Positions 1 through 64,000 of a stretch of 64,000 nt of DNA are shown piece by piece. Within the stretch, counting starts at the first letter, position 1, and each line of letters starts with the position of its first letter. The DNA comes from a virus. Under the pieces are notes generated by a model. The model saw nothing but the letters and a program-made list of their open reading frames with translations, was not told the DNA's origin and did not search any database. The position numbers were made by a program, and so were the translations under genes. The stretch is from positions 16,580 through 80,579 of the IMG/VR virus record IMGVR_UViG_3300047560_000724; one strand, written 5' to 3'.

Positions 1-97
1 TCCTTAACAATGATAGCACCTACATGGAGTCTTCGGGCATGACTTAGTTCCGCAAATGTTTCTGCGGTTTCCATATAGGCGGCTTTTAACTTTGTTT

Positions 98-1012
98 TCA
101 TAGATGTGCTAGTCTGATGAGCGTTGCTGCGAGGTTAATCTCTGGATCGCTGACCAGTGTGTGATCAACAAGACCTTGCTTGATAATGAGAATAGCTTTG
201 TCTTGAGTCTGTTCGTCTCCAAAGATGGTGATGTTATCATACAGCCATCTATAAATCTCTTCCATCTCCTCTGGGCGAGCCTGACCGCAGACGAGTTTAC
301 GGGCCTCGCTAATTTTGCCCGCTTTGAATAGCTGGACCATTTCAAGTTTGTAATCTGCTTCACCGGTATCACCCTTTTCTGGAGTGTGCAATTTTCCATC
401 TAAACTATTCATCTGCACAGTATTAATACATTTACGCAAGTCTGGGTAAGTTGCCTTGACAAATGTATCAAGTGTATCGAGATCGAACTCGATATTTTCT
501 TCTACCAAAATCGTAGCAACACGAGCAGTGAACTCAGTAACATCAACACGCTCAATATGAAAACCCTGACATCTACTGTGTAGGGCAGGAATAATTCTAT
601 TAGGATAATTGCAAGTGAGGATAAACCTAGCAGTAGTATGGTATTCCTCCATAACCCCGCGAAGCGCCGCTTGAGCGTTGGGAGACAAATAATCTGCTTC
701 ATCTAATAGTACTACCTTAAAGTCTCCAAACGGGATCATTTGGACAAAGTTAACAATCTTATCACGAACATCTTCAACTGAGTTAGTGCGTGAAGCGTTA
801 ATCTCTAAAATGTCTAACGGATTAACATCTAGTTCATTAAACAAGATCTTAGCAAGTGTTGTCTTACCAATACCTGCATTACCACTAAACAACAAGTGTG
901 GTATAGTGCCTTGTTTAATCCAGCTTTGTACTTGTTCCTTTTGATGGTTATCTCTAAAAACATAACCGTCAATTTTGCTAGGGCGATACTTCTCTACCCA
1001 CAATTCTTTCAT
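98..1012 (-). CDS. Clamp loader (RFC small subunit / T4 gp44-like AAA+ ATPase)
   Basis: WVEKYRP, Walker A GNAGIGKT, DEAD Walker B, SRC motif. Confidence 0.95.
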   Translation of the reverse strand: MKELWVEKYRPSKIDGYVFRDNHQKEQVQSWIKQGTIPHLLFSGNAGIGKTTLAKILFNELDVNPLDILEINASRTNSVEDVRDKIVNFVQMIPFGDFKVVLLDEADYLSPNAQAALRGVMEEYHTTARFILTCNYPNRIIPALHSRCQGFHIERVDVTEFTARVATILVEENIEFDLDTLDTFVKATYPDLRKCINTVQMNSLDGKLHTPEKGDTGEADYKLEMVQLFKAGKISEARKLVCGQARPEEMEEIYRWLYDNITIFGDEQTQDKAILIIKQGLVDHTLVSDPEINLAATLIRLAHL

Positions 1013-1245
1013 ACTAGTTCCTCTACAATGCCTAATGCCTCAGCGACAATAAGACCTACACCGCACCATATTGGGAATCCAACTACTAAACAGACACCTG
1101 CCGTAATACGGATAAAACTTTTAGCAAGGCTAACATATAAATGCTTTTTGGCATCTGGATGCTTAATTCCTTGCTCTGGACGGATAGAATCTAATGCTTC
1201 TTTTGCTTTTTTAATATCTTCTAATGCTTCGCTATGTGTACTCAT
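1009..1245 (-). CDS. Small membrane protein
   Basis: Likely start MSTHSE behind AGGAG; hydrophobic C-terminal half. Confidence 0.7.
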   Translation of the reverse strand: MSTHSEALEDIKKAKEALDSIRPEQGIKHPDAKKHLYVSLAKSFIRITAGVCLVVGFPIWCGVGLIVAEALGIVEELV

Positions 1246-1263
1246 AAGGTTCTCCTTTTTTAT

Positions 1264-1292
1264 ATTATAAAGGAGAGGACAGGGCTTGTCAA
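1264..1292 (-). promoter_or_regulatory. Sigma70-type promoter
   Basis: TTGACA-17 bp-TATAAT on minus strand. Confidence 0.8.
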
Positions 1293-1311
1293 GAGCCCTG
1301 TTACTCAAAGT

Positions 1312-1704
1312 TTATAGATTGACGAAGTCTTGTGGGTTGTGTACAGACCCGTGTGACGGAGTAGCATGAGCACCAAACATAATATCGTTTGGCTTATCAT
1401 CTGCTGACAGTAAAATTGCTTTAGTGTCTACACGCCTAATGATAATCTCATCACCGTTTTCATCTTCAACGGTTACACCGCGGGTCCAACGACCGTGTTC
1501 AATTAAAATCCATTCACCGACTTTAACATCAATTTGTTCTGGACCAATTGCCCAAACACGACCCCACCGAGGTTTAATACCTTCAGTTTTTCCATCATCA
1601 CTGCGGAGGATAATTCCGCTAGCCGTTTTCTGTTCATCAAAACTCATATCCGTAATTAAAACATTATCACGGAGTGGTTTTAGTTTACCCTGAACTACAT
1701 TCAT
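1312..1704 (-). CDS. groES: Co-chaperonin GroES-like
   Basis: LKPLRDNVLI...KTASGIIL...G.V.AIGP...VKVGE. Confidence 0.85.
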   Translation of the reverse strand: MNVVQGKLKPLRDNVLITDMSFDEQKTASGIILRSDDGKTEGIKPRWGRVWAIGPEQIDVKVGEWILIEHGRWTRGVTVEDENGDEIIIRRVDTKAILLSADDKPNDIMFGAHATPSHGSVHNPQDFVNL

Positions 1705-1706
1705 TG

Positions 1707-1952
1707 TTAGGCCTTTCTTCTAGGTGTAACTTCGTCCGGAACAGAATTTTGATTCGCACTTTCATACGATTTTAATACATCTTCTCTTGTACGGACAATT
1801 CTGCCACCTGGGCCTAATTCATCACCGCGAGCGTTAACTTTTACATTACCCACGGCAACTGTCATCTCGTTTTGTAAAGCTAGTTTACCCATGTCAATTT
1901 CTTTGCCCTGCATTGAGCGATAAGTTTGACGCTGTTGTTCTTTCATTGCCAT
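1707..1952 (-). CDS. Hypothetical phage protein
   Basis: ORF with GAGGAG SD in the gene run. Confidence 0.75.
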   Translation of the reverse strand: MAMKEQQRQTYRSMQGKEIDMGKLALQNEMTVAVGNVKVNARGDELGPGGRIVRTREDVLKSYESANQNSVPDEVTPRRKA

Positions 1953-1978
1953 ATTAATCTCCTCGATTATAATACTAC

Positions 1979-2491
1979 TTATCTCAGGAATTCACGCCAG
2001 TCTAAATTATATTTGATAGGATCTATGCTGTGTACTCCGATTAAGTATAGCACATAACTTGCTACACTTGATCCTCGTCCTAGCCCCCACAACACTTGCT
2101 CTTTTGTACAAGTGTCAACAAAGTATTTTAACCACCTAAGCAAATCAATCATATTTCGAGCTTTAAACTCAGCAAGCTCTTCTTGCAATCTAGTTGCTTC
2201 TGGATCCCAAGGTGGCGCCTGCTCAAATAGCCATTTTTCAATGTCTAATGTTTTGTACTCGTCTGGCATGAACCAATCGGATTGTAATGCTTGATCATAG
2301 TCTGCAATACTAATTGAGTCTAAGTCGTTGTTATATTTTTTAAATGTAATTTCTGATATAGTTTCTAAATTAGAAATTTCAGTGCTTGGCTCAACTGTTA
2401 GCTCAGAAAGAAAATCTGTTTGACCCTTATAAAGGATATCAAACAGATCTTGTTCATTAAAAATAGGATTACCAAACTTGTCTACATTCAT
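1979..2491 (-). CDS. Stand-alone DNA polymerase III alpha-like fragment
   Basis: GLGRGSSVASYVLYLIG...IDPIKYNL matches the DnaE GRGS motif; only 170 aa. Confidence 0.8.
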   Translation of the reverse strand: MNVDKFGNPIFNEQDLFDILYKGQTDFLSELTVEPSTEISNLETISEITFKKYNNDLDSISIADYDQALQSDWFMPDEYKTLDIEKWLFEQAPPWDPEATRLQEELAEFKARNMIDLLRWLKYFVDTCTKEQVLWGLGRGSSVASYVLYLIGVHSIDPIKYNLDWREFLR

Positions 2492-2500
2492 TGCTTGAGT

Positions 2501-2728
2501 TTAACTGATATTAATCAATTTGTCAAGCCCATTGTCCTGGTTTTTCTGTGCATCTTCCCATTGTTTGGCGCTGCGTACTTCGACTTCTGCGTTGTACATA
2601 TCCAAAACATTAGCAATCTGCATTTTGACCTCTGAGTTAGTTGTCATAAAATATTTTCTGGTTAACTCAGAAATACGGTTTTGAAGGTCCGGATCCTTCA
2701 AAGTAGATAAGTCTACTAACGGGTGCAT
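2501..2728 (-). CDS. Hypothetical protein
   Basis: Start MHPL overlaps the upstream stop codon. Confidence 0.65.
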   Translation of the reverse strand: MHPLVDLSTLKDPDLQNRISELTRKYFMTTNSEVKMQIANVLDMYNAEVEVRSAKQWEDAQKNQDNGLDKLINIS

Positions 2729-3285
2729 TAGTATTCGCCTAAGTATCTCAAGTAAACAGTACCGCCAGCATCGTATGTCCACGCTTCAAACACTTTTTCA
2801 ACTTGAGTAGTTGGTAAGCTAACTGGTGTAGTTACTGATGCTTCAGCAATTACAGTACCGTTATTTTCTGTACTAATAGTACAAGTTCTAATAGACACGC
2901 CGTCACCTTTAAGATGTAATCTTACTTGTCCAAAATGTCCTGCATCAGGCCATCCTGCAAAAGTTAAAGTAACATCAGCACCTAAAACAAAAGTCTGTAA
3001 AGTACCATCGGCGATAGTAACATTAGTATTTTGTGTAATTGTGCCAGCGTCTTTAGTAATGTTGTACAAACGGCTAACTTCGGCGTTGTCAATTAAGACA
3101 CCGTTAAAATTATTGTCAGTGTTTAATTTTGCTGAATTATTTTGTAAATCAGTGATTTCGCTTTTTGCAACTGAGAATGCTGTTTTAATCGAGTTGAAAT
3201 TGTCACGGAATCCTTGACTATTATTGTCCTGTCCTGCTACTGGGTAAGTAGCATCAATTGTTGATGTGGTAATCTGGCTGGTCAT
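2728..3285 (-). CDS. Putative virion structural protein
   Basis: YPVAGQDNNSQGFRDNF N-terminus, beta-rich, in structural cluster. Confidence 0.65.
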   Translation of the reverse strand: MTSQITTSTIDATYPVAGQDNNSQGFRDNFNSIKTAFSVAKSEITDLQNNSAKLNTDNNFNGVLIDNAEVSRLYNITKDAGTITQNTNVTIADGTLQTFVLGADVTLTFAGWPDAGHFGQVRLHLKGDGVSIRTCTISTENNGTVIAEASVTTPVSLPTTQVEKVFEAWTYDAGGTVYLRYLGEY

Positions 3286-5477
3286 ACTGTTGTCCTGTCC
3301 TTAGTGAATGCAAGATATTTATCGCTATTATTGCCGGTCACTGCGTCAATTATATATCGATCTACAGTGAAGTCGATAGATTTAAAATCGAAGTCACTGT
3401 GCTTAATGTTTAGAATCATATCGTCTGCTGATCCTGGATTACAGAAGCAAATTGGCATGGCTAGCACATAATCGAGCTCAAATAATGATCCGGGCTGTAT
3501 GCTACTCATCCATTGCGGTAGATATGTTCTTTCTAAATCGCCCACAGTTTCAATTGTCTTGCGCCAATTTGTAATACTGTTAGCATAATTATTTTCGGTA
3601 TTCTTAATATACTTTCCGTTAACTTCTAACGGATCTATAACTGTAATGTAAACAACTTCGTATAAAACAGCACCAGTTAATTTATCTATTGCTGATGCTT
3701 TTTTAACATCACCGAACTTTAACTTTTTAGTTTCGTTTGACATTGCCATTGCTGTAACATAAGATGCCGCGGTTGTTGTTTCAATACCTGCATAAACTAA
3801 CACTCGCATATCTTTTCTTACACCATAGTTTGGATCTAACGGACGATACAAATAGTCTAGATCAAAAATTGTATTATCTTCAATAAACTGATTCCATACT
3901 TGTCGTTGAGATTGTTTAACTAACGGTCTAATATAAATGTTGCTGTATTGCTTGTCATCGAACGCATCGACAGAAAGTGTAAATGTCTTAGTGTTGTATG
4001 CGTAACCGTATTGGTCGCTAGCTTCAACAGTAAATGTATAAGTTCTATCAATGATTGTTTCACCGCTGTCTAGTGTAAAATCACTACCGTCAATAGTTGT
4101 AAGACCTGGATAGATGCTATCTGGGAACTGACGGACCTTGCCTGCAATTTTGCCGTCAGGTGTAAGTGCCAAGCCTGGCGGTAACTCACCGCTAATTAAA
4201 TTATAAATTACTTCTGCATCAGGTACTGTAGTAGTTGCTTCTATTTGTAAAGTAGAAAGTCTATTAGCTCTAATAGTTCCAATGTGTGCATCAGTTACCC
4301 ACGAAATAAAGCTATCAACTTCACCAATAATTTTTACACTAAATGATCTACTAGATGAAGTTTCATCGTGGTTAGTACCATATCGAGTCGCTGTTATAGT
4401 CCAAGAATACGATTTAATTAAACCTGCTTGATACGGTACAACACCATAAACATCTCCAGTGCGTGGATTAAATTCTAATCCAGGCGGTAGATTATCTAAG
4501 CTATCAATGTCGTATTGTATATTGCCGGTGTCATAGGCATTAAAAGTTTCAATTACTAAAGTGATATAATTGTTAGCTCGATAAACACCTAAGTCCGATG
4601 GAGTGATCCAGATTGGTTCTCTTAGATAGGTCACATCGGCTGTGAATAAGCCAAAGTCTGCTTCAGTGTTGTCTGCACGGAAATAATCATCCCCAACTAC
4701 AAATATACCAAATTTCTTTTTGCTAACAGTATCACCGTCAGTTACTGAAACATAAAATTCGTATCTGCGATTAAGTTTTTCTTTAGCTATAAATGGAGTA
4801 ATGAAATCAAAGAACGCTGTGTCATATCGATAGGTATCATATCCGTTAAATGGCTTGCGCCCGTAATCGTACAATACAGTATCGTAATAAGTATCATCAT
4901 AAGTACCGTCACCTTCTTTAGGTTTGATACTTAGTACCGCTTGTATAAAACCAGATATTAAACCAGTTCTACTTAATGTTAGTCCGGGAGGTAACTCACC
5001 GTCTCCGCTACCGATGAAGAAACTTAATTGTTGCCCGGTTGAAAGATCGTCATCAATTGCTTCTATCTGATAATTGATCCATGAATTATCTAGAGCATAT
5101 AACTGTGTTAAGTAATCATCAAATGGGTGTATTGGGTATACATTAACTGGCGGTAAAACACCAACAGGTAAGTAACCAGCATTTGAAGTTATTAGCGGAC
5201 TGTCTGCGCCTGCAACAGTCATAGTAAACACGCGATCGCTAATTTCGCCGTTTGAACTAGCTCTTATACAAAATGTTGAAGTTCTTGGTCTAGGAACCTC
5301 GTGCGGAATACCAACTAAGCGGTCGTCAATTAACCGTACCCCAGCTGGTAATTTCCCAGAAATAACTGAATATGAAACACTCGGATCTGATACAACAGGT
5401 AAGCTAAGATCTAGCTCTTCTCGCTCCTGATATACGCCAAGGTTAAAGCCAGTAGATTGTGTCCAAACAGTAAGCAT
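3282..5477 (-). CDS. Putative baseplate/structural protein with Ig-like repeats
   Basis: Repeated G.LPPGL.L...G.I.G Ig-like motifs. Confidence 0.7.
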   Translation of the reverse strand: MLTVWTQSTGFNLGVYQEREELDLSLPVVSDPSVSYSVISGKLPAGVRLIDDRLVGIPHEVPRPRTSTFCIRASSNGEISDRVFTMTVAGADSPLITSNAGYLPVGVLPPVNVYPIHPFDDYLTQLYALDNSWINYQIEAIDDDLSTGQQLSFFIGSGDGELPPGLTLSRTGLISGFIQAVLSIKPKEGDGTYDDTYYDTVLYDYGRKPFNGYDTYRYDTAFFDFITPFIAKEKLNRRYEFYVSVTDGDTVSKKKFGIFVVGDDYFRADNTEADFGLFTADVTYLREPIWITPSDLGVYRANNYITLVIETFNAYDTGNIQYDIDSLDNLPPGLEFNPRTGDVYGVVPYQAGLIKSYSWTITATRYGTNHDETSSSRSFSVKIIGEVDSFISWVTDAHIGTIRANRLSTLQIEATTTVPDAEVIYNLISGELPPGLALTPDGKIAGKVRQFPDSIYPGLTTIDGSDFTLDSGETIIDRTYTFTVEASDQYGYAYNTKTFTLSVDAFDDKQYSNIYIRPLVKQSQRQVWNQFIEDNTIFDLDYLYRPLDPNYGVRKDMRVLVYAGIETTTAASYVTAMAMSNETKKLKFGDVKKASAIDKLTGAVLYEVVYITVIDPLEVNGKYIKNTENNYANSITNWRKTIETVGDLERTYLPQWMSSIQPGSLFELDYVLAMPICFCNPGSADDMILNIKHSDFDFKSIDFTVDRYIIDAVTGNNSDKYLAFTKDRTTV

Positions 5478-5510
5478 GTTTCGTCCTTGATGCTATATTT
5501 ACCACTAATT

Positions 5511-8500
5511 TTATGTTCTGCCTACTGCTACTTCGATAACCCCTAAGTTGCCATCTTCTTTATCTTCTAGTGCTTTTCCGATAATTGCACCCAATGTTGG
5601 GTTTAACGCTTTTACAGCGTACCCGGCAGTTGCACTAGTTGTTAGCATATCGCCTTTTTTAATTCTACCTAATACTTTACAAGGTACACGACCCTGCAAT
5701 GCTATACACACTCTAGTACCAGTTAATCCTTCGTTCATTACATACGCAGGATCTGTAGTAACAACCCCAGCTAATCTAGTGTCGTTAACAATCTTAGTAG
5801 TAGTTGTTTCAGCAGCACCGCCAAACACAACTACAGTTCCGGGCTCGTATTCTGCATCTGAAGAATAGTATTCTGCCAAGTCAGCATAGGTAGCATTTAA
5901 TTGCGAACCAGCTGTTAAGCCCCACTTACCTGTAATAGTACCAGTAGTAGTTGCTAGTCCAGTAGTAATCTTTCTAGTATTAATAGCACCAGTTGCTGTT
6001 GTTTTTACAAGACTATTTGCTGCACTAACTGTTGAAATAGGTGTTGACGAATATGTATTATTAGTACCAACTGTAACAGTTAATGCACCAGAAGTTGATA
6101 CAATTGAATCAAACCCTTTAGTTACTACTGTACTTAAACTAACTTCTTGAGGATATGTACTTGCACCGCTAACATTACCTAAAACTTTAGCAGTACTCAT
6201 ATTTGCCATTTGTTGGCGAGTAACTGTGCTTGGCGGAATAATAAATCTTAACAACCCGTTGTCGTATGTTAAAACTCCGTCACCAGTCATAGTAGCGTTG
6301 TTCCACATACTAGTATGACCGTTATAGACTAGCATATCTGCATTGCTAGTGACTGCTGTTAATTTAATGCCGTCTGGTAATACACCGTTTGAGAATACTC
6401 CAGGATCACTACTGTAACTTAAAGTTACACTAGTCAGTGATCTTGCTGTTGATGTAAACACACCGTTGTATGCTAGCGGTCGAACATTTTCAACTATAAA
6501 CAATGTACCAACCGGATGCGTTGGCTGTCCTGGGAATGTAAATGTTACTAACCAGCTACCGCCATTTGAAATCTTTGACTGATATGATATTGGCCCAGTT
6601 ATGGTAGTGTTTAAATCTAAATGAACATCTTCTAGTCTGCTTAGTCGTCTGTAAGTCCAGTTAACATAGTCAACATAATATTTGTTAGCAGCATCTGATA
6701 ATGTTTCAGGAGCATCGAAGTTAACTCCTCGATTACCACTTAGGTTTAAGTTGCCCTTCATAGGAAGGCTACCGTCTAATGGTAAGTATCCTGGGCCAAT
6801 TAGTCTACCAGCAGAAACTGTACTGCCTGTTTGAGTTTTACCTAATCTACGGTCTACATAATTTCTAACAGCAGATTGCGTAGGTACAATATCAACAGCG
6901 TTAGCGGTCATTGAATCATCTGTTGAAAACTCGTTAATTACAACACCGCGCTTAAATCCTAGGCCATCAAGATTGCTTAATGCGGCTGATCCTGAGATAG
7001 AAATAGTACCAGTGTTTTGATCAACACTAAAATATCTACCAACTCTAAATACACCGTCTTGGTCTGTTGTTGTATAAATTACAACACCTGACGCTTGTTC
7101 TAAAACTTCTTTATCTTGAGAAACAGTACCTGCTGGTACTCCATTTAGTTTTTTAGGATAGTTAGAAGCATTAATGCCGCCGCCGCCGATGTCAACAAAG
7201 GAATGGTTAATAGCATAACACACACTCATGTCGGTTATAACATTAGCTGATGCGCCTGCAACTGGCCCTGCTCTTAATACTACAGGGCTACTAAATCCAG
7301 TGATGTTTGCTGTTAGAGCAGGAGAAAAGTTTAATCGACCGTAGAGTGCTCCGGTAACTGTGGGAGTATCAAAACTTGTAACAGTATGAATAGTTCCCTT
7401 CCATCCAAACTGGTAGCCTATGATTCTAGTTCTATCAGCGGTAGATAAATTATAAACAGCAATTTTAGTATCGCCTATTGTACCATGAGTAGCAGGTTGT
7501 GATATGAAACTAGTCACATCAATGTAACTGTAATGTTCTCTAAGATTTGCTAAAGAATATCCAGCAACAGAATTGTCAACGCTAATAATTCTATAAGTTA
7601 AATCAGTACTATCGGCAAATACTAGTGATTCATCTTCAGCAAGTTCTGTAGTTACACTAAAATTAATAGAACCAAGACATCTAACAGTCATTGGTGTGCC
7701 ATTTGGAATAGTTGCCGCTAGGGCAAAATCCGGCGATAAGTTGTTTTGATACTGTCCAAGATTTAATTTTGCAACGCCAACAGGTAAAGTTCCGCCTTCT
7801 TCAACATTGGTTATAAAATATCTTTTTACAGTTGTGCCTTCTACAATTTCAATCTCAGACTGACCTCTTGGCAAATAGGTATAGCTGGTAACATATACTG
7901 ATATGTCACCTTCTGCATTAGTATATGAGCCAGTTGTGTACGCTGTTACACCTTGTGACAAATCTTCAGTAGTTGCTACAGTTGCTGGTGTGCGATTTAA
8001 ATTGTAACCATATGATCTTAAACCATAGTCACCAAAAGTGTTTGTACTTAGGTTTGAACGAATTTGGCCGCCATATAGTGTATAAAAACCTACATGACAG
8101 AATTCTGTTTTAACATTTTCTAAATCAGCTGAACCAGTATTTGTTGCTAATACACCATAACCTAAGTCTGATTTAATTGTAGTATTAGTTACTTGTATTC
8201 CAGTATATCCAGCTGCCTCTAAAGTAATAACAGTACCAACAGATCCTGAATACGGAGTTGCCGGATCTAATGTAATTGTAGTGTTACCTGAACTAGGTGT
8301 ATATGCGGTAATGCCAATTACTTTGTATTCTACTCCGCCTTCAAAGAATGAACTAGGAACATGCGGTTCTCTAGACTGTAACCCATAACCGCCAGTTAGT
8401 GCAATAGTTTTACCGCTGTTAGTTACAGATGCAACTGTGCCTCTTAGTCTACCAGCATAACCGTCAACAAATGCACCACCACGAATATTATGCTCGTTGG

Positions 8501-10520
8501 AACTTGCACTTATGAGTATACAATTTGATATTTCAGGCAAACTATTAACAATATTACCAGCGGGGTCTAATACTGCCGCAAACGCATTATAGCGATCAAC
8601 TGTTAAGTTTTTAATTACACTTGAATCGTTTAATAAAAATACATCAATGTCGTTATTATTTTTAGCTGCACTAGATTCATCTGCAATATCTGTTAGGTAA
8701 TGACGACCATGATTAGCAGAAGTAAACGGTAGTGTATCTACTGTAATATTTCTAAAAAAGTATACTTGAGTTAGACCGCTTTCACTAATACGATCTAGTG
8801 GACGGATGATAGTTCTTTCTTTATCATCGCCTATAATTGATACATTGGCCGGAACACGAATTGGAAAGTCTTCCTCATATACTCCTGATTCAACATAGAT
8901 AGTAATACCTAATGATGGAGCGCCGTGAGCAAATTCAATAGTTTCGCCTGCCTCAAAGAATACTGGTTTTGTTAAATGTAATGTAAATGTATCATAAGCC
9001 TCTCCGGTAACAGGAAAGTCGCCTTGTGTATATGATACAATATCAGCAACAGCAGATGTAATAATTCCTTTTAATACTTTGCCTGGAATTATTTCACAGT
9101 TAGCAGGATCGCCCTGCATAACAGAAACAGCTTCGCCATTATTAATTCTAACTCGATATACACCGGTGCCAAAAGTATAGTCTGGCGCTGAGTTAGCACC
9201 ATTGGTTATAATACTAATAAATGTATTAAGATTGCTGTCTACGCTATTCTTAGCAGGTACAGATGATACTTTAGATAAATCAGTTACTTGAACAACCGAA
9301 GTTTGGTATCTAGTTGTTGTAACATTATTAAGAACTTGTAAGACTACAGTTTTAAAATAATTAATTGCGCCAATGCTATTAGTAACTTGGTCAGCATGGT
9401 CTTCAGCTTTTACCTTTACATCATAGTATTGATCTTTGGCAGCATGGATAGATTGGTATGTGCCACCTGTAATTAGATCAATTAATAATCCGTTTACAAG
9501 ATTTCCAATAACAGCTTGATATTCTAATGCGTTATATGGAAAGGCACTATACACCTCAGCAACATACGCTGTAAGCTCTGCAATTAAAAAATTCTTATTG
9601 TGCTCTAATAACCAGTAAGCATTAGTGTAACCAACTACAGTAGCATTGCCATTAATAAATTCTGCTGTTGAAACAGTAGAGAAATTAGTACCCGATCCAT
9701 TGTCGTAAGTTATTAGTTGTTTGAAAGAATTAGGTTCTTTTACAGACTGTGCAATTAATTGTTCAGCAGCTTCACAGGCTGCACGAATTGATCTAAATGA
9801 ATGAGATAAGCTACGACCTTCTTTTCCAGACGGTGAATTAGTTTGACTATCGTCACCACTTGTAGATACAAAGAAATTAATTTCGCTAGCAAATGCAGAG
9901 TTATCCACATAGAATTTTGTAGCAGCATCTTGGTCGTCAACTGGCTCGCCAACATTTTTAATTTGGTTTGAATTTACATCTATTGAATCAGTTACTTCTA
10001 AATTAGTAGCTGTAAGTGTACCTTCTTGAGTAGCCGAGCCACTAATGGGCAAATAGTTACTATCAGCATACCCGCGAGTCATTGCTAGCGAGTTTACATT
10101 TGGAATTGTAATTCCAAGCGGCCCGTAAATTGCATTAAAGGCATCGACAATTTCTTGTGTTGGATCTGGCAAGTTACCGAGAGCAAATCCATCTGCATTA
10201 ATCGGACCTTCTAGTGTAGGAGTAGGATTAGATGCTGTAATAATAACTTCAGAGTCTGAAGATGCATCGATATCGATACCTGTACCTGCAACAAGGTCTC
10301 TTGCTGTTAATCTATTGCCTTCATTGTTTGCAATAATTATTTGATTTGAGTCATAGTCGGTAGGAGCGTCAGAAAGTTTTGTAAATGGAATAGTTCCGTC
10401 TATACCTAAAACTGTATAGATTTCGTTAAAGTTTTCATTTACTTTCTTAAACGACTCACGGATACCATCACCGGTACCGTCATTACCTTGTACACCAATA
10501 TCAATTATCTGTTTTGCCAT
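5511..10520 (-). CDS. Large tail/baseplate fibre protein with C-terminal intramolecular chaperone-like domain
   Basis: N-terminal IDIGVQGNDGTGD..R (T4 gp9/gp10-like); C-terminal YADLAEYY...GRVPCKV...IIGKALE. Confidence 0.75.
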   Translation of the reverse strand: MAKQIIDIGVQGNDGTGDGIRESFKKVNENFNEIYTVLGIDGTIPFTKLSDAPTDYDSNQIIIANNEGNRLTARDLVAGTGIDIDASSDSEVIITASNPTPTLEGPINADGFALGNLPDPTQEIVDAFNAIYGPLGITIPNVNSLAMTRGYADSNYLPISGSATQEGTLTATNLEVTDSIDVNSNQIKNVGEPVDDQDAATKFYVDNSAFASEINFFVSTSGDDSQTNSPSGKEGRSLSHSFRSIRAACEAAEQLIAQSVKEPNSFKQLITYDNGSGTNFSTVSTAEFINGNATVVGYTNAYWLLEHNKNFLIAELTAYVAEVYSAFPYNALEYQAVIGNLVNGLLIDLITGGTYQSIHAAKDQYYDVKVKAEDHADQVTNSIGAINYFKTVVLQVLNNVTTTRYQTSVVQVTDLSKVSSVPAKNSVDSNLNTFISIITNGANSAPDYTFGTGVYRVRINNGEAVSVMQGDPANCEIIPGKVLKGIITSAVADIVSYTQGDFPVTGEAYDTFTLHLTKPVFFEAGETIEFAHGAPSLGITIYVESGVYEEDFPIRVPANVSIIGDDKERTIIRPLDRISESGLTQVYFFRNITVDTLPFTSANHGRHYLTDIADESSAAKNNNDIDVFLLNDSSVIKNLTVDRYNAFAAVLDPAGNIVNSLPEISNCILISASSNEHNIRGGAFVDGYAGRLRGTVASVTNSGKTIALTGGYGLQSREPHVPSSFFEGGVEYKVIGITAYTPSSGNTTITLDPATPYSGSVGTVITLEAAGYTGIQVTNTTIKSDLGYGVLATNTGSADLENVKTEFCHVGFYTLYGGQIRSNLSTNTFGDYGLRSYGYNLNRTPATVATTEDLSQGVTAYTTGSYTNAEGDISVYVTSYTYLPRGQSEIEIVEGTTVKRYFITNVEEGGTLPVGVAKLNLGQYQNNLSPDFALAATIPNGTPMTVRCLGSINFSVTTELAEDESLVFADSTDLTYRIISVDNSVAGYSLANLREHYSYIDVTSFISQPATHGTIGDTKIAVYNLSTADRTRIIGYQFGWKGTIHTVTSFDTPTVTGALYGRLNFSPALTANITGFSSPVVLRAGPVAGASANVITDMSVCYAINHSFVDIGGGGINASNYPKKLNGVPAGTVSQDKEVLEQASGVVIYTTTDQDGVFRVGRYFSVDQNTGTISISGSAALSNLDGLGFKRGVVINEFSTDDSMTANAVDIVPTQSAVRNYVDRRLGKTQTGSTVSAGRLIGPGYLPLDGSLPMKGNLNLSGNRGVNFDAPETLSDAANKYYVDYVNWTYRRLSRLEDVHLDLNTTITGPISYQSKISNGGSWLVTFTFPGQPTHPVGTLFIVENVRPLAYNGVFTSTARSLTSVTLSYSSDPGVFSNGVLPDGIKLTAVTSNADMLVYNGHTSMWNNATMTGDGVLTYDNGLLRFIIPPSTVTRQQMANMSTAKVLGNVSGASTYPQEVSLSTVVTKGFDSIVSTSGALTVTVGTNNTYSSTPISTVSAANSLVKTTATGAINTRKITTGLATTTGTITGKWGLTAGSQLNATYADLAEYYSSDAEYEPGTVVVFGGAAETTTTKIVNDTRLAGVVTTDPAYVMNEGLTGTRVCIALQGRVPCKVLGRIKKGDMLTTSATAGYAVKALNPTLGAIIGKALEDKEDGNLGVIEVAVGRT

Positions 10521-10526
10521 ATTGTT

Positions 10527-10850
10527 TTAAACCCCAAAGCTGCTACCGCAACCGCATGTGTTAGCCGCGTTGGGATTTTTAATTGTAAAACTTGAGCCCA
10601 TGAGGTCTTCTTTGTAATCTATTTCTGCGCCTTGCAGGTATTGCATACTCATAGCGTCTACTAACACTTTCCACGCACCGCACGGCACTTCAAAATCGTC
10701 TTCGTTCTTCTCACTGTCAAATGTAAATCCATAGCTAAACCCTGCACAACCGCCACCTTGAACAAAGGTGCGTAGGCACAAGTTTTGGTTGTTTTCTTCT
10801 GCTAGCAAGTCTTGTATTTTTATCTTTGCTGATGGTGAAATTGTGATCAT
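10527..10850 (-). CDS. erpA: Fe-S cluster insertion protein (ErpA/IscA family)
   Basis: GGGCAGFSY and [12 protein letters not shown]. Confidence 0.93.
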
Positions 10851-10947
10851 AATCAGTCCTTATGTGATATTTATCAATAGCATTTTATAAGACTTGCAGC
10901 CAAGAAAAAAGCGTCCTAAGACGCTTATAAGTGAATGTAGTGTAGTT

Positions 10948-11508
10948 TTACTCAGCTAATCCTGCTCTAGCACTAATTACATTCCAATTGATGATTTTCC
11001 ATTGGTTTTCTAAGTACTTCTTCTTGTCTGCTTGATAGTCTAATGCCCAAGCGTGTTCCCACCAATCAATAAGCAATACAATATCAAACTTAATATCGTG
11101 GTTCTTTATAGTCTTTATTTTTCCATCTTTTGCCAAGTATACCCATCCGCTACCTTGAATTGCCATCGCTTCTTTAGCAAATGCTTCTTTAAACTTGTCA
11201 AAAGTCTTAAAATGTTTAGTAATAAGTTCACTTGCTGAACCGCTAGGAGCATTAGAATTTGTTGGCTTTTGAAATTGTGTAAAGTACAGATCGTGTAAGA
11301 ATGCACCTGCTTCATTAAAGTCTGCATCGCCTTCTCCGTTATTAAACCGGTCAACATAGGCTTTATATAACTTACCATAATGGTAATCTAATGACTGTTT
11401 ACTTAAACTTTTACCTAACTCATTACGGTCGTACGGTAACGCTGTCTGTGTTAAAGTTTTAGGTGCTTTGCCTTCATTTAATGAAACATATCTGATAAAG
11501 TTATACAT
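10948..11508 (-). CDS. Fe/Mn superoxide dismutase-like protein
   Basis: LDYHYGK, GSGWVYL, DWWEHAW..DY. Confidence 0.85.
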   Translation of the reverse strand: MYNFIRYVSLNEGKAPKTLTQTALPYDRNELGKSLSKQSLDYHYGKLYKAYVDRFNNGEGDADFNEAGAFLHDLYFTQFQKPTNSNAPSGSASELITKHFKTFDKFKEAFAKEAMAIQGSGWVYLAKDGKIKTIKNHDIKFDIVLLIDWWEHAWALDYQADKKKYLENQWKIINWNVISARAGLAE

Positions 11509-11521
11509 AATGATATTTAGC

Positions 11522-11529
11522 TATAAATA
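11522..11529 (+). promoter_or_regulatory. T4-like late promoter motif TATAAATA
   Basis: Exact TATAAATA; TAAATA cores recur before many genes (e.g. 11660, 24395 minus, 34764). Confidence 0.55.
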
Positions 11530-11534
11530 ACACG

Positions 11535-11633
11535 GTCAAGCGGTCAACTGGGCATCCAAGGATCCTTAAGCCACTGCTTTCTCAGTTTTCAAGTGGCACA
11601 GCCAATGTGGCTACAGGCAAATTGGCGCTTGAC
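11535..11633 (+). ncRNA. Candidate structured small RNA or leader
   Basis: Closing stem GTCAAGCG/CGCTTGAC with internal hairpins GCCACT/AGTGGC and AGCCA/TGGCT. Confidence 0.4.
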
Positions 11634-11690
11634 ATTTTTATAATAATGGGTTTTTTTATTATAAATAAAAAACCTAAGGAGACACATAAA

Positions 11691-11936
11691 ATGTTAGGAT
11701 TATTGAAAAAACTATTTGGCGGTAAGCCAGCAGAAGCAGCACCATACAAGGTTGAAACTCCAACCGCAGAAGCAGCACCACAACCAGCTGTTGCTGTTGA
11801 AGGTGCCGGCGCTGTTGAAGTTGTTGCTGAAAAGCCTGCTAAACCAGCCAAAGCTAAAAAGGCACCAGCTGCTAAAAAGCCAGCTGCACCAAAAGCTAAA
11901 AAGCCACGCAAGCCTAAAGCTAAGCCACAGGCATAA
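11691..11936 (+). CDS. Small Lys/Ala/Pro-rich (histone H1-like tail) protein
   Basis: AAGGAG SD; KPAKAKKAPAAKK repeats. Confidence 0.75.
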   Translation: MLGLLKKLFGGKPAEAAPYKVETPTAEAAPQPAVAVEGAGAVEVVAEKPAKPAKAKKAPAAKKPAAPKAKKPRKPKAKPQA

Positions 11937-12954
11937 TACCTAGTTCTATTGCTTGCTCGTATAGAGCATAGCTAGCTAAGTTTTTACCTTTGGATTCGCA
12001 CATGATATCGTGCGTGCCTGCAAAGCTCAGAGCCCATTCGTTAGATTTTTTATTCCAATAAAAATCAGAGTGCGCTCTGAGCTTTTGCTTTTTATATCCG
12101 TCTAGAAGGAGCTGGGCATGAACAGGTGCGGTAAGCCGGTCATGGTCCACAAGATAATCTTCACGACTAACTGAATAATGAAGTGTAGGGCGCACACCGC
12201 GCCAACTATCCACAACACGGCTAATGCGAGGATCGTCCGCAGAGATGTATTCCCCTTCACGGATCCAATGGTGATGTATATCGAGCACAATAGGAACGAT
12301 ATCGCTAATAGATAAACAGTCATTTAATCCCCATGCGTTTTCTTCGTTTTCGATAGTAATACAGTTTCTTGCTTCTGGCGATAATTTTGCGTAGGCACTG
12401 CGGATACCGGCTGGACCTTCTTTACCGGAGATGTGGACATTGATCTTGAAGTCCTGAAAGGACTTGCCGTAACCCATCCAACGAGCCATATCCGCATGAT
12501 ATTCAAATTCCTCTATTGACCGGTTGACAATACCGGGGTTGCTAGATGCCAAAACTGTAAACTGACCAGGATGCATACTAAGTCGAACACCGTGAGCTCT
12601 AGCAATATCACCCACTCGTTTAAAGTTGGTTTCGGCGTATGATACAACAGAAGGTTCGCGCCAATAACTAGCATAATCGTCGTGAGTATAAACAGGCAGA
12701 ATGTCGCTAGACAAGCGTACCATACGCAAAGGTTCAGGAAGCTGGCTAACACGCTCTACCAACTTGCGAGTTGCTTCGATATTGCCTACCATTAGGTCCC
12801 ATAGTTTTTGCTCCGCGACATCTCTTGATTGTCTATTTAACCAAGCTACGGTAGTTGTGCTAGTATTGTATTGTTTTGCATCGTCTTTGGCGCCGATGCC
12901 ATTAACTTGTTCAGGATGATCGATCCATTTACATGCGAAGCCTATTTTGCCCAT
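11920..12954 (-). CDS. uvsE: UV damage endonuclease UvsE/UvdE
   Basis: GFAC, RLSSD, RLSMHPGQF, IENEE, LDIHHHW, HYS, AHSD. Confidence 0.93.
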   Translation of the reverse strand: MGKIGFACKWIDHPEQVNGIGAKDDAKQYNTSTTTVAWLNRQSRDVAEQKLWDLMVGNIEATRKLVERVSQLPEPLRMVRLSSDILPVYTHDDYASYWREPSVVSYAETNFKRVGDIARAHGVRLSMHPGQFTVLASSNPGIVNRSIEEFEYHADMARWMGYGKSFQDFKINVHISGKEGPAGIRSAYAKLSPEARNCITIENEENAWGLNDCLSISDIVPIVLDIHHHWIREGEYISADDPRISRVVDSWRGVRPTLHYSVSREDYLVDHDRLTAPVHAQLLLDGYKKQKLRAHSDFYWNKKSNEWALSFAGTHDIMCESKGKNLASYALYEQAIELGIMPVA

Positions 12955-12961
12955 TTGTGCC

Positions 12962-13126
12962 TTACCAGTGACGGATTACTCCTGCCACAATAAAAATGTT
13001 AGTGATAATGTATGTTAACACAATACAAGTACGAATGCAAGCAATTCGGTCCGCTTCTGCGTCCGAATTACCTGCTTTTTCTCCTAATGCTTTAGCCCAA
13101 AGTCGCCAAACTTTATTGTTTATCAT
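12962..13126 (-). CDS. Small membrane protein
   Basis: 54-aa ORF read manually (MINNKVWRLWAKALGEK...IRHW). Confidence 0.6.
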   Translation of the reverse strand: MINNKVWRLWAKALGEKAGNSDAEADRIACIRTCIVLTYIITNIFIVAGVIRHW

Positions 13127-13255
13127 CTTTCGGTACTACAATGCCATATTGCTTGTACATCCAATTGATAAAATGTTCAATAGGATAGCTAGGGCCTACT
13201 TCTTTTGTATAAGCCTTATATGCAATACTTACACGCTCTAGCCATTGTTTATCGT

Positions 13256-13771
13256 TCATGCAAACAAATCCTCGTTCCATTCACGATGACCTTCACGGAA
13301 AGCCATATTGCTTTGTGTTTCTCTAACTTCTACACGATAGCACCATAGTCTTGCTGCTTCGCCTGGGCCCCACATTTCTGGAATGTAAACACCGTTAACA
13401 TATTTGTAAAGCATATCGCTAAGACCTTCACAACCTAGTCTTGGTAGTACCACTACCTTAGCCATTTTCTTTTCTACTAACAGCTTATATGTTTCCATTT
13501 CTGGATCATCAGCGGCTACAATAAGTGTGTGGTCAAATTGATCTTCTAATGTTTTCTTTAGTTCTTTAAGACCACCGTAGTCAGCAGCCCAATTACGGAC
13601 ATCTAAATCGTTGGTGCCAAAGTAAAATTTCATACTAAATGAATAGCCGTGAATTAGATTACAATGACTATCAGCTCGCCATTGGCGATAAGCGCAGGGA
13701 AATGCGTCGTGATATTCTTTTGTACTTGTATATTTGTATGTGATTGGTTTTGGATCAATTATTGTTGTCAT
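13256..13771 (-). CDS. 6-pyruvoyl-tetrahydropterin synthase / QueD-like paralog
   Basis: HCNLIHGY, DYGGLK, FDH, VEVRET. Confidence 0.85.
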   Translation of the reverse strand: MTTIIDPKPITYKYTSTKEYHDAFPCAYRQWRADSHCNLIHGYSFSMKFYFGTNDLDVRNWAADYGGLKELKKTLEDQFDHTLIVAADDPEMETYKLLVEKKMAKVVVLPRLGCEGLSDMLYKYVNGVYIPEMWGPGEAARLWCYRVEVRETQSNMAFREGHREWNEDLFA

Positions 13772-14197
13772 TTATATTCCTACGGTTACATTGCATTTTC
13801 TTGTTTCTTCAATATTAACTGATACTAGTTTAACACCAGTGCCATCTAATTGTCTAGGACCTATTTCGTCAATTAAATACTGTCCCATATTTTCTGCGGT
13901 TGGATTAAAGTCTACTACTACTACACCTTCTGGGTCTGCTAAAGGCAATGTTTTTGCCAAAGGATCTTTATCCCAAACAAGAAATTTGTGATCCCATTCT
14001 TCCTCTAGCCAGTAGCCCAGTCGTTCTTTAATTGCGGAAAAGTCCATAACACGCCCGACTGAATCGAGTTCGTCTGCTTCCACTGTTAAATGGATTCTAT
14101 AGTTGTGGCCATGTAAATGGGCGCACTTTGATTCGTGTCCGTAAACACGATGACCTGTTGAAAAGTCGTGATAGCGAGTTGCTGTGATTTTTGCCAT
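13772..14197 (-). CDS. queD: 6-carboxytetrahydropterin synthase QueD
   Basis: H..GHESKCAHLHGHNY, DF..IK, WDH, NPTAEN, EET. Confidence 0.9.
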   Translation of the reverse strand: MAKITATRYHDFSTGHRVYGHESKCAHLHGHNYRIHLTVEADELDSVGRVMDFSAIKERLGYWLEEEWDHKFLVWDKDPLAKTLPLADPEGVVVVDFNPTAENMGQYLIDEIGPRQLDGTGVKLVSVNIEETRKCNVTVGI

Positions 14198-14218
14198 TGT
14201 TAATCTCCATTAAGCAAT

Positions 14219-14262
14219 GACACGCAGAATTTATAATGCGGGATGAGCGTCTAAGGCCGCAT
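14219..14262 (-). promoter_or_regulatory. Candidate preQ1-I-like H-type pseudoknot in queD leader
   Basis: P1 ATGCGG/CCGCAT, loop ACGC pairs with 3' GCGT, CATCCC and A/T-rich linker, just before the queD SD. Confidence 0.5.
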
Positions 14263-14268
14263 ACTGTA

Positions 14269-14296
14269 ATTATACAGTATTTGATATTAATGTCAA
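14269..14296 (-). promoter_or_regulatory. Sigma70-type promoter for queD pair
   Basis: TTGACA-16-TATAAT; inverted repeat ATACTGTA..TACAGTAT (14261-14280) over the -10. Confidence 0.65.
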
Positions 14297-14298
14297 TG

Positions 14299-16176
14299 TT
14301 ATTGGCGTCCAATACCGCCAAATGGTTCCCATTGTCCTGGAGTACCAGTTACTACACAAACCCAACCTACATAACTGTGAACTTGTGGTTTGGTATTCCA
14401 ACAGATATCACCTACTTGGAATGAACCTTGGGTAGGTACTTCGGACCCAGTGATAAATTTCTTACCATCAATCCTTGCAGGGCCTTTTACAGTTAAGTCA
14501 ACATCTGCGTCTGGGTTGTTAACACCAACGCTTAGTTTTCCGTAAACATTAATAATCTTTGCTGGATCTAACTTGTTGCCAATACCAAAAGTATCTTTTG
14601 TAATTTGTAAGCGGTTAAATCCGTAAAATCCAACATTGAATGAACTAGTTGGATTAACACCAGTTGGTGTAAATGTTAAAGTATTAACATCATCTTTTAC
14701 AGCAATGCTGCTAGATAAAATCTTATTAGCGTTAAGCTCTCCTGAAAATTCAGATGCGCCTTGTACGCTTAGTGTCTTTAGTGCGCCTAGTGTAGTTAAT
14801 TTTGATTCTACCACTGAGTCGCCGAGTGCGGTTTCTGTGATAACCGTCTGCTTGTTTATGCTGAATACTTTTGTTTTAGCAAGATCGATAGATTCAGTTG
14901 ACCAAATTCTATCAGGACCATTCATTAACATAAATTGCTTAGGACCTCTAGGACTAGACCATAGCAAGCCCATACCATATACAGGGTTATCTGGAGTTTC
15001 CGCAAACTCTAACGGAGTTGATCTAGTTAGTCGTGTATCGCTAACAACTTTATCAGCATGAAGTTCGCCGAACACTCTTAGGATACCGTTACGGGTACTT
15101 TCGTTTCCAATATGTACCTCACCATTACTTTTTAATATAATGCGATCAGTGTTGTCTGTAACCAGTGATAAGTCATGACTAGTATGAGTACCAATCTTAC
15201 CTTTACCAAGAGTAGGTGCTCCAAACACAAGTTCTACATCATTTTCTGCAAGACTTAAAAGCGCATTTGGAACATCAGTACCTAAGCCTAAACGACTGTC
15301 AGTAAAGAATGCAAATTGACTAATGTTAGCATTACCATTAACTGTTAATGAAGTTAAGTTACCTAATCGTCTTAGGTTACTGCTTACAATTGAATCGCCA
15401 AGCCTGTCTGCAAGGATAACAGGAATGTTGTTTACACGATATGATTTATCTTTAGGAATATTAAAGTTAGCATCAGTAAAGATGTTACCACCTGCTTGGT
15501 ATGCTAGTTTGTAGTTTAAAGAATCAATGTGCCATGACAAACCTTTATTAACGACATCAGCATCTACAGCACCTTTAAATTTTCCAAACTCTAATGTTGA
15601 GCCGTCTTCTGTTAAGATGTTTTTTGCTTTGATTGTTTCGGCTTCAATGCCTTTTACTTTTAAAAGTCCAGTAACTGTTAGTGTTTTAGATGCAGCATTT
15701 ACTTCGACAAAACTTGATAATTTTACATCGCCGCGAACATCTAAAGTTAATAGCTCACCAACTTTAGTTAAGTTACTGTTTGTAACAGTATCACCAATTG
15801 TTGTTGTATTAATTACTAATGAGTTGTTAATCTTGTATTCTTTATCTTTAGCTAGATTAACACTAGTGTCTGCAAAAATTGTTCCGTTAGCTTGATATAC
15901 TAACTTGTAAGATTTTGCATCTGTGTGCCAGAACATACCTGTATTTTGTATGCCAGCATCTTCCATACTGCGGTATACACCTGGCTCTGCGTAGGATCCG
16001 TTGTCTGTAACAATTTTGCTGGCTCTTAGCACACCGGTTACAGTTAGGTTATTGTTAACATCAACCGCACCCGCTACAATTAATTGGCCAGTATGGTTAA
16101 CTGTGCCCTCTATTTGTGCAACTTTAAGTTTGTTAATAACGACCTTGTCGTCTTCAATATTGAAAATTTGGCTCAT
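14299..16176 (-). CDS. Putative virion structural protein with internal repeats
   Basis: Three beta-rich repeats (..GD.V..S.L..LG.L..L.V.G); TAAATA upstream. Confidence 0.6.
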   Translation of the reverse strand: MSQIFNIEDDKVVINKLKVAQIEGTVNHTGQLIVAGAVDVNNNLTVTGVLRASKIVTDNGSYAEPGVYRSMEDAGIQNTGMFWHTDAKSYKLVYQANGTIFADTSVNLAKDKEYKINNSLVINTTTIGDTVTNSNLTKVGELLTLDVRGDVKLSSFVEVNAASKTLTVTGLLKVKGIEAETIKAKNILTEDGSTLEFGKFKGAVDADVVNKGLSWHIDSLNYKLAYQAGGNIFTDANFNIPKDKSYRVNNIPVILADRLGDSIVSSNLRRLGNLTSLTVNGNANISQFAFFTDSRLGLGTDVPNALLSLAENDVELVFGAPTLGKGKIGTHTSHDLSLVTDNTDRIILKSNGEVHIGNESTRNGILRVFGELHADKVVSDTRLTRSTPLEFAETPDNPVYGMGLLWSSPRGPKQFMLMNGPDRIWSTESIDLAKTKVFSINKQTVITETALGDSVVESKLTTLGALKTLSVQGASEFSGELNANKILSSSIAVKDDVNTLTFTPTGVNPTSSFNVGFYGFNRLQITKDTFGIGNKLDPAKIINVYGKLSVGVNNPDADVDLTVKGPARIDGKKFITGSEVPTQGSFQVGDICWNTKPQVHSYVGWVCVVTGTPGQWEPFGGIGRQ

Positions 16177-16258
16177 AATAAGTCTCTCGTCCAGTATTTA
16201 TCTTAGACTGTGAGCATTACTTGAGCCAAAAAAAAGCGGCATTTAAGCCGCTTTTGGG

Positions 16259-17461
16259 TTATGCTACTTTGAGTAGAATGGTGTCTTCGTTGAGACGACC
16301 ATTCATTTTAGTGTCTGTAGCGTTGATATCTTCTAGGAACTTACGCAACTGTACCTTACCCGCCGCTTTAAACTCTTTGAGCTTTTCTTCTGGCTTGCGG
16401 ATAGTTTTACAGATACTCTTGAACTCGTCGAATCCTGTAAGACTTGTGCCTTTAACCCCTAAATCCGCAAACTCAGATGCAACATACTTGCCTAGCTTAC
16501 GAGTTTTAGTGTTATAGATCCAAAGCTCTTTTGCACCAATGATATCTGTAGGGCTAACTGATACCAGCTTCAACGGTTCGTCACTCTTCTTAAATTTAAG
16601 TTTAGCAACAACCTTCTCTGCTGGTACTGTCTTTTTAGCACGAGGCTTGCGGTTAACCTTAGCTTCTTGTGCAAGCATTGTACAAGCAGAGTCAACTTCT
16701 TGATAGAATGCAATTAGAGCTTTAATCTGCTTCTTGCTACGGTGTGAGTAACCTTCACGCAACTGTTCGTCAGCTTTGCCGCTAGCAAGCTCAAGCAATT
16801 CATTCAAGTCTTTGCTATAAAAGTCTTTGATAATACGAGCATGAGCGGCTTTGGCTTCTACAGCCTTGAGCAAGTTAAGAACCTTAAATGCTTTTGGATC
16901 AAAGTTCTCAGCATCTGTTTGGAAACTTTCAATCGCATTTTCGATTTCCTCAGTCATACGATAAGCGGCTTCACGAACACGCTCTTGAATTGACGGAGTA
17001 TAAACTGCAGGCTTGTCTGCTTCTTTAGCCTTTTCTGCTTCTTCGTCGATGTCATCTTTACCTTGAGAAATCACATCGACAATTTGTTTACGCAACCATT
17101 CAGCAGTATCACGACCTTCGTTGAAGTCTGCTCGCTGAGGAGTCATTCCGCGAAGCAAACAAGATGCAATAGCACCCATTGTTGATCCGCAACGGTTGTC
17201 TTTAGTTTTCTTAAATGCGGCAATGTCAGCTTTAGTGCAACCAACTTTTTCCATCCACTTAATTACAGCAGGCTTGAAACTCTTGCTGTCTGCTTCAAGG
17301 CGATAGTAGTTCATTGCCACTCGAAAGTGTTTATGGAACTGATCAGCAGGCCAAGTTTCGCAACCATCCCAAGTTGGGCTATAGTCCTTAGCCGCCTTAG
17401 TGCGGTGGGCAATAACTTGCTTTTTGGTTACACGAGTTTTGGTTGCAGATTTTGTAGCCAT
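16259..17461 (-). CDS. Hypothetical phage protein
   Basis: 400-aa ORF with AGGAG SD and its own sigma70 promoter. Confidence 0.8.
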   Translation of the reverse strand: MATKSATKTRVTKKQVIAHRTKAAKDYSPTWDGCETWPADQFHKHFRVAMNYYRLEADSKSFKPAVIKWMEKVGCTKADIAAFKKTKDNRCGSTMGAIASCLLRGMTPQRADFNEGRDTAEWLRKQIVDVISQGKDDIDEEAEKAKEADKPAVYTPSIQERVREAAYRMTEEIENAIESFQTDAENFDPKAFKVLNLLKAVEAKAAHARIIKDFYSKDLNELLELASGKADEQLREGYSHRSKKQIKALIAFYQEVDSACTMLAQEAKVNRKPRAKKTVPAEKVVAKLKFKKSDEPLKLVSVSPTDIIGAKELWIYNTKTRKLGKYVASEFADLGVKGTSLTGFDEFKSICKTIRKPEEKLKEFKAAGKVQLRKFLEDINATDTKMNGRLNEDTILLKVA

Positions 17462-17516
17462 TTAAGTCACTCCTAACTGTTAATATGTATTATTATAGCA
17501 CGAACAATAGGTTGTG

Positions 17517-18587
17517 TCAACCGGGCTGTTGCTGATTGAATTCGAATACTTTGTCCAAATCTTCTTGTGTGTAGTCCGAACGCAATTGGCTACCATCAAC
17601 AATATCACGCATTGGTACCATATCAAATTGGACCCGATGCTTACTGTTATCGTCAAAGTTGTGCCAGCCAATTTCTGCTTTTAAGCTATCGGCAAAATTA
17701 ATACTCTGTTGGATTTCTCCAGGTTTAGTCATTAATTTGACAATTATTTTTTCTAATCGAGTAGGATTATTTCTTATTACTTCAACCACTTTGGAAAAGT
17801 TTTTTGTAAACAATTCCGGCTTCATAAATTCAAAGTGAGCACTAAAAATTAATATGTTATAGTTGTCTGCATTCTTAGCCCAATAACTAGGGCCTTGACT
17901 TCCATTGGATACTAGCATTACATGTTGGTTGCGTTGAGCAAGATGTTCAACAAACGGTTCAAAGTCTGGATTAAGTGTAGGTTCACCGCCACCAAAGTAC
18001 CAACGGATAGGATTACCTTCACTCCAATTGTCAATTATGTTGTCTGCTGTTCTTGTTAGCAATGCTAGTGACTTATGCGGATCAGTAGTGTTATGTACTC
18101 CCGGCCAGCAATAACTACAGCTATAGTTGCATCTCCTACCAATATCCCATAATACTTGTTTTGGTATTTTTACTTTTAATTTTAATGCAGACGGGCTAGT
18201 GATATTTTTTAAAGGTATTAATGTGTAGGTAAAATTGTCTTTTAAGAATTCTGTAGGGCTGTCTTTACATTTTGTAATAACAATGTCAGAACCGCACCCG
18301 CAACTATTGTAAGGGCATACTACTCCCGTCTTAGGTAGTACATATTCTTTTCGTATATTACCGCGAAACCCCCAAGGCCGCAAACCACTCTTTATATCAT
18401 AGTTTAGCCTAGCATCTGAACTTGCACAGTTAGCGACCCACATATAACCATCAAAGTCTATATACAAGTTTTCAACTCCTGCAGAACAGTTCCATCCTTT
18501 AAAAGAATTAAGTTTAGACGACACAAGATCTTCAATGCTTGCTTCTGCTATTCCGCTCTCGCCTTGTAAAATTAAAGTCTTGCTCAT
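17517..18587 (-). CDS. Radical SAM protein with N-terminal SPASM/twitch-like domain
   Basis: CNYSCSYC, GGGEPT; N-terminal C..G.E.L.ID.DG...C...C.C. Confidence 0.85.
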   Translation of the reverse strand: MSKTLILQGESGIAEASIEDLVSSKLNSFKGWNCSAGVENLYIDFDGYMWVANCASSDARLNYDIKSGLRPWGFRGNIRKEYVLPKTGVVCPYNSCGCGSDIVITKCKDSPTEFLKDNFTYTLIPLKNITSPSALKLKVKIPKQVLWDIGRRCNYSCSYCWPGVHNTTDPHKSLALLTRTADNIIDNWSEGNPIRWYFGGGEPTLNPDFEPFVEHLAQRNQHVMLVSNGSQGPSYWAKNADNYNILIFSAHFEFMKPELFTKNFSKVVEVIRNNPTRLEKIIVKLMTKPGEIQQSINFADSLKAEIGWHNFDDNSKHRVQFDMVPMRDIVDGSQLRSDYTQEDLDKVFEFNQQQPG

Positions 18588-19531
18588 TCTTCTTTAGTAC
18601 ACATAATGTCAAAGTTACAATGACACATTGTTTTATTACATACTATTGGCTCATCTGGAAATGTTAAGTTAGGATCGTCAATACGGCCAATAGGTCCGCC
18701 TACCTTACACCAACCTCTGTGTACAGTACCGTCCATGTCTACAATTAATTGTTCAAGTCCTGCATAACATTTCCAACCTGACCAGTCATTTGCATTCCTA
18801 GCAATAAACTGGTGTGCGCCTGCAATTTTAAATTGCCCTGCAGAGTTTACCATCTTCATAGCACCGCGATATGTTCGCATTTCTTTATCATGCTTAATTT
18901 TAGGTGTAAACACTTGATGTTGGGTATCAAACACTTTCTTTTGTTCTTCAGTGTAATTGTACAGCGTATCACCAAAATCAACAATCAGCGGCTGTAGTGC
19001 CAATGATATGTTTGAGTATTCTACTACACGCTCTGCAAGTTTGTAACACTCGTCAAACTTTTCAGGACTCATCATAACATTGACATGCGTTCTTATGTCG
19101 TTATGTACGGTGCCTAGTATTTTTAAAAAGTGTTCAGGATCTGCAAATTCAGGATGGAAACTTAAACATACATGATCAAACAGTAGTTTATTTTCTTCCC
19201 ACCAGCGTTGTGTTCTAGAGCCGTTTGATATTAGACCAATCTTTACATCTTGATCTTTACAGAACTGTGCTAGTTCTAAGAAATGTTTGTAGACTGTAAC
19301 TTCACCACCGGTGAATTCAAAGTATAGTTTCTTATTAGCAAAGCGTTCTTTAACTTTAAGAATAAAGTTTTGTATTGTTTCTAGTGCCGGCCAACCTTGG
19401 CTACCGTCATGTAACCCTTTAGGGCAATATGAACAAGCATAGTTACAAGTGTTACCGAGACACCAATTTACTACAAACCAATCGGCATTTGTAGGATCAG
19501 CATGGACAAGTTTAATATATTTTTTAGGCAT
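18584..19531 (-). CDS. Radical SAM protein with C-terminal SPASM/twitch-like domain
   Basis: CNYACSYC, TGGEV; C-terminal CYAGLEQLIVDMDG...C...CHC. Confidence 0.88.
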   Translation of the reverse strand: MPKKYIKLVHADPTNADWFVVNWCLGNTCNYACSYCPKGLHDGSQGWPALETIQNFILKVKERFANKKLYFEFTGGEVTVYKHFLELAQFCKDQDVKIGLISNGSRTQRWWEENKLLFDHVCLSFHPEFADPEHFLKILGTVHNDIRTHVNVMMSPEKFDECYKLAERVVEYSNISLALQPLIVDFGDTLYNYTEEQKKVFDTQHQVFTPKIKHDKEMRTYRGAMKMVNSAGQFKIAGAHQFIARNANDWSGWKCYAGLEQLIVDMDGTVHRGWCKVGGPIGRIDDPNLTFPDEPIVCNKTMCHCNFDIMCTKEE

Positions 19532-19538
19532 ATAGTAA

Positions 19539-19763
19539 TTATGTCCAGCGTAACAAAAACCAGTCTAAGTCCGACTTCTTTTTAAATTCGAAGATGTGAT
19601 ACGCAGTCCGAGCATGATACCCGAGTGTATCTAAGCACCAGTTGTTTATTTCTACATACTGTTCTTCGGCAAACGGTTCAGGCTGTCCAAATTTAGCCGG
19701 AGCATTTTCCGACCAAACTTCAGCCATCCACTTCTTACCTCTTTGCCGTATCTCTATGTCCAC
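19539..19763 (-). CDS. Hypothetical protein
   Basis: ORF in the gene run. Confidence 0.65.
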   Translation of the reverse strand: MDIEIRQRGKKWMAEVWSENAPAKFGQPEPFAEEQYVEINNWCLDTLGYHARTAYHIFEFKKKSDLDWFLLRWT

Positions 19764-20584
19764 AAACTTTGACGAATTTTAATTAGACGAATCATCATTT
19801 GCTCGTCTTCTTTTTCGTAAGCGGCTTCGATTTTACGAAGCAACTTGTGCGACTTATTGCTCATTTTACGAAGTTCGGCATTATCTTGTTCACCGAAGTT
19901 TAATCTTCCACCGTTGGCCTGACGACTAGCTTCGCAATATTCACTCCACCCGCTAGCATCGTAAGGGTCAGGACGATTGCGATAAGTAACAGTCCACCAA
20001 GTGTAAAGCTCAATAATTTCCTTAGCGGCTTTAGCTTGGTATGTGGGTTCTGCTTTGTGTTTCTCACCTTCTTCAAGGAATTCTTCATTAGTAAGAGTGG
20101 CCGCCCAGCGTAGATATTCTAAGCCAGCTTCTGGGCAACGCCAGGTACGCCAGCGCAACCAACCACTACGATACCAAGGCACATTGAACTTAGTTTTAGC
20201 TTCGTCACTCCAAATGCAGTGATGCCATGCCTGTTCTATTTCAACGAAATCAACAAGCTCATTAAAAAGGCAAGGAAGGAACCGACTGCCAAGATCAGAC
20301 CAACTACCGGGTTTAATGTCTCGGGGATGAGCTGTAAGACTATGAGACCTAGAGACCCAACGATTATTAATATAGTATCTAACATCATTAAGTTTGTCCG
20401 GAATCCAGTAAACAATTTTTTGAGCATAATCTAATCCTTCTTCTGCAATCCACCACCGGACAGGATGTGCAGACTTAGCCTGCTCTTCCCAGTTGTTCCA
20501 TTCTGCACTAGTACCCATTTTAAGTTTTGGTGTACCACGCAACCAATCTGCAAACGGACTAATTGTCCAGTAGTGACTACGCAT
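19754..20584 (-). CDS. Hypothetical Trp-rich phage protein
   Basis: 276-aa ORF with AAGGA SD. Confidence 0.8.
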   Translation of the reverse strand: MRSHYWTISPFADWLRGTPKLKMGTSAEWNNWEEQAKSAHPVRWWIAEEGLDYAQKIVYWIPDKLNDVRYYINNRWVSRSHSLTAHPRDIKPGSWSDLGSRFLPCLFNELVDFVEIEQAWHHCIWSDEAKTKFNVPWYRSGWLRWRTWRCPEAGLEYLRWAATLTNEEFLEEGEKHKAEPTYQAKAAKEIIELYTWWTVTYRNRPDPYDASGWSEYCEASRQANGGRLNFGEQDNAELRKMSNKSHKLLRKIEAAYEKEDEQMMIRLIKIRQSLWT

Positions 20585-20723
20585 TTTTATTCCTTAATCA
20601 AATCGATTGCATATACTTGGCCGAAGCCGGCCTTGTATACGCAAAACATTGTTGCTTCGTGGAAGTTTGGAAAGACTTTGCTGACTAGTGTTCCTCCACT
20701 TAGATAATACTTAACTCTATACA

Positions 20724-21422
20724 TCAGTCCTTCTTATCCCCAAACAACTGTAGCAAGCTCAAGAAGATGTTAATAAAGTCTAGGTACAAGGTCAACGCAC
20801 CGATAACTTCAACAGCCGGGCTTGAATCTTCACTGATCATTTCTCGAATTTGTTGTGTGTCGTAAGCGGCTAATCCCATAAAGATGATAATAGCTAACGC
20901 ACTGATAACCATTTGCATTACTGAGCTACCAATAAAGATATTGATGATACTAGCAATGATAATAGCAATTAATCCAACAAACATAAATTTACCAAGGCTG
21001 TCTAGATTCTTCTTGGTAAAGTATCCGTAGAAACTCATAGTGCCAAACAAGACAGACGCACCCATGAATGCACTAAAAATACTGCCCATAGTGTAGACAG
21101 CAAAGATGACAGCAAAACTCAAACCCATTACAGCCGCAAATCCTGCTAACAGAGCGATTGCAATTTCTTTTGGAGGGTTAGAGTTAAGTGCAATAGTAAT
21201 TCCAAACACCGCTAATAGTGGTGCAAAAATTACCACATAGTGCATTATGCCTGTGAAGAAAAATTTCACAAGCTCCGGGCTAGTTCCAACAAAGAAACTA
21301 ACCAACATACTAACTAATGTAGCAAGACCCATGTAACCATATACACGGCCCATTGCCTGATTTACTTCCCCGGCAGTACGGTAGTTAATAATTCCACCGT
21401 CTGTGTAGTTATGTCCAAACAT
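20724..21422 (-). CDS. Bax inhibitor-1/YccA family membrane protein
   Basis: Multi-TM; AYDTQ.I and ALTLYLDFINIF. Confidence 0.92.
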   Translation of the reverse strand: MFGHNYTDGGIINYRTAGEVNQAMGRVYGYMGLATLVSMLVSFFVGTSPELVKFFFTGIMHYVVIFAPLLAVFGITIALNSNPPKEIAIALLAGFAAVMGLSFAVIFAVYTMGSIFSAFMGASVLFGTMSFYGYFTKKNLDSLGKFMFVGLIAIIIASIINIFIGSSVMQMVISALAIIIFMGLAAYDTQQIREMISEDSSPAVEVIGALTLYLDFINIFLSLLQLFGDKKD

Positions 21423-21434
21423 AGTATTTTTCCT

Positions 21435-21797
21435 TTATACAAATGGTTTAAGATTAGGTGGCACCCAACCTACTGGTTTTAAAACTTTCCCGTCTTCACG
21501 CTTACGAACTTTGCCAGTATCTTTATCGATCTTGGCAAAGTTAGTTTGCATGACTTCTTTCCACGCACCTTCTGCGTCACTACCCATACTATGGATAGCA
21601 CCAATAGTAACAACTAGAATATCAATAAGAGCATCTAGCGTTTCTAATTGATCGTTATTATTTACAGCAACTTGGAGTTCTTTATATTCTTCATCGATAA
21701 GACCAAGATACATTTTAAATTGTTCCTGGTCAAACTCGCCGCCTGTAGTTTGATCACAGGCCTTCATAAACTTTTCTTGATCTCTAAACGGGTTCAT
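21435..21797 (-). CDS. MazG-like NTP pyrophosphohydrolase
   Basis: LIDEEYKEL...DALIDI...KREDGKVLKP. Confidence 0.85.
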   Translation of the reverse strand: MNPFRDQEKFMKACDQTTGGEFDQEQFKMYLGLIDEEYKELQVAVNNNDQLETLDALIDILVVTIGAIHSMGSDAEGAWKEVMQTNFAKIDKDTGKVRKREDGKVLKPVGWVPPNLKPFV

Positions 21798-21806
21798 ATC
21801 TTTCCT

Positions 21807-22043
21807 TTAAACACTATTTTCAATTGTTGGCTCAACACCTTCTCGGCAAGGTATTGGATGACCGTAATAATCGAGCATTAATGATCCCCACACCTTACCG
21901 TTTTCTTCAAACTCTACAAACACTCTACCGTAAGCACAGAACGCCCTTGTTTCTGTTGTAGGCTTTGATTTGCTAATAAACAACCAAATCAACAGAGTAA
22001 CTACAATTAGCCACCCGATCACAATGTTTCTTACCAGTTTCAC
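21807..22043 (-). CDS. Membrane-anchored hypothetical protein
   Basis: N-terminal TM segment. Confidence 0.65.
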   Translation of the reverse strand: MKLVRNIVIGWLIVVTLLIWLFISKSKPTTETRAFCAYGRVFVEFEENGKVWGSLMLDYYGHPIPCREGVEPTIENSV

Positions 22044-22288
22044 TTCATTGCTTCCATGGTCTGCCTCTTAGCCTCTTCTTTAACTTCTTGTTTGTGTATA
22101 GTTTGAAGACCCCTAAACATGTCTTCAACTACATGGATTATAGCATCCTTGCCATCTTCTGTCAAGTGGCTGTACTCTGGACTTACACTACTTTCATGCC
22201 AAACACGCTGATTTTTTACAAGTTCTAGCAATGCACCGTAGAGCATGTCTTTGTGCATACTTCGTTTGATATCAAATTTTCTCGCCAT
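22040..22288 (-). CDS. Hypothetical protein
   Basis: Likely start MARKFD overlapping the ligase end. Confidence 0.6.
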   Translation of the reverse strand: MARKFDIKRSMHKDMLYGALLELVKNQRVWHESSVSPEYSHLTEDGKDAIIHVVEDMFRGLQTIHKQEVKEEAKRQTMEAMK

Positions 22289-23597
22289 CTTTAAAGCCTC
22301 TGAAATGGAGAAACCGTGGAAAGCGCAAAGAGTAACTACCGTCTTGATTCTGTGTAATGGCGTCGGCTCGTACTTCAACGATCTTCCCAACCACCGCATT
22401 ACGATCCTTCCAATAATCATCCCGGTTGCTATCAGTGAACCCGCTACCAACATTGACCCGTATAGACTTTCCGTCATCTTCACCCTCACATACTAGTGCG
22501 CCTAACTTACCTACATTACGACCAGTGCCTTCTTCAATTGCTGTTACTGTCAAAGACACTTCAATGAACGGCTTCAACTTCAACCATGCTACTGAACGCT
22601 TACACTCATAACCTGCTTCTGGATCTTTAAGCATAATGCCTTCGTATCCCCCAGCAATGGCACTACTATTAATTTCTTTATAACGCTTCTGTCCAGCATC
22701 TGTGTCCAAATCAACAAGTTCGTGTCCGACTACAGTAACATTAGGCAACATGTCTTTGTAAGTCTTGTGCCAGTAGTAAACCATGTCACTGCGTGTTGAT
22801 TGATCTTTATCCCAGAAACCTTTTTCAAAATCTGCTAATGGAATAACATCAAACAAATTAAGGATAGCATCACCTGCTTCTACATTGTCCTTGCGGTGTA
22901 CTTGTTTCATTAAGTCTTGGAAACTGGACGACATAATTTCGCCGTCTAGTACAACATCCATATTTTGACTAGAGCCATGCTTCTTAACTACAGCACTAAT
23001 CTGTTCTACAATGTGTGGAAAATTGACCAGCTCTTTACCATTTCGGCTAAACATATCAACCCGGCCATCAGCACGAACAATCGTAATAACGCGAACGCCA
23101 TCGAGTTTGACTTCAATAAGTTTCTTCCCTGCAACCTTTCCTTCATGATTAGCACTATCATGAGCAAGCTGGCAACTGAAAACAGGAATAGAATATTGTG
23201 CATGGTTCTTACCTACAACTTTGTTAACGGTGGCTTCGCTAAATCCAGCTCGCATGTCTTTGATAAGAATACGGCGGTACCAATCATTCCATTCTGCTTT
23301 TGTAGCAATAGCAAGACACAATTCAATCGCCGTCTTTGCGTCATTGCCTGTTAGTTCACGCTTTTGAAGTTTACTTGCAAGTTCAGTAAACACATTCCAA
23401 GGCAAGCCTTGACCATCTGGGCCACTGTGTGTTGGAACTTTCTTGACACCAAATGTAATCATTGAGTCAAGTGCAAGTTTACAGCCTTCAAAGAATGTAG
23501 AGTTACCTGCGTCTAGTTCTTCTTTAATAATGGATTCTTTAACCAAGCGACTGTTGTCTGCTTCAAGTAGAGAAATTACTTGCCAAGGTTGACGCAT
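22272..23597 (-). CDS. ATP-dependent DNA ligase
   Basis: KLDGVR motif I, LDGE, FDVI, EGIMLK, WLKLK, SLRFPRF. Confidence 0.95.
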   Translation of the reverse strand: MRQPWQVISLLEADNSRLVKESIIKEELDAGNSTFFEGCKLALDSMITFGVKKVPTHSGPDGQGLPWNVFTELASKLQKRELTGNDAKTAIELCLAIATKAEWNDWYRRILIKDMRAGFSEATVNKVVGKNHAQYSIPVFSCQLAHDSANHEGKVAGKKLIEVKLDGVRVITIVRADGRVDMFSRNGKELVNFPHIVEQISAVVKKHGSSQNMDVVLDGEIMSSSFQDLMKQVHRKDNVEAGDAILNLFDVIPLADFEKGFWDKDQSTRSDMVYYWHKTYKDMLPNVTVVGHELVDLDTDAGQKRYKEINSSAIAGGYEGIMLKDPEAGYECKRSVAWLKLKPFIEVSLTVTAIEEGTGRNVGKLGALVCEGEDDGKSIRVNVGSGFTDSNRDDYWKDRNAVVGKIVEVRADAITQNQDGSYSLRFPRFLHFRGFKDGEKI

Positions 23598-23646
23598 TTT
23601 TGCTCCTAAGAATTTACTGTAATGTATGTATTATACAGCAGAAATC

Positions 23647-24375
23647 TTAGTATGTCAAGTGATTTGTGGTCTTAAATGGCTTGCCGATACAGGCGTATTC
23701 TAATTGGGTCATTATTTTACGCTTCATTTGTCGGACTTTTGGATGGTTGTGATTGTATTCAAACGCTTTCATAAAGCGTTCCCAATCATTTGGACGGATC
23801 CGTTTTGTTACCTTAGCATCCATATATTCTCGGATACCTTTTGGATTCCACCCAAATTTATCAATCATCATCTGGGCAATGTTAAAAGCATGGGCACCCA
23901 TTTCATCTCGGTCACCATAATACTCTTGCTGTTTACGATCTCGAGCATAGTAGGCTGTGCTTTCATATCCTGGGATAGGTTTGAAATTACGAGCACGATG
24001 TTGTCTAGCGTGGATAATTTCATGTAGCATTATGTCAGCAAAAACTGTACAAATTCTTTCCCAACGATATGGGCTAGTCTTCATAGTTTGAGCATCTGTT
24101 GGGTAAGCTATCTGGACTTCGATAAAACGCTTCTTACCGGCTTTATCTTCTCCAGAATAATAAACTCCACCTAGCCAAAGCTCGCCCTTTTTAACTGGTT
24201 TGTACTTACCGCTGGTTACTTTTACAGGGAGATGTTGTTTGATATGTTTGCTTAAGAGCTTGACGATTTGACCAATAGGTAATCGCTTGTCTACGATCTC
24301 TGATTTAAGTTCGTAAAGCATAGAGTACAAGGTATCTCGATCCAGTAAGGACCAGTTGAAAGCCTGACGGGCCAT
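23647..24375 (-). CDS. HExxH putative metallopeptidase-like protein (paralog of 30703-31377)
   Basis: HEIIHARQ...YY...DEMGAHA. Confidence 0.6.
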   Translation of the reverse strand: MARQAFNWSLLDRDTLYSMLYELKSEIVDKRLPIGQIVKLLSKHIKQHLPVKVTSGKYKPVKKGELWLGGVYYSGEDKAGKKRFIEVQIAYPTDAQTMKTSPYRWERICTVFADIMLHEIIHARQHRARNFKPIPGYESTAYYARDRKQQEYYGDRDEMGAHAFNIAQMMIDKFGWNPKGIREYMDAKVTKRIRPNDWERFMKAFEYNHNHPKVRQMKRKIMTQLEYACIGKPFKTTNHLTY

Positions 24376-24433
24376 AATACACTCCTAACATAGTTATTTA
24401 TAGTGTACTACGGCCAACCATTATATACGCACT

Positions 24434-25054
24434 TTATGGGCGTTTTGTAACAACTTTATCAGCCAAGCCATAAGCAACGGCTTCTTCTGCGCTTAAAAAT
24501 GTGTCAAATTTCATGGTTTCGAACAGTTCTTCGTAACCCTTACCCGCTGTATTATGGCGAACATACAGTTCTGTAAGACGCTTATTGATACGAACTGATT
24601 CCTCAAACGATCGTTTTGCGTCTTCAAACTGAAGATCCTGCACATGAACTGAGCCACGGGTTCCAGGAGTACCTGAACTTACACGATGGATCATAGTACG
24701 ACTTTCTGGCAACACCATCCGTTTTCCAGGGGTGCCTGCTTGGGCTAGGAAACTACCCATGCTTGCAGCTTGCCCAATTACAATAGTTTGAATCTCGGGC
24801 TTGATAAACTGCATAGTATCGTAGATAGCCAAGCCGGCAGTTACACTACCGCCCGGACTGTTAATGAAGAACTGGATGTCTTCGTTTCCTTGACTCTCTA
24901 AAAAGAGTAACTGAGCCACAATGACACTAGCCGAATGTTCGTTAACATCTGTATCTAGCATTACAATACGGTCTTTAAGCAGACGACTGTAAATGTCGTA
25001 ACTGCGTTCACCTCGAGCTTCTTGCTCAACAACCATTGGTACCAAATGTGGCAT
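24434..25054 (-). CDS. clpP: Clp protease proteolytic subunit
   Basis: [25 protein letters not shown]. Confidence 0.95.
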
Positions 25055-25063
25055 CTTATTCCT

Positions 25064-25618
25064 TTATTGATCTAATTCTTTAAATGCTTCAGGCGCCCGT
25101 TTAAGAGCGATTTCACGCTGACGAGCCGCCTCTTTTGCCTTACGCAAGATGTTTGCATCACCAGTGGGCAATGCTACTAGGACATAAGTTCTAAAACGAG
25201 GACCTTCGGCAATGCGTTTAATTTCTTTGACCTCTACACCAGTAAGGTCAACTTCTTTACACGAAGCACGAATTGCCTGTTCGCTGAACTCAGTGCTAGT
25301 GTTTTCGGAATCTGTACGGTAAATCTTAGTACGCTGACTAGCGGTACCGCCAGCTGTCATACAAATCTTACCATAAGCGGCTGCTTTGGCTTTTGCATCA
25401 GCCATTGAAAAATCCCCACTAACCGCAGTACCAGCTTCATAAACCGCACTATTACTAATTGGGATATCAGTCATCCACTTAGGAGCCTTGTCAATTGCTC
25501 GCTCGACATATTTTTCTTGTCGTTCGCGTTCGTACTCGGCTCGCTTTTGATAAGGGTCACTAGTACCGCAAGCCACTAACAATGCCGCAACGGGCAATAA
25601 TGTAATAAGTTTTTTCAT
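25064..25618 (-). CDS. Lipoprotein
   Basis: Signal peptide with lipobox LVAC. Confidence 0.75.
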   Translation of the reverse strand: MKKLITLLPVAALLVACGTSDPYQKRAEYERERQEKYVERAIDKAPKWMTDIPISNSAVYEAGTAVSGDFSMADAKAKAAAYGKICMTAGGTASQRTKIYRTDSENTSTEFSEQAIRASCKEVDLTGVEVKEIKRIAEGPRFRTYVLVALPTGDANILRKAKEAARQREIALKRAPEAFKELDQ

Positions 25619-25619
25619 T

Positions 25620-25742
25620 TTATTTTCCTGTCATCTTTTCTTTAGTCCAATCTGCCATGCCGGAAATATCGTTTCCAACACCCTTAACTGTACCACAAGC
25701 GGTAAGCATAACAGTGATAAAAATTACTAATGCCTGTTTCAT
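25620..25742 (-). CDS. Entericidin EcnA/B-like small lipoprotein
   Basis: MKQALVIFITVMLTACGTVKGVGNDI read manually. Confidence 0.7.
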   Translation of the reverse strand: MKQALVIFITVMLTACGTVKGVGNDISGMADWTKEKMTGK

Positions 25743-25867
25743 TTTGCCATCTCCTGACTCTGTGTCTTAACTGTGTCTACACCTTTATCAAGCATACGAG
25801 CAATGCCGGAGAACCCAACAGTAGCCAGTACCAATCCAAAGATAGTGCCTGCGATAAATGCCTTCAT
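25739..25867 (-). CDS. Small membrane protein
   Basis: 42-aa ORF read manually behind a TTGACT-17-TATAAT promoter. Confidence 0.6.
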   Translation of the reverse strand: MKAFIAGTIFGLVLATVGFSGIARMLDKGVDTVKTQSQEMAK

Positions 25868-25929
25868 AGTGTGCCTCTCTGTGTGTTAATGATGTGTATA
25901 TTATAAATGAACAAAACCTAAAAGTCAAG

Positions 25930-26481
25930 TCACCATTTGTCCACAATTAGCCAATCTTCTGCATGACCGCCAGTTTGGCAAATAACTCCGTGATTAACAA
26001 CCATTCTACCCTCTGCCGGGTACTTTTCTCTAAACATACGGCATTTGGATTTGCTATGTGTAAAGTATTGTTCAATGCCTGGAACTTTGGCTACTTCATT
26101 TTCCAAAATAACTTGTCCAATTTTAATTGGCTTAAAGTCTGGATTGATGCCTTCCTTACAAACATTAATCATTTCGGTTTTATATTTGCCACCTAAGTTG
26201 ACTAGAATGTTACTACGGCCTTGGGCGATTGCTTGATGACACAGCATTTCGTCTGGGAGCATACCATTAACCGTTTCGTTTACTTGATATTCTTGTCCAT
26301 CAATTTTAAGTTTGAATTGAACATTACATCGACCAGATGCTTTGTTCTTAACAACATCATACGGTGCCGAAACTGTATATTCGTTTGACAGTTGAGTTGC
26401 CGCCCGCAATGAACATTCTGCGTGTGCAACCACAGATGACAGCAGGTTAATTGTTAGTAGAATCTTCTTCATAGCGATCAC
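25930..26481 (-). CDS. Secreted hypothetical protein
   Basis: Signal peptide ending VAHA. Confidence 0.7.
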   Translation of the reverse strand: MIAMKKILLTINLLSSVVAHAECSLRAATQLSNEYTVSAPYDVVKNKASGRCNVQFKLKIDGQEYQVNETVNGMLPDEMLCHQAIAQGRSNILVNLGGKYKTEMINVCKEGINPDFKPIKIGQVILENEVAKVPGIEQYFTHSKSKCRMFREKYPAEGRMVVNHGVICQTGGHAEDWLIVDKW

Positions 26482-26725
26482 AAGTATATGAATACCACCA
26501 AATGGTTGATTTGAGTCTAGCGTTATAAAGTTGATCTTGCTCGTCTAGCTTTTCTATTTCTTTTGGAAAGGCTTTAATTTTTTGTATTGCTTTGAGCTGT
26601 GCCATTTGAGTTTCTCGCTTGGCACAGCTAACTGGAAATTCTTTTAGCTCTTTGTAAGATAATACCTTGGTAGCATTACTGTCACACCCTGCAAGTATGA
26701 CCAATGCAAAGATAAGATATTTCAT
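26447..26725 (-). CDS. Lipoprotein
   Basis: Lipobox LAGC. Confidence 0.7.
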   Translation of the reverse strand: MKYLIFALVILAGCDSNATKVLSYKELKEFPVSCAKRETQMAQLKAIQKIKAFPKEIEKLDEQDQLYNARLKSTIWWYSYTCDRYEEDSTNN

Positions 26726-27141
26726 CAGTGTCTTTCTTCAAGTGAAGTTGAAGTTAGTTGTGCTAGGTTCTGGAACTTATCCCAAGCACCTTTAAGGGTA
26801 GGATTTTTATCTAGCTCTTCGCTAGGTAATACGGTCTCAACCCAAATGTAGGGCAATCGTCGAGGATGTGCGCCAAACTTACGAGGCTGATGTAGTTTGC
26901 CTTGATTCCAAAGATCAATACTCACTGTACGGAACTTGTCTTCGTCTTCGTTGGGGTAACTAGCCCATTCTGGATTAGAGAAAGGACTGTATCCGTGGTA
27001 TCCTTGCCAAATACCTGCCCACTGATCGTCATTAGTTGGATCAAAATCTGTACGAGAAATAATAACAAGGACATCATCGATGTCAATATTACCATCAACG
27101 ATGTCACGGACGCACCGACTATAACTAAGTCCAATTTTCAT
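26725..27141 (-). CDS. Hypothetical phage protein
   Basis: ORF in the gene run. Confidence 0.75.
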   Translation of the reverse strand: MKIGLSYSRCVRDIVDGNIDIDDVLVIISRTDFDPTNDDQWAGIWQGYHGYSPFSNPEWASYPNEDEDKFRTVSIDLWNQGKLHQPRKFGAHPRRLPYIWVETVLPSEELDKNPTLKGAWDKFQNLAQLTSTSLEERH

Positions 27142-27142
27142 T

Positions 27143-27394
27143 TTAACCCCTACTACTGGTTTGTGTTACTGAAATTTTAGGTCCTGCGCTAGTAAAGTCC
27201 ATTCCGGCCATTCTGCCTTCGTAGATTTTACCATTCCATTTCATTGGAAGTTTTACGCTTTTGTTTAGTATAACATCGAGCCGTTCGTTTTCCCTAAAGT
27301 CTTGGACAACCGCTTCAACAAATTTTCCAGTACCTTCTTGTTTGACTTGGCAAGTGTCACTGTGTCTGCGTAGCTGACTCATTTTCTTCCCCAA
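27143..27394 (-). CDS. Hypothetical protein
   Basis: ORF in the gene run. Confidence 0.65.
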   Translation of the reverse strand: MGKKMSQLRRHSDTCQVKQEGTGKFVEAVVQDFRENERLDVILNKSVKLPMKWNGKIYEGRMAGMDFTSAGPKISVTQTSSRG

Positions 27395-27710
27395 TAGTAA
27401 ACTCTACTCGTTTGATAGAATCCCAACGGAAACTACGCCAAGATTTAGCATCAAGGTCATAAACGGGCATAACATCTTCATTAACCTTTTTAACTTTTGG
27501 AAAGTCAATAGGATTGTCGGTGTTAGTTTCGTGAGCCTTTGATTCAACTAGCGGAACAAGATCTGCATTGGTTGTGCATTTCATTACCCGTTCTGTACCG
27601 TCCTTTTTGGTAAAAACTACAGTTGTAGGTCCGTAAGCCAAATGGCTCTTAAGCCATTTCTTAAACAGCTTTAGTTCTTTTTCGTTTAGGTTCATTTTGT
27701 TTACTTTCAA
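27357..27710 (-). CDS. WYL-like SH3-fold phage protein
   Basis: FTKKDGTERVMKCT...YDLDAKSWRSFRWDSI. Confidence 0.7.
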   Translation of the reverse strand: MKVNKMNLNEKELKLFKKWLKSHLAYGPTTVVFTKKDGTERVMKCTTNADLVPLVESKAHETNTDNPIDFPKVKKVNEDVMPVYDLDAKSWRSFRWDSIKRVEFTIGEENESATQTQ

Positions 27711-27861
27711 GTTCTACAATACGACTTTGCAATCTTACCACTTCTTGTTCTAACTTTTCTATATGTTCAGAAACATAGAACATAAAGTTGCTGGTGTTTT
27801 CACCGGTCACCCGTAGCATATCTGCTACAGATGGTGGTGTTAGGTCTTCAGGATTATTCAT
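27661..27861 (-). CDS. Small coiled-coil protein
   Basis: Heptad IEKLEQEVVRLQSRIVEL. Confidence 0.6.
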   Translation of the reverse strand: MNNPEDLTPPSVADMLRVTGENTSNFMFYVSEHIEKLEQEVVRLQSRIVELESKQNEPKRKRTKAV

Positions 27862-28707
27862 TTAAATCTCCAATACAATGTTAGGATCCCATCCGCTATC
27901 AGGCTCATACCCTTCGTAACCACGGGGATTACAAACAATACGAGTCTCGCCGATCATATAATCAAACGCATGATGAGTGTGCCCATGTGTCCACAGTTTG
28001 ATCTGCGGACGATCTAAGATAAACTCACTCAAGTCACTGTGATAAGCACCATTCATCAAAGTTTCTCCTCTGTACTGTTCATGTACGCTTTGGAAACTTG
28101 GACTGTGATGTCCTACTACAACAAACTTTTCGTCTGGGCGTTCTGCTACTACAGTTTTAATATAGCCGAGCATATGGCGATGGCGCAAGACTGTGTCATG
28201 CGGCTTGAGGTTAGTGTAGCCTTCATCTTCTTTTTTGATAACACGGAAGTCGTTCATCATGTCACGAACAGCATGAAGTGTAAGCGGATCGCCTTTGTTC
28301 ATATCAGTCCATAAGGTTCCACCGATAAATGTTACATCATCAATTTTCTTTGAGCCTGCTTCTAAGAAGTAAACATTAGGAAACTTGCCGCACTCGTCAA
28401 ATAATACCTTAGGTGTACGATTCCACTTTCCGTGGTAGAACTCGTGGTTGCCAGCAACATAAACAGTATGCGGGAATTGGAAACTACAACGCTTTAAGAA
28501 GTCGCGGAACCGTTGGACACGCTGTTGCTTGCGGCCAAGATCTGGAATAGCGCCATACATATTGTAGCTAGGCAATTCCATATGGTCGTAGAGTTCTTCG
28601 GCAATCATAATATCGCCTGAAAGAATTAGCACATCACAATTATTATCGTTTGTGATGTTGATATCAGAAAACTCTAAGTGGAGATCTGATACAAGTTTAA
28701 TCCTCAT
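27862..28707 (-). CDS. Calcineurin-like metallophosphoesterase
   Basis: SDLH, GD, GNHE, HH.P, HGHTH. Confidence 0.92.
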   Translation of the reverse strand: MRIKLVSDLHLEFSDINITNDNNCDVLILSGDIMIAEELYDHMELPSYNMYGAIPDLGRKQQRVQRFRDFLKRCSFQFPHTVYVAGNHEFYHGKWNRTPKVLFDECGKFPNVYFLEAGSKKIDDVTFIGGTLWTDMNKGDPLTLHAVRDMMNDFRVIKKEDEGYTNLKPHDTVLRHRHMLGYIKTVVAERPDEKFVVVGHHSPSFQSVHEQYRGETLMNGAYHSDLSEFILDRPQIKLWTHGHTHHAFDYMIGETRIVCNPRGYEGYEPDSGWDPNIVLEI

Positions 28708-29260
28708 CCTGTTCCTCTAACCATTTCTGCGCCTTTTCTTTAGTAAGACGCCCTGCTTCAACTTCTACAAGAGCATGCCGTAGTGCTTCTTCAACAAACT
28801 CGTTAAAGGTCATATCACGCTCGTGCGCCATTTTCATATATTGTAACAGATCTTCATCGGAGAAGTCAACCTCCATTTGGACCCTAGTGTCATAATCCTC
28901 GCCTGCAGCAATAGCTAAACACTTTTGGATAAAGTCGTCATCTACATCTAAGTCAATGTAGTCAACATTATCCCATGCTTCTTTCTTGCTAACATCTCGC
29001 CGTTTGGCTTCCTTTTTCATTTTCTTTTGGAAGTCTTCATTGACCATACGATACGCACGATTATGGACATAGTCGTGTGCTTGTACTTCGTAAACAGTTT
29101 GATCTTTAGTATCAAAAATGATAGTAAAGCTGTGACCATCCTGATCACCATTCCAACTGTCTAGCATATAGGCATTCGGACCGTAACATTCCCAACAGTA
29201 ATTACTACCTTCAGTGATCCGGTAGTCAACGATCTCCATCCATTCTTTTAGAGTAATCAT
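28697..29260 (-). CDS. Hypothetical phage protein
   Basis: ORF in the gene run. Confidence 0.75.
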   Translation of the reverse strand: MITLKEWMEIVDYRITEGSNYCWECYGPNAYMLDSWNGDQDGHSFTIIFDTKDQTVYEVQAHDYVHNRAYRMVNEDFQKKMKKEAKRRDVSKKEAWDNVDYIDLDVDDDFIQKCLAIAAGEDYDTRVQMEVDFSDEDLLQYMKMAHERDMTFNEFVEEALRHALVEVEAGRLTKEKAQKWLEEQDED

Positions 29261-29694
29261 AGTTCCAAGCCATCCTTTCTTGCTTGTTCTTCAATCCGAG
29301 CATTTCGCTCTGCTTCGTGTATATCACACAATGTACGCACCCATCCACCACTACGGCGTGTACCAATACCGCCACATGCTTCACAGGCAACACCAGCCCA
29401 CGACTCTGCCATACTAACTAGCCCATGAACATATTCGTCTCCGCCTTCGTAGTAAAACCTAAGTCCACCGAACTTTTCTTTAACTTGCATTACAACAACT
29501 TGCGGACATACTTCTTCTTTTCTATTAGCAAACTCAATATGTTGCTGAATGCTATGACTCAATCGTTCAATAATTGGCCACCAACCCTTGCCTACGGCAA
29601 ATCCCCCATACGCACCAGGATACATCTTTGGATACGATTTTTCCATACGCTGGGCAAATGCTTCGTAGTCTTTAAATTCTTGATCGTCGTTCAT
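29257..29694 (-). CDS. Hypothetical protein with Cys motif
   Basis: QVKEKFGGLRFY...CEACG...LC. Confidence 0.75.
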   Translation of the reverse strand: MNDDQEFKDYEAFAQRMEKSYPKMYPGAYGGFAVGKGWWPIIERLSHSIQQHIEFANRKEEVCPQVVVMQVKEKFGGLRFYYEGGDEYVHGLVSMAESWAGVACEACGGIGTRRSGGWVRTLCDIHEAERNARIEEQARKDGLEL

Positions 29695-29945
29695 TTTATC
29701 TCATCCGATGTTTCAATAAAATCATTAATAATTAAATTCAATGCTTCAATTCTGCGTATGTTACCTGTTACATCTTCTGGGTGTAGCCAGTAACCATCTG
29801 GGTTATCTTCTGTCTTAGGATTCTTTTTCCATTGTGCTAATTCCTTTTTAAGGTAAGAACGATAGTCTTTTAAGTTAAGACTAGTGATTCGATCCGCAGT
29901 TTCCCCGTCAATCCATTGATACGGTTTGTGTTTTGCTTTACTCAT
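29691..29945 (-). CDS. Hypothetical protein
   Basis: Likely start MSKAKH. Confidence 0.65.
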   Translation of the reverse strand: MSKAKHKPYQWIDGETADRITSLNLKDYRSYLKKELAQWKKNPKTEDNPDGYWLHPEDVTGNIRRIEALNLIINDFIETSDEIK

Positions 29946-30667
29946 TGTGCGGCCTTTACATAATTTAATCGGGTTACTGGAATTTCGTGTTTCCAATGCT
30001 TGTTGTGGTCTTTGACTTTTGCCTTTACAACAACACACGGGCCAAGTTTTAAATCAACTTTGCTCATCCATGAGACCATCTTATTTTCAATTATAGCATC
30101 AACATTCCAAGCATCAAAGTTTTTTGAGCGTTGGCTTGATAAGATTTCGCAATCCTTATCAAAGATGTTATCGCCAATTAAGCCAACATATTCTTGATCA
30201 AATGTTTTGATACGCTTTTCTATTTGAGTCCTAGCATAGTCTCTTTTGTACACACTTGGTAGGCAAGCAATGAATCCTAACTTATTCAACGGAACTTCTT
30301 CGCTGTTAAGTAGACTGTTAACCTCAGTTTGAAATTCGTTATCACCTTGGATTGCAGAAAATGCTAGCCTTCGAAAATATTTTTGGATATCAGTTGCTAA
30401 TTCTCGATCTTCAAGATTAGTACATAGTAAAGGAGGTTTTGGAATATCACCCCAATTAGCTTTATCCTCTCCTAGTGTGACTAGCATTAAATCTCGGTTT
30501 GAATAGTTGTAATACATCACCTTGCTACCTTTTGAACCAAAAGTATCTTCGGGATCAGCATACACTGGCATGACTGTTTTAATGTAGTCTTTATTGTGCC
30601 GTTGAGCGGCACAGGCAAGCTCAAGGAGTTGCTGTAAAGGATATTTAGGTGCTGTGAAGCCAGGCAT
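29942..30667 (-). CDS. Hypothetical phage protein
   Basis: 241-aa ORF. Confidence 0.75.
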   Translation of the reverse strand: MPGFTAPKYPLQQLLELACAAQRHNKDYIKTVMPVYADPEDTFGSKGSKVMYYNYSNRDLMLVTLGEDKANWGDIPKPPLLCTNLEDRELATDIQKYFRRLAFSAIQGDNEFQTEVNSLLNSEEVPLNKLGFIACLPSVYKRDYARTQIEKRIKTFDQEYVGLIGDNIFDKDCEILSSQRSKNFDAWNVDAIIENKMVSWMSKVDLKLGPCVVVKAKVKDHNKHWKHEIPVTRLNYVKAAQ

Positions 30668-30702
30668 TCTTGCTCACGATGTTTATTTAAGATAGTACTA
30701 TT

Positions 30703-31377
30703 TTAAACGAAAATCGCGTCTGTGTCAACTTTTTGTAGCCGTACATAGACTTTTTTGGCTAGTTGTTTTAGGAGTTCCGGGTTGTGATCTTTAAAGTGAG
30801 CTACATACGCATTTAAGTTTGGGCTAACATATTGATCTTTGATTTTAAGTTTGGCTAGTAAAGTAAATTTGGGCATGTATCTTAATGCTCGATACTTGCC
30901 CAAAGTCCTGCACAGTTCGATTGCAATGCTCAAAGCATACGCATCGAGCTCGTCCGGATCTTGCAGGTAGATTTGATATTGTGTGCCACCGTCATGCCGT
31001 TCCCAGAATGTTTGAAACTTTCTTTTGCGGCTTTGGCGTTGGTGTTTGTATTCATGAACTACAGCATCAAAAATTTGTACTAGCAAATCAGTAGTATGTT
31101 TCTGATCCCAGAGGACTTCTTTATTAAAGTTATGATAGATTATAACTTCTATAGGAGTTTCTTTTTGTTGATCTTCTTCAGCATCGTAATATGCGTTAAC
31201 ATAAAACTCTTCTGAATCTAAATATTTTTTAGTTTGTGACTTTAAAGATAAGTCAAAGCCTTGTCGTTTAAATTCTCGGCGGACTAGACTCAACAGTTTC
31301 TGGAAACTTAGGCCATGCTTGCTATTCGCTTTTACTGTAGTGCAAACAGAGCAAACCGTTTCCATTATACTGTTCAT
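30703..31377 (-). CDS. HExxH putative metallopeptidase-like protein
   Basis: HEYKHQRQ...YL..PDELDAYA. Confidence 0.6.
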   Translation of the reverse strand: MNSIMETVCSVCTTVKANSKHGLSFQKLLSLVRREFKRQGFDLSLKSQTKKYLDSEEFYVNAYYDAEEDQQKETPIEVIIYHNFNKEVLWDQKHTTDLLVQIFDAVVHEYKHQRQSRKRKFQTFWERHDGGTQYQIYLQDPDELDAYALSIAIELCRTLGKYRALRYMPKFTLLAKLKIKDQYVSPNLNAYVAHFKDHNPELLKQLAKKVYVRLQKVDTDAIFV

Positions 31378-31378
31378 A

Positions 31379-31597
31379 TTATAACCTATAAGTTACTCTA
31401 CCCTTAGATAGATCGTATGGACTTACTTCTATCTTTACCTTATCCCCAAGGATAATTCTAATTTTATGTTGTTTTAATTTGCCACCCATATAGCACAATA
31501 ATGCGTTAGGAATGTTATCAACTTTAACCCTAAACATATTGCCGGGTAACACTTCTTCAACGGCGCCTGTTAATTCAATAATATCGTCTTTAGCCAT
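31379..31597 (-). CDS. infA: Translation initiation factor IF-1
   Basis: MAKDDIIE..G.V.E.LP...IRIILGDKV.IE.SPYDLSKGR. Confidence 0.95.
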   Translation of the reverse strand: MAKDDIIELTGAVEEVLPGNMFRVKVDNIPNALLCYMGGKLKQHKIRIILGDKVKIEVSPYDLSKGRVTYRL

Positions 31598-31766
31598 TTA
31601 CTTTGGACAGTACCATGGCACCGTCTTTTACCTCAATATTAATTGTATCGCCTTCTTTCCATCCCTGTGCCTCACAGATTTCTGGGGGAAGTTTCATCAT
31701 GACATTATCTGGATCTCCAGGAATGTCTTCAAACAGTTCTTCTACCGTATAGGTTAATTTAGTCAT
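31590..31766 (-). CDS. AbrB/MazE-like small DNA-binding protein
   Basis: 58 aa read manually: MKLPPEICEAQGWKEGDTINIEVKDG. Confidence 0.65.
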   Translation of the reverse strand: MTKLTYTVEELFEDIPGDPDNVMMKLPPEICEAQGWKEGDTINIEVKDGAMVLSKVNG

Positions 31767-31778
31767 AATGTATTTACT

Positions 31779-32174
31779 TTAAACTCCGTCATCATCGTAT
31801 GGTACAGGAATCCATCCTAGGTCGTAAAGATCTTTGGCAATTTCTTCTGTAACATGGCCTTCTGGCACAAAATTTTTTCTAGCCATATACTCTTCACCTT
31901 CTTTTAAATCGTAAGTAGCAACGCCGCCCATACCCGAACAATAATAGTCCATGTAGTCTTCGCCTTTGCCGCGAAGGTCTGCTATAATCCCGCCAGCACC
32001 TCGCCAACTTGCCGACCAGTATCTTTCGGATAACACCGGCCATAGTTCTCTCTTACACCATTGCATATTGCACCATGCCGCATACAAGTTTTGGGCATAG
32101 TCATCACGAGTCTTTATCTTTTCCATTAGCCACGGACAGTCGCGGATTTCTTCTTGTAAATCGTATTCTTGCAT
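31779..32174 (-). CDS. Hypothetical phage protein
   Basis: ORF in the gene run. Confidence 0.75.
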   Translation of the reverse strand: MQEYDLQEEIRDCPWLMEKIKTRDDYAQNLYAAWCNMQWCKRELWPVLSERYWSASWRGAGGIIADLRGKGEDYMDYYCSGMGGVATYDLKEGEEYMARKNFVPEGHVTEEIAKDLYDLGWIPVPYDDDGV

Positions 32175-32515
32175 TACTTTTGGCCGTTTTCAGAGTGCCA
32201 ATCACCTTGGAAACAATGTCTAACTTCGTGACCGAGGCTGTGCATAGTAGTATCTTTTCCTGTAACAATGGTACAGGTATTACCTTCCCAAAAAGCACAC
32301 GCTTGGAGAGTAAATCCAAAGTTATGATACCCTCTACTCTTTGCTTCTTTATTACATACAGCTTGAGGATTAGCGGCAGTTTTCCATGTAATAGTAACTG
32401 TCGTGTACCTGTTGCTAGATGTCGAAAAGTTTTGTGTAGGAGATTCGTCATACGCTGGACTTGCAAGTACACTACCTGCAAACATTACAGCAATAATTAG
32501 AGCTAACTTTTTCAT
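32174..32515 (-). CDS. Secreted HExxH protein
   Basis: Signal peptide; LGHEVRHC. Confidence 0.7.
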   Translation of the reverse strand: MKKLALIIAVMFAGSVLASPAYDESPTQNFSTSSNRYTTVTITWKTAANPQAVCNKEAKSRGYHNFGFTLQACAFWEGNTCTIVTGKDTTMHSLGHEVRHCFQGDWHSENGQK

Positions 32516-32540
32516 ACTTGCCTTTCTTGTGCCTATAAAT

Positions 32541-32656
32541 TGGTGTAGATGGTAGGATTCGAACCTACAAAGTCGCCCTGTGGGCTAGACCTGTTCCCTC
32601 CGCAACCAGTGGGGGCTGGCTTTGGAGGAGGTATACCATGTTCCACTCACATCTAC
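32541..32656 (-). tRNA. 116-nt atypical tRNA-like RNA, no canonical anticodon loop
   Basis: Acceptor GTAGATG/CATCTAC-A-CCA, T arm GTAGG TTCGAAT CCTAC; extended anticodon and variable arms. Confidence 0.7.
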
Positions 32657-32662
32657 CTTTGT

Positions 32663-32691
32663 ATTATATATTCTTTTGGACTCAGTGTCAA
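32663..32691 (-). promoter_or_regulatory. Sigma70-type promoter of the tRNA-like RNA
   Basis: TTGACA-17-TATAAT. Confidence 0.75.
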
Positions 32692-32742
32692 CCTGAAATG
32701 GCAGAATATTTTTGGCTAATAATAATAGCACTAAATAACTTC

Positions 32743-33495
32743 ATGAAATATCCATCTCAAATAATGCCAGGTTTCTCAGAAAGTGTTGTCGATTTTTATA
32801 GAGATCGAAATGTAGAGCCACGGTTCAGCGGAATTTATGCTCAAGGTATAGACCGTTGGCTATTAGTTGACGGATACGATCCTTGGATGACTTTTGAAAC
32901 AGCCAAAATTTTATCATCAAAGTTGCCTGTACTTACATTCTTATTGCCTAATAATATTGGATCAATGACTAATCAAAATTGTATGAACTATTATATTTTT
33001 AAGAAGTTACATATCAATACAGGACGACAGACTCCTACCTTTACAAGGATCTGGGATCCTGCACAGATCAACTACTTAGGTGTTCCAGAAGATTTTAAAA
33101 ATGAACAAGGTCTTGCAATGTTAGAAAAGTTACAGGCGTTTGCTAATTTTGTTCATGTTGTAGTGTATGCTGCGTCATGGATGGATGCATCGAGCAACGT
33201 AGACAATACACAAGACATAGCAGAAAGATTTTTACCAGACGGCTGGTCTGACACTATGTTTTCAAATGTTGACCGTTCTCAAACTAAGAACGGAATGGCT
33301 ACTGAAATTAAAAAAATACTGTATAATTCTAATACAATTGAAGAAGCAGATTCTGCAATATACAATTTATGGTTAACTCAGTCTGCTGATATACCTTGGC
33401 AACGAAATGCCTACTATAAAATTCTAGGCCGTGATGTTCCACAAGCCCTTTCTAACTTACCAGGCACTGGTAAATTTACTTATTTCTCAGTATGA
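32743..33495 (+). CDS. Hypothetical partner of PP-loop enzyme
   Basis: Start MKYPSQ after TAAATA; overlaps next gene. Confidence 0.7.
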   Translation: MKYPSQIMPGFSESVVDFYRDRNVEPRFSGIYAQGIDRWLLVDGYDPWMTFETAKILSSKLPVLTFLLPNNIGSMTNQNCMNYYIFKKLHINTGRQTPTFTRIWDPAQINYLGVPEDFKNEQGLAMLEKLQAFANFVHVVVYAASWMDASSNVDNTQDIAERFLPDGWSDTMFSNVDRSQTKNGMATEIKKILYNSNTIEEADSAIYNLWLTQSADIPWQRNAYYKILGRDVPQALSNLPGTGKFTYFSV

Positions 33496-34739
33496 TTGAT
33501 ATTAACGACACAATTTATTGGCACAACATTAGCCTTAACATCGATACCGCAGATATATGGAGTAGTATTAGAGAACAAGCAAGTCCTGCTGGTCAGTTTT
33601 ACATAGATATTAGTAAACGAATTAACCCTGGTAGGTTTGTTACTCGTAACGGCGAATGGAGTTTACCTTGGAAACAAGAACTACTGCCAGGATATGAGAT
33701 GCCTGTTTACAACCCTAACTATTCTAAATCGTTTGATCAAGTGACTAATGAACGGGCAATAGAGATTAAGCAACGAATTACACATGGTGAGAAGTTTGCT
33801 GTAATGTTTAGCGGCGGCATTGACAGTACAGTTATAATGGCTGCACTGATTAAAAATCTAACAGTCGAAGAATTAAAATCAATTACTGTTTGTTGTAGTG
33901 TACACACTATGTTAGAAAACCCTACTTTCTTTGAAAAGTTTATTCACGGAAAGTTTGACACAATTGATTCGAGAACTATCAAGTATGACGACTTGATTGA
34001 AAGAGGATTTACTCCTATCACAGCAGACGAAGGTGATTGTATCTTTGGAACCATGTTTGGATTAAACATGTATAACAACTTTGAAGTGCTTATCAAAGAT
34101 TTTTCACCTGATGCAAAAGCAAATTTAAGAAAAATTAAGTTTGATGTAGCTAATCCAGATGTACATTACAGTAGGTATAAAGATCTTATCATAAAACATT
34201 TTGGTATAACAACTGATCCAGACTTTGGTCGTTTATTCTACGAGAAGTGTGTTAAGAATGTAGAAACAGCAAGTGTTCCAATTAATAGCTTGCATGATTT
34301 CTTTTGGTGGCTAATTTTTAATATCAAGTATTTGAACTGTGCTGTTAGAGGTGCATTGTATTTTAATGATAGAATTGATTGGCAAGTGTGCATGAATCGG
34401 ATTGTTAACTGGTTCGGGCATCCGGAATACCAACGATGGTCCATGGCTAATAACAACAATGGTCAGAAGATTAGGAAAACACAGTCAACTTACAAGTGGG
34501 CCGCTAGAGAATACATTTACGATTTAGATAAAAACGATTGGTATAAGTTTTTTAAAATTAAATTAGAATCGCTGTATCTAGTAGTTAATCAACAGCCGAG
34601 ACTATTAGATCTCGAAGCAAGTAAGCGTCCTAATTTTAGAGCAGGACTAACTAAAAATTACAAAATGCTCTACTTGCAAGACCAAGAAACACAAGATTTC
34701 TTTAAACATCACCTTGCAAACTACCAACAAGACTGGTAA
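33492..34739 (+). CDS. PP-loop ATP pyrophosphatase (asparagine-synthetase-like)
   Basis: FSGGIDS and ITADEGD. Confidence 0.75.
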   Translation: MIDINDTIYWHNISLNIDTADIWSSIREQASPAGQFYIDISKRINPGRFVTRNGEWSLPWKQELLPGYEMPVYNPNYSKSFDQVTNERAIEIKQRITHGEKFAVMFSGGIDSTVIMAALIKNLTVEELKSITVCCSVHTMLENPTFFEKFIHGKFDTIDSRTIKYDDLIERGFTPITADEGDCIFGTMFGLNMYNNFEVLIKDFSPDAKANLRKIKFDVANPDVHYSRYKDLIIKHFGITTDPDFGRLFYEKCVKNVETASVPINSLHDFFWWLIFNIKYLNCAVRGALYFNDRIDWQVCMNRIVNWFGHPEYQRWSMANNNNGQKIRKTQSTYKWAAREYIYDLDKNDWYKFFKIKLESLYLVVNQQPRLLDLEASKRPNFRAGLTKNYKMLYLQDQETQDFFKHHLANYQQDW

Positions 34740-34819
34740 GTTAGCCCAAAATCTCCTAACAAATAAATACTAGAGCAAGGAAAAACCCTTGCTAAATTCA
34801 TTTAAATGGAGAATTAAAC

Positions 34820-35767
34820 ATGGAAAAAAGACATGTAAAGTGGGTCATTGCCCATGAACCAATTGGTTTATTTTTAAAAGTTGCAGAGCGTTTTGCTAAA
34901 GAAGTTAATGAGCAAACTAACGGTATGTTCGATATCGAAGTTCTTTCATTATCAGACTATAGTGAAAAATACAATGGCGGCAAGCGAGTTACGAAGAACG
35001 ATTTGATGGACCTAATAAATACCGGTGCTATCGAAATGAGTCATATCTACACAACTTGGTTAGCTGACTATAACAAAGATCTACACGCATTAGATCTACC
35101 TTTCTTATTCCAAGATCACGATCATGCTGATCGCGTTCTAGAAGGCGAGATTGGTGCTGAGTTACTTGCAGGTGTTTCTAAACAAAGTAACATTAAAGCT
35201 ATGAGTTTCACATACTCAGGCGGTTACCGTGTTGTTCCTGCTAACTTTGAAGCAGACACAGTAGAAGCATGGGCTGGCAAGAAAGTTCGTACAAGCCGCA
35301 GTCCAGTTGCTGTTGATACATTCAAGCTATTAGGCGCACAACCTTTTGAAGGTATTGCACTTGAAGAAATGAATGAAGCAGCAGACGCAGGTATTATCGA
35401 AGCTGGTGAATCCACTTATGTTCGTGTGTTCCCTCTAGATCAATACAAGAGCTTCGAAGTTGTTAACGATACAGCACACAGTCTGTTCCTAACTTCAATC
35501 ATTGTTAATCAAGACTTCTTTAAACAATTTGATGCTGAAGTACAAGAAATCTTATCAACAGCTGCATTCAATGCTGCTCGTGCAGAGCGCCGTGAATCAG
35601 TTGCCGACATTCCAAACATTCTAGCACAATGCGAAGAAAAGGGTGTTAAAGTTATTAAGATGGATTCAGCAGAAGAAGCAAAGTTCAAGTCAGTTACTTC
35701 TAAAGTATATGACATGTACGCAGACTACTTCACTCCTGGTCTAGTACAAAAGATTCAGTTACACTAA
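34820..35767 (+). CDS. dctP: TRAP transporter substrate-binding protein DctP-like
   Basis: F...V.E.T.G...IEV, LDLPFLF.D.DH..RVL.G.IG, GKKVR; no obvious signal peptide. Confidence 0.85.
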   Translation: MEKRHVKWVIAHEPIGLFLKVAERFAKEVNEQTNGMFDIEVLSLSDYSEKYNGGKRVTKNDLMDLINTGAIEMSHIYTTWLADYNKDLHALDLPFLFQDHDHADRVLEGEIGAELLAGVSKQSNIKAMSFTYSGGYRVVPANFEADTVEAWAGKKVRTSRSPVAVDTFKLLGAQPFEGIALEEMNEAADAGIIEAGESTYVRVFPLDQYKSFEVVNDTAHSLFLTSIIVNQDFFKQFDAEVQEILSTAAFNAARAERRESVADIPNILAQCEEKGVKVIKMDSAEEAKFKSVTSKVYDMYADYFTPGLVQKIQLH

Positions 35768-35782
35768 TCTTTACTAGTCAAA

Positions 35783-35811
35783 ATAAAAGGGCTCTTAGGA
35801 GCCCTTTTTTA
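35783..35811. terminator. Bidirectional intrinsic terminator
   Basis: AAAAGGGCTC TTAG GAGCCCTTTT between convergent genes. Confidence 0.85.
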
Positions 35812-35822
35812 TTTGTTAAACT

Positions 35823-36740
35823 TTATTTGTTATCTAATTTAACTTTTGATGCAAGTGTTTTCCAGTAGCTAGTATGGAAGGCGAAGAATTTATCTAGCCC
35901 GTCATATGTAACTGTTTGCGGCTCGCAATAGTCAACAGCGTATGCAGCTCGAACAGCATCGGACTTTGCAGCCATAGCAAAGATTTCATGGAACTCTTTA
36001 CGCTTACTTGCTTCAGTCTTTACTGGAATTAGCATATGATGACCGACATTCATGTCAGCAAAGCTCTTATCGAATCCTTGCTTAACTAATGGTTGATATC
36101 CGTTAACAACTTTAGAGCCGGTAATACCTAATACAGTAACCTTACGATCTGATTTAGTATTCTCTTTGCTCCATTGTTCAGCTTCACTAATAAAGCCAAT
36201 GTGGAAATCAGTTTGACCTGAGATCATGCTTAACATTGAATCGTTTGTACTCTTAAAAGGTACAATGTTCATATTAGGATACTTTGATTGAAGTTCAATC
36301 GCGGCCAAGTGTGTTGTAACACCTAAGCCAGAAATGCCTACGCTAACCTTTGCATCACTCTTAACATCCTTCCATGACTTGTATTTTGTACTAGTCACAG
36401 CCATCGGTGCCATACAGTGAACATATTGCTCTTGGTATTGTGTCAAGTCATAACTTTCATTAGGATAAACTACTGGTCGTACAAAGAATGCAGTGCTATG
36501 TGCTAGTATACTGTTTGATTCTTTTAGTACATGGTTGGCTGCAATGGCACCGCCTGCACCCGGTTTGGTATCAAAAACAAAATTATATTTGTCTTGAATC
36601 TTGTTTGCTTCATTAGCAATAGTACGATGGTAATTTGCTACAGAGTCACCAGGGCCCCATGCGTAATAAATTACGATGTTTTCTTTAGCGATTGCTGTAA
36701 GACTTAATGTTGTTAGCAATGTTGCTAATAATTTTTTCAT
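35823..36740 (-). CDS. tctC: Tripartite tricarboxylate transporter substrate-binding protein (TctC/Bug)
   Basis: Signal peptide, KPGAGGAIAA, G.G...HL, VPFK....M..MISG. Confidence 0.8.
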   Translation of the reverse strand: MKKLLATLLTTLSLTAIAKENIVIYYAWGPGDSVANYHRTIANEANKIQDKYNFVFDTKPGAGGAIAANHVLKESNSILAHSTAFFVRPVVYPNESYDLTQYQEQYVHCMAPMAVTSTKYKSWKDVKSDAKVSVGISGLGVTTHLAAIELQSKYPNMNIVPFKSTNDSMLSMISGQTDFHIGFISEAEQWSKENTKSDRKVTVLGITGSKVVNGYQPLVKQGFDKSFADMNVGHHMLIPVKTEASKRKEFHEIFAMAAKSDAVRAAYAVDYCEPQTVTYDGLDKFFAFHTSYWKTLASKVKLDNK

Positions 36741-36979
36741 GCTGATACTTCCTCTTCTTTAATTTCTTTTCCTGCATCAATTCTATTCCAAGCCCGTTCG
36801 TGGAAGTAGTAAAGGATACTGTTAACGACTAAAGCAAAGCTAACAACGCCTAGCCCTACCGCCCAAGATCCTGATGCTAACCAACCTCCAATGAAGTTTG
36901 TAATTGTAACAAGGATACGCCAAGTAACTACCTTACCTAGACTACGCATTGCTTTTTCGTAAAATTTTGTATTAATCAT
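36737..36979 (-). CDS. DUF2061-like small membrane protein
   Basis: RSLGKVVTWRI...LYYFHERAW. Confidence 0.8.
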   Translation of the reverse strand: MINTKFYEKAMRSLGKVVTWRILVTITNFIGGWLASGSWAVGLGVVSFALVVNSILYYFHERAWNRIDAGKEIKEEEVSA

Positions 36980-37036
36980 TTTTTCTCCGAATACAGATTG
37001 CATTTTACTTATCATCCGTAGAAATACTAGTCAAGA

Positions 37037-37060
37037 AAATAGGCCCCGAAGGGCCTATTT
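37037..37060 (-). terminator. Intrinsic terminator
   Basis: AAATAGGCCC TTCG GGGCCTATTT followed by Ts. Confidence 0.8.
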
Positions 37061-37523
37061 ACTGTGCGTACCAAATTTGGCTAAAGCCTTCATCTAAGGT
37101 CGGTTCTTCCCATCCGTCAATCATTTGATCTACAACATATTTTGGAATATGCTTACCAGGACGACCTGACAACCTTACATCTAACTCATCGCGATTCGGT
37201 GTACGGAATACAATAGCAATGTGTTCGTAATCCGGCAAGGTATTAAACTTTCGGGTACGACTCGCGATAGTGGTACTAGTCTGATCCCAGATTAAATCCA
37301 AATTGTTTGCTTGACAAATTAATGCTTGATTAACCATTAACTTAACTGCAATTGGCATATAATCTTTAAATACTTCGGAATAAGTTTTACCTTGTTCCTT
37401 AGCATAGGCTTCTACAAACGAATCTGTACAGACTACAGGCATATCCTTAGCCCAATCTTGATTAGAAATCCAGGTGCTTTTTCCAGCACCCGGAACTCCT
37501 ACTAGTTGATAACACTTTGGCAT
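37059..37523 (-). CDS. P-loop kinase (polynucleotide kinase-like)
   Basis: GVPGAGKST, WDQT...R, R..RPGK.IP. Confidence 0.8.
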   Translation of the reverse strand: MPKCYQLVGVPGAGKSTWISNQDWAKDMPVVCTDSFVEAYAKEQGKTYSEVFKDYMPIAVKLMVNQALICQANNLDLIWDQTSTTIASRTRKFNTLPDYEHIAIVFRTPNRDELDVRLSGRPGKHIPKYVVDQMIDGWEEPTLDEGFSQIWYAQ

Positions 37524-37531
37524 ACTACTCC

Positions 37532-38137
37532 TTACATCGTTGGGCCGTTGCCCGATCTGAAACCAACAACACCGCCTTCTTCGGCGATACGCTTTAACAC
37601 ATCTTCAAATAAGATAGGTGCAAAGTCCGGTGTTTGTTCCACACAAACGCAATGGTAGCGTGGATCAATTTCATCACCATATAACACTTCGCCGGTCTTG
37701 GCATCAACACCACGAGCTTTCATAACACGATTTGCGTGTAAGTGTCCGTGAATGTTAACACCAAAACGACCTAAGCTATCTGCGTGTACAGGAATATGGC
37801 TTAAGATCATTCCGTTCATAACATGGTATGCTCGTAATTCTCTAAAGTACTGCCTGTACTCGTCATCTCTAAAGATGTCGTGGTTACCACGAATTAAAAC
37901 CTTATCACCGTTCAAGCGATGTAACACTTTTAAGGCCTTGCGGTTAATAACAACATCGCCTAAATGGTAAACCTTGTCAGTAGGCTTGACTCTTTCGTTC
38001 CAAGCCCTGACCATAGCTTCGTCCATTTCGTCCGGGTCATCCCACGGCCTTAACTTTGTAAACCCGTCGTTCCGGGTGAAGCGACATACACCTGTGTGAC
38101 CAAAGTGCGTATCGCTAACTAAAAATACACTAGGCAT
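37532..38137 (-). CDS. Calcineurin-like metallophosphoesterase
   Basis: SDTHFGH, LGD, GNHD, HGHLH. Confidence 0.9.
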   Translation of the reverse strand: MPSVFLVSDTHFGHTGVCRFTRNDGFTKLRPWDDPDEMDEAMVRAWNERVKPTDKVYHLGDVVINRKALKVLHRLNGDKVLIRGNHDIFRDDEYRQYFRELRAYHVMNGMILSHIPVHADSLGRFGVNIHGHLHANRVMKARGVDAKTGEVLYGDEIDPRYHCVCVEQTPDFAPILFEDVLKRIAEEGGVVGFRSGNGPTM

Positions 38138-38634
38138 TATATGTCTCCTTCATAGTTCTTTGGCACAATCAAACCACTGTCTAATTCAATGCCGTTAATC
38201 GTATGGGGCTCGTTTTCATCGTAAGTCCAACCGAGCACCTTCATCATTTTATGCTTGACCATCAAGTTAGGGCTACGAAAAACTTCAGTATCACGGAAGC
38301 CCATCATAACTCCAACCTCGCAGACTGCACCCGAACGGCACACACCTGCAACACAATGCACAACAACATTCATTCGTTGTTCCATTGCATGTTCTAGCAA
38401 TCGAACAAGTCTTTCGGCTTGCTCGTCTGTAACCTTAAAGTCGTCGCCCCACTTGTCGTCTTGTTCCAAATCCAAGAACTCAAACTGATGAGTTTCACGG
38501 AACTGATGCCTAGGAGTAGGGAACTCCATAGCAGGGTCAACTATTTGAATGAGCATACTGTTAATGCCCGCATCAATGTGATGGCCTTTTGGAATGTCAG
38601 CAAACGAGACATTTTGAATCCACGGGGTTAACAT
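38137..38634 (-). CDS. Cys-dependent (dual-specificity/tyrosine-type) phosphatase
   Basis: VHCVAGVCRS (HCxxGxxRS). Confidence 0.85.
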   Translation of the reverse strand: MLTPWIQNVSFADIPKGHHIDAGINSMLIQIVDPAMEFPTPRHQFRETHQFEFLDLEQDDKWGDDFKVTDEQAERLVRLLEHAMEQRMNVVVHCVAGVCRSGAVCEVGVMMGFRDTEVFRSPNLMVKHKMMKVLGWTYDENEPHTINGIELDSGLIVPKNYEGDI

Positions 38635-38657
38635 GTCGCTCTCCTTATTATTTGTAT

Positions 38658-38686
38658 ATTATAGCACAAAATTTTGGCTAAGTCAA
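38658..38686 (-). promoter_or_regulatory. Sigma70-type promoter of the phosphatase/kinase cluster
   Basis: TTGACT-17-TATAAT. Confidence 0.75.
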
Positions 38687-38689
38687 TCT

Positions 38690-38716
38690 AAAAAAATAGG
38701 GCCCAAAGGCCCTATT
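38690..38716 (-). terminator. Intrinsic terminator after Ro60-like gene
   Basis: AATAGGGCC/GGCCCTATT hairpin plus T-run. Confidence 0.8.
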
Positions 38717-38743
38717 CAAACTGTGTTGTATTTCTACAACAGT

Positions 38744-40153
38744 TTACAGGTCGTAGCGTGGGACCATTACAGTCTTAAGCATAATACCTTCTGGAGTGAA
38801 CTGATCAAGATCAGCACTCAAAAGAGCTGTCATAATGCTTGGGCTGAACCCTGACACCAAAGCAGCTCCTGTCTTGTCTGCCTTAACAGGTACATTGTCT
38901 GAACTGTTTAGGTTCCAGAAAACAATCTGTGGCATTGCATAGCCAGCGGCTTCGAACTTGCGTTCGATCATTTCCATTGCGCTATCGTCGTAACGGGCGC
39001 ATTGGTTGAATTGCATGTCTGACAAGATTAGTAGCATAGCTGGCATATCGCTAGCAGGAACATTTCCCTTAACTGCTGTGCTTAGGATCTTATCCATAGC
39101 GGCATGCAGGTTAGTACTCATTTCCCAGTTGCTACGAGACATTTGGTCAACCTTTTCAACAATGTTACCCTTTAGAGTAACAAGTTGTGGCTTGCTTGAG
39201 AAAGTCAAGAATGTGTCCTTGAACGCACCCTTGTTCTTGTCTGCAAGGTACAAGCCTAGGCTTACGGCTACATCAAGACAACGAACACTAGTGTCACGAC
39301 CTGCTGGGCAAGTCATAGAACCAGATACATCAACTAGAGGTAGGATACTTGCGTTGCCTACATAGTTTGGCAGAGCATCCCATTGTGCGATCACATGGTT
39401 AGTCTCTGTCTTGTCCAAAGTCTTGTAGCCGTGTGCGATGCCCTTTAGGACATCATGTGGGAAGATTGCGTTGGCGTTAACCTTAACAGTCTTATCCCCT
39501 GCCACCAACTTGGCCACATACTCTGCAAACGCAGGTGTGTGACGGTTGAATGCCTTCTTGTATTGGCGAGCCGCTACAGAAGGAACATGGCTAAAGTTGA
39601 TGTTATCCCAATCTCCTGCACACATTTGGGTTTCAACAACCTTTGTAAGTGCCACAAGGCTCTTACGGTATTGCTTTGGAGTCATGCCAAAGAAGGCACG
39701 GATCTCAGCGGCAATCTGACCCTTACGAGGAGTCCACTTTGCAGCCAAACCGTTCTTAGCACGAAGGGCATCGCCCAACATGGTATAAGCGGCTGACTTC
39801 AGAACTGGGTCTGAGAAGACAAAGATGTCATCCCAACGACCAACTTCTGGAACCTTGCGAAGCAAAGCCAAAGCGGCGTCTGGGTCACGCTTTTCTAGAT
39901 GAACTAGAATGTCGCGGAACAGTTGACGCTCACCTGCACCACCACGGACATCTCGTGCCCATTGTGCAATGCGAAGTGCAACATCAGAGTTTTCCACATA
40001 GGCTGCAGTGAAGTCAGCCTTAATATCCTTACCACGGCTTGCGCCGATCTTGTAGAACAAGTCAACACACGCCTTAGCTGTGGACTTACGAGCCTTCATG
40101 CCATTGGCAGTACGGGCTTCTTGATTTGCGATTGCGTTTACAAATGCGTTCAT
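38744..40153 (-). CDS. TROVE/Ro60-like protein with vWA domain (DUF2828 type)
   Basis: Helical N-terminus RDVRGGAGER...GRWDD...AAKW.PR; MIDAS DVSGSM...STN...LSDMQF. Confidence 0.75.
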   Translation of the reverse strand: MNAFVNAIANQEARTANGMKARKSTAKACVDLFYKIGASRGKDIKADFTAAYVENSDVALRIAQWARDVRGGAGERQLFRDILVHLEKRDPDAALALLRKVPEVGRWDDIFVFSDPVLKSAAYTMLGDALRAKNGLAAKWTPRKGQIAAEIRAFFGMTPKQYRKSLVALTKVVETQMCAGDWDNINFSHVPSVAARQYKKAFNRHTPAFAEYVAKLVAGDKTVKVNANAIFPHDVLKGIAHGYKTLDKTETNHVIAQWDALPNYVGNASILPLVDVSGSMTCPAGRDTSVRCLDVAVSLGLYLADKNKGAFKDTFLTFSSKPQLVTLKGNIVEKVDQMSRSNWEMSTNLHAAMDKILSTAVKGNVPASDMPAMLLILSDMQFNQCARYDDSAMEMIERKFEAAGYAMPQIVFWNLNSSDNVPVKADKTGAALVSGFSPSIMTALLSADLDQFTPEGIMLKTVMVPRYDL

Positions 40154-40163
40154 TTTATTACCT

Positions 40164-40220
40164 CACAGAATGTATTGTTTTTCGATATGCTTGAAAATTG
40201 AAAGTTGCTGTTAACATTCT
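40164..40220 (-). ncRNA. Stem-ACAGCAA module copy 1 (5' UTR of Ro60-like gene)
   Basis: AGAATGT-TA-ACAGCAA...ACATTCT-GTG abutting the GAGG SD. Confidence 0.7.
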
Positions 40221-40228
40221 AAAATTCT

Positions 40229-40461
40229 AACAGGATGATTGTGCCAATTTGTTTATTATTCTGGTCTGACCAATTACGGCACTCAGACCCTAACAACAAT
40301 TCATGTTGTCTATCTTGTATTGTGTCTGTACAAGCATCATATTACGGATTCTCCGTACCTATCTATTCCTTCGGCGTCTATTTCTAGAAAGCATTTCTGC
40401 TTGTCCTCCGACCGCCTTCTATAGCTGTAGTCGTAGTAGTTTAAATTGCTGTAGTCATCCT
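40229..40461 (-). ncRNA. Stem-ACAGCAA module copy 2 (233 nt, multi-hairpin insert)
   Basis: AGGATGA-CT-ACAGCAA...TCATCCT-GTT. Confidence 0.7.
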
Positions 40462-40467
40462 ATGACT

Positions 40468-40636
40468 AACAGGATCGTTGTTGACTGCTTTTATTAGACT
40501 CAGGCCATCACTCTGAGCTCGTCCAGGGCATTTCAATAGTTACCTTCAACATACTCGGGCGAACCTCTGTACTCCAATAACTACCATGCACTATCCAGAC
40601 CTTTCATAGTAATATGAATGTTGCTGTGCCGATCCT
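40468..40636 (-). ncRNA. Stem-ACAGCAA module copy 3 (169 nt)
   Basis: AGGATCG-GC-ACAGCAA...CGATCCT-GTT. Confidence 0.7.
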
Positions 40637-40668
40637 AAAACTGTTTGTTAATTGCTTAACATGTATCT

Positions 40669-40697
40669 ATTATAGTACAGATTGTACTTCTTGTCAC
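40669..40697 (-). promoter_or_regulatory. Sigma70-type promoter for modules 1-3 and Ro60-like gene
   Basis: GTGACA-17-TATAAT with upstream TTAGCCAAAA. Confidence 0.7.
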
Positions 40698-40728
40698 TAT
40701 ATTTTGGCTAAATTCGCAAAATATATTT

Positions 40729-40806
40729 TGGAGCAACGGGAGGGATTTGAACCCCCGGTTTTACGGATTTGCAATCCGTTGCATTGGGCCGCTCTGCCAC
40801 CGTTGC
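40729..40806 (-). tRNA. tRNA-Cys(GCA)
   Basis: Cloverleaf, loop TTGCAAA, encoded CCA. Confidence 0.9.
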
Positions 40807-40811
40807 ATATT

Positions 40812-40887
40812 TGGTGGGTCCTGACGGGCTCGAACCGCCGACATTCTGCGTGTAAGGCAGACGCTCTACCAACTGAGCTAAGGACCC
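40812..40887 (-). tRNA. tRNA-Val(TAC), canonical
   Basis: Cloverleaf, loop CTTACAC, CCA. Confidence 0.95.
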
Positions 40888-40894
40888 AAATGCT

Positions 40895-41125
40895 TTACTT
40901 GACTCGCTTCAAGTACTCTTTACCAATCTTACCTTCTTGAATTTCTTCTAAGGCTGTAATGATAGGAAAAATATGTTCTCGCTTAGTGCTTTCTTGATTG
41001 TGTCTTTTGATTTCTCTAGACCTTGCCGCAGCAATTAATACAAGATCAAATCTATTCTCCCCTGCATTAGTAACACACTTGTCAGTGTCAATACCAGTAC
41101 CACGACTATCACTTAGCTTTCTCAT
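40895..41125 (-). CDS. rpoZ: RNA polymerase omega subunit-like
   Basis: NRFDLVLIAAARSREI...TALEEIQEGKI. Confidence 0.8.
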   Translation of the reverse strand: MRKLSDSRGTGIDTDKCVTNAGENRFDLVLIAAARSREIKRHNQESTKREHIFPIITALEEIQEGKIGKEYLKRVK

Positions 41126-41153
41126 ATAATATCCTCTTTGTGTATTTAATACT

Positions 41154-41228
41154 TGGTCCCGTTACCAAGAATCGAACTTGGATCTAATTCTTAGGAGGAA
41201 CTTGTTCTATCCATTGAACTATAACGAG
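41154..41228 (-). tRNA. tRNA-Arg(CCT)
   Basis: Cloverleaf, loop CTCCTAA, CCA. Confidence 0.9.
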
Positions 41229-41229
41229 A

Positions 41230-41319
41230 TGGTCCCCCGTTGAGGAATCGAACCTCATCCTGGACCTTATCTAGATTAAGGTGTTATAAGCACCCCTGCT
41301 CTCCATGAGCTAACGGGGG
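41230..41319 (-). tRNA. Atypical tRNA-Ile(TAT) with long variable region
   Basis: CCCCCGT/ACGGGGG acceptor, loop CTTATAA, about 20-nt variable region. Confidence 0.7.
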
Positions 41320-41326
41320 ATGAAGT

Positions 41327-41400
41327 TGGTTGCGGGTCCCGGAATCGAACCAGGATCTCGAGCTTATGAGACTCGTGAGTTACCGTTTCTCTAACCCGCT
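41327..41400 (-). tRNA. tRNA-Met(CAT) with 1:72 mismatch (initiator-like)
   Basis: Loop CTCATAA, A1xA72; lacks three G-C anticodon-stem pairs. Confidence 0.8.
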
Positions 41401-41406
41401 ATAAAT

Positions 41407-41483
41407 TGGTCGGAGTACAAGGATTCGAACCTTGGACCCCCTGGTCCCAAACCAGGTGCGCTACCAGACTGCGCCACACTCCG
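41407..41483 (-). tRNA. tRNA-Pro(TGG), canonical
   Basis: Loop TTTGGGA, CCA. Confidence 0.95.
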
Positions 41484-41485
41484 AA

Positions 41486-41698
41486 TTAAACTGTTGTTTT
41501 CTTTTTCCTAGTCTTCTTAACTGGAATTTCTGCACTCGCTACACTAGCAATAGCTTCTTGGACATCACGCATAAGGGCTTCGTCGTCCCATATAAGTTCT
41601 GTACTTCCGTCTTCAAATGTCTTAACGGTTAGGTGACTACCTTGATTAATCTTTGGCCATCCGTTAGCTTCTACATTTTTTAATTTCTTAGTCGCCAT
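41486..41698 (-). CDS. Hypothetical protein
   Basis: AAGGA SD, 70 aa between tRNAs. Confidence 0.7.
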   Translation of the reverse strand: MATKKLKNVEANGWPKINQGSHLTVKTFEDGSTELIWDDEALMRDVQEAIASVASAEIPVKKTRKKKTTV

Positions 41699-41716
41699 TT
41701 GCTAGTCCTTAAAATT

Positions 41717-41789
41717 TGGAGCGGGTAGTCGGATTCGAACCGGCTTCTTTAGCTTGGAAGGCTAAGTCCTCTCCCAGGAGAATACCCGC
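41717..41789 (-). tRNA. tRNA-Gly(TCC), atypical D arm
   Basis: Loop CTTCCAA, U73, CCA. Confidence 0.85.
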
Positions 41790-41992
41790 ATAGTGTTTAG
41801 CTACTCCCACCACAGGAGCCCTAAACTGAGCTGTTACTCTGTCCACTAGCCTTTCCATCTAGACGGTGCTGAGGTCCGCCTTTGTGATTTCTCAAGTCGC
41901 TTTACACAAGCCTTGCGGTAGATCCAATGCACCGAGCTATTAAGGTTTAAGCAATTACCTAACTCTATTACGCTGAGTTAACGCGGGGTTTT
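41790..41992 (-). ncRNA. Unassigned structured intergenic RNA candidate
   Basis: About 200 nt, relatively GC-rich, no ORF in the track, several hairpins between tRNAs. Confidence 0.4.
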
Positions 41993-42068
41993 TGGTGCCC
42001 CTTGTCCGACTCGAACAGACCACCTACTGATTACAAATCAGTTGCTCTACCAGATGAGCTAAAGGGGC
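41993..42068 (-). tRNA. tRNA-Thr(TGT), canonical
   Basis: Loop TTTGTAA, CCA. Confidence 0.93.
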
Positions 42069-42074
42069 GTATTG

Positions 42075-42335
42075 TTATTTAATTTCGTTACCTGCTAGGT
42101 CTGCTTTTCCAGTCTCATAAAGTTCTTTGCGTCTTGCAAATTCATCTTCACTTAAACCGTGCCAACCAATACACTTGCCAGTTGGGCTACGGCCACACCC
42201 GCATCTTCCAACTTCGTCTATATTTTCTTTTACTCTTACTTGCATATCTTTATCTTTTTTAAAAATTGCATCCCAGTTACTATCAAATGTAGTTAATGGA
42301 ACACTTAACGGTCTTGCTTTACTGCCTTTACCCAT
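42075..42335 (-). CDS. CDGSH-type Fe-S/zinc-finger protein
   Basis: CGCGRSPTGKCIGWH; AGGAG SD before MGKG. Confidence 0.7.
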   Translation of the reverse strand: MGKGSKARPLSVPLTTFDSNWDAIFKKDKDMQVRVKENIDEVGRCGCGRSPTGKCIGWHGLSEDEFARRKELYETGKADLAGNEIK

Positions 42336-42363
42336 TAGATAATCTCCTGTGTGTTTGGTGGAC

Positions 42364-42750
42364 TTATCGTTTAAGTCCCCTTGCCTGTCTGCCCTTACCT
42401 TTATTCTTAGCAACAAATGTATCTGTTTGACTATGGCAGTTTGGACACAACAGTCTTAAATTTTTTGGCTTATCATTACCTGCATCACCGTCTATATGAT
42501 CTAATTGTAGCACTAAAGGTACATCGTTGTAAACCCCTTCATTGCCACAACTTACACATCTATAACCATGCAAGTGTGTTAAGCATCTTATTAAAGTTCT
42601 TCTTGTAGAAATTTCGCCTTTTAAAAACTTAGACAAAGTTTCTGTTTCAAATTGATGTTGCTGCTGACAAGTGTTATTACAATACTTGTTTGCATAATTC
42701 CTTTTTACAGGATTCTCTTTACCGCAACATAAACAATTGAATGTATTCAT
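42364..42750 (-). CDS. HNH endonuclease (free-standing, homing-type)
   Basis: LQLDHIDG...N....NLRLLCPNCHSQT; N-terminal Cys finger. Confidence 0.9.
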   Translation of the reverse strand: MNTFNCLCCGKENPVKRNYANKYCNNTCQQQHQFETETLSKFLKGEISTRRTLIRCLTHLHGYRCVSCGNEGVYNDVPLVLQLDHIDGDAGNDKPKNLRLLCPNCHSQTDTFVAKNKGKGRQARGLKR

Positions 42751-42790
42751 AATGTAGTCCTCTACATTATTTATACAGAACTCTACATTT

Positions 42791-43471
42791 TTAAAGAACT
42801 TTGGTGGAGGTAACAGGGATCGAACCTGCGACATTTTGGTTGCAAACCAAACGCTCTCCCAGCTGAGCTATACCCCCGAATAACGCTTTTTTAGCATCAT
42901 CAAAATAAACAGCGCCTGGATTAACATCTCTTAATGTTAGCACCATTCTTTCATTTTTTGATTTGCTGTTATCAAAATCGTGAAAAATTTCTGTATTAAA
43001 AAGAATACACTCGCCCTGTTGTGCGGTCATACGCTTTAATGGAGTATGTTTTTTAGAATCAAATCCTAAACATTCTCTACTTTGTTTCCTTTCAATAGGA
43101 TCAGGATCAATTGGGTATTCTTTTAACTCTTCATCGGAATACCAACTTGTAACACAATCGTTATCAAGAATCTTAACTGTATAATTAAGACTGTAGCGAT
43201 GGTCTAACCCGTCCTTATGTGCTCTATAATAATATCCTGGCTGTGTTGTAAACAACGACACTCGCCATTGATTTAATTTTAGTTCTTCATTCAATGGTAT
43301 ACTATCCATAATATCTTTTGCTTGTGCTGTAGGATATATGTGATGTGTAAATCCTTTTGTAAAGGACATACCCCATACATACGCCAGGCATTTAGTTATT
43401 ACAGTATCTAGTCCTTCGTGTGTAAAACGAATATAGTACGGACTACAGTCTTCTATTATAGTATACTTCAT
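42791..43471 (-). CDS. 2OG-Fe(II) oxygenase/cupin-like protein reading through tRNA-Ala
   Basis: AHKD...FH.F.N...ER.VLT.R. Confidence 0.7.
   Translation of the reverse strand: MKYTIIEDCSPYYIRFTHEGLDTVITKCLAYVWGMSFTKGFTHHIYPTAQAKDIMDSIPLNEELKLNQWRVSLFTTQPGYYYRAHKDGLDHRYSLNYTVKILDNDCVTSWYSDEELKEYPIDPDPIERKQSRECLGFDSKKHTPLKRMTAQQGECILFNTEIFHDFDNSKSKNERMVLTLRDVNPGAVYFDDAKKALFGGIAQLGERLVCNQNVAGSIPVTSTKVL
42802..42877 (-). tRNA. tRNA-Ala(TGC), canonical
   Basis: G3:U70, loop TTTGCAA, CCA. Confidence 0.95.
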
Positions 43472-43481
43472 TGTATATTTA

Positions 43482-43558
43482 TGGCTCCCCGAGCTGGGCT
43501 CGAACCAGCGACACCTTGATTAACAGTCAAGTGCTTCTACCAACTGAGCTATCAGGGA
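43482..43558 (-). tRNA. tRNA-Asn(GTT), canonical
   Basis: Loop CTGTTAA, G73, CCA. Confidence 0.93.
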
Positions 43559-43564
43559 ATATTC

Positions 43565-44014
43565 TCATATCTCTTTATGTAGCCTATAAAATTTAGGGTA
43601 CATACCGACCTTGGCCGCTGATGCTAAACGACTCTTGTTGTTTACTTCAACAAGACTACTTAACATATAAGCGCCTAATTTTTTACAATCTGCCTCGTAG
43701 TACTCGTGGCAAATTTGATTTAATCCTCTTCCTCGGAATTCTGGTTCAGTAAAACTAAGAACTAACCAGCCCATTCGTTGATCTGGATAGTATTCATAAG
43801 CAATACCGCCTTGAACATTACCACTAGTATCTTGCACCCAAACAACTCTGTTTGAAATCTTAAATGCAAAAGTGGGTAATGAAAACCCTTTATCAACAAG
43901 TTCAGCCCAAACTTTTAAAAACGGAGCAACAACTGGAGTATATTGCATCGTATCCGATTGCCAAACTTCAATTGGGTTACCTAGCTTGTCTTGAGCATCT
44001 GCTATCTTCTTCAT
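43565..44014 (-). CDS. GNAT-family acetyltransferase
   Basis: FTEPEFRGRGL...N..R...AKVG. Confidence 0.8.
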   Translation of the reverse strand: MKKIADAQDKLGNPIEVWQSDTMQYTPVVAPFLKVWAELVDKGFSLPTFAFKISNRVVWVQDTSGNVQGGIAYEYYPDQRMGWLVLSFTEPEFRGRGLNQICHEYYEADCKKLGAYMLSSLVEVNNKSRLASAAKVGMYPKFYRLHKEI

Positions 44015-44055
44015 ACTTACACCTTTAAAAATGTAAATTACTTATCACTACTAAT

Positions 44056-44149
44056 TGGCGGTGAGCGAGAGATTCGAACTCTCGATGCAGGTTTATGCCC
44101 ACATGCCTCCTTAGCAGGGAGGTACCTTCGGCCACTCGGTCAGCTCACC
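44056..44149 (-). tRNA. tRNA-Ser(GCT)
   Basis: Long variable arm, loop CTGCTAA, G73. Confidence 0.95.
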
Positions 44150-44150
44150 A

Positions 44151-44352
44151 TTAGTTGTATTGTCTTGTTATGGACAACAATAACCCTATTGCCGTTTGCT
44201 TTTAACGAGCACAACTTGTATGAGTCCTCCTGCAGAAGGTTGTCTCACTTTCATTATGCATCAACAGTATTGGCCGCGCTAGCTAGACGGAGGACCCATT
44301 GACTGTGCATTACCCAGGTGTACACTGAGTTTTTCCAAAACAATACAACTAA
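44151..44352 (-). ncRNA. Unassigned 200-nt RNA closed by a long perfect stem
   Basis: TTAGTTGTATTGT/ACAATACAACTAA. Confidence 0.55.
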
Positions 44353-44437
44353 TGGTGGACAGGGACGGATTCGAACCATCGTAGCCTGAGGCGGCAGATT
44401 TACAGTCTGCTGGTATTAACCACTCACCCACCTGTCC
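44353..44437 (-). tRNA. tRNA-Tyr(GTA), canonical
   Basis: Loop CTGTAAA, variable arm, CCA. Confidence 0.95.
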
Positions 44438-44443
44438 ATTGTT

Positions 44444-44528
44444 TGGTGCGACCTCCCGGAATCGAACCGGGACGACTTTCGTCGAGAGATTTTAAGTCTC
44501 TTGTGTCTACCTATTTCACCAAGGTCGC
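44444..44528 (-). tRNA. tRNA-Leu(TAA)
   Basis: Loop CTTAAAA, variable arm. Confidence 0.95.
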
Positions 44529-44533
44529 ATATC

Positions 44534-44761
44534 TTACTGACTTCTGCGCTTCATCCAAGTGTAGTCTACACCGTCTGGACACTTTCCGTCATTAACGCTG
44601 TCAGCACCAAAGATGCCAACAATTTCCATTTCGTTACCTTTTATAGTAACAAATTCATTCATGTGCTTTGCAAGGTTCATTGCTTCTGCAAGTGTAAGAA
44701 CCTTAAATGTTTCTTCTTTACCTATTACTTTATACATTGTTAATTTTACTTTCTTTTTCAC
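44534..44761 (-). CDS. Hypothetical protein
   Basis: ORF between tRNAs; start uncertain. Confidence 0.6.
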   Translation of the reverse strand: MKKKVKLTMYKVIGKEETFKVLTLAEAMNLAKHMNEFVTIKGNEMEIVGIFGADSVNDGKCPDGVDYTWMKRRSQ

Positions 44762-44787
44762 TCATCACAACAATGACGACAATTAAA

Positions 44788-44861
44788 TGGCGTACCCCCA
44801 GGGACTCGAACCCCGACCGACAGTTTTGGAGACTGTAATGCTGCCATTACACTAGGGATAC
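44788..44861 (-). tRNA. tRNA-Trp(CCA)
   Basis: Loop CTCCAAA, G73. Confidence 0.9.
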
Positions 44862-44868
44862 ATGTCCT

Positions 44869-44960
44869 TGGCGGAAGCTGAGAGATTCGAACTCTCGGAC
44901 GGGATAAACCGTCGGCAGTTTTCAAGACTGCTGCAATAAACCGGACTCTGCCAAACTTCC
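44869..44960 (-). tRNA. tRNA-Ser(TGA)
   Basis: Loop CTTGAAA, long variable arm. Confidence 0.95.
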
Positions 44961-44965
44961 ATTAT

Positions 44966-45048
44966 TGGTGCCCCCTCCGAGACTCGAACTCGGACGCTCT
45001 CGCACTGGCTTCTAAGACCAGCGTGTCTACCAATTCCACCAAAGGGGC
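44966..45048 (-). tRNA. tRNA-Leu(TAG)
   Basis: Loop CTTAGAA. Confidence 0.95.
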
Positions 45049-45057
45049 ATAATTCTT

Positions 45058-45153
45058 TACCATATAGAAACACACTAGCGGGCATATCTAGGTTGCCGCT
45101 TATCGCACCTTAGTCCTAGTACTGAGTATAGGCTAGTGCATTTTTATATGGTA
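45058..45153 (-). repeat. Family-B stem element copy 1
   Basis: Plus-strand ACCATATAGAAACACACT...TATATGGT closing stem. Confidence 0.65.
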
Positions 45154-45224
45154 CTCGGTAGGGGAATCGAACCCCTCTTCCCGCCGTGAAAGGGCGGTGT
45201 CCTAGACCGATAGACGAACCGAGC
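45149..45224 (-). tRNA. tRNA-Glu(TTC), canonical
   Basis: Loop CTTTCAC. Confidence 0.95.
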
Positions 45225-45284
45225 AAATTAACCGTTAAATTTTTAATGAACAATTATACTACTGTGTTAACAGCGTATGTATCT

Positions 45285-45313
45285 ATTATATAGCCTACCA
45301 AGCATTGTGTCAA
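45285..45313 (-). promoter_or_regulatory. Internal sigma70 promoter of the distal tRNA block, with a boxA-like element
   Basis: TTGACA-17-TATAAT; TGTTCATTAAAA at 45241-45252. Confidence 0.75.
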
Positions 45314-45344
45314 TACTTTTTTGGCTAACAATGCAAATATATTT

Positions 45345-45419
45345 TGGCCGGGCTTAGAGGAATCGAACCTCTACCTGCGGTTTCGAAGACCGTAATGATA
45401 TCCATTTCACCAAAGCCCG
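45345..45419 (-). tRNA. tRNA-Arg(TCG)
   Basis: Loop CTTCGAA. Confidence 0.85.
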
Positions 45420-45432
45420 CAATAAATATTCT

Positions 45433-45975
45433 GTGAAAAATTATTATCCAATACTAGTTGACAATTTAGAATCATTAAGGGAAAAAGTACTTGCCAATCT
45501 TCCTGAACGAGTTTTTAACTTTACTGCCGTTACTTACGACCATGCACTTGCTTATAACATAGCAAGACTACCCGAAGTAGTTTCTGCACTCGAACAGTTT
45601 GGAGGTATTAAACAAATTGAGTCAATTGCGTTTAATGTAACACCACCTAACCGTACTGGGAAGATACATACCGACACTGGCGGATATGCTTACACTTTTA
45701 ATATTCCATTATTAAATTTTAGAAACACATTCTTACGGTTACACAGGAAAACTAAAGAACCTATTTCTAAAACTTATAAAGATCCGCAAGGTAATGATAT
45801 CAATTATCACTTATACAATAAAACAAACTGTGTGTTAGATCAAACAATAGAAACGCTTGAACCACATATATTTAATACAACAGTTCCACATCAAGTAGTT
45901 AATCCTAACGATACTATCAGAATTAATATGCTGATTAGATTGAAGTTAGATACTGACTTTAGTAAATTTAATTAA
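45433..45975 (+). CDS. 2OG-Fe(II) oxygenase/cupin-like protein, antisense to the array
   Basis: IHTD...FNTTVPHQV.N...R. Confidence 0.7.
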   Translation: MKNYYPILVDNLESLREKVLANLPERVFNFTAVTYDHALAYNIARLPEVVSALEQFGGIKQIESIAFNVTPPNRTGKIHTDTGGYAYTFNIPLLNFRNTFLRLHRKTKEPISKTYKDPQGNDINYHLYNKTNCVLDQTIETLEPHIFNTTVPHQVVNPNDTIRINMLIRLKLDTDFSKFN

Positions 45976-45976
45976 C

Positions 45977-46051
45977 TGGCACCGCGAGTTGGATTCGAAC
46001 CAACATCTTACACTTTAGAAGAGTGTTGCCTATCCCTTAGACTATCGCGGT
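45977..46051 (-). tRNA. tRNA-Arg(TCT)
   Basis: Loop CTTCTAA. Confidence 0.9.
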
Positions 46052-46052
46052 A

Positions 46053-46126
46053 TGGTGCTCTTAGATAGAATCGAACTATCATTACCTCCATACCAAAGAG
46101 GCGTTCTACCATTTAACTATAAGAGC
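46053..46126 (-). tRNA. tRNA-Thr(GGT)
   Basis: Loop TTGGTAT. Confidence 0.85.
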
Positions 46127-46128
46127 AA

Positions 46129-46207
46129 TGGTACCCCTGCTCCGATTCGAACGGAGAACAACTTCTCCTTTTGAGAGAGACGACTTTACCAATTTGTCCA
46201 CAGGGGC
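46129..46207 (-). tRNA. tRNA-Leu(CAA) with short variable region
   Basis: Loop CTCAAAA, 7-nt variable region. Confidence 0.85.
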
Positions 46208-46264
46208 ATAGAATTTGTCTTAGATTGTTCACCGCACAATCTAAGAAAGCGGGGGTCTGTTGAA

Positions 46265-46477
46265 TTTGTAAGTAGTTCCCCCATCGTTATAGGAACCATT
46301 CACCCGTGTAATTAAGCCGGCCGGGACTCGGTACGCCACTAGGGATACTAGTCCAGTTTAGCAACCTGTTTGCAACCGTCCTTCCGGGCGGCCGGGAGTT
46401 GAACCCGCAACCTTCTACTATTTCGGTCCTTCGAAGAAACCTAGATAGCGTGACATTCTCTTGCTGACACTTACAAA
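46265..46477 (-). ncRNA. Unassigned 213-nt RNA, possible divergent stem-CAGCAA module
   Basis: Closing stem TTTGTAAGT/ACTTACAAA, then GT-CAGCAA; T-arm-like GGG TTCAACT CCC. Confidence 0.55.
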
Positions 46478-46482
46478 ACTGT

Positions 46483-46558
46483 TGGGGTGCTAGATGGGGA
46501 ACGATCCCATACTATCGCTTTCACAGAGCGAGGTGCAGACCACTACACTACTAACACC
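46483..46558 (-). tRNA. tRNA-His(GTG) with encoded G-1
   Basis: Loop CTGTGAA, C73; atypical T loop ATCGTTC. Confidence 0.85.
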
Positions 46559-46566
46559 ATAGAAAA

Positions 46567-46684
46567 AACAGGATACATTTTATAGCGCACTACCAATTGT
46601 GCTAACTTGGCATGAAGCCAAATGTTGGACTCGAACCAACAACCTCTCGCTTAGAAGGCGAAAATTGTTTGCTGTTAGTATCCT
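46567..46684 (-). ncRNA. Stem-ACAGCAA module copy 4 carrying circularly permuted tRNA-Arg(TCT)
   Basis: Order anticodon arm, T arm, loop-closed 7-bp acceptor, D arm inside AGGATAC/GTATCCT. Confidence 0.85.
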
Positions 46685-46689
46685 AAACT

Positions 46690-46765
46690 TGGAGCGGGAG
46701 ACGAGGTTCGAACTCGCGACATTTACCTTGGCAAGGTAATGCTCTACCAACTGAGCTACTCCCGC
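46690..46765 (-). tRNA. tRNA-Gly(GCC)
   Basis: Loop TTGCCAA. Confidence 0.95.
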
Positions 46766-46773
46766 ATGAGACT

Positions 46774-46850
46774 TGGCGCGGTGGACGGGGCTCGAACCCG
46801 CGACCCTTGGCGTGACAGGCCAATACTCTGACCAACTGAGCTACCACCGC
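46774..46850 (-). tRNA. tRNA-Asp(GTC), canonical
   Basis: Loop CTGTCAC. Confidence 0.95.
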
Positions 46851-46873
46851 GTAATTTTAATTATCTTTTATTT

Positions 46874-46947
46874 TGGTTCCTCCAACAAGAATCGAACTTG
46901 TAATGACCGGTTATCAGCCGATTGTTATACCATTTAACTATAGAGGA
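46874..46947 (-). tRNA. tRNA-Ile(GAT)
   Basis: Loop CTGATAA. Confidence 0.88.
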
Positions 46948-46953
46948 ATAATT

Positions 46954-47028
46954 TGGTGGTGATGAGTAGAGTCGAACTACCACCAGACTCCGTATGAAGG
47001 AGGCGCACTACCATTATGCTACATCACC
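46954..47028 (-). tRNA. tRNA(CAT), Met or Ile2
   Basis: Loop TTCATAC. Confidence 0.8.
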
Positions 47029-47121
47029 ATATAGAAACACACTCGTGCCTTTTTCGTCAGAGGAAGGTGGCCTTTCCCAGTACCCGGACTATGTCCGGTG
47101 TCGAATATGTTTTCATATGGT
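47026..47121 (-). repeat. Family-B stem element copy 2
   Basis: Same 18-mer and closing stem. Confidence 0.65.
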
Positions 47122-47123
47122 AA

Positions 47124-47211
47124 TACCATATAGAAACACACTGGCTTGCAAGACTTCTACTAACCTTTCGATGGATGTCGCAGTTAGTATTCAATGTGTT
47201 TTTATATGGTA
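47124..47211 (-). repeat. Family-B stem element copy 3
   Basis: Same 18-mer and closing stem. Confidence 0.65.
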
Positions 47212-47280
47212 GGGGCACAGAGAATCGAACTCTGATTAATAGGTTAAAAGCCTACTACTTTGCCGTTAAGTTATACCCCC
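47207..47280 (-). tRNA. tRNA-Lys(TTT)
   Basis: Loop CTTTTAA. Confidence 0.9.
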
Positions 47281-47283
47281 GTA

Positions 47284-47358
47284 TGGTCCACGCTCTGAGA
47301 ATCGAACTCAGTTCCTCCGGGTAAGAGCCGGTTACTTCGCCACTAAAGTTTAGCGTGG
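47284..47358 (-). tRNA. tRNA-Lys(CTT)
   Basis: Loop CTCTTAC. Confidence 0.85.
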
Positions 47359-47419
47359 TTGGTCGTAATTAAATTGATTTAATGTGCCAACCAGGACCAA
47401 TACGGGGTCAAGGTCGACA

Positions 47420-47440
47420 CTAGCGTTTACCGCGTTTCAT
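47420..47440 (-). other. Minigene MKRGKR* followed by a hairpin
   Basis: AAGGAG SD, ATG AAA CGC GGT AAA CGC TAG; stem 47384-47420. Confidence 0.5.
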
Positions 47441-47470
47441 GTCGTTCTCCTTTTGAACATTGTTGAAATA

Positions 47471-47535
47471 AACAGGATGTATTTTTACGGTTTTGATTAA
47501 AAGTCAAATGTATAAATTTTTGCTGTTAACATCCT
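47471..47535 (-). ncRNA. Stem-ACAGCAA module copy 5 carrying isolated Lys(UUU) anticodon stem-loop
   Basis: AGGATGT/ACATCCT enclosing TTTGA CTTTTAA TCAAA. Confidence 0.8.
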
Positions 47536-47540
47536 TAACT

Positions 47541-47614
47541 TGGTGCTCCATCGAGGAATCGAACCCCAATTGCCGGACTACAAAACCGGTGTCTTACCAT
47601 TAAACGAATGGAGC
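47541..47614 (-). tRNA. tRNA-Thr(TGT), variant copy
   Basis: U31xU39, loop TTTGTAG. Confidence 0.8.
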
Positions 47615-47621
47615 AAATTTA

Positions 47622-47737
47622 AACAGGATAGAATTTAACATAGTGCTACCGTTACACCAAACCTTTCGGCTGCGGAGTCGAACCGCTCCCTTACTTTTCA
47701 AGAGTAGTGAGTTAATTATTTTTGCTGTTACTATCCT
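47622..47737 (-). ncRNA. Stem-ACAGCAA module copy 6 carrying permuted tRNA mimic with Ser(UGA) loop
   Basis: TACT CTTGAAA AGTA, GCGG TTCGACT CCGC, AGCC GAAA GGTT, D-arm-like GTGTAACGGTAGCAC. Confidence 0.8.
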
Positions 47738-47741
47738 TAAC

Positions 47742-47815
47742 TGGTACCTCGTTACAGAATCGAACTGTCATCAACGGTATGTAACACCGTGGTTCTGCCA
47801 TTAAACTACCGAGGC
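47742..47815 (-). tRNA. tRNA-Val(TAC), variant copy
   Basis: Loop GTTACAT (G32, U38). Confidence 0.8.
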
Positions 47816-47821
47816 ATAAAT

Positions 47822-47897
47822 TGGTCTCCCTACCAGGATTCGAACCTGGACCACACGGCCCCAAACCGTGTACGCAACCTGATAACGCTTTAGAGAG
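47822..47897 (-). tRNA. tRNA-Pro(TGG), variant copy
   Basis: Loop TTTGGGG, A8. Confidence 0.8.
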
Positions 47898-48053
47898 ATA
47901 AAGGTTGGGCGCCACACTATCCTCCTGGGAGGACTCGCATGATTGTCTCGAATAGTCAAGTCTAATACCACTCCTAACCGTTCTTGCGCTGTCACATAGC
48001 TGAGTCACTATGCTAGGTTGGGTGGGACTCTAAACTACCGTCTATCCCGAAAT

Positions 48054-48128
48054 TGGTGGAGGCCGAGGGAGTTGAACCCTTCTAGTCAGCAACCTTGCAA
48101 GGGTTACCCGTAGCCCGCTACTGCCCCC
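48054..48128 (-). tRNA. tRNA-Ala(TGC)-like, aberrant D arm
   Basis: G3:U70, 7-bp anticodon stem, loop CTTGCAA, D region GTAGCGGGCTAC. Confidence 0.7.
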
Positions 48129-48138
48129 AAATTCTTTT

Positions 48139-48215
48139 TGGCACCCGAGGAAGGATTCGAACCTCCGACTCCAATGTTCGTAGCATTGTACTCTAGTCCA
48201 CTGAGTTACACGGGT
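48139..48215 (-). tRNA. tRNA-Arg(ACG)
   Basis: Loop CTACGAA. Confidence 0.9.
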
Positions 48216-48300
48216 ATAAATTAGTGTTAGTTTCTATACCACCCATTGAAACTAACAAACATTGAGAAGCCATGCATCAAAACAAGACTTCTATTTGCCC

Positions 48301-48376
48301 TGGTGCCGCCTCTAGGGATCGAACCTAGTTCCACGGTGCTTCAAACCGGTGCTATGACCACATCAGCTAAAGCGGC
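48301..48376 (-). tRNA. tRNA-Phe(GAA)
   Basis: Loop TTGAAGC. Confidence 0.85.
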
Positions 48377-48380
48377 AAAT

Positions 48381-48455
48381 TGGCGCCACGGACGAGAATC
48401 GAACTCGCCTTAGTCGGATAGACAATCCGTTGCCCTCCCAGAGAACTACCGTGGC
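48381..48455 (-). tRNA. tRNA-Asp(GTC), variant copy
   Basis: Loop TTGTCTA (U37). Confidence 0.8.
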
Positions 48456-48501
48456 ATATAAGTCTACACATCCTGCCTCTATGAGGCAGGGGTAGCATAG
48501 T

Positions 48502-48577
48502 TGGTATCGCGGACGGGAATCGAACCCGCCTAGTCAAGTTGAAAGCCTGATGACCTAACCCAGAAGTCCACCGCGAT
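48502..48577 (-). tRNA. tRNA-Glu(TTC), variant copy
   Basis: Loop CTTTCAA. Confidence 0.85.
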
Positions 48578-48583
48578 ATAATA

Positions 48584-48642
48584 AACAGGATACATTCTTT
48601 TTCACCATTTGAAAGTTGATTAAGATTTGCTGTTAGTATCCT
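48584..48642 (-). ncRNA. Stem-ACAGCAA module copy 7 carrying Glu(UUC)-like anticodon loop
   Basis: AGGATAC/GTATCCT enclosing ATCA-A-CTTTCAA-A-TGGT. Confidence 0.75.
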
Positions 48643-48647
48643 TAAAC

Positions 48648-48721
48648 TGGCACCCGGACTAGGGATCGAACCTAGACTAACAGAGTCAAAGTCTGTTGTG
48701 CTACCATTACACAATCCGGGA
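48648..48721 (-). tRNA. tRNA-Gln(TTG)
   Basis: Loop CTTTGAC, G73. Confidence 0.9.
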
Positions 48722-48899
48722 ATAAATATTTGTGTGAAGACTTATAATCACATAACCCCACAGGGATTATACTTTCATCTTTGCTTGTACGAAGGTGTGT
48801 GCTGTGTCATGGTACAAGATGTATATGATAACACTTACTTTGAACTGCAATACTTCACAGATGTCAACAAAGCCTTACGCTTTATCAACAACTTGTAAT

Positions 48900-48978
48900 T
48901 GGCTCCGTGTGTGAGGATCGAACTCACCTAATCACTGATTAACAGTCAGGTCCTTGCACCATGCTTGGATTTCACGGA
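48900..48978 (-). tRNA. tRNA-Asn(GTT), variant copy
   Basis: Loop CTGTTAA; atypical D region. Confidence 0.75.
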
Positions 48979-48987
48979 ATAGAATTT

Positions 48988-49076
48988 TGGTGGACCTTGA
49001 TAGAATCGAACTACTTGCCAGCCACCCCACTTAACAATGGCCACCGGGTTACAGCCGGCGATGGGGAACAAGATCC
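48988..49076 (-). tRNA. D-armless tRNA-Tyr(GTA)-like RNA
   Basis: 8-bp acceptor/4-bp T stem, loop CTGTAAC, CCCCAT can pair with variable-loop GTGGGG. Confidence 0.7.
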
Positions 49077-49099
49077 ATAACACACTCTTTAGAATGTGT

Positions 49100-49343
49100 G
49101 TATTAAAGTACACTTGATTAAGGAATTCCGGACTAGGCGCTAGCACCGTCTGCTAGATCGTCTGCCTTCATCATTACTGCCTACATACTCCGCCGCTTCT
49201 CTGAGCATTTCTGCTCGGCTTCATGACCTGGACTAGACTAGTATCCGTCGATACTACAATCTTCCCAGAGCCCTAACGGTGTAGGTAACCTTAACCTCCA
49301 TATACGGCGTGGAGCCATATACGAATAAAGTATACTTTAATAC
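49100..49343 (-). ncRNA. Unassigned 244-nt RNA closed by long stem
   Basis: GTATTAAAGTA/TACTTTAATAC enclosing several hairpins. Confidence 0.55.
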
Positions 49344-49454
49344 GCTGTAATTTTTCACCCCACAAAAGGAGCTTCATCCTACAGGCCGCCCATTTGCCCA
49401 TGTTTTAAGTGCGGGCTAGGATCTCGTTTCCTATACACACTTTTTCGAAAGTCT

Positions 49455-49491
49455 TAAAAGCAAAACCCCAGGGTGTTTAGTCCTGGGGTCC
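49455..49491 (-). terminator. Attenuator terminator upstream of the tRNA array
   Basis: GACCCCAGG/CCTGGGGTT followed by TTGCTTTT. Confidence 0.75.
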
Positions 49492-49513
49492 TTTGGGTAA
49501 AATTGTGTAGTGT

Positions 49514-49660
49514 TTAGTTACACGATCCTCCACTGGACCCCGGGGTAATCCCCTCTGGTGTGCGATCATATGACAGACTATTAATCGCTAACCAAGAGGT
49601 GGGCATCACGCCTGCCTGTTTGGCTATCGTATTAAAATGTTGTCTATTAAATGATTGCAT
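49514..49660 (-). CDS. 48-aa leader peptide containing all 20 amino acids
   Basis: MQSFNRQHFNTIAKQAGVMPTSWLAINSLSYDRTPEGITPGSSGGSCN*, read manually. Confidence 0.65.
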   Translation of the reverse strand: MQSFNRQHFNTIAKQAGVMPTSWLAINSLSYDRTPEGITPGSSGGSCN

Positions 49661-49720
49661 TTTAGTTTCTCTTTAAATCCTTTGTTGCTAACAAGCACCA
49701 TTGCTTGCTAACTAGTCTCT

Positions 49721-49933
49721 ATTGTAGCACCTTCCGGTGCTCCTGTCAACAACTTTTGGAAAATTCTTTTGTTGTATTTTTACAACGCTTTGAAAGTTAC
49801 ATTGTTTGCTAACTTGTTTCTATTGTACAGTTATTTAGTTCTGTTGTCAACCTGGTTTTGCATTTTTGGCAAAAAGATTTACACCAACTATCTAACTAGT
49901 CTCTATTGTACTGTATATATGTCGTTGTGTCAA
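49721..49933 (-). promoter_or_regulatory. Three tandem sigma70 promoters
   Basis: TTGACA-17-TACAAT at 49749-49721, 49850-49822 and 49933-49905. Confidence 0.85.
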
Positions 49934-49977
49934 GACCGGTGTGATAATGTGGCTTTTTTGCCACTTTTTGAAAAATG

Positions 49978-50463
49978 TTAACTTTCTACTACACCGACTA
50001 GGTGCAAGCGGGCCTGCTCGGAACAATTCATGAAAGTATGTAGTTTGCGTGTGTCAGTCCAGTAAACTGAGTCAACACTCAAGTGTTGTGGTGCGGAATC
50101 CTTAAACACAAAGTAACAGTTAGGGTTGGTCACTAACGGAATGTGAACCCTTGGTGTTTCATCCCTGTGCATACTGTAACAAGCATAAGGGCCAACCCAC
50201 ATGAGTCTTGTTCTTAGCAGCCGGTACTTAGTGATTAGCTCTTCAAAGACTGTGCCCTTAAAGAAAGGATTTAGCTCAGTGTAACTAGTTTCGTTGCCCT
50301 TACTTCTGCCGACCGCACTCGTCCACGCATCTTCACCTAGTTTAAACTGAAGGCCACATTGTTTACCCTTGTGGCCATAGTCAGTCCATTGTATATCTAA
50401 TTCAAGATCAGTGTACTTTGTTAAGATAGCAGAAGAACTTATACTATCTAATACTTTGATCAT
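49978..50463 (-). CDS. Asp/Asn beta-hydroxylase-like 2OG-Fe(II) oxygenase
   Basis: HRD..PRVHIPL.TN...H.F.N....RLHLV. Confidence 0.8.
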   Translation of the reverse strand: MIKVLDSISSSAILTKYTDLELDIQWTDYGHKGKQCGLQFKLGEDAWTSAVGRSKGNETSYTELNPFFKGTVFEELITKYRLLRTRLMWVGPYACYSMHRDETPRVHIPLVTNPNCYFVFKDSAPQHLSVDSVYWTDTRKLHTFMNCSEQARLHLVGVVES

Positions 50464-51584
50464 GAACGACCAATTCTTGACGGAATTGCTTTAACTTGTG
50501 CCCCAGTATTTGTTTGGTAGGCAATTAATGCGTTTTCATGCGGAGTGGTTAGGTAACTTACTAGTTCCGGAATTGTCAGTACCACGGCTTGACTGTCAGA
50601 ACTTCCTTGTGCAGCCTTTTGGATCATTTTATAGTAAATGCCCTTGCGTGTTTTAACATCATCGTAAATTTCTTCAAAACCAGTATACTTTCTAGCTTGG
50701 ATAATCTCAGGCCAGTTCTTAACAGTCATCATAGGTTTGTAGAACTGTTGAAACAAACTCCACCAGCGGTACGGGTGCTTGATGTTGTTACAGAACACTT
50801 CATAAATTTGCTCTTGTACTGCATAAAAGCGTTGACAAACATCGTCTGTAAGATATGACACAGTTAGTTCTGGAGTATACAAGAAATACTTACTAGTACC
50901 TTCGTAGCCTTGTTCCATCATGTGTCGCATAATAGGTTGTGGTGTTTGGATCCATACAGGTACTGTTGCTCCGTTAGCCATCCGTGGTAAACGCTTAGAA
51001 ACATAATCTGGGCTAATTGGTTGCATCATTGGGTCACCCCCGCCCATGATGTAGCAAAAATCCTGACCAACAAAGTCCATTGTAGCACATTGTACTAAGG
51101 TAGCTAAGTTTGTAAACCCGTATTTTCCTGCGTAACGCTGTGCAAGCCCGCGATAATATGCATCTAAATTAATTGTAAATTGAATGCTTTCGATTCCGTA
51201 TCTGCGGCAAAACTCATAAGCTGTTTTAATATCATGCTCGTTGATCAGTTCGTTAGCAACATCAAACATATGAACAATAACAACCTTAAATGGGACTTTT
51301 GCTTCCATGAGGCTCAAACAAACCATTTGGCTATCACTACCACCGCTGAGGCCAACAATGATCGGTTTTGTTGCTTTATTAGCGATTAGACTAGCGGCAT
51401 GAATACATTCTTCACGGAATGATTTAACTTCGCGAGTAGTATGTCCTAATTGCAATTTAAATGTTCTCGAAGGATCTGGGTCATTGTACCATTCGTCTTG
51501 GTTAGATACATGGTCCTCGTATGGATCCACTCCCCATCCCCATTTAAAATGGTTGCCTTCTGTATAGTCGAATTTTAATTCCAT
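50460..51584 (-). CDS. PP-loop ATP pyrophosphatase-like, group 2
   Basis: LSGGSDS; paralog of 51604 and 55815. Confidence 0.7.
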   Translation of the reverse strand: MELKFDYTEGNHFKWGWGVDPYEDHVSNQDEWYNDPDPSRTFKLQLGHTTREVKSFREECIHAASLIANKATKPIIVGLSGGSDSQMVCLSLMEAKVPFKVVIVHMFDVANELINEHDIKTAYEFCRRYGIESIQFTINLDAYYRGLAQRYAGKYGFTNLATLVQCATMDFVGQDFCYIMGGGDPMMQPISPDYVSKRLPRMANGATVPVWIQTPQPIMRHMMEQGYEGTSKYFLYTPELTVSYLTDDVCQRFYAVQEQIYEVFCNNIKHPYRWWSLFQQFYKPMMTVKNWPEIIQARKYTGFEEIYDDVKTRKGIYYKMIQKAAQGSSDSQAVVLTIPELVSYLTTPHENALIAYQTNTGAQVKAIPSRIGRS

Positions 51585-51603
51585 GATGTGCGTTCTTTAA
51601 AAG

Positions 51604-52728
51604 TTATCTATTTATTAGGTGCTGTTCGTCGTCAAGACGATCTTTGAATTCTTGTGTTAATTGTATAGGCGCAGGATCTGCAAGTGGGATTGATTCTAGC
51701 GCATGAGTGTGCGGAGTAGTAATGTATTCGATTAGATCGGACATTAAAATTGGTATGACACAGCCAGAACCTTTACCATCAGCTGCGTCTCTTAACAGAT
51801 ATTGATAGTATCTCTGTAAGTCTGGTTCCTTATCAATTTCTTCAAATCCGGTTAACTTTCTATTTTGAATAATTTCGGGCCAATGCTTGTTAGTAAGAAG
51901 AGGTTTAAACATCATATGGAATAATGTCCAAAAGTTCTTCTTTTGCCAAACCATGAATGATTCGTACATTGTAGTCTGTGACGCATAAAAATATTTGCAA
52001 ATTGGATCTGTTAAGAATGACGCAATTAATTCAGGGGTATACAAATAAAATTTACTAGTACCTTCGTACCCCATTTCCATCATGTGCCGCATCACTGGCT
52101 GAGGAGTTTGCCACCACACTGGTCCATAGAAGTTTCCAGCAACAGGAGTCATGTTAGACATATCTTGTCCAGGAGTAAGTACTGGATGATATAAAGTCAT
52201 CATTGGATCGCCACCTGCCATTATATAACAATGCTTAGATCCGATGTAGTCCATGACAGCACATTGTACAATAGTTTGTTGTCCAGTGAAACCATAGTAA
52301 CTAGCATACTCTCGACCAATAGTTCTGTAATAGTAATCTAGATTAAGATCAAAGTTATGATAGCTAATGTTATATGTTTCACAGAACTTATAAGCCGTAG
52401 CAATGTCGTGTTGATTGATAATATCATTGTTATTGTTCCTAAGCCTAGCAATAACAACACTGAATGGAATGCCTGCTTCTCTAAATGACAAGCAGGCCAT
52501 TTGACTATCACTACCTCCGCTGAGTCCCACGACAATAGGCTTTGTTGCCTTTTGTCCTATAAGTCTAGCTGCATGAATACACTCTTCTCGAAATGATTCA
52601 ACCGGTCTAGTACAGTAACCTAAGTGTAGTCTAAACTTGCCGCTTCTGTCAGCGTCATTGTACCAACCGTCATCTCCAAACCCCCATTTAAAATGGTTGT
52701 TCTCTGTGTAATCAAATTTCAAATCCAT
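51604..52728 (-). CDS. PP-loop ATP pyrophosphatase-like, group 2
   Basis: LSGGSDS. Confidence 0.7.
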   Translation of the reverse strand: MDLKFDYTENNHFKWGFGDDGWYNDADRSGKFRLHLGYCTRPVESFREECIHAARLIGQKATKPIVVGLSGGSDSQMACLSFREAGIPFSVVIARLRNNNNDIINQHDIATAYKFCETYNISYHNFDLNLDYYYRTIGREYASYYGFTGQQTIVQCAVMDYIGSKHCYIMAGGDPMMTLYHPVLTPGQDMSNMTPVAGNFYGPVWWQTPQPVMRHMMEMGYEGTSKFYLYTPELIASFLTDPICKYFYASQTTMYESFMVWQKKNFWTLFHMMFKPLLTNKHWPEIIQNRKLTGFEEIDKEPDLQRYYQYLLRDAADGKGSGCVIPILMSDLIEYITTPHTHALESIPLADPAPIQLTQEFKDRLDDEQHLINR

Positions 52729-53236
52729 GCGTACTCTTCCACCATTCTTGATTTCTAAATCCAACAGAACGCAATGGTCTCTTGAAGTCTAAGTTAAACG
52801 CTAAGATAAGATAAGAACTGAAAGTATTGCAATTTTGTGTTAGCAATTTAAATTCTGTAACAGGATAGTTAACGCAAGCATTAACAATGTCATCGATATC
52901 AATACCTGGATTAATTTGTTTTCCGATAATGATTGGCATTCCACCAAACCATTTTTGTGTAGGATCTCTGTCTGTAACAAACGGCCCTTTCTCAAGCCAA
53001 CCCTGAACATTGGAGTGTAGAATGTTTCCATTCTGTATATCTACTGTTTCAGCATCTGTGTTTTCAATCACAAGCCATTTGTTGAGTTTGTTAGACCAAA
53101 CAGTCATCCAGGAATGTGTACCGCCTAAATATCCCTTCATGGCCCATGCTCTCGCATGGATCCAGTAAATGTAGTTTTTGTCTAAGCCTAAGTCAACTGA
53201 CGAGATATCACATAATCGCCAATCTTTAAAAAACAT
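52712..53236 (-). CDS. Permuted papain-like (PPPDE/DUF3750-like) protein
   Basis: GTHSW...NCNTFS with His before Cys. Confidence 0.6.
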   Translation of the reverse strand: MFFKDWRLCDISSVDLGLDKNYIYWIHARAWAMKGYLGGTHSWMTVWSNKLNKWLVIENTDAETVDIQNGNILHSNVQGWLEKGPFVTDRDPTQKWFGGMPIIIGKQINPGIDIDDIVNACVNYPVTEFKLLTQNCNTFSSYLILAFNLDFKRPLRSVGFRNQEWWKSTHGFEI

Positions 53237-53238
53237 TC

Positions 53239-54078
53239 TTATACCCTTTCTTCCATTTTTGCATAAGGGTTGGAAGCGGGGGTTTGCTCCATCTTGTAGT
53301 AGTTGTCATGCTGACGATCATATGCCTTGCGCCAGTTAACTTTGTCAACTTCCCAATCACCAGTTGGAGCAGGATCGTGTAGCATATAATTGTATTCATC
53401 TACGCCTGCAACCATAACGGTAGACTCTGGAGCAATATTTAAAATAGGTTTGCATTCTGTACTTGCAAGAATCATACCCATTGCAACACGAGGAGTTGAT
53501 GCTTGATTAGGCCCAGAACCATGAATAATGTAAGGACTATGAAGTAATACATGTCCGGCTGGCACTCTAGTTTTGACACGCTCTTTGGGTAGATCTTCGT
53601 CTACTGTTTGGCCACGCATTAGTAAGTTAGTATCAGTTCTAACATCCTTGTGGCGGCGTTGGAATACTTTATGGCTACCTTGTACATATTCAATGCTACC
53701 GTGTTCTTCAGTAACATCATCAAATGCAAACCATGCCGTTACTGAAAGATGTTTCTTATCATAGTTCCAATAAGTTGCATCTTGATGGAAGCTAACATCC
53801 TTACCGTCTCCTGGTTTCTTAACCCAGAATAGTGTGTCCCAGCAGTGAATGTTAGGTCCAATGAGTTGTGTCAGTGCTTCAATTAGTTTTGGGCTACGGC
53901 TAATCCTATCAACAAATGGGAATAGCACATTGCTCTTACAGCGATAATCACTGTTCATCAAGTTAATCTTTTCTTCGGCTTCTAACACTAGTTTCTTCAT
54001 TTCTAGTGCTTCTTCACGGCTCATAATTTCGATGGGACCTACCCATCCGTTTTGTTCAAATTGTTCTTTTAGGGTCAT
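53239..54078 (-). CDS. PhyH-family 2OG-Fe(II) dioxygenase
   Basis: HQDATYW, GSH, HGSGPN....R. Confidence 0.9.
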   Translation of the reverse strand: MTLKEQFEQNGWVGPIEIMSREEALEMKKLVLEAEEKINLMNSDYRCKSNVLFPFVDRISRSPKLIEALTQLIGPNIHCWDTLFWVKKPGDGKDVSFHQDATYWNYDKKHLSVTAWFAFDDVTEEHGSIEYVQGSHKVFQRRHKDVRTDTNLLMRGQTVDEDLPKERVKTRVPAGHVLLHSPYIIHGSGPNQASTPRVAMGMILASTECKPILNIAPESTVMVAGVDEYNYMLHDPAPTGDWEVDKVNWRKAYDRQHDNYYKMEQTPASNPYAKMEERV

Positions 54079-54134
54079 TATATATCCTTATTATTGTAGA
54101 TAATACAGTCTACTTGTTTCAATGTCAAGCATAT

Positions 54135-54776
54135 TTAATCGTTTAGAGTAGAGAACTTCGTCTTCATGGTGCGGATCTCTCGATCAGCAACGCCTGGGTG
54201 ATGTAGGAGTTTAATACCAATGCGTCTGTGGGCATCAAATACTTCGTCAAGTGTATTAGCTCGTCTAAGCTCAATAGAATGCTCGTACCTAACTGATTCA
54301 AATTCTGTTATAATATTTTCGTATTCAGCTGTTTTAAATCGAATTAGTCTAGAAGCATTTTCAAGAGAGCATTGATGAATTCGACTTAGCGTTTTGGCTA
54401 ATTGTGTATCATCTTGATCTTGTTTAGCATGAACTCTGAAAGCATTGTACACACGATCAAGTTCGAGAAAATTTTCAGATAGGGTATTAATTCTGTAGTC
54501 TACATATCTCAGTGACAAGCACTTCATACGCAACATTAATGTCCGTGCAATAGTATCAGAAAAATCACAAGATTCAAATCGACCGTCTACCCAAGAAAGC
54601 CTACCATGACGATACTCTTTCATGATTGCTACAGGGCTAGTGCCTATGTAAGGAATGTAGTCAAATCCAATTCCAATTTTTGGAATGTATGCAGGCCCTT
54701 CTCTATTAGTTAACCAGACAACTTGATTGTCTTCTTGGTTAACTAACATTCTTAAGTTATATTCAATTGCCGCCAT
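54135..54776 (-). CDS. Hypothetical partner of PP-loop enzyme
   Basis: Overlaps 54763 gene; helical C-terminus. Confidence 0.65.
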   Translation of the reverse strand: MAAIEYNLRMLVNQEDNQVVWLTNREGPAYIPKIGIGFDYIPYIGTSPVAIMKEYRHGRLSWVDGRFESCDFSDTIARTLMLRMKCLSLRYVDYRINTLSENFLELDRVYNAFRVHAKQDQDDTQLAKTLSRIHQCSLENASRLIRFKTAEYENIITEFESVRYEHSIELRRANTLDEVFDAHRRIGIKLLHHPGVADREIRTMKTKFSTLND

Positions 54777-55818
54777 TTTTATAAACCTTTGCATTAAAGT
54801 CCCAAGATAGGTCTTCTCTAATTTCTGTTTTGTAAATCATACGCATCGATAGTCGTTGGCTCCATGTCTTCTTCTTGTTTAAGAAATTTTCATCGCCTGT
54901 AAAATTAATAACATACTTCTTGGGCCATAATCTTACATCATCCGTTTTATTAAACAACGGGCGAGTACTCATATATTCAAAACTAAATGTCATAAACAAA
55001 TCGTGATAGAAGAACCTATACATTTTATCATTAGTTGGCAATGTACTTAGATCAGTAATTCTTGACCACACATAGGGCTTAACAAGGTCTGCTTGAATAC
55101 ACATTGCATTATTAAACCACCATTGTATTTGATGTGCTGTTTCTAATGGGAATGGTGCTTTATTAATTAGAGTAGTATATGCTCTAACTACCTCACCGTT
55201 AGGATCGTTCCTTCCGATGAACGAACGGAATACAGGCCACTTAGCATTACCTGCTTCAGTACCTTTGGTAATAGACATTAACTCATTTGAGCCAATTAAG
55301 TAGTCTCCAAGTTCACCTGTGATGACTAACGAGTCTTCGTTCATGTGTACATCATAGTTCATTGGTACTAATGGGATTTTATTTTCTTGAATAAAGTTCC
55401 AGAAGAATAATGGATACTCATCAATGCTTAATGAAGTTAATGAAACTTCAAATTTTCCAGCATCAAGGAATTCTTTAAACTTAGAATTCTTCATAAGTGC
55501 TACTAAGATACAAACGCTGTCAACACCACCGCTGTACATCATGGTGATCTTTCTATCACCCGCTGTTAGGTAAACATCTTCAGCAACTTGATCGCATATA
55601 GAATAAAAACGATCTTCCCAGTCAGATGTTAAATTTTCTAAATTATATACAGGTGCCTTAACAATATTTGTACAGTCGTACACATCTGGAACTTCTAACA
55701 AATTAAATCTATCAACTAAGAAGTCCCAGTTGCCTTGTTGTTTAGCATATCCGTGCCTAAATGAATCTAACGGATAGCTTACATTATTTCTACATAACCA
55801 AACAAACTTATCACTCAT
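54763..55818 (-). CDS. PP-loop ATP pyrophosphatase (asparagine-synthetase-like), group 1
   Basis: YSGGVDS, ITGELGD. Confidence 0.75.
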   Translation of the reverse strand: MSDKFVWLCRNNVSYPLDSFRHGYAKQQGNWDFLVDRFNLLEVPDVYDCTNIVKAPVYNLENLTSDWEDRFYSICDQVAEDVYLTAGDRKITMMYSGGVDSVCILVALMKNSKFKEFLDAGKFEVSLTSLSIDEYPLFFWNFIQENKIPLVPMNYDVHMNEDSLVITGELGDYLIGSNELMSITKGTEAGNAKWPVFRSFIGRNDPNGEVVRAYTTLINKAPFPLETAHQIQWWFNNAMCIQADLVKPYVWSRITDLSTLPTNDKMYRFFYHDLFMTFSFEYMSTRPLFNKTDDVRLWPKKYVINFTGDENFLNKKKTWSQRLSMRMIYKTEIREDLSWDFNAKVYKNGGN

Positions 55819-56867
55819 CTTAAAACCTTTGTCGAAACAAAATCTAAAGTTATTTCCCCGCGAAGGTGTTTTACTAGATCATGTATGGGTGTTACTACTG
55901 CCTGCGTCTTGTACTGAGCATTACTGTTCTTCTTAACTAACTTAGTATAGTTTGTCATCTGTATAGCACCCGCCGGATCAAGCCACGCTTTTTCAAATCC
56001 TGTATACTTACGCCCTTGCACTATCTCGGGCCAGCTTGAAACTACAACCATTGGCTTGTAGAAAAACTCAAACAGTTTCCATCTTGCTTTTGGATTTTTA
56101 GTCCAGTCACAATACACACTATACAATTGATCATGGGCATTTAAGAACGCACTGATAACTGGGTGGTCAAACATTGCTAAAAGAATTTCTGGGGTGTATA
56201 ACAAAAAGCTAGTAGTACCTTCATAGTTGTTTGCAATCAAGTGTTGCATAATTGGTTGTGGATTCTGCCACCACACTGGTACAGTTAAACCGTTGGTCAT
56301 CAGTGGAAGTTCTAGATCAGGTGTTGCTGTATTATTATACGGCATTACATTGATTGATCCCTCGCCTGATACATAACAAGCATCATTGCCTAACTTATCG
56401 ATAATATCGGTATGTATAATAGATTCTACATTCCAAAAGCCGTACTGTTTAGCATACTGTACACCCTTTGTTTTATAAAAATTAGCGAGGTAAATCTTAT
56501 GTTCTTCCCAGCCTATGTTATGATCAATACAAAATTGATATGCTTTTTTAGTATCTTGGCTGTTGATAATAGCACCAGTTGAATCGTACAATGATGCAAT
56601 TATTGTCGTAAACTCTACACCTGCTTCTTTAAATGCTAGGCAAATTGCTTGACTGTCAGTGCCGCCACTAAAACTTACTACAATAGGTTTTGTTGCGGCT
56701 TCTGCAATCTTTCTAGCTACATCTATACACTCGTGCCTAAACGACCCTACTTCTCTGGAAACCTGCCCGACTGACATTTTAAATTTTGATTCGGGGATCA
56801 TAGGGTTGAACCATTCGTCGCCCCACCCCCATTTTAGATGGTTGTCTTTTGTATACTCAAAACTCAT
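55815..56867 (-). CDS. PP-loop ATP pyrophosphatase-like, group 2
   Basis: FSGGTDS. Confidence 0.7.
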   Translation of the reverse strand: MSFEYTKDNHLKWGWGDEWFNPMIPESKFKMSVGQVSREVGSFRHECIDVARKIAEAATKPIVVSFSGGTDSQAICLAFKEAGVEFTTIIASLYDSTGAIINSQDTKKAYQFCIDHNIGWEEHKIYLANFYKTKGVQYAKQYGFWNVESIIHTDIIDKLGNDACYVSGEGSINVMPYNNTATPDLELPLMTNGLTVPVWWQNPQPIMQHLIANNYEGTTSFLLYTPEILLAMFDHPVISAFLNAHDQLYSVYCDWTKNPKARWKLFEFFYKPMVVVSSWPEIVQGRKYTGFEKAWLDPAGAIQMTNYTKLVKKNSNAQYKTQAVVTPIHDLVKHLRGEITLDFVSTKVLR

Positions 56868-56972
56868 TATTAACCTTTTAATGTGTCATATTTACTCTTC
56901 CTAGTATAACACATATAGAAATTATGGTCAAAAGAATAGGGCCCAAAGAGCCCTATACTGTGTTAGTTTAAC

Positions 56973-57278
56973 TTAAACTTCAGCAAATGTTTTAGTAACT
57001 TGTTCGCCAGCACTAACTGCGTGTTGTAGAAACTGTTTCATTTCTGTAGTTTCTAAAGCAGCGGTAGCTGCGGCCACCCATGCAGCTTTGTTTGTCCAAG
57101 TGTGTTCTGTAAGAAACTCAGATGCGTTATCTGGGTTAACAGTCCAAGAACCGCTTACAAAGCCAGGTTGAGCTTGGAAGAACGCTTTAATTGCGTTGAA
57201 CGATGTTGGGTTCGCATTTTGGAACCACTGTGTGCTTGGGTCTGTTTTTACTGTAACAGCAGAATATTTAAATGCCAT
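56973..57278 (-). CDS. Small hypothetical protein
   Basis: AGGAG SD; hairpin ATAGGGC/GCCCTAT downstream. Confidence 0.75.
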   Translation of the reverse strand: MAFKYSAVTVKTDPSTQWFQNANPTSFNAIKAFFQAQPGFVSGSWTVNPDNASEFLTEHTWTNKAAWVAAATAALETTEMKQFLQHAVSAGEQVTKTFAEV

Positions 57279-57356
57279 AATTTGTTCTCCTATTCGTTTC
57301 CGAACAATGTTTATTACTTTTATTTATCCTTCAGCAGTAAAAAGGTAAGTAAAACT

Positions 57357-57953
57357 ATGAAAAATGCCGATTCTTTTTTAGTCGTTGATACAGCAAAAAA
57401 CCGCGACTACGACTATTTGTGGGCAGATTTCTTTAAAGTATTAGAGCAAACAGACGACCCGTTAAAAGCAAACTATACAGGGCTAGACCCCACTCAATTT
57501 GCAAGTTTACCTGTTGTGATCAAGGATGACAAGATTGTATGTTTTAGTGGCCTACAAGTTATTCCTAGCAAGTGGGGGAATGGTATTGCCCGTTGCAGTG
57601 CGAGAATGTGGTACCACCCAGACTACCGATTGAAAGGGTTGAGCAAATTTACAGGCGGTGATAAATTTTTAAATTCTACATTTTGTATGCCTATCCAACT
57701 AGCGGTAGCAAGGCAATTAGGATTAGACTGCTTATTCATCAGTAGAGAAAGTAACATCAAGGGGTTTGAGCAATACCTTAACTTGCTCAAGGTTAATGCT
57801 CATGTTGATTTTACATTAGAGCCAGATTGGTATAATGTATGCGGAAAGCTAGATCCTGTTCCACATAGTTGTAAACAAGTAGTTGCGCTACACTACCTAA
57901 CTAGCCAAGGCGCTAGTGTTTGGCAGAATAATATGCTACAATTTAAGTTATGA
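57357..57953 (+). CDS. GNAT-like protein
   Basis: RMWYHPDYRLKG; start MKNADS. Confidence 0.6.
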   Translation: MKNADSFLVVDTAKNRDYDYLWADFFKVLEQTDDPLKANYTGLDPTQFASLPVVIKDDKIVCFSGLQVIPSKWGNGIARCSARMWYHPDYRLKGLSKFTGGDKFLNSTFCMPIQLAVARQLGLDCLFISRESNIKGFEQYLNLLKVNAHVDFTLEPDWYNVCGKLDPVPHSCKQVVALHYLTSQGASVWQNNMLQFKL

Positions 57954-58867
57954 TATTTTCAAAAAACAATCATATTAACTATTGGTACAACAATGATCCT
58001 AGTTGTTTGACTAGGACTAATGAATATGACATTTTAAATTTTAGCATCGGCTCAATAAACAGAGCCCCGTTATCATTTAAAGAAGAGTGTATTATTGCCG
58101 CAAAAGAAATACATCAAACATACCCAGACATTCATATAGGACTAACAGGTGGACTCGATAGTAATATATGTTTGGACAGTTTTATGTCCGCGGGTATAAC
58201 ACCAGGAATTTTTATTATTAAATTTCCTAACGGGTTAAACAGTTTTGATGCAGATTACGCAGAAGCAAAATGTACACGACTAGGTATTAAGCCGATTGTT
58301 ATCGACTTTGATCCTTTAGAGTTCATTAGCACTAGGCTAATGGCAACAGTTGAACAGTATCAGATTTATTCCTTGTATCAAGCGATACACATAGATGCTT
58401 GTAAAACTTTAAGTGTTCCACATATTAGCGTTGACGAAATTGAATTACGCAGAGATGTTGCTCCGGAGATAGAATGGTGTTTTGTTAAAAAAGAAGATCA
58501 AGACATGTGCTGGCGGAGGTATGCATCTATTGACAGTATACCTGCACTGAATAATTTCTATACTTGGAGTCCTGAGCTTATGCTATCTTTCTTACAATTA
58601 CCTACAATTAAGAAACTAGCAAATAATGAGTTAATCGGTAAACTAGCATGGAACAGCTCTAAGTATGCAGTCTACACAGAAGGCGGTTTTGGCAATGTAC
58701 CTAATCGGCCTAAGACTTGGGGTGTAGAAAAGATCTACAACGAATGGGAAAATAGTCAAGCAGACATTGATCAACAGGTCATAGGGCCACCTAGATCTTG
58801 TTATGTTGGCTATAACGAATTGATCACAGCATTAGAACACGGAGGCGGACAGTGGAAGTACATATAA
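57950..58867 (+). CDS. PP-loop ATP pyrophosphatase-like, group 2
   Basis: LTGGLDS; SFKEECI.AA, F.TWSPEL. Confidence 0.7.
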   Translation: MIFSKNNHINYWYNNDPSCLTRTNEYDILNFSIGSINRAPLSFKEECIIAAKEIHQTYPDIHIGLTGGLDSNICLDSFMSAGITPGIFIIKFPNGLNSFDADYAEAKCTRLGIKPIVIDFDPLEFISTRLMATVEQYQIYSLYQAIHIDACKTLSVPHISVDEIELRRDVAPEIEWCFVKKEDQDMCWRRYASIDSIPALNNFYTWSPELMLSFLQLPTIKKLANNELIGKLAWNSSKYAVYTEGGFGNVPNRPKTWGVEKIYNEWENSQADIDQQVIGPPRSCYVGYNELITALEHGGGQWKYI

Positions 58868-59421
58868 GAAAATTAATACAAGAAGATCTAGCAGAACTAT
58901 CTGCTATGGCTAAAGACAAGACCTCTGCAAATAGAGAGGGCTATGCAGACTTTGCAGGTATCGGTAACGATACGATCTTTCACTTGTATGTACTACCCAG
59001 TGATGTCCGTGGCTCACAGTTATTTTCAAGTTACGGATATTTTGTAGATGGACAAATGGTTGCTGCCATTGGTACTAGAGCTTTAAACTTAACACCTAGT
59101 TGGATTCTAAGTTTCATTGTAACCCGTCCAGAATGTATTAGTAGCGTGTCTGCAATTAAAGACTTAATCGATTATGTGATTGCCGAGCAAGAACGCAAAG
59201 GCTACTTCCATTGGTATGTAGTGTCTGCTAACAAGAGATTCAGTGTGTGGCAACGATTGTTCAAACACTTACGAGAGAAGTACCATCACTTTACCTATGC
59301 GGTAGTTCCTGCTAATCAGCCTCCGGAGAAGTTAGACCTTTTGGACATAACCGGAAGGAAGATGTTTCCCTACGATATCACGATAAGTATGTATGTCTCT
59401 AAGAGCTTATGTACATCATGA
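58852..59421 (+). CDS. GNAT-like protein
   Basis: IRKL..EDL...GYFVDGQMVA. Confidence 0.5.
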   Translation: MEVHIRKLIQEDLAELSAMAKDKTSANREGYADFAGIGNDTIFHLYVLPSDVRGSQLFSSYGYFVDGQMVAAIGTRALNLTPSWILSFIVTRPECISSVSAIKDLIDYVIAEQERKGYFHWYVVSANKRFSVWQRLFKHLREKYHHFTYAVVPANQPPEKLDLLDITGRKMFPYDITISMYVSKSLCTS

Positions 59422-60251
59422 AAAATACATTTTTATACAACATTCTTTATCCTGTCCATGCTGTTGCATGGATTGGTTTAGCACTATACTTGTGCTTCTT
59501 TGACTTCACATGGGTCAATGCACTACAGGTATTTTTTGGTTGGGTTATTATTGAAGGGCTAGGAGTTGCTGTTGTGCTACATCGTCTAGTATCACACAGG
59601 GCTGTAGAAATCCGCCCAGGTCTCAAACCTATTCTACTTTGGATTAGCTGTTTAAGTTTACAAGGTAGTCCACTGGGGTGGGCTGCTATTCACCGTGGCA
59701 GTCACCATAGATATGCTGATACTGAGAAAGATGCACATAGTCCGCTCCACGGTACGCTGTACTCTTGGCACTTGTGGTTAAGAGATTGGGACAAATACTT
59801 TAATCCTAAGTATGCTATTGACCTTATAAGAGATCCAATGCACATGTGGTTTGCCAAGCATTACAATTATATCATCATAGGCACTTATATTGTTGTAGGA
59901 TTATTCAGCTGGCAACTGTTGCTATTTGGATTTATGATTCCAGCGGCAATTAGCCTATACCAAGAAAGCAATATCAATGTGTTTTGCCACAGACTAGGAT
60001 TTGGTTACAGAAATTTTGATACTAAAGATTGGAGTAGAAACATACCTTTCCTAGCATGGATTACATGGGGACAGGGATGGCATAACAATCATCATGCTAA
60101 AGCAGCCGCATACGACTTTGGTACAACTACTAGCGGCAACCCTGCAGAATGGGACATGAGTCTTATCTTTGTTCCCCTAATTGCTACTAAAGAAAGTAGA
60201 ACTAAAATATTTGAAGGTCGTAAAAATGCAATGGCGAACACTAATAGTTAA
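59409..60251 (+). CDS. Acyl-CoA/fatty-acid delta-9-type desaturase
   Basis: His boxes HRLVSH, HRGSHH, WHNNHH; TM segments. Confidence 0.9.
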   Translation: MYIMKNTFLYNILYPVHAVAWIGLALYLCFFDFTWVNALQVFFGWVIIEGLGVAVVLHRLVSHRAVEIRPGLKPILLWISCLSLQGSPLGWAAIHRGSHHRYADTEKDAHSPLHGTLYSWHLWLRDWDKYFNPKYAIDLIRDPMHMWFAKHYNYIIIGTYIVVGLFSWQLLLFGFMIPAAISLYQESNINVFCHRLGFGYRNFDTKDWSRNIPFLAWITWGQGWHNNHHAKAAAYDFGTTTSGNPAEWDMSLIFVPLIATKESRTKIFEGRKNAMANTNS

Positions 60252-60768
60252 TCCAGAAAATTGGGTTGTAGGTGAGTCTAATATTAAAGATGTTATGTTG
60301 TGGGCAATTACTGACATGCCTTGGTTGCATATTAGAACCCACGGCGGACTAGCAGAAACTAGATTCCCCTTCCAACTAAAAACATCTAGTTGGACAAGCG
60401 TCAGTATCAACGAAGACGCATGGATTGATCAAGATGTTGCAGACCTTGCTACTAAGTTAAAGAAACGAATTGTATTGCTACAAGAGTTGTATTACCGTTT
60501 AGAAATTGCACATCAGAATCAAGGATTAGGTAATGCTAACTTTAACATTATTGATTTCTACAACTATCTTGTAGACAAGAAAGTTATCGCTGGAGAATCT
60601 CCAGCTGATGCTTCAATTACCTTTGAAAACAAAATACAAGTCATGAAGCACTTAGATAGTATTAAACGCAAGACCATTGACGAATGTTTAACTTGTAATA
60701 CTGACGAAGACTTTGCACAGGCAAAGAAAAATATGGAACGCTTGTTCTTTACTAATATACTGTTATGA
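60226..60768 (+). CDS. Hypothetical partner of PP-loop enzyme
   Basis: Overlaps 60765 gene. Confidence 0.65.
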   Translation: MQWRTLIVNPENWVVGESNIKDVMLWAITDMPWLHIRTHGGLAETRFPFQLKTSSWTSVSINEDAWIDQDVADLATKLKKRIVLLQELYYRLEIAHQNQGLGNANFNIIDFYNYLVDKKVIAGESPADASITFENKIQVMKHLDSIKRKTIDECLTCNTDEDFAQAKKNMERLFFTNILL

Positions 60769-61790
60769 ACTTAGTATATTATCACCCAATTGCATTGCAC
60801 ACAATGAATGGAATGCAAAAGTCTGTCAACCCACTAATTAGTGTAATGGATCGTACAGGATTGAACTGGCCTGATCTTAATTGTAAAGTCTTGTTTCCAA
60901 TGCCTTACAATCTACACGCTGTTGATTTTTATCAAGCGTCTGCTAATAGAATAACAGAAATTACTAATCGAGAAGGGCTAATAACAATCCTTTGGAGTGG
61001 CGGCATTGACAGCACTTATATATTTTGTCTAATGCTTGAAACTGGTATTGCTCAACGGTTATCTAGTGAAGGTAGATTATGTATTGCCCTGAACGCAGAT
61101 AGCATTAGAGAAAATCCTAATATGTATAACAACATTATTAAGAAAGGATTCTTTAATTGTGTTGTTCAATCAGATCGTGTATTAGATAACCCGCATCTAT
61201 ATCCTACTATCATTACAGGTGAAATGGCTGATAACCTAGTTGGCAGCTTAACTATGAAAAGTTGTGTAGACTACTATAATGACTTTAGTGTGGTACACGA
61301 GGATTGGCGCCAGCGTGGCATAGAATGGTTTGTTAGAAACCGTGATAGCGCAGAAACAACAGAAGTTAGAAACCTAATTGACGCTATGTTAGAGAAGAGT
61401 CCAATTGAAATTAAAACAAGTCACGACTTATTTTGGTATCTTAATTTTAATCTTAAATGGCAAGCAGTTAATTTTAGAATCGCTAGTCACGCAAAAGACA
61501 ATCCTGTAGGCAACAGCTTAATCAACAACCTAGTACATTTCTTTAATACAGAAGAATTCCAAATATGGAGTCTAACTGAAGGTCACTACTTTGAAGGAAC
61601 TAGCTGGAGTGATTATAAGCGTGTGATGAAGAAAAAGATTTTTGATGTAACTAATGATGCAGATTACTTTAAGTATAAAACAAAGTACCCATCACTTCCT
61701 GGCCTATTGCGTTATAAAGATACTTTTGACTTTATATATCAAGACGGTGACAATTATCAATTCTCAAAAACTCTTATAAGTCTTGAATAA
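60765..61790 (+). CDS. PP-loop ATP pyrophosphatase (asparagine-synthetase-like), group 1
   Basis: WSGGIDS, ITGEMAD. Confidence 0.75.
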   Translation: MNLVYYHPIALHTMNGMQKSVNPLISVMDRTGLNWPDLNCKVLFPMPYNLHAVDFYQASANRITEITNREGLITILWSGGIDSTYIFCLMLETGIAQRLSSEGRLCIALNADSIRENPNMYNNIIKKGFFNCVVQSDRVLDNPHLYPTIITGEMADNLVGSLTMKSCVDYYNDFSVVHEDWRQRGIEWFVRNRDSAETTEVRNLIDAMLEKSPIEIKTSHDLFWYLNFNLKWQAVNFRIASHAKDNPVGNSLINNLVHFFNTEEFQIWSLTEGHYFEGTSWSDYKRVMKKKIFDVTNDADYFKYKTKYPSLPGLLRYKDTFDFIYQDGDNYQFSKTLISLE

Positions 61791-62198
61791 TATATCCCAT
61801 GCTGGAGTAAATACTCCGTAATTTACTTTTGAGTTAGAGTGGTGTAATAAGTGCCACTTACCACTAGTTAGCCAAGGGTATATGTTAAAATGTTTATTGT
61901 GCTCAATAGCTTCTTGTATTAATGCAGCCCACACATAATAAAATACTGCAATCCACCAGTGTCCAGTTAGCCAGCAAAACAATAGTGTAGGAATAACTTC
62001 AGTTATCCATTGATCAGCTGTACTCTTAACAGTATCAACATACAAGAATAAAGTTTTCCAGTTCCAGCCTACTGATTCTTGTATAACTTGTTTATGGTGG
62101 TCAGCATGTATGTTTCTCACATAGGGCAACATATGAGCTAGCCTATGATTTACATACAGCATTAAAGTCCACGCTATGAACGCAACAATATAAATCAT
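61764..62198 (-). CDS. Sterol desaturase/fatty-acid hydroxylase family
   Basis: HRLAH, HADHH, HLLHH...NYG....WD..F.T. Confidence 0.85.
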   Translation of the reverse strand: MIYIVAFIAWTLMLYVNHRLAHMLPYVRNIHADHHKQVIQESVGWNWKTLFLYVDTVKSTADQWITEVIPTLLFCWLTGHWWIAVFYYVWAALIQEAIEHNKHFNIYPWLTSGKWHLLHHSNSKVNYGVFTPAWDILFKTYKSF

Positions 62199-63670
62199 AG
62201 GTCTAGTAATCGTTGGTAATAAGTTTTAAACCAAATAGTTGCCCGCTCACGCATTTCGTCCTTACTGAAGCTAGATCTCTTTGCTGTTCTAACATGATCC
62301 CATTCGTATCCCAATGTCATCATGCTAATAGCACCCCAGCTATCCCATTTTAATCCACGGCGTTGTTTATTTAAAATGTCCTTGGCAATGTAAGTAGCAT
62401 TGTCGTATGTCCATCTAGTTGCTTTGTGTTGCCAGTAACCGTACCGTTCATCATCAGGATGATAATACCCGTATTTGTCTGCGTTAAGACTAAACTCACT
62501 ACTAAATGCACGGCCGTCATATTTTTCAATACCTAGTGGTTTGAAGTTCCAAGACCCGATCTTATTTTCTAAGAACCACTTTGATGATTCTTGTAAGTCT
62601 TCAACAGTTTCAGTTACACCGTCTTCTCTAGCAAGTCCTACAATCATACTAATATGAATTACAACTTCATCATTCCACGCTTCATGTATTAACCAAGGTA
62701 GCCATTCTTTTGCGTGTTTGCCACTCCAGCCTTTACCGATAAGTTTACTCATCTCAGGATGGAAGGTTTCAATACCAAAGTGTGCGCCACGGAGTCCTGA
62801 ATCCTTTAGCATCTGAATAGTTTCAGGAAAACGATGTAACAAGTCTGCTCGTAAGTATGTAGCATACCTAATTTGAAATGGCAGGGTCTGCGTCATTTCA
62901 TAGAATGATTTTACTTTATCAACCGTATCGTTAAATGTATCATCTAGCAAATAATAGTTTGTAGTTCCAAAGCGTTCGTAGTTATCTACTAGTTCAGCCC
63001 GGATGTGTTCCATCTTTCTTGTGTAGTCATTTTTACTACGGCCTAATAACGGATACTGACAGAACTTACATTTAAAGATACACCCTCTACTAATTTCAAG
63101 AGGTAGAGTTTCACCTGGCATGATCAAATCGTTGTCTGCCCATTTATGATCACACTCTTCAATGTTGAATCTTGTTTGATTAGATTCTCTATAGAACTTT
63201 ACCTTATGTGGTAACTCTCTAACGCCCTTAGGTTCGCCTGTACCAGTGTCACAAAATTCAACAAGCTCTAGTAGTATGTCTTCTGCTAGTCCGACTACAA
63301 CACAATCAAACAATGCTGTAATCTCTGGGCTGTATGTTTCAGCTTTATTTCCACCAAGCACAAGTTTTATATTGGGATATTTCTTTCTAACCTTTTTAAG
63401 TACCTTAGCAATGTTATCAGGAAACTCACGCTTCATAAAGAATGTTGAGCTAACACCAAGCACTAGCGTTTCGTCAGAAACAAACTTTTCAGTTAAGTTC
63501 CATAGTGTACTAACTTTATATTTGGCCTGGGATCCTTTTACAACAAAGTCAATGACTTGTGTTGAATACCCATGCTTTCTAAGCCAATGTGCTAATTGGT
63601 AGGGGCCAATATATCTCTGCGCTAACAAAAAACTATTTTGCAGGGCAGACCAAAATACTACTTTCGCCAC
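62195..63670 (-). CDS. B12-binding radical SAM protein
   Basis: B12-binding N-terminus; SRGCIFKCKFC, DDTF, GIET. Confidence 0.88.
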   Translation of the reverse strand: MAKVVFWSALQNSFLLAQRYIGPYQLAHWLRKHGYSTQVIDFVVKGSQAKYKVSTLWNLTEKFVSDETLVLGVSSTFFMKREFPDNIAKVLKKVRKKYPNIKLVLGGNKAETYSPEITALFDCVVVGLAEDILLELVEFCDTGTGEPKGVRELPHKVKFYRESNQTRFNIEECDHKWADNDLIMPGETLPLEISRGCIFKCKFCQYPLLGRSKNDYTRKMEHIRAELVDNYERFGTTNYYLLDDTFNDTVDKVKSFYEMTQTLPFQIRYATYLRADLLHRFPETIQMLKDSGLRGAHFGIETFHPEMSKLIGKGWSGKHAKEWLPWLIHEAWNDEVVIHISMIVGLAREDGVTETVEDLQESSKWFLENKIGSWNFKPLGIEKYDGRAFSSEFSLNADKYGYYHPDDERYGYWQHKATRWTYDNATYIAKDILNKQRRGLKWDSWGAISMMTLGYEWDHVRTAKRSSFSKDEMRERATIWFKTYYQRLLDL

Positions 63671-63770
63671 GAGATGTTAACTCCAAAAGAAAATCGACTG
63701 TTCAATTTCATACTAACCTTTATTAAAAATTCCTAGTATTTATTGATACAGTCGATTGTATAAAAATAAG

Positions 63771-63887
63771 TTAGCTATTTAATACCTTAGCAACACTATT
63801 CATAACACTAGCAATGCGACCGATGTCACGAAGTTGTTCTACGGTGTAGCCTTCCTTCTTGAGCGTGTCATAATGTGCCTTAACACA
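63771..63887 (-). pseudogene. ahpD: C-terminal remnant of AhpD-like alkylhydroperoxidase
   Basis: CVKAHYDTLKKEG.TVEQLRDIGRIASV; in-frame TAA just upstream, no start. Confidence 0.6.
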
Positions 63888-63889
63888 GG

Positions 63890-64000
63890 TTAATCTTTAT
63901 CTTTCAATCTTTCCCACGAGGCATTAGCAGTATCTTGATTTTTCTTAGCATACTTAGGATCAGTGTCTGCTTGCTTAGAAGTCACTCTATCTACTGCTCG
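63890..64000 (-). CDS. Partial CDS (3' end at window edge)
   Basis: Open frame ...NASWERLKDKD*. Confidence 0.5.
   Translation of the reverse strand, partial: RAVDRVTSKQADTDPKYAKKNQDTANASWERLKDKD

What the first reader, a model, noticed from the sequence alone, without database searches (positions are those of the whole stretch)
40151..40220. Module copy abutting the Ro60-like gene's ribosome-binding site suggests autoregulation
Seen: ...ACATTCT-GTGAGGTAATAAAATG. The module's 3' tail runs directly into the GAGG Shine-Dalgarno of the 469-aa gene. Inference: free protein binds its own leader and represses translation, which would match protein level to the number of RNA modules. This placement is independent support that the protein is the module's ligand.
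Basis: inference. Interest (0 to 1): 0.7.

Follow-up and report, generated by a model that had tools for sequence, protein, structure and literature searches.

The report
Partner-RNA handle at Ro60-like gene's ribosome site
A freshwater jumbo-phage gene for a Ro60-shaped RNA-binding protein carries, one base from its ribosome-binding site, a stripped-down copy of the RNA "handle" found on the phage's Y-RNA-like small RNAs, and many unrelated phages do the same, so the protein probably limits its own translation, though no binding has been shown.

Summary
Observation confirmed. On the minus strand a 56-nt hairpin (40166-40221) has an 8-bp closing stem, UA, ACAGCAA and an A/U-rich loop. It ends one base before GAGG (40161-40164), and AUG is at 40153.

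The 469-aa product (Pfam DUF2828/DUF7788) has a predicted Ro60 fold. Six more copies of the handle lie upstream, four of them in the tRNA array.

- In 48 distinct leaders of close relatives, the stem pairs in every case and shows compensatory changes.
- Across 64 protein lineages, 18 have a handle ending -10 to +30 nt from the start codon. Shuffles predict 0.85, and neighbouring ORFs show 1 of 48.
- In KVP40-like phages and one other lineage the handle encloses the Shine-Dalgarno and the AUG.
- KVP40 and DLP_6 keep stronger free copies 7-10 kb away in tRNA arrays, plus this minimal copy at the gene.

Many lineages have no leader copy, and RNA genes abut ORFs elsewhere in this genome, so abutment alone proves little.

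Autogenous translational repression is the best reading (about 0.5) and is untested. I found no paper describing it. This scan had already noted the same leader copy in at least seven other genomes.

The parts
40166..40221 (-). U3, the minimal handle hairpin. It consists of the U.G closing pair, the 7-bp stem AGAAUGU/ACAUUCU, the spacer UA, the single-stranded ACAGCAA (40205-40211) and a 31-nt A/U-rich loop with no cargo domain.
   Evidence: Sequence; pattern search; covariation in 48 unselected relatives; covariance model R1 gives 47.6 bits; full-length weak match to Rfam RF01414.
40161..40164 (-). Shine-Dalgarno GAGG, one base 3' of the closing G of U3 and 7 nt before the AUG.
   Evidence: Sequence. 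Relatives read CUG-UAAAGG, CUG-AAAGGA or CUG-UGAGG at the same place.
38744..40153 (-). Gene for the 469-aa Ro60-like protein (Pfam DUF2828 + DUF7788; helical ring plus vWA domain with DxSxS).
   Evidence: ORF; Pfam; AlphaFold2 pLDDT 92.6; top 13 Foldseek PDB hits are all Ro60/TROVE.
40231..40462 (-). U2, a handle RNA with about 200 nt of cargo (stem AGGAUGA/UCAUCCU), immediately 5' of U3.
40470..40637 (-). U1, a handle RNA with about 135 nt of cargo (stem AGGAUCG/CGAUCCU), the first of the three leader units.
40669..40697 (-). Promoter-like site GTGACA-17-TATAAT upstream of U1 (consensus match only).
   Evidence: 11 of 12 positions match, but the number of sites in the region is not above the shuffles.
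38694..38717 (-). Terminator-like hairpin plus U run, 26 nt after the stop codon. It suggests a unit of promoter, U1-U2-U3, gene, terminator.

Best explanation
U3 is a cis-acting operator. It is a minimal, cargo-less mimic of the handle (closing stem plus ACAGCAA) that marks the phage's Y-RNA-like small RNAs, and it sits in the 5' leader of the mRNA for the Ro60-like protein that most likely binds that handle.

Proposed mechanism: when free protein exceeds the available handle RNAs, it binds U3. The stem ends one base from the Shine-Dalgarno, so a bound 52-kDa ring would keep the 30S subunit off the site, and synthesis would track the pool of partner RNAs.

Shown here:
- the element, its covarying stem and its position;
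- recurrence of that position in unrelated phages;
- the Ro60-like fold of the protein.

Inferred:
- that the protein binds the handle;
- that binding represses rather than stabilises or activates.
For: 1. Position and structure are conserved in about 75 of 77 close relatives. Stem pairing is 100%, with compensatory changes, while the loop drifts.
2. Across 64 lineages, 18 have a handle whose 3' arm ends -10..+30 nt from the AUG. Shuffles predict 0.85, and neighbouring same-strand ORF starts show 1 of 48 (Fisher p = 2e-4). Examples with different arms: DLP_6 UCAAUCU-GGAG, phiN3 UCGUUUU-GAAAAGGA, L122 UAAUUCU-GAGGAG, L191 AAAUUCU-GAAGGAG.
3. In KVP40, VH7D and D525 (GACAUU/AAUGUC) and in L262 (UGGUUCAU/AUGAACCA), the SD lies in the loop and the start codon lies in the 3' arm. 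Such a copy cannot be cut out as a free RNA without destroying the RBS.
4. Whole-record scans show that KVP40 and DLP_6 keep higher-scoring free handles in tRNA arrays 7-10 kb from the gene, plus the weaker copy at the RBS. phiN3 and BUCT-ZZ01 show the same pattern.
5. RBS-proximal copies are the short form (median 54 nt against 123 nt) with weaker arms. The stems are marginal on their own (-3.5 to -10 kcal/mol), as expected for a protein-dependent operator.
6. The protein has a Ro60 fold. The handle accompanies DUF2828 genes in Listeria, Campylobacter, Mycobacterium, Enterococcus, Staphylococcus and E. coli phages.
7. RNA-library contigs from four studies span both U3 and the CDS start. This is weak evidence.
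Against: - No binding or repression data exist for any member of this family.
- Most lineages sampled (about 46 of 64) lack an RBS-proximal handle; theirs lie 11-200 nt downstream of the stop codon, farther upstream, or were not found.
- RNA genes are tightly packed here. tRNA 3' ends lie 10, 18, 28 and 41 nt from the next AUG, so abutment may simply reflect compaction.
- Minimal cargo-less handles also exist away from any RBS, at 47472-47536 and 48585-48643.
- One full-size handle abuts another small ORF in L148.
- The trend toward weaker AGA-type arms in leader copies is not consistent at the lineage level.
- The module detector has a 10-30% background for long loops.
Confidence: 0.5

Rival explanations
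1. U3 is simply the last small-RNA gene of a co-transcribed array (U1-U2-U3). It is cut out like the others and has no regulatory role. It touches the SD only because this genome packs RNA genes and ORFs with almost no spacer.
For: - tRNA-to-AUG gaps of 10-41 nt occur elsewhere in the array.
- Free minimal handles of the same size lie in the tRNA array.
- In other lineages, handles sit 11-25 nt after the stop codon, which is equally tight.
- One handle abuts an unrelated small ORF in L148.
Against: - It does not explain phages in which the only handle near the gene is a single minimal copy in a short 5' UTR behind its own promoter, while the free copies lie kilobases away.
- It does not explain handles that contain the SD and AUG.
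- The enrichment is specific to this gene: 18 of 64 against 1 of 48.
Confidence: 0.22
2. U3 is a 5'-terminal stabiliser or processing boundary. After U1 and U2 are excised, the hairpin, with or without bound protein, caps the mRNA's 5' end and protects it from 5'-end-dependent decay. On this reading it acts on mRNA stability, possibly positively, rather than by blocking initiation.
For: - The predicted unit of promoter, U1-U2-U3, gene and terminator requires processing of the leader.
- Several RNA-library contigs from different studies end at 40221-40226, the U2/U3 boundary, although others bridge it and the site varies between strains.
- 5' hairpins that stabilise bacterial mRNAs are well established (general knowledge, for example the ompA leader).
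Against: - The stem is weak and A/U-rich, which makes it a poor stabiliser unless protein is bound.
- The handles that enclose the RBS fit occlusion better than end protection.
- Contigs cannot show true RNA ends.
Confidence: 0.18
3. The hairpin is recognised by some other factor, or is a chance or relic copy with no function at this position.
For: - No direct evidence links the protein to the handle.
- In Dictyostelium, the only direct binder reported for the look-alike Class I RNAs is an RRM protein (PMC7919456).
Against: - The arms, ACAGCAA and spacing are conserved across 48 distinct leaders while the loop varies.
- The same arrangement recurs in unrelated phages.
- The handle co-occurs with DUF2828 genes family-wide.
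Confidence: 0.1

Closest known systems
E. coli thrS operator (threonyl-tRNA synthetase autoregulation) and other autogenous translational operators that mimic the protein's normal RNA ligand (ribosomal proteins L1, S8, L20; phage MS2 coat protein/replicase hairpin; T4 RegA, gp32, gp43). Cited from established knowledge.
   Same: A reduced copy of the protein's usual RNA target sits next to or over the SD/AUG of the protein's own mRNA. In thrS the tRNA-anticodon-arm mimic lies immediately 5' of the SD, like the handle in this window. In MS2 the hairpin contains the start codon, like the KVP40 and L262 arrangement.
   Different: The protein here is a Ro60-shaped ring, for which I found no report of autoregulation. 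Binding and repression are untested. The arrangement is present in only part of the family.
Ro60/Rsr with Y RNAs encoded next to the gene (D. radiodurans Yrn1/2, M. smegmatis YrlA/YrlB, Thermus phage phiLo Yrl1/Yrl2; PMC4201824, PMC12135203).
   Same: - Ring-plus-vWA protein fold.
- Partner-like small RNAs on the same strand upstream of the gene.
- Terminal stem formed by the 5' and 3' ends, with variable cargo.
- Some cargo is tRNA-like.
- In M. smegmatis both Y RNAs lie upstream and are processed from one precursor (PMC4201824).
   Different: - The protein matches Pfam DUF2828/DUF7788, not TROVE.
- The handle motif is ACAGCAA, not the Y-RNA bulged helix or the CGAA motif.
- No Rfam Y_RNA or YrlA hit appeared at E up to 10.
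- No RBS-adjacent Y-RNA copy has been described for Rsr.
Dictyostelium Class I RNAs (Rfam RF01414; PMC7919456).
   Same: - Length of 42-65 nt.
- A short stem joining the 5' and 3' ends.
- A conserved 11-nt motif right after the 5' arm; the Rfam consensus reads CUUACAGCAA.
- A variable middle, an A-rich 3' side, and UG after the 3' arm.
- It is the only Rfam family that aligns to U3, and it does so over its full length.
   Different: - The score is 19.8 bits, well below the gathering score of 41.5.
- Class I RNAs are free eukaryotic RNAs reported as unique to dictyostelids.
- Their only direct binder reported so far is an RRM protein.
- No RBS context exists for them.

Membership tests
Ro60/TROVE protein family | Helical-repeat ring followed by a vWA domain (overall fold). 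| tested here: met
   AlphaFold2 model with pLDDT 92.6 and pTM 0.91. The top 13 Foldseek PDB hits are all Ro60/TROVE (9kop, 1yvp, 2i91, 2nvo, 9nen), with E 2e-8 to 4e-5 and TM 0.55-0.65 over about 500 columns.
Ro60/TROVE protein family | Sequence match to the Pfam TROVE domain. | tested here: not met
   Pfam gives DUF2828 (2.3e-27) and DUF7788 (4.7e-49) and no TROVE. The family profile reaches the TROVE chains 9l5y/9kop only at E 0.0066, and only over the vWA part.
Ro60/TROVE protein family | MIDAS-type DxSxS motif in the vWA domain. | tested here: met
   D275, S277 and S279 are invariant in 76 sequences.
Ro60/TROVE protein family | Binds Y-type RNA through its terminal stem. | not testable with these tools
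   Only co-occurrence of the handle with the gene is available.
Y RNA / YrlA (Rfam) | Match to the family covariance model, conserved Ro-binding helix. | tested here: not met
   No Y_RNA or YrlA hit in 38600-42200 at E up to 10, nor in the window at gathering score.
Y RNA / YrlA (Rfam) | Terminal stem formed by the 5' and 3' ends, gene-adjacent, same strand. | tested here: met
Y RNA / YrlA (Rfam) | tRNA-like domain. | tested here: not met
   U3 has only an A/U-rich loop. T-arm and D-arm-like cargo is present in the copies at about 46565-46687 and 47620-47740, not in U3.
Dictyostelium Class I RNA (RF01414) | Reaches the Rfam gathering score. | tested here: not met
   19.8 bits against 41.5. The alignment is full-length with a shared stem, ACAGCAA and UG.
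Autogenous translational operator (ligand mimic at the RBS) | Element adjacent to or overlapping the SD/AUG of the regulator's own mRNA. | tested here: met
   One base lies between the closed stem and GAGG. The arrangement recurs in 18 of 64 lineages, and the RBS is enclosed in two.
Autogenous translational operator (ligand mimic at the RBS) | Element resembles the regulator's primary RNA ligand. | tested here: met
   The handle is the same as on the six other copies in the window and on the free copies in the tRNA arrays of KVP40 and DLP_6. That these are the ligands is itself an inference.
Autogenous translational operator (ligand mimic at the RBS) | Protein binds the element and lowers its own translation. 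| not testable with these tools
   Requires EMSA, toeprinting and reporter assays.

The most novel reading that the evidence does not exclude
A very large, uncharacterised family of phage Ro60-shaped proteins (DUF2828; 6261 clusters at 50% identity reached E 0.001) sets its own level through a decoy copy of its partner-RNA handle at its ribosome-binding site. This would be the first cis-regulatory use of a Y-RNA-type handle. The 35-57-nt leader hairpins would then define the minimal binding site (closing stem plus ACAGCAA), a motif shared with the unexplained Class I RNAs of Dictyostelium.
Probability: 0.45. Interest if true: 0.72.

Novelty: new variant of a known kind. Interest (0 to 1): 0.6.

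Why it matters
If the reading is right, it gives a simple, testable entry into a widespread but unstudied phage ribonucleoprotein.
- The leader hairpin would be the minimal RNA needed for binding assays and structures.
- It would explain how the protein's level is matched to a variable number of partner RNAs embedded in tRNA arrays.
- It would extend ligand-mimic autoregulation, known for synthetases, ribosomal proteins and phage coat proteins, to the Ro60 fold.
- One family member, Bas63 gp130, has been reported to counter the Ppl defence system (bioRxiv 10.1101/2024.10.10.617714), so control of this protein may matter for the outcome of infection.

Tried and rejected
- **Rfam Y_RNA/YrlA membership:** no hit.
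- **Thermodynamic support:** leader folds are no more stable than shuffles, with z from -0.4 to +1. Energy neither supports nor refutes the stem; the support comes from covariation.
- **Promoter and terminator scans:** the number of sites is no higher than in shuffles, so the transcription-unit boundaries are tentative.
- **Metatranscriptome runs:** only short contigs were available. They bridge U3 and the CDS start, but they cannot show RNA ends, strand or level, and DNA carry-over is possible. The cluster of contig ends at 40221-40226 coincides with strain-variable bases and is not counted as a processing site.
- **Leader copies systematically carrying a weakened AGA arm:** true in pooled counts (45% against 13%) but mixed lineage by lineage. 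I keep it only as a trend.
- **Alignment A2:** its sequences were selected for pairing, so its 100% pairing is circular. I rely on the unselected alignment A3 instead.
- **More RBS-enclosing handles:** a search of all loci found only the KVP40 group and L262.
- **Leaders that differ:** L025 has a different leader and L028 has a duplication; both were left out of A3.

Full report
**What is there**

The window is part of an 80.6-kb IMG/VR phage fragment, estimated at about 21% complete. It carries 37 tRNA genes on the minus strand.

The ORF 38744-40153 (-) encodes 469 aa that match Pfam DUF2828 and DUF7788. The 575 nt between the start codon and tRNA-Cys (40729) hold three back-to-back units. 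Each has a 7-nt arm, two bases, ACAGCAA, a variable interior, the complementary arm and a G.

The third unit, U3, reads U-AGAAUGU-UA-ACAGCAA-(31 nt)-ACAUUCU-G at 40221..40166. It is followed by U, GAGG (40164-40161), seven bases and AUG (40153). Four more copies lie in the tRNA array, two of them with T-arm and D-arm-like cargo.

**Is the protein Ro60-like?**

Yes, by fold. An AlphaFold2 model built on 76 family members has pLDDT 92.6. Its 13 best PDB matches are all Ro60/TROVE structures: Thermus phage phiLo, Xenopus, Deinococcus and human, with E 2e-8 to 4e-5.

By sequence it is not a TROVE-domain protein in Pfam. A family profile reaches TROVE chains only at E 0.0066. The family is very large, with 6261 clusters at 50% identity reaching E 0.001, and it occurs in 711 phage records.

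**Is U3 a real structured element at a conserved place?**

Eighty IMG/VR relatives (86-93% protein identity) were fetched by protein homology alone.
- About 75 of the 77 with upstream DNA have the same hairpin in the same place.
- In an alignment of 48 distinct leaders, all 384 stem cells pair.
- Four of eight pairs show compensatory changes (AGGUUAU/AUAACCU, AGAAUGC/GCAUUCU).
- ACAGCAA, the U.G closure and CUG are invariant, while the loop accumulates substitutions and indels.
- The stem is always followed within 1-3 bases by a purine-rich SD: UGAGG, UAAAGG or AAAGGA.

**Do distant homologs keep it at the SD?**

I collected 264 loci and grouped them into 64 lineages at 75% protein identity.
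- A strict detector (NCAGCA plus 7 of 7 arm pairs) finds a handle whose 3' arm ends -10 to +30 nt from the AUG in 18 lineages.
- Dinucleotide shuffles predict 0.85. About two of the 18 look like false positives.
- The same test on 48 other same-strand ORF starts in these loci gives 1 (Fisher p = 2e-4).

The arms differ between lineages while the layout stays the same:

| Lineage | 3' arm and SD |
|---|---|
| DLP_6 | UCAAUCU-GGAG |
| phiN3 | UCGUUUU-GAAAAGGA |
| L122 | UAAUUCU-GAGGAG |
| L148 | GCAAACU-GAAAGGAGG |
| L191 | AAAUUCU-GAAGGAG |
| BUCT-ZZ01 | 9 nt of spacer |
| Campylobacter F357 | 11 nt of spacer |

In two lineages the handle encloses the ribosome site. In KVP40, VH7D and D525 the stem GACAUU/AAUGUC has the SD in the loop and the AUG in the 3' arm. 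In L262 the stem is UGGUUCAU/AUGAACCA.

A covariance model of short handles was run over whole phage records. KVP40 and DLP_6 have higher-scoring free handles in their tRNA arrays, 7-10 kb from the gene, in addition to the weaker copy at the RBS. phiN3 and BUCT-ZZ01 show the same pattern.

RBS-proximal copies are typically the short, cargo-less form (median 54 nt against 123 nt), with fewer G-C pairs in the arms. The same order, cargo-bearing units followed by a minimal unit at the RBS, is seen in the window, in BUCT-ZZ01 and in L148.

**What argues for caution**

- Most lineages lack a leader copy. Felix-O1-like, Staphylococcus and mycobacteriophage members and many marine lineages have their handles just after the stop codon. 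Listeria and Enterococcus phages have them 45-75 nt upstream with other structure in between. Some have none within the DNA fetched.
- Tight packing is the rule in this genome. tRNA 3' ends lie 10, 18, 28 and 41 nt from the next AUG.
- Minimal handles also occur with no RBS nearby.
- The stems are thermodynamically marginal, which is compatible with a protein-dependent operator but is not evidence for one.
- The detector has a non-trivial background when long loops are allowed.
- RNA-library contigs from four studies cover both U3 and the start of the coding region, but contigs cannot prove a single transcript or show ends.

**Mechanism**

The best-supported reading is autogenous translational control by ligand mimicry.
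1. The protein binds the handle on its partner RNAs.
2. Surplus protein binds the minimal handle in its own leader.
3. The bound protein sterically excludes the 30S subunit from the adjacent SD, or from the enclosed SD/AUG in the KVP40 and L262 arrangement.

The closest textbook analogue is the thrS operator, a tRNA-arm mimic placed just 5' of the SD. The KVP40 and L262 arrangement resembles the MS2 coat-protein hairpin.

Two rivals remain. One is that U3 is only the last RNA gene of a co-transcribed array. The other is that it is a 5'-end stabiliser or processing boundary. They are not mutually exclusive with repression. I put repression at about 0.5.

**Comparison with what is known**

- Y RNAs encoded upstream of Ro60 genes are known in bacteria and phages (PMC4201824, PMC12135203). 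Those RNAs and proteins belong to the TROVE/YrlA families, which this system does not match.
- I found no report of Ro60 autoregulation through its own leader.
- The only Rfam family that aligns to U3 is the Dictyostelium Class I RNA. It shares the stem, ACAGCAA and trailing UG, but scores 19.8 bits against a threshold of 41.5. The published description of Class I RNAs matches the architecture (PMC7919456).
- A Felixounavirus protein, Bas63 gp130, has been called Ro60-like and reported as a counter to the Ppl defence system (bioRxiv 10.1101/2024.10.10.617714). Felixounavirus members of this family were found here.

**Earlier notes of this scan**

Notes on this window describe the seven-member family (e1-6091123, e1-6091114), and I confirmed their coordinates. 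The leader copy and the autoregulation idea were already noted on at least seven other genomes (e1-5750612, e1-3635324, e1-5405108). These are unchecked AI notes, not independent evidence. My own census supports the pattern for a minority of lineages rather than for most.

**Verdict**

It is a new variant of a known regulatory principle, in a protein-RNA system that I did not find described in the literature I searched.

Noticed in passing
window 37059-38634 (-): Directly downstream of the Ro60-like gene, behind a terminator-like and a promoter-like site, lie three genes: a DSP-type cysteine phosphatase (38137-38634), a calcineurin-like metallophosphoesterase (37532-38137) and an AAA_33 P-loop kinase (37059-37523). 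Together they look like an RNA end-healing or repair cassette. DLP_6 has a kinase gene and Enterococcus phage VRE9_3 a phosphoesterase gene a short distance downstream of their homologs.
   Followed up: partly
window 40895-41125 (-): A 76-aa ORF inside the tRNA array matches the RNA polymerase Rpb6/omega family (Pfam PF01192, E 2e-9).
   Followed up: no
window 41790-41992 (-): About 200 nt between tRNA-Thr and tRNA-Gly have no tRNA, no Rfam hit and no handle. This is an unassigned, possibly structured RNA.
   Followed up: no
window 40166-40219 (-): The only Rfam family aligning to the leader hairpin is the Dictyostelium Class I RNA (RF01414). The alignment is full-length and shares the stem, ACAGCAA and UG, but scores 19.8 bits against a gathering score of 41.5. 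This may link the phage handles to an unexplained eukaryotic RNA class.
   Followed up: partly
L028:1423-1503: One close relative has a tandem duplication of the 3' arm, the SD and the first five codons. The first AUG reads in frame into the second, giving either a 16-aa N-terminal extension or two alternative ribosome sites.
   Followed up: no
L148:1-600: This locus holds two handle RNAs with complete T-arm and D-arm-like cargo. The first ends 19 nt before a 72-aa ORF. A minimal handle then sits at the RBS of the DUF2828 gene. It is the only case among 48 control ORFs where a handle abuts another gene.
   Followed up: partly
L352:270-350 (Salmonella phage Munch): The leader has a canonical-looking stem, U-A-AGAAAUG ... 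CAUUUCU-G, abutting GAGAGG. UCAACAC stands in place of ACAGCAA, which may be a decayed or variant operator.
   Followed up: no
window 47420-47440 (-): A 6-codon ORF (MKRGKR) with a strong AAGGAG site lies 33 nt after the minimal handle at 47472-47536. It is probably not a gene, but I did not examine it.
   Followed up: no
L085 and L087 (Citrobacter phage Ci1, Cronobacter phage S13): 'tRNA-OTHER' and 'tRNA-Pseudo' features annotated about 500-650 nt downstream of the homologous gene have ACAGCAA motifs beside them, 54 nt before the Ci1 feature and 19 nt after the S13 one. They may be handle RNAs with tRNA-like cargo that were mis-called as tRNAs.
   Followed up: no

Follow-up and report, generated by a model that had tools for sequence, protein, structure and literature searches.

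Paired phage-type and bacteria-type tRNA genes for eight anticodons in the tRNA array of a giant freshwater phage

The tRNA cluster of phage T4 contains eight tRNAs together with the stable species 1 and 2 RNAs (rnaC and rnaD); we know of no paired tRNA tiers in that phage. In the leader-peptide attenuators of trp, his, and pheST, a promoter is followed by a short translated ORF and by a terminator whose left arm has an alternative pairing partner inside the ORF. Truncated mitochondrial tRNAs have a lost or shrunken D arm and a longer anticodon arm, retain the acceptor and T arms, and function with specialised mitochondrial factors and ribosomes. The tRNA-Ser(AGY) without a D arm and other truncated mitochondrial tRNAs have been reviewed (PMC7609411), and all known bacterial tRNAs are cloverleafs according to a 2024 paper (PMC11551756). 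Phage tRNA clusters include 8/4 tRNA-Ser and tRNA-His, and polycistrons of irregular tRNAs have been described (Mukai et al. 2016, PMC5389517). A large tRNA array lies behind strong promoters in T5-like phages and in cluster C1 mycobacteriophages, with tRNA-Tyr in first place after those promoters and with anticodon-loop positions 32, 37, and 38 substituted in comparison with host-like tRNAs; anticodon nucleases are evaded or outnumbered by phage tRNAs (PMC10264068, PMC11464382, PMC11555353).

The array described here has 39 tRNA-type genes on the minus strand (40729–49076) of the window, the whole stretch of 64,000 nt that was analysed. ARAGORN called 37 tRNAs (40729–48721), every one on that strand, and the Rfam tRNA model at its gathering score found 34. 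The source genome is that of a giant freshwater phage, and the related contigs are from jumbo phages in IMG/VR. The array is like those of T5-like and C1 phages in all three respects given above, and tRNAs of T5-like phages are approximately 75–78% identical to two of its genes, vVal and vThr. It is unlike them in that eight anticodons (Val, Pro, Thr, Ala, Asn, Tyr, Glu, and Asp) are each represented in the same genome by one host-like and one divergent gene, and in that several of its variants are altered in the tRNA body and not in the loop. The variant or phage-type copy, which is promoter-proximal, is prefixed v, and the canonical or bacteria-type copy is prefixed c (Table 1). As in T4, the tRNAs would be cotranscribed with small non-tRNA RNAs; unlike the T4 cluster, this one has 39 genes plus Y-RNA-like modules with a shared handle.

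Table 1. Features of the tRNA array and its surroundings (window coordinates)
Feature	Position	Strand	Rfam bits	Evidence and remarks
Three tandem sigma-70-type promoters, head of unit 1	49721–49933	−		TTGACA-17-TACAAT, 11/12 each
Leader ORF, 48 codons	49514–49660	−		Kept in relatives
Intrinsic-terminator-like hairpin	49456–49491	−		CCCCAGG/CCTGGGG and U tract
Post-terminator leader	49081–49455	−		RNA-library contig coverage
vTyr(GUA)	48988–49076	−	none	Comparative alignment, own covariance model
vAsn(GUU)	48900–48978	−	none	Comparative alignment
Gln	48648–48721	−		Single copy, phage-type; ARAGORN, sequence comparison
vGlu(UUC)	48502–48577	−	51.3	ARAGORN; conserved A1:U72
vAsp(GUC)	48381–48455	−	39.8	ARAGORN; U37, G73
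Phe	48301–48376	−		Single copy, phage-type; ARAGORN, sequence comparison
Arg(ACG)	48139–48215	−		Single copy, phage-type; ARAGORN, sequence comparison
vAla(UGC)	48054–48128	−	none	ARAGORN, alignment of 17 sequences
vPro(UGG)	47822–47897	−	46.7	ARAGORN; A8, G37, G38, C1:G72, A73
vVal(UAC)	47742–47815	−	42.6	ARAGORN; G32, U38, G1·U72
vThr(UGU)	47541–47614	−	52.4	ARAGORN; conserved CCGG-UUUUGUAGU-CCGG (U31·U39, G38)
Lys(CUU)	47284–47358	−		ARAGORN, sequence comparison
Lys(UUU)	47207–47280	−		ARAGORN, sequence comparison
Proximal block, remainder	47207–48721	−		Single-copy phage-type tRNAs (Gln, Phe, Arg, and both Lys) interspersed with non-tRNA RNAs spA, spX, spY, spZ
cAsp(GUC)	46774–46850	−	69.1	Sole canonical duplicate within unit 1
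Internal promoter, head of unit 2	45285–45313	−		TTGACA-17-TATAAT, 12/12
cGlu	45149–45224	−	53.9	ARAGORN; unit 2
cTyr	44353–44437	−	58.2	ARAGORN; unit 2
cAsn	43482–43558	−	59.1	ARAGORN; unit 2
cAla	42802–42877	−	68.6	ARAGORN; unit 2
cThr	41993–42068	−	64.6	ARAGORN; unit 2
cPro	41407–41483	−	64.7	ARAGORN; unit 2
cVal	40812–40887	−	71.2	ARAGORN; unit 2
Ro60-like gene (TROVE and vWA fold)	38744–40153	−		Directly downstream of array; context, outside the tiers

An earlier note on this DNA had described eight doubled anticodons with the aberrant copies just behind an attenuator, and this arrangement was confirmed. The promoter-proximal copy had the lower Rfam score in all eight pairs (p = 0.004), and scores in the proximal block taken as a whole were below those of the distal block (Mann-Whitney p = 0.001). 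The proximal Tyr, Asn, and Ala copies were under the Rfam tRNA threshold, with vAla and vTyr scoring 20.6 and 21.7 on the tRNA-Sec model. Variants for Thr, Val, Pro, Ala, Asp, and Glu were called directly at the places claimed for them. For vAsn and vTyr, ARAGORN made no call, even with 80% thresholds, and no Rfam tRNA-model match was found at E ≤ 10; comparative evidence shows both to be real, conserved tRNA-type genes that these tRNA finders miss. Because the variants are only 58–68% identical to their canonical partners, the pairs are not recent duplicates. The variants match only tRNAs of other phages (75–80% identity); the canonical copies are 85–95% identical to tRNA genes of bacteria or other phages, and two of them, cTyr and cAsp, are present in few relatives.

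Variant copies were found in dozens of related jumbo-phage contigs, with at least 97% of helix cells paired across relatives, and the discriminator base was identical between partners in 8/8 pairs. Changes on both sides of a pair occurred in 6/20 pairs of vThr, 10/19 of vVal, 11/23 of vPro, 7/22 of vGlu, 11/23 of vAsp (99.4% of cells paired), 13/21 of vAla (17 sequences), and six pairs of vAsn. The loop features claimed for vThr (U31·U39 and G38), vVal (G32 and U38), vPro (G38 and A8), and vAsp (U37) were all present. Among relatives, UUUUGUAGU of vThr and A8/G38 of vPro are conserved, and U37 of vAsp was found in 13 of 15 distinct homologs.

The claim that the variants depart from the textbook form also held, but three of them depart further than was described. 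vTyr has an 8-bp acceptor stem, a T stem of 3–4 bp, and A73 followed by CCA, and it lacks a D arm. Its helix P (CCCCA/TGGGG) continues directly into a 6-bp anticodon stem and is crossed, in a pseudoknot-like manner, by the 3-bp helix Q; the covarying long-range helix P and helix Q together replace the D arm. Across 12 distinct sequences every position of helices 1–4 was paired (100%), and both sides had changed in 10 of the pairs; 21 sequences matched the covariance model built for vTyr (R1) with 95 bits or more. In one sequence group the acceptor branch totals 12 bp (8 + 4); in the other, the T stem has only three pairs. Among relatives, the Tyr tRNA in the first slot occurs with two or more distinct non-canonical bodies. 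vTyr is an 8/4 tRNA without a D arm. It resembles described 8/4 tRNAs in its 8-bp acceptor stem and short T stem, whereas those tRNAs retain a D arm and have a long variable arm, and allo-tRNAs are mostly of the serine type (PMC5389517); vTyr has instead a helix linking the D and variable regions, a Tyr anticodon, and A73.

vAla has a miniature D arm (4-bp stem and 4-nt loop) straight after position 7, a 7-bp anticodon stem, and a 4-bp T stem; G3·U70 was invariant (17/17 sequences). The lost or shrunken D arm and lengthened anticodon arm of vTyr and vAla recall the mitochondrial D-armless tRNAs; unlike these, vTyr and vAla would need to work with bacterial machinery, and for the D-armless vTyr the need to fit EF-Tu and a bacterial ribosome counts against our preferred reading, given below. 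In the literature examined, no description of such a tRNA was found for any bacterium or phage, and a search of prokaryote genomes for the structural signature of vAla did not find it. In vAsn the acceptor stem is 6 bp long with a mismatch at 7:66, the D arm has a 13-nt loop on a 3-bp stem, the anticodon stem is 4 bp, and the T arm is normal; G73 is followed by CCA. The tRNA-Asn of the cultured T4-like Acinetobacter phage vB_AbaM_Konradin (MN648195.1) and of related T4-like phages is approximately 80% identical to vAsn, and the annotated Konradin gene has the same odd D region, ATCCGAGC-WRGG-TGCATGGA, and shares the mismatch at 7:66. The Konradin gene is the only annotated Asn tRNA within a 3-kb stretch, whereas vAsn coexists with a canonical tRNA-Asn. 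All three of these variants have normal 5′ and 3′ ends with CCA, the cognate anticodon and discriminator base, and a 7-nt anticodon loop of the form C/U-U-NNN-A-N. The earlier note had proposed that the variant set is nuclease-resistant; since vGlu, vAla, vAsn, and vTyr, four of the eight variants, have ordinary 7-nt loops, escape through the anticodon loop cannot explain all eight.

The two tiers lie in two separate, conserved transcription units. The correspondence is inexact, because unit 1 also contains canonical tRNAs (cAsp, Gly, Ile, Met, and others). The internal promoter claimed at the head of unit 2 proved to be a perfect consensus match, with hexamers conserved and spacer variable in 23/23 distinct relatives, and seven of the eight canonical copies, all but cAsp, lie downstream of it. 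Promoters of both units are of the sigma-70 type and thus give no sign of differing timing. As read from the sequence, unit 1 may be inducible and unit 2 constitutive. The 3′ part of the unit 1 leader ORF carries the antiterminator arm GGGGTCC (49535–49541), which pairs with the left flank of the terminator, GGACCCC; both the terminator and antiterminator pairings covary in 17 relatives. In 17 distinct relatives the ORF is conserved as a peptide of 44–62 amino acids with the motif DR(T/L)PE. The hairpin was unlisted in the terminator scan, which was limited to loops of 8 nt or less; by eye its loop is 9 nt. The leader segment 49331–49445 is a conserved, covarying structured RNA with no Rfam match. 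The promoter, short ORF, and competing, covarying pairings resemble those of the trp, his, and pheST attenuators; here, the operon that the predicted leader would gate encodes tRNAs instead of biosynthetic enzymes or a synthetase, and the leader ORF has no run of a single regulatory codon.

The proposal that the proximal set is a backup did not hold up. The phage's sole Gln, Phe, and Lys tRNA genes are in the proximal block, and vTyr was the only Tyr tRNA found in three (L001, L012, and L041) of the six related loci in which the array is covered all the way from the leader to the Ro60-like gene. In these three, ARAGORN calls account for 19 amino acids, and vTyr supplies the one that is missing. 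Differences between the related loci ruled out their being assembly copies of one sequence. Contigs from RNA (metatranscriptome) libraries of four studies cover vTyr, vAsn, vVal/vPro, vGlu, and spacers, and do not cover the ORFs inside the array; these contigs are assemblies from relatives and indicate presence, not level, processing, or charging.

The duplicated anticodons have the highest codon demand in the phage coding sequence (p = 0.0004), with Ala, Val, Asp, and Glu as the top four. Our preferred reading, to which we give a probability of roughly 45%, is that the array combines two operons of long-standing conservation and that the paired tRNA types provide robustness. Unit 1 would comprise, in order, three promoters, the translated leader ORF, the terminator, the structured leader, and the phage-type block; unit 2 would comprise the consensus promoter and the bacteria-type tRNAs. 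Each of the eight heavily used anticodons would then have a phage-type and a bacteria-type tRNA. The phage-type copies would be working tRNAs, with CCA, discriminator, anticodon, and the Ala G3·U70 retained and with bodies or anticodon loops rebuilt, and they would differ in features read by tRNA-directed nucleases or modifying enzymes. We infer charging, decoding, regulation, and evasion of defences; the most likely benefit would be that the busiest codons always have an adaptor unlike host-like tRNAs. Ribosome stalling for lack of a usable tRNA would increase read-through from the leader into unit 1. The host-like copy would be retained as insurance against a defence directed at the phage-type tRNA. 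A phage tRNA-Ala may be a better substrate for a Schlafen nuclease than that of the host (PMC13056530), which would be a reason for keeping both kinds. We also counted for robustness the putative RNA-conflict context suggested by the Ro60-like fold and the adjoining phosphatase, phosphoesterase, and kinase genes. With its matched pairs, the array could be used to ask if unusual phage tRNAs evade host defences that cut tRNAs.

A somewhat unlikely alternative, though one with several points in its favor, is that an old phage-type set was inherited and bacteria-type genes were added later, both copies raising supply for the busiest codons and the oddities being tolerated drift with no role in defence. 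Dosage predicts which anticodons are doubled, the rare cTyr and cAsp look like late additions, and the variants resemble other phages' tRNAs and the canonical copies bacterial ones. However, drift would not keep U37, G38, A8, helices P and Q, and the miniature D arm through many compensatory changes; the multiple first-slot Tyr bodies resemble directed remodelling, and identical duplicates would be a simpler route to dosage. We consider it improbable that vTyr, vAla, and vAsn, at least, are non-decoding tRNA mimics, serving as nuclease decoys, ligands of a Ro60-like protein, or donors to an aminoacyl-tRNA-dependent enzyme. Their failure on tRNA models, the permuted tRNA-like and Y-RNA-like modules in the same proximal block, the Ro60-fold protein encoded beside the array, and the precedent of irregular tRNAs that are charged yet unused in translation (PMC5389517) fit such a role; their normal ends, 7-nt loops, and cognate identity elements, including G3·U70 of vAla, argue against it. 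So do the completion of the 19-amino-acid set by vTyr in three relatives and its 12-bp acceptor branch, the length read by EF-Tu (PMC5389517), although this applies to one sequence group and the other has a three-pair T stem. The earlier note raised the alternative that the variants are duplicated tRNA genes decaying into pseudogenes, unconserved and unexpressed. This alternative would account for the low or absent tRNA-model scores and is very improbable, being contradicted by the divergence from their partners, by helix pairing and double changes among relatives with covariation in all eight, by the 21 vTyr homologs, and by the presence of variants in RNA libraries.

ARAGORN called 37 tRNAs in the array and Rfam recovered 34 at its gathering score. 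Eight anticodons are carried by two genes each, a remodelled copy proximal to the promoter (vTyr, vAla, and so on) and a canonical, bacteria-like copy (cTyr, cAla). A tRNA was considered canonical by the RF00005 cloverleaf model, with its gathering threshold of 29 bits. All eight canonical copies scored 53.9–71.2 bits on this model. Five variants were also above the threshold (vThr, 52.4; vGlu, 51.3; vPro, 46.7; vVal, 42.6; and vAsp, 39.8 bits), and vTyr, vAsn, and vAla had no match to the Rfam tRNA model at E ≤ 10. The tRNA-Sec model matched vTyr (21.7 bits) and vAla (20.6 bits) weakly, and ARAGORN run at 80% thresholds still missed vTyr and vAsn. The earlier note had described the upstream copies as aberrant, and comparison of Rfam tRNA-model scores by position bore this out: the upstream copy scored lower in 8/8 pairs (p = 0.004), and the promoter-proximal block scored below the rest of the array (p = 0.001). 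The oddities that it had listed in the anticodon loops were all present in the sequence; six of its variant copies were called directly by ARAGORN or Rfam, and those for Asn and Tyr rest on comparative evidence. Variant and canonical partners were only 58–68% identical; they are therefore distinct tRNA lineages with a common anticodon and not recent duplicates.

Related loci were gathered by means of the Ro60-like protein encoded next to the array and a spacer motif, and were then searched with each element. Homologs of every variant were found in many contigs, with the helices kept by compensatory change. Pair changes on both sides were seen in 11/23 (vAsp), 7/22 (vGlu), 6/20 (vThr), 11/23 (vPro), and 10/19 (vVal) cases, and at least 97% of the helix cells in these five variants were paired. 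The unusual bases were conserved as well: 13 of the 15 distinct sequences of vAsp have U37, vThr keeps its UUUUGUAGU loop, vPro keeps A8 with G37 and G38, and vGlu keeps A1:U72. In all eight variants the acceptor stem leads into a discriminator base and CCA, the anticodon loop has 7 nt and includes U33, and the T loop belongs to the UUCGAnU type; position 37 is a purine in seven, the exception being the U37 of vAsp. Decaying pseudogenes, one of the outcomes that the earlier note had named as fatal to its proposal, are not what was found, since compensatory changes across relatives mark the variants as conserved structured genes. The tRNA-Lys(CUU) in the same block scored 30.0 bits, barely above the Rfam threshold; it is conserved in relatives and has C1:G72 and A8-A9, as does vPro.

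The three variants missed by the Rfam tRNA model have distinctive architectures. In vAla (17 sequences), G3.U70 was present in 17/17 and A73 is present; straight after position 7 comes a D arm with 4 bp in its stem and 4 nt in its loop, the anticodon stem has 7 bp, five of which covary on both sides, and the T stem has 4 bp. In vAsn (8 sequences), the acceptor stem has 6 bp plus a mismatch, 7:66, that is constant; the D arm has a 3-bp stem and a 13-nt loop, and the anticodon stem has 4 bp. Acinetobacter phage Konradin and its kin have an annotated tRNA-Asn with the same D region. The vTyr alignment contained 14 sequences, 12 of them distinct. Its acceptor stem has 8 bp, columns 1–8 pairing with 79–86 in all sequences and four pairs covarying. 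The T stem has 4 bp in one group of sequences and 3 bp in the other, so the full 12-bp (8 + 4) branch is restricted to the first group. There is no self-closing D arm. Instead, CCCCA at the expected start of the D stem pairs with TGGGG 3′ of the anticodon arm to form a helix (P), which covaries (CCCTA/TAGGG, CCCTG/CAGGG, and CCCAA/TTGGG) and is continuous with a 6-bp anticodon stem with the loop CUGUAAM. A second helix (Q) of 3 bp (GNC/GN′C), whose middle pair takes four forms, crosses helix P. All four helices of vTyr were 100% paired, and the covariation score was 0.42, compared with 0.16 for shuffled alignments and ≤0.08 with the partners slid. When the loci were searched with a covariance model of this fold, 21 matches scored ≥95 bits, and the best match after these scored 30.8. 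In two related loci, L027 (6314–6391) and L060 (3285–3364), the first slot after the leader holds a different noncanonical tRNA-Tyr, also missed by ARAGORN, with a tRNA-Sec-like D arm (6-bp stem and 4-nt loop). The Tyr body has thus been rebuilt more than once, with the ends and the anticodon loop kept.

In its 4-bp T stem group, vTyr shares the 8 + 4 acceptor branch of the 8/4 tRNAs. The 8/4 tRNAs and allo-tRNAs reportedly have a D arm, a long variable arm, and a body like that of tRNA-Ser or tRNA-Sec; vTyr, in contrast, lacks the D arm and has helix P and the crossing helix Q in its place.

The array consists of two minus-strand transcription units, whose promoters are listed in the table. 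The unit 1 promoters are followed by a 48-codon leader ORF, represented in 17 distinct relatives by a peptide of 44–62 residues with the motif DR(T/L)PE, and then by a terminator-like hairpin whose arms covary. GGGGTCC inside the leader ORF can pair with the left flank of the terminator; this arm is (G/A)GGGTCC wherever the partner is GGACCC(C/T), and in one relative (L117) GGGTTC accompanies GAACCC. The leader thus combines a conserved small ORF and an intrinsic terminator with an antiterminator pairing that involves the ORF and excludes the terminator, a layout by which it would presumably act as a leader-peptide attenuator. Between the terminator and vTyr it also contains a strongly conserved, covarying structured RNA with no Rfam match. 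Low-threshold ARAGORN reported a tRNA-like fold in this part of the leader. The unit 2 promoter is just downstream of an opposite-strand gene, the weakly cupin-like ORF, and of tRNA-Arg(UCG). Its hexamers were kept in 23/23 distinct relatives, and its spacer varies freely. As the earlier note had said, seven of the canonical duplicates lie in unit 2; every variant is in unit 1. Tiers and operons correspond imperfectly, because unit 1 also has cAsp and other canonical tRNAs.

Features of the tRNA array and its surroundings (window positions)
Feature	Position	Strand	Remarks
B12-binding radical SAM protein	62195-63670		
Genes upstream of the promoters	49978-56867	-	
Unit 1 promoters	49933-49721	-	three tandem, each 11/12
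Leader, terminator to vTyr	49081-49455	-	
Structured leader RNA	49331-49445	-	
tRNA-like fold in leader	49295-49371		
Promoter-proximal block	49076-47207	-	
tRNA array	40729-48721	-	ARAGORN calls
spA	48578-48647	-	about 70 nt
spX	47898-48053	-	about 155 nt
spY	47615-47741	-	
spZ	47466-47540	-	about 70 nt
tRNA-Lys(CUU)	47284-47358	-	
TAACAGCAA copy	46669-46677	-	
Weakly cupin-like ORF	45433-45975	+	inside array
tRNA-Arg(UCG)	45345-45419		
Unit 2 promoter	45313-45285	-	perfect match
GNAT acetyltransferase	43565-44014	-	inside array
Uncharacterized 226-aa ORF	42791-43471	-	inside array
HNH endonuclease	42364-42834	-	inside array
tRNA(UAU)	41230-41319	-	90 nt
TAACAGCAA copy	40205-40213	-	
Ro60-like protein	38744-40153	-	469 aa, DUF2828/DUF7788
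Dual-specificity phosphatase	38137-38634	-	downstream of Ro60-like gene
Calcineurin-like phosphoesterase	37532-38137	-	downstream of Ro60-like gene
AAA_33 P-loop kinase	37059-37523	-	downstream of Ro60-like gene

The canonical copies matched bacterial tRNA genes, or the tRNAs of unrelated phages, at 85–95% identity. For example, Polaromonas matched cPro at 94.9%, Acinetobacter and Neisseria matched cVal at 92–93% and 91%, and a tRNA of a Burkholderia phage matched cAsn at 95%. No comparable match of 85–95% was found for the proximal block. A sensitive search with this block found only tRNAs of other phages, at 75–80%, those for vVal and vThr being from T5-like phages and those for vAsn from T4-like Acinetobacter phages. 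The vAla signature was absent as a tRNA across 185,579 prokaryote species, each represented by one genome; its single match was outside any tRNA call, in a locus with no ARAGORN tRNA, and looks like chance. Because of these contrasting patterns, we regard the tiers as “phage-type” and “bacteria-type.” Few relatives have cTyr or cAsp, and these two canonical copies look like later additions.

The predicted structure of the Ro60-like protein (pLDDT 90) matched Ro60/TROVE plus vWA from end to end, the Ro60 of Thermus phage phiLo being among the matches, and the top Foldseek matches were all Ro60 (probability 1.0). A search of PDB sequences gave no match, and the link to Ro60 is therefore one of predicted fold. 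Its relatives were found in 711 phage records by tblastn and among more than 6,000 cluster representatives in a large protein library. The phosphatase, phosphoesterase, and kinase genes downstream look like an RNA end-healing set.

Several points favor use of the variants as tRNAs. In all eight pairs the discriminator base is identical between the partners and CCA is kept, and the first base pair is standard in six of the eight variants (vGlu has A1:U72 and vVal G1.U72). The only Gln, Phe, and Lys tRNAs of the phage are in the proximal block. In three related loci that extend from the leader to the Ro60-like gene (L001, L012, and L041), standard calls account for 19 amino acids, all but Tyr, and vTyr supplies the one that is missing. 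The invariant G3.U70 of vAla and the repeated rebuilding of the Tyr body around unchanged ends and anticodon loop point indirectly the same way. Metatranscriptome contigs from four studies, at ≥95% identity, covered vTyr, vAsn, vVal/vPro, vGlu, and spacers; as assembled contigs, they show only that these sequences occur in RNA libraries. No RNA contig covered the ORFs inside the array, and some relatives do not have those ORFs. At least the 226-aa ORF is a strain-specific insertion, given that tRNA-Ala and tRNA-Asn adjoin in RNA and DNA contigs of relatives; because such joints, which skip 42877–43482, show that relatives may lack the ORFs, their zero cover was not used as proof. A non-decoding role for the most aberrant copies ranked third among the explanations and is quite improbable. 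The pseudogene reading, which the covariation rules against, was rejected; it ranked last and is barely credible.

Two explanations of the duplication survive, dosage and robustness against tRNA-directed defense. Codon demand in 74 ORFs of the contig was highest for the duplicated anticodons (p = 0.0004), with Ala, Val, Asp, and Glu the top four, as dosage would predict. That dosage and history alone account for the tiers ranked second, and is possible if on the unlikely side. The reading ranked first, to which we assign a probability of about 0.45, combines two operons with robustness, the phage keeping both a remodelled and a host-like adaptor for its busiest codons. Robustness would fit the location of the conserved odd features, where nucleases and modification enzymes read tRNAs. 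Comparison with the bacteria-type partner in the phage divides the variants: vThr, vVal, vPro, and vAsp differ from it at 31/39, 32, 37, or 38, and vGlu, vAla, vAsn, and vTyr do not. Robustness would also fit the placing of tRNA-Tyr, a known defense target (PMC11555353), first behind the strong promoters and its repeated remodelling, as well as the succession of the array by a Ro60-fold protein and putative RNA end-healing genes. A bacterial Schlafen may cut phage tRNA-Ala better than that of the host (PMC13056530), which would be a reason for keeping both a phage-type and a host-type adaptor. Going further, the whole could be a self-regulating, defense-proof kit built on a parallel set of re-engineered yet fully working tRNAs, although we consider this unlikely. 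The D-armless, pseudoknotted 8/4 tRNA-Tyr and the mini-D-arm tRNA-Ala would then work with bacterial synthetases, EF-Tu, and ribosomes; the leader peptide would sense shortage of any usable tRNA and raise transcription of the set; and the bacteria-like set would be a hedge against nucleases aimed at phage-type tRNAs.

Phage tRNA arrays and the idea of nuclease evasion are already known (PMC10264068; PMC11464382; PMC11555353), as are polycistrons of irregular tRNAs and 8/4 tRNAs, among the latter tRNA-Ser and tRNA-His from phage clusters (PMC5389517); a 2024 paper described all known bacterial tRNAs as cloverleaf (PMC11551756). In the literature searched we found no conserved pairing of host-like and remodelled isoacceptors for eight anticodons in one phage, no D-armless tRNA-Tyr with a covarying D-to-variable helix, no leader-peptide attenuator before a tRNA operon, and no bacterial or phage translation example of a tRNA without a D arm or with a 4-bp/4-nt D arm and 7-bp anticodon stem. 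Phage tRNAs are now suspected to be counter-defense tools, and the existing evidence compares phage and host tRNAs across genomes. Here one genome holds eight pairs matched in anticodon and discriminator base, with a bacteria-like or a remodelled body, in two separately promoted units and with many natural variants in relatives, which makes the idea directly testable. If the D-armless and mini-D-arm forms decode, the limits of the bacterial translation machinery would be wider than known so far, and these forms would offer compact or orthogonal tRNA scaffolds; a leader-peptide attenuator gating a tRNA operon would put an old regulatory device to a new use.

The source contig is 80.6 kb long with 39.8% G+C, and the window contains T4-type tail-fiber and baseplate genes. 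Megablast of the array against 50,697 phage records recovered no related genome, its matches being short and confined to single canonical tRNAs. The gene that directly follows the array had >340 IMG/VR relatives at 86–93% identity, some on contigs of 300–356 kb. Among public sequencing runs, the best DNA holders were labelled freshwater metagenomes; aquatic, marine, and lake runs contained small shares, which were not taken as evidence of habitat. From the T4-type genes, the lack of a close cultured phage, the relatives on large contigs, and the freshwater-labelled holders, we interpret the contig as part of the genome of an uncultured freshwater jumbo phage. The protein name in one source hints at a Bacteroidota host, a reading that was set aside; the conserved promoters here are of the TTGACA/TATAAT type, from which Bacteroidota promoters differ.

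The genes upstream of the promoters include two proteins (374 and 386 aa) with only the N-terminal motif of PP-loop ATPases. Assignment to NAD synthase, MnmA, or TilS was rejected, as the matches covered this motif only and were far below the cut-offs; a scan of viral contigs found no relative of the 374-aa protein. Two cupin or Asp/Arg-hydroxylase-like proteins and one PhyH dioxygenase are also encoded there, and a B12-binding radical SAM protein lies farther upstream. The upstream genes may form a modification cluster.

Four non-tRNA RNAs (spA, spX, spY, and spZ) are interspersed in the proximal block. The spX RNA, between vAla and vPro, is a conserved structured RNA without an Rfam match, for which 10 distinct homologs had compensatory changes. 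The spY RNA is a circularly permuted, tRNA-like RNA that covaries across 9 loci. Within its 7-bp terminal stem, AAGGATAG/CTATCCT, a hairpin with a 7-nt CUNNNAA loop comes first, next a T arm, then an acceptor-like stem whose closing tetraloop is GAAA, GCAA, or UUCG, and last a D arm. This order of elements is that of the YrlA-type Y RNAs, but spY lacks their GNCGAA motif, and the Rfam YrlA model gave no match over spY and weak matches over ordinary tRNAs only. The spZ and spA RNAs have in common a covarying terminal stem, GGATNN/NNATCC, and an invariant TAACAGC. Inside spZ is a 5-bp stem with the 7-nt loop C-U-NNN-A-A; because NNN varies among relatives (UUU, UCU, UGU, GCU, and GAU), it resembles an anticodon arm with a changing anticodon. 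More copies of TAACAGCAA were found, one of them about 50 nt upstream of the start of the Ro60-like gene. In the tRNA(UAU), which had no Rfam tRNA match, the variable arm is long, the D loop is short, and the anticodon stem has 6 bp; this tRNA is kept at 90–94 nt in many relatives and is reminiscent of the allo-tRNA(UAU) species described by Mukai et al.

What the first reader, a model, noticed from the sequence alone, without database searches (positions are those of the whole stretch)
46567..46684. Complete circularly permuted tRNA-Arg(UCU) inside a module
Seen on the minus strand in order: TCGC-CTTCTAA-GCGAG (anticodon arm), AGGTT, GTTGG-TTCGAGT-CCAAC (T arm), ATTTGGC-TTCAT-GCCAAGT (7-bp acceptor closed by a loop), TA-GCAC-AATTGGTA-GTGC-GC (D arm). 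Joining ...GTGCGC to TCGC... rebuilds a standard tRNA with a perfect CTCGC/GCGAG stem. Known: YrlA has T before D and a closed acceptor but no anticodon loop, while permuted tRNA genes matured via circles are known from red algae and an archaeon. Inference: either an unchargeable mimic that displays an anticodon, or a permuted tRNA precursor in a phage.
Basis: partly seen in the sequence, partly recalled or inferred. Interest (0 to 1): 0.82.

Follow-up and report, generated by a model that had tools for sequence, protein, structure and literature searches.

The report
Phage Y-RNA-like permuted tRNA-Arg mimic
This 115-base gene in a giant lake phage's tRNA cluster encodes a whole tRNA-Arg look-alike with its parts in rotated order and its amino-acid end sealed, joined to a conserved "handle" that travels with a Ro60-shaped phage protein; it is most likely a decoy or tether RNA, not a working tRNA.

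Summary
On the minus strand at 46570-46684 lie an anticodon hairpin (loop CUUCUAA), a variable loop, a T arm, a 7-bp acceptor closed by UUCAU, and a D arm. All are enclosed by the stem AGGATAC/GTATCCT with a UAACAGCAAA bulge. Rotating the two halves gives a sequence that ARAGORN calls tRNA-Arg(UCU). In 26 relatives every helix covaries, including a single pair 27:43 across the permutation point.

The element is one cargo type of a very large family of "7-bp stem + NN-ACAGCAA" RNAs. I found about 720 distinct modules in the loci fetched, and seven lie in this window. Most members carry only an anticodon-like hairpin. The handle lies upstream of a DUF2828/DUF7788 protein (38744-40153) whose model matches only Ro60 structures.

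Close relatives change the anticodon on an unchanged class-I body, and some cap the acceptor with UUCG or shrink the loop. All 37 true tRNAs here encode CCA, and a normal tRNA-Arg(UCU) is present. I therefore read it as an uncharged Y-RNA-like tRNA mimic. A permuted tRNA precursor is unlikely.

It is not in Rfam or in the papers I searched. This scan has noted the handle family before on other DNA (118 notes, at least 97 genomes).

The parts
46678..46684 (-). P1 5' strand AGGATAC of the handle
   Evidence: Pairs with 46570-46576. 100% paired in 26 relatives, with 4 of 7 pairs changed on both sides. 321 distinct 5' strands, each matched by its complement, among 719 modules.
46666..46677 (-). 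Conserved single-stranded bulge UAACAGCAAACA (family signature NN-ACAGCAA)
   Evidence: Invariant in the alignment. Recurs four times in the tRNA array with at most 2 mismatches and in a variant form in three more modules. At least 119 IMG/VR loci carry it.
46662..46665 (-). Tentative P2 5' strand AUUU (pairs with AAAU at 46577-46580)
   Evidence: Only 67% of cells pair and nothing covaries. This helix is weakly supported.
46647..46661 (-). Anticodon-arm hairpin UCGC-CUUCUAA-GCGA (positions 28-42); anticodon UCU at 46653-46655
   Evidence: The stem covaries. The loop matches that of the phage's own tRNA-Arg(tct).
46646..46646 (-). G43, pairs in trans with C27 (46585) across the permutation point
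   Evidence: G-C in 15 sequences and A-U in 6. The cis alternative is U.G in 14, unpaired in 4, with no covariation.
46641..46645 (-). 5-nt variable loop AGGUU (class-I type)
   Evidence: It remains 5 nt in relatives that carry Ser or Leu anticodons.
46624..46640 (-). T arm GUUGG-UUCGAGU-CCAAC
   Evidence: 100% paired, 3 pairs covary. Matched by the YrlA and tRNA models.
46605..46623 (-). 7-bp acceptor helix AUUUGGC/GCCAAGU closed by the loop UUCAU (46612-46616)
   Evidence: 96.7% paired, 6 of 7 pairs covary. Loop variants in relatives are UUCAU, UCCAU, UCCAA, UUCAA, UUCG and a 15-17-nt insert.
46587..46604 (-). U8 A9 followed by the D arm GCAC-AAUUGGUA-GUGC
   Evidence: 100% paired, 1 pair covaries. 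G18, G19 and A21 are present; position 20 is U.
46585..46586 (-). G26 and C27, the last tRNA-like nucleotides before the linker UAUA
46570..46576 (-). P1 3' strand GUAUCCU
46559..46569 (-). U-rich 3' tail GUUUUUUCUAU, running up to the 5' end of tRNA-His
   Evidence: The base after P1 is G in 79% of modules and is followed by a U-rich run. tRNA-His begins at 46557/46558.
38744..40153 (-). Proposed protein partner: 469-aa DUF2828 + DUF7788 protein with a Ro60-like fold and a vWA MIDAS motif
   Evidence: Pfam hits. AF2 model with pLDDT 85. The 13 best PDB matches are all Ro60/TROVE proteins, E from 1e-9 to 7e-6. MIDAS residues are invariant. The handle motif lies upstream on the same strand in 50 of 65 loci fetched by protein.
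47625..47737 (-). Sibling module: permuted tRNA-like cargo with a CUUGAAA (UGA) loop and a 4-bp GAAA-capped acceptor
47474..47535 (-). Sibling module: the handle plus only a Lys-type anticodon hairpin UUUGA-CUUUUAA-UCAAA
48587..48642 (-). Sibling module: the handle plus a short hairpin whose loop contains UGGU
40167..40636 (-). Three more handle modules (40471-40636, 40232-40461, 40167-40220) directly upstream of the Ro60-like ORF
   Evidence: Read: AGGATCG/CGATCCT, AGGATGA/TCATCCT and AGAATGT/ACATTCT, each followed by NN-ACAGCAA.

Best explanation
The element is a non-coding RNA of about 115-130 nt. It is most likely cut out of the polycistronic tRNA transcript by the same enzymes that trim its neighbours, tRNA-Gly upstream and tRNA-His downstream.

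Its two ends pair into a 7-bp helix with a conserved 5' bulge UAACAGCAAA and a G+U-rich 3' tail. I call this the handle. The interior folds into a full L-shaped tRNA-Arg(UCU) look-alike. The chain enters at position 28 and runs through the anticodon arm, variable loop and T arm, then a sealed 7-bp acceptor, then the D arm. It leaves after position 27.

By analogy with Y RNAs, the handle is the docking site for the phage's Ro60-like ring protein (DUF2828 + vWA). The tRNA-shaped cargo, including a genuine-looking anticodon loop, is then presented to a factor that recognises tRNA-Arg(UCU). That factor could be a host anticodon nuclease or tRNA-modifying enzyme that is tied up (decoy). It could also be an enzyme brought to the Ro60-like ring (tether).

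The RNA is not aminoacylated and does not decode.

Shown here: the sequence elements, the covarying structure, family membership, the genetic linkage to the protein, and the Ro60-like fold of that protein.

Inferred: RNA-protein binding, the RNA ends, and the identity of the factor engaged.
For: Structure:
- All helices and the trans 27:43 pair covary.
- The universal tertiary nucleotides U8, A14, A15:U48, G18, G19, A21, G26:A44, G46, U54, U55, C56, A58 and G53:C61 are present (sequence).
- The T-acceptor-D order matches the YrlA model.

Family:
- The same handle closes 119 of 151 motif sites in IMG/VR loci and about 720 distinct modules overall.
- Seven modules lie in this window.
- Cargo ranges from a lone anticodon-like hairpin to a whole permuted tRNA. 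So the handle, not tRNA maturation, is the common denominator.

Partner:
- The ORF at 38744-40153 folds like Ro60 with an intact MIDAS motif.
- 56 of 63 motif-fetched loci have ACAGCAA on the same strand within 1 kb upstream of the gene.
- The same holds for 50 of 65 protein-fetched loci, against 2 of 65 antisense and 5 of 62 downstream.
- This linkage holds down to about 30% protein identity.
- In known Y RNAs the end-to-end stem carries the Ro60 site, and only its 5' strand is conserved (10.1101/312249). The same asymmetry is seen here.

Not a working tRNA:
- There is no CCA, although 37 of 37 true tRNAs encode it.
- Close relatives carry UCU, UAU, UGA, UAA, UCA, GAU, CCA or GCA loops, or 4-5-nt loops, on the same class-I body.
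- Some acceptors are capped by UUCG or other tetraloops.
- A canonical tRNA of the same anticodon is found in 5 of 7 UCU-type relative loci, and also in this window.
- Position 20 is U20 where the phage's true tRNA-Arg has A20.

Anticodon mimicry looks selected: loops placed like an anticodon arm have U33 in 72%, R37 in 88% and A38 in 78%.
Against: - No binding experiment exists. The link to the protein is genetic and structural only.
- The Ro60-like gene is 6.4 kb away from this particular copy.
- The protein is not a Pfam TROVE member, and the handle does not resemble the YrlA handle.
- Expression is only hinted at. Contigs from four freshwater RNA libraries cover parts of the array, including sibling modules. 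Contigs cannot show RNA ends, and DNA carry-over is possible.
- The 7-bp acceptor and the conserved N-YCA-N loop resemble a tRNA 3' end. M. smegmatis YrlA with a 7-bp acceptor is opened by RNase P and receives CCA (10.1101/312249). Opening of this RNA therefore cannot be excluded.
- The target of the displayed anticodon is unknown.
Confidence: 0.65

Rival explanations
1. Permuted tRNA precursor. The handle is removed, positions 27 and 28 are ligated (possibly through a circular intermediate), the acceptor loop is opened by RNase P, the 3' end is trimmed and given CCA, and a functional tRNA-Arg(UCU) results. A milder form of this idea is a two-piece, unligated but chargeable tRNA held together by the acceptor and handle helices.
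For: - All tRNA parts and tertiary nucleotides are present, and ARAGORN calls the rotated sequence tRNA-Arg(tct).
- The acceptor is exactly 7 bp and covaries.
- The loop is U-U/C-C-A-N, one base away from N-CCA-N, and is exactly UCCAU or UCCAA in three relatives.
- RNase P cleavage and CCA addition are reported for the 7-bp-acceptor YrlA of M. smegmatis, and the authors raise this possibility for YrlA (10.1101/312249).
- A relative (L040) encodes a permuted tmRNA, so permuted tRNA-like genes with processed acceptors occur in this phage group.
Against: - The same handle closes hundreds of RNAs that have no tRNA body.
- Relatives have UUCG or other tetraloop-capped acceptors, 4-5-nt 'anticodon' loops, or U37.
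- Ser and Leu anticodons sit on a body with a 5-nt variable loop.
- Position 20 is U20 instead of A20. That A20 is a major E. coli ArgRS identity element is from my own knowledge.
- A canonical tRNA-Arg(UCU) is present.
- The junction has no bulge-helix-bulge (read).
- The contig has no RtcB, Rnl2-type ligase, CCA-adding enzyme or splicing endonuclease. A 97%-complete relative holding the UAU sibling has no RtcB or Rnl2-type ligase.
- No back-joint between 46585 and 46661 appears among the listed joints of RNA-library contigs. This is weak evidence.
Confidence: 0.06
2. Processing punctuation. The stem plus tRNA-like fold serves only as a cleavage or folding signal (RNase P/Z/E/III entry site or insulator) that helps mature the 37-tRNA transcript. 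It has no function as a free RNA.
For: - The module sits 5 nt after the CCA of tRNA-Gly and 11 nt before tRNA-His.
- In this window the handle follows a tRNA 3' end in all four modules of the tRNA array.
- A U-rich tail follows the stem.
Against: - Only 29% of all modules have a CCA within about 14 nt upstream.
- Arrays of modules lie directly upstream of the Ro60-like gene without intervening tRNAs.
- An anticodon loop with U33/R37 bias and a 7-bp covarying acceptor exceed what a cleavage signal would need.
Confidence: 0.1
3. Decaying by-product of tandem tRNA rearrangement. It would be the 3' half of one tRNA gene fused to the 5' half of the next, a pseudogene without function.
For: - The N-YCA-N acceptor loop looks like a discriminator plus CCA followed directly by the next tRNA's 5' end.
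- tRNAs in this array lie as little as 1 nt apart.
Against: - Compensatory changes occur in every helix across 26 distinct sequences from many samples.
- No canonical tRNA of the array is closer than 50 of 73 positions to the rotated sequence. The element is therefore not a recent rearrangement.
Confidence: 0.03

Closest known systems
YrlA-type Y RNAs bound by Ro60/Rsr in bacteria and mycobacteriophages (Rfam RF02553; Chen et al. 2014, PMC4201824; Wang et al. 2018, 10.1101/312249)
   Same: - Modular RNA whose 5' and 3' ends pair into a stem.
- tRNA-like domain in the order T arm, closed acceptor, D arm, with tRNA tertiary nucleotides.
- Encoded near a Ro60-type protein and among phage tRNAs.
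- Conservation of the handle concentrated on the 5' strand.
   Different: - Scores 28 bits against a 69-bit cut-off.
- The handle sequence (7-bp stem + NN-ACAGCAA bulge) differs from the YrlA consensus.
- The partner is a DUF2828/DUF7788 protein that no TROVE HMM detects.
- YrlA lacks an anticodon loop. Here a complete 5-bp/7-nt anticodon arm is present, and the chain break lies at 27/28 rather than running through the anticodon stem.
- The same handle also carries cargo unrelated to a tRNA body.
Thermus phage phiLo Ro60 with Yrl1/Yrl2 (PMC12135203; PDB 9KOP, 9L5Y)
   Same: A phage-encoded Ro60-fold ring with Y-RNA-like genes just upstream. The model of the window's protein matches 9L5Y at E = 2e-8.
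   Different: - phiLo's protein is labelled a TROVE domain-containing protein in its PDB entries.
- Its Yrl RNAs were found through a CGAA motif, not ACAGCAA.
- In the passages I read, they are not described as tRNA mimics with anticodon arms.
Circularly permuted tRNA genes of Cyanidioschyzon merolae and Thermofilum pendens (Soma et al. 2007, as cited in 10.1101/312249; the rest from my own knowledge)
   Same: The 3' half is encoded before the 5' half. [quoted passage not shown]
   Different: - Those precursors are cut at bulge-helix-bulge motifs by the splicing endonuclease, circularised, and become working tRNAs.
- Here there is no BHB and no such enzyme in the contig.
- The junction lies at 27/28 inside a conserved protein-linked handle.
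- Relatives have features that rule out decoding.
Two-piece (circularly permuted) tmRNA (Rfam RF04321)
   Same: A bacterial and phage precedent for a permuted tRNA-like domain whose acceptor strands are encoded in 3'-then-5' order. A relative, L040, carries one.
   Different: tmRNA has a free CCA, is charged with alanine and carries a tag reading frame. ARAGORN finds no tmRNA in the window, and this element has no reading frame.

Membership tests
YrlA (Rfam RF02553) | Score at or above the curated gathering threshold (69 bits) | tested here: not met
   28.3 bits, covering model positions 24-84 only. Relatives score 31-40 bits.
YrlA (Rfam RF02553) | tRNA-like domain: T arm, then a closed acceptor hairpin, then a D arm | tested here: met
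   Alignment to the model. Covariation in all three helices.
YrlA (Rfam RF02553) | YrlA-type Ro60-binding stem (consensus cggCga..uggGgaa..) | tested here: not met
   The consensus shown contains no ACAGCAA, and the handle positions do not align.
YrlA (Rfam RF02553) | No anticodon loop; the anticodon-stem equivalent is formed by the 5' and 3' strands | tested here: not met
   A local hairpin with a 7-nt CUUCUAA loop is present. Only pair 27:43 is formed between the two strands.
Y RNA / Ro60 ribonucleoprotein (general) | RNA ends pair into a stem with a conserved 5' strand, and the gene lies near a Ro60-type gene | tested here: met
   P1 plus the conserved 5' bulge. Linkage to the Ro60-fold gene.
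Y RNA / Ro60 ribonucleoprotein (general) | Physical binding of the RNA to the Ro60 protein | not testable with these tools
   Needs RIP or EMSA.
Ro60 / TROVE protein family (the partner protein) | HEAT-repeat ring plus a vWA domain with MIDAS | tested here: met
   The top 13 Foldseek matches are all Ro60, with TM 0.39-0.63 over the full length. The DxSGS..T..SD motif is invariant.
Ro60 / TROVE protein family (the partner protein) | Match to Pfam TROVE (PF05731) | tested here: not met
   No match in the contig. The ORF hits DUF2828 and DUF7788 instead. A profile against PDB sequences reaches only E = 0.07-0.16 for Ro60 vWA parts.
Functional tRNA (RF00005) | Contiguous cloverleaf with free 5' and 3' acceptor ends | tested here: not met
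   ARAGORN does not call it. The only tRNA-model hit is an alternative 26.7-bit alignment below the 29-bit cut-off. The acceptor is a closed hairpin.
Functional tRNA (RF00005) | Encoded 3' CCA, as in every tRNA of this array | tested here: not met
   37 of 37 tRNAs end in CCA. The element has UUCAU.
Circularly permuted tRNA genes (C. merolae type) | 3' half encoded upstream of the 5' half; the rotated sequence is a valid tRNA | tested here: met
   ARAGORN calls the rotated sequence tRNA-Arg(tct).
Circularly permuted tRNA genes (C. merolae type) | Bulge-helix-bulge motif at the junction, and a splicing endonuclease | tested here: not met
   The junction has a 12-nt bulge on one strand only. There is no tRNA_int_endo in the contig, which is only 21% complete.
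Circularly permuted tRNA genes (C. merolae type) | Circular intermediate and a mature ligated tRNA | tested here: inconclusive
   Only assembled contigs of RNA libraries could be laid. No matching back-joint is listed. Raw reads are needed.

The most novel reading that the evidence does not exclude
The RNA is opened in vivo at its N-YCA-N acceptor loop by RNase P and repaired to CCA, as reported for M. smegmatis YrlA. It then acts as a chargeable tRNA-Arg(UCU), either two-piece or re-ligated, that stays attached through its handle to a Ro60-like ring. This would be the first permuted or split tRNA in a bacteriophage, and the first Ro60-type particle carrying an aminoacylatable, anticodon-bearing tRNA.
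Probability: 0.05. Interest if true: 0.92.

Novelty: new variant of a known kind. Interest (0 to 1): 0.66.

Why it matters
Y RNAs of the YrlA type are known tRNA mimics whose purpose is still unclear, and they lack an anticodon loop. This element shows that a large, uncatalogued sister family exists in phages and in bacterial genome assemblies. In IMG/VR alone there are at least 560 homologs of the partner protein, and the fetched loci hold hundreds of distinct RNAs.

In this family the Ro60-like ring is paired with interchangeable cargo. The cargo runs from bare anticodon arms to a complete, correctly folded, permuted tRNA whose anticodon changes between close relatives.

That points to the anticodon loop as the business end. 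It gives a concrete hypothesis for what tRNA-like Y RNAs do in infection: engaging anticodon-directed nucleases or modification enzymes. This can be tested with simple binding and cleavage assays.

It also assigns a likely function to DUF2828/DUF7788 proteins, which also occur in bacteria and plants.

Tried and rejected
- blastn of the region against 50,697 GenBank phage records gave no match.
- TROVE, RtcB, T4 Rnl1, Rnl2-type ligase, CCA-adding enzyme and tRNA splicing endonuclease HMMs found nothing in the 80-kb contig. The contig is only 21% complete, and the Rnl1 control did not ring, so these results are weak.
- Three 94-100%-complete relatives (345-356 kb) lack RtcB and Rnl2. They also lack a close copy of this element, so only G005/L129 bears on the question.
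- Laying contigs of four freshwater RNA libraries showed partial cover of the array and of sibling modules. It gave no usable ends and no 27/28 back-joint. This is not evidence of absence.
- Genes downstream of the Ro60-like gene are not conserved in distant loci: DNA methylase, Pol A, aminotransferase, PhoH-PIN, terminase. So no conserved RNA-repair partner was found there.
- The rotated element is not a recent copy of any of the 37 tRNAs. The best match is 50 of 73 positions, and tRNA-Arg(tct) is not among the top eight.
- The proposed P2 helix (AUUU/AAAU) is not supported by covariation.
- The alternative sub-threshold tRNA alignment, which uses the CCA-AGUU of tRNA-Gly as a 5' acceptor strand, was rejected. 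It needs an 18-nt non-D-arm insert, and the downstream GCCAAGU strand covaries with AUUUGGC instead.
- Literature searches for permuted tRNA in phage, DUF2828, YrlA, Ro60 phage and anticodon-nuclease decoys found no description of this handle family.
Full report
**Setting.** The window is the last 64 kb of an 80.6-kb IMG/VR phage contig that CheckV rates 21% complete. Near-complete relatives measure 338-356 kb. DNA runs holding the stretch, and RNA-library runs sharing part of it, are freshwater or lake metagenomes. The minus strand carries 37 tRNA genes between 40729 and 48721. All 37 encode their 3' CCA. The finding lies between tRNA-Gly(GCC) (46690-46765) and tRNA-His (46483-46557).

**Observation.** Read on the minus strand from 46684, the element consists of:
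- AGGATAC (P1 5' strand), then TAACAGCAAACA, then ATTT
- TCGC-CTTCTAA-GCGA (anticodon hairpin), then G
- AGGTT (variable loop)
- GTTGG-TTCGAGT-CCAAC (T arm)
- ATTTGGC-TTCAT-GCCAAGT (acceptor closed by a loop)
- TA, then GCAC-AATTGGTA-GTGC (D arm)
- G, C, TATA, AAAT, then GTATCCT (P1 3' strand), then GTTTTTTCTAT

The single-sequence MFE fold contains the four hairpins and the outer stem (z = -2.9). ARAGORN and the Rfam tRNA model do not call it as encoded. When the D-side half is placed in front of the anticodon-side half, ARAGORN calls tRNA-Arg(tct). The universal tertiary nucleotides are all present: U8, A14, A15:U48, G18, G19, A21, G26:A44, G46, U54-U55-C56, A58 and G53:C61. The Rfam YrlA model aligns the T-acceptor-D part at 28.3 bits against a 69-bit cut-off.

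**It is one member of a large family.** The 5' motif recurs at four places in the tRNA array, each just after a tRNA. Three more modules, with NN-ACAGCAA variants, lie directly before the ORF that starts at 40153.
At 119 of 151 motif sites the exact reverse complement of the 7-mer follows within 260 nt.
- Across everything fetched I count about 720 distinct closed modules with 321 different P1 sequences, each matched by its complement. A G follows the stem in 79% of modules, and a U-rich run comes next.
- Short modules (about 55-65 nt) carry only a 5-bp/7-nt hairpin, most often CUUUUAA. Long modules carry a tRNA-like body.
- The pattern also occurs in bacterial and archaeal genome assemblies. 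33 of 120 hits there are closed by a 7-bp stem, and 29 of the 120 loci hold the partner protein.
- No Rfam 15 family matches the handle. The YrlA consensus handle is different.

**Structure by comparison.** I aligned 26 distinct relatives of this element from viral and metagenome contigs and counted pairs.

| Helix | Cells paired | Pairs changed on both sides |
|---|---|---|
| P1 | 100% | 4 of 7 |
| T arm | 100% | 3 of 5 |
| Acceptor | 96.7% | 6 of 7 |
| D arm | 100% | 1 of 4 |
| Anticodon stem | 82% (lower because a divergent sub-lineage aligns poorly) | 3 of 4 |

- Overall, 93.4% of cells pair, compared with 28-44% when partners are slid. None of 500 shuffles reaches the observed values.
- G43 pairs with the C that follows G26 after the D arm: G-C in 15 sequences and A-U in 6.
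- The cis alternative, the base 5' of the hairpin, is U.G or unpaired and never covaries.
- The short helix I proposed next to P1 (AUUU/AAAU) is not supported.

**The protein partner.**
- Pfam gives DUF2828 and DUF7788, not TROVE.
- I aligned 29 homologs translated from the fetched loci, at 24-92% identity to the window's protein. The vWA MIDAS motif is invariant.
- AlphaFold2 on this alignment gives pLDDT 85 and pTM 0.84.
- Foldseek against the PDB returns Ro60/TROVE structures as the 13 best matches: Xenopus, human, Deinococcus Rsr and Thermus phage phiLo. E-values run from 1e-9 to 7e-6, with TM up to 0.63 over the full length. Only isolated vWA domains follow.
- Linkage in motif-fetched loci: 56 of 63 genes have ACAGCAA on the same strand within 1 kb upstream.
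- Linkage in loci fetched by protein alone: 50 of 65 do, against 2 of 65 antisense and 5 of 62 downstream. Chance expectation is about 0.06 sites per kb, by my calculation.
- At least 560 relatives of the protein are in IMG/VR.
- Genes downstream of it are not conserved.

In known Y RNAs the end-to-end stem carries the Ro60 site, Ro60 contacts mainly its 5' strand, and only that strand is conserved among bacteria (10.1101/312249). The handle here shows the same asymmetry.

**Mimic or precursor?** Several observations argue against a decoding tRNA.
1. The handle is shared with RNAs that have no tRNA body.
2. Among close relatives the body is almost unchanged while the loop reads UCU, UAU, UGA, UAA, UCA, GAU, or CCA and GCA with U37. 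In one sub-lineage it shrinks to 4-5 nt. The Ser and Leu anticodons sit on a 5-nt variable loop, whereas bacterial tRNA-Ser and tRNA-Leu have a long variable arm (my own knowledge).
3. The acceptor loop is UUCAU here and UCCAU, UCCAA or UUCAA in several relatives. In others it is a UUCG, GUAU or UUAU tetraloop or a 15-17-nt insert. The sibling type in this window has a 4-bp acceptor capped by GAAA.
4. Position 20 is U, whereas the phage's canonical tRNA-Arg(tct) has A after G18-G19. A20 is a major identity element for E. coli ArgRS (my own knowledge).
5. A canonical tRNA with the same anticodon is present here and in most relatives' loci.
6. The junction has no bulge-helix-bulge. A 97%-complete 338.5-kb relative that holds the UAU sibling has no RtcB or Rnl2-type ligase.

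Some observations speak for processing. The acceptor is exactly 7 bp, and the N-YCA-N loop is conserved. The 7-bp-acceptor YrlA of M. smegmatis is reported to be cut by RNase P and given CCA. I therefore keep a small probability (about 5-6%) for an opened or matured form.

**What the anticodon arm is for.** This part is inference. Among 217 long modules with a T arm, 97 have a 7-nt-loop hairpin placed like an anticodon arm. These loops show U33 in 72%, R37 in 88% and A38 in 78%. Anticodon-loop mimicry is therefore recurrent in the family, not peculiar to this copy.

The displayed anticodons are mostly UUU, UGA, UCU, GUA, UAU, UGU and GUU. About 90% of long-module loops and about 80% of short-module loops end in U36 or A36 followed by A37, against 20 of 37 for the window's own tRNAs. 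The mimic percentages are hand tallies of the anticodon counts; the tRNA figure is a hand count of the anticodons. These are the tRNAs that carry t6A or i6A at position 37, and they include known targets of anticodon nucleases: Lys, Tyr, Asn and Arg (my own knowledge). A/U-rich composition may contribute to the bias.

The simplest reading is that the Ro60-like particle presents tRNA or anticodon-arm look-alikes to anticodon-directed enzymes, either to soak them up or to recruit them. The rapid change of anticodon on a constant body fits a specificity determinant under changing selection.

**Expression.** Contigs from four freshwater RNA libraries lie on parts of the array. One covers 47633-47742 with 2 differences and another covers 47470-47662 with 1 difference. 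The bin holding this element has depth in three of the four runs. Contigs cannot give RNA ends, and DNA carry-over is possible. This is only a hint.

**Comparison and novelty.** The element works like a YrlA-type Y RNA but fails the membership tests for that family on score, handle sequence and absence of an anticodon loop. Its partner has the Ro60 fold but no TROVE signature. It shares gene order with the permuted tRNA genes of red algae and archaea, but not their processing signals.

I found no description of the handle family, or of a Y-like RNA with a complete anticodon arm, in Rfam 15 or in the literature searches. Notes of this scan describe the same handle/DUF2828 pairing in at least 97 other genomes. 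A sibling in this window was followed up with a similar reading. My tests agree with those notes.

I class it as a new variant of a known kind, the Ro60/Y-RNA particle with a tRNA-mimic cargo. The complete anticodon-bearing permuted tRNA is its most striking cargo.

Noticed in passing
window 40167-40636 (-): Three further handle modules (AGGATCG/CGATCCT, AGGATGA/TCATCCT, AGAATGT/ACATTCT, each with NN-ACAGCAA) lie head to tail directly before the start codon of the Ro60-like ORF at 40153. Two of them carry 150-210-nt cargo of unknown fold.
   Followed up: partly
window 48587-48642 (-), and many loci (e.g. L100, L009, L052): A second class of short modules carries a hairpin whose loop contains UGGU. 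This is complementary to the ACCA 3' end that many tRNAs of this array have. It could pair with tRNA 3' ends as the T-box bulge does.
   Followed up: no
This is the class of tRNAs that carries t6A or i6A at position 37. Only 20 of 37 true tRNAs in the window are of this class (hand count).
   Followed up: partly
L040:284-761 (+): A close relative of this phage encodes a circularly permuted (two-piece) tmRNA (Rfam RF04321, 133.5 bits) about 9 kb upstream of its copy of the UCU mimic.
   Followed up: no
window 46265-46477 (-): A GC-rich stretch between tRNA-His and tRNA-Leu contains a T-arm-like GGG-TTCAACT-CCC and several hairpins. No Rfam match at E <= 10. RNA-library contigs pile up here (depth up to 460 in one run).
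   Followed up: no
window 37532-38634 (-): Immediately downstream of the Ro60-like gene lie a dual-specificity-phosphatase-like ORF (165 aa) and a calcineurin-like metallophosphoesterase (201 aa). These could be RNA end-healing enzymes. The neighbourhood is not conserved in distant loci.
   Followed up: partly
window 49978-51584 (-): Upstream of the tRNA array lie a PP-loop ATPase (weak NAD-synthase / tRNA-methyltransferase-like hits) and an Asp/Asn beta-hydroxylase-like ORF.
   Followed up: no
L339-L458 (genome contigs): The pattern TAACAGCAAA followed within 22-52 nt by a T loop also occurs in assemblies labelled Lachnospiraceae, Bacteroidales, Christensenella, Promethearchaeota and others. 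33 of 120 are closed by a 7-bp stem, and 29 of the 120 loci hold a homolog of the Ro60-like protein. About ten Chitinophaga species match the pattern, but none is closed by a 7-bp stem under my rule.
   Followed up: partly
L105, L248, L243, L120, L258, L230: In one sub-lineage the acceptor loop is replaced by a conserved 15-17-nt insert (UCAAGCCUAAAAAGCAG) of unknown role.
   Followed up: no
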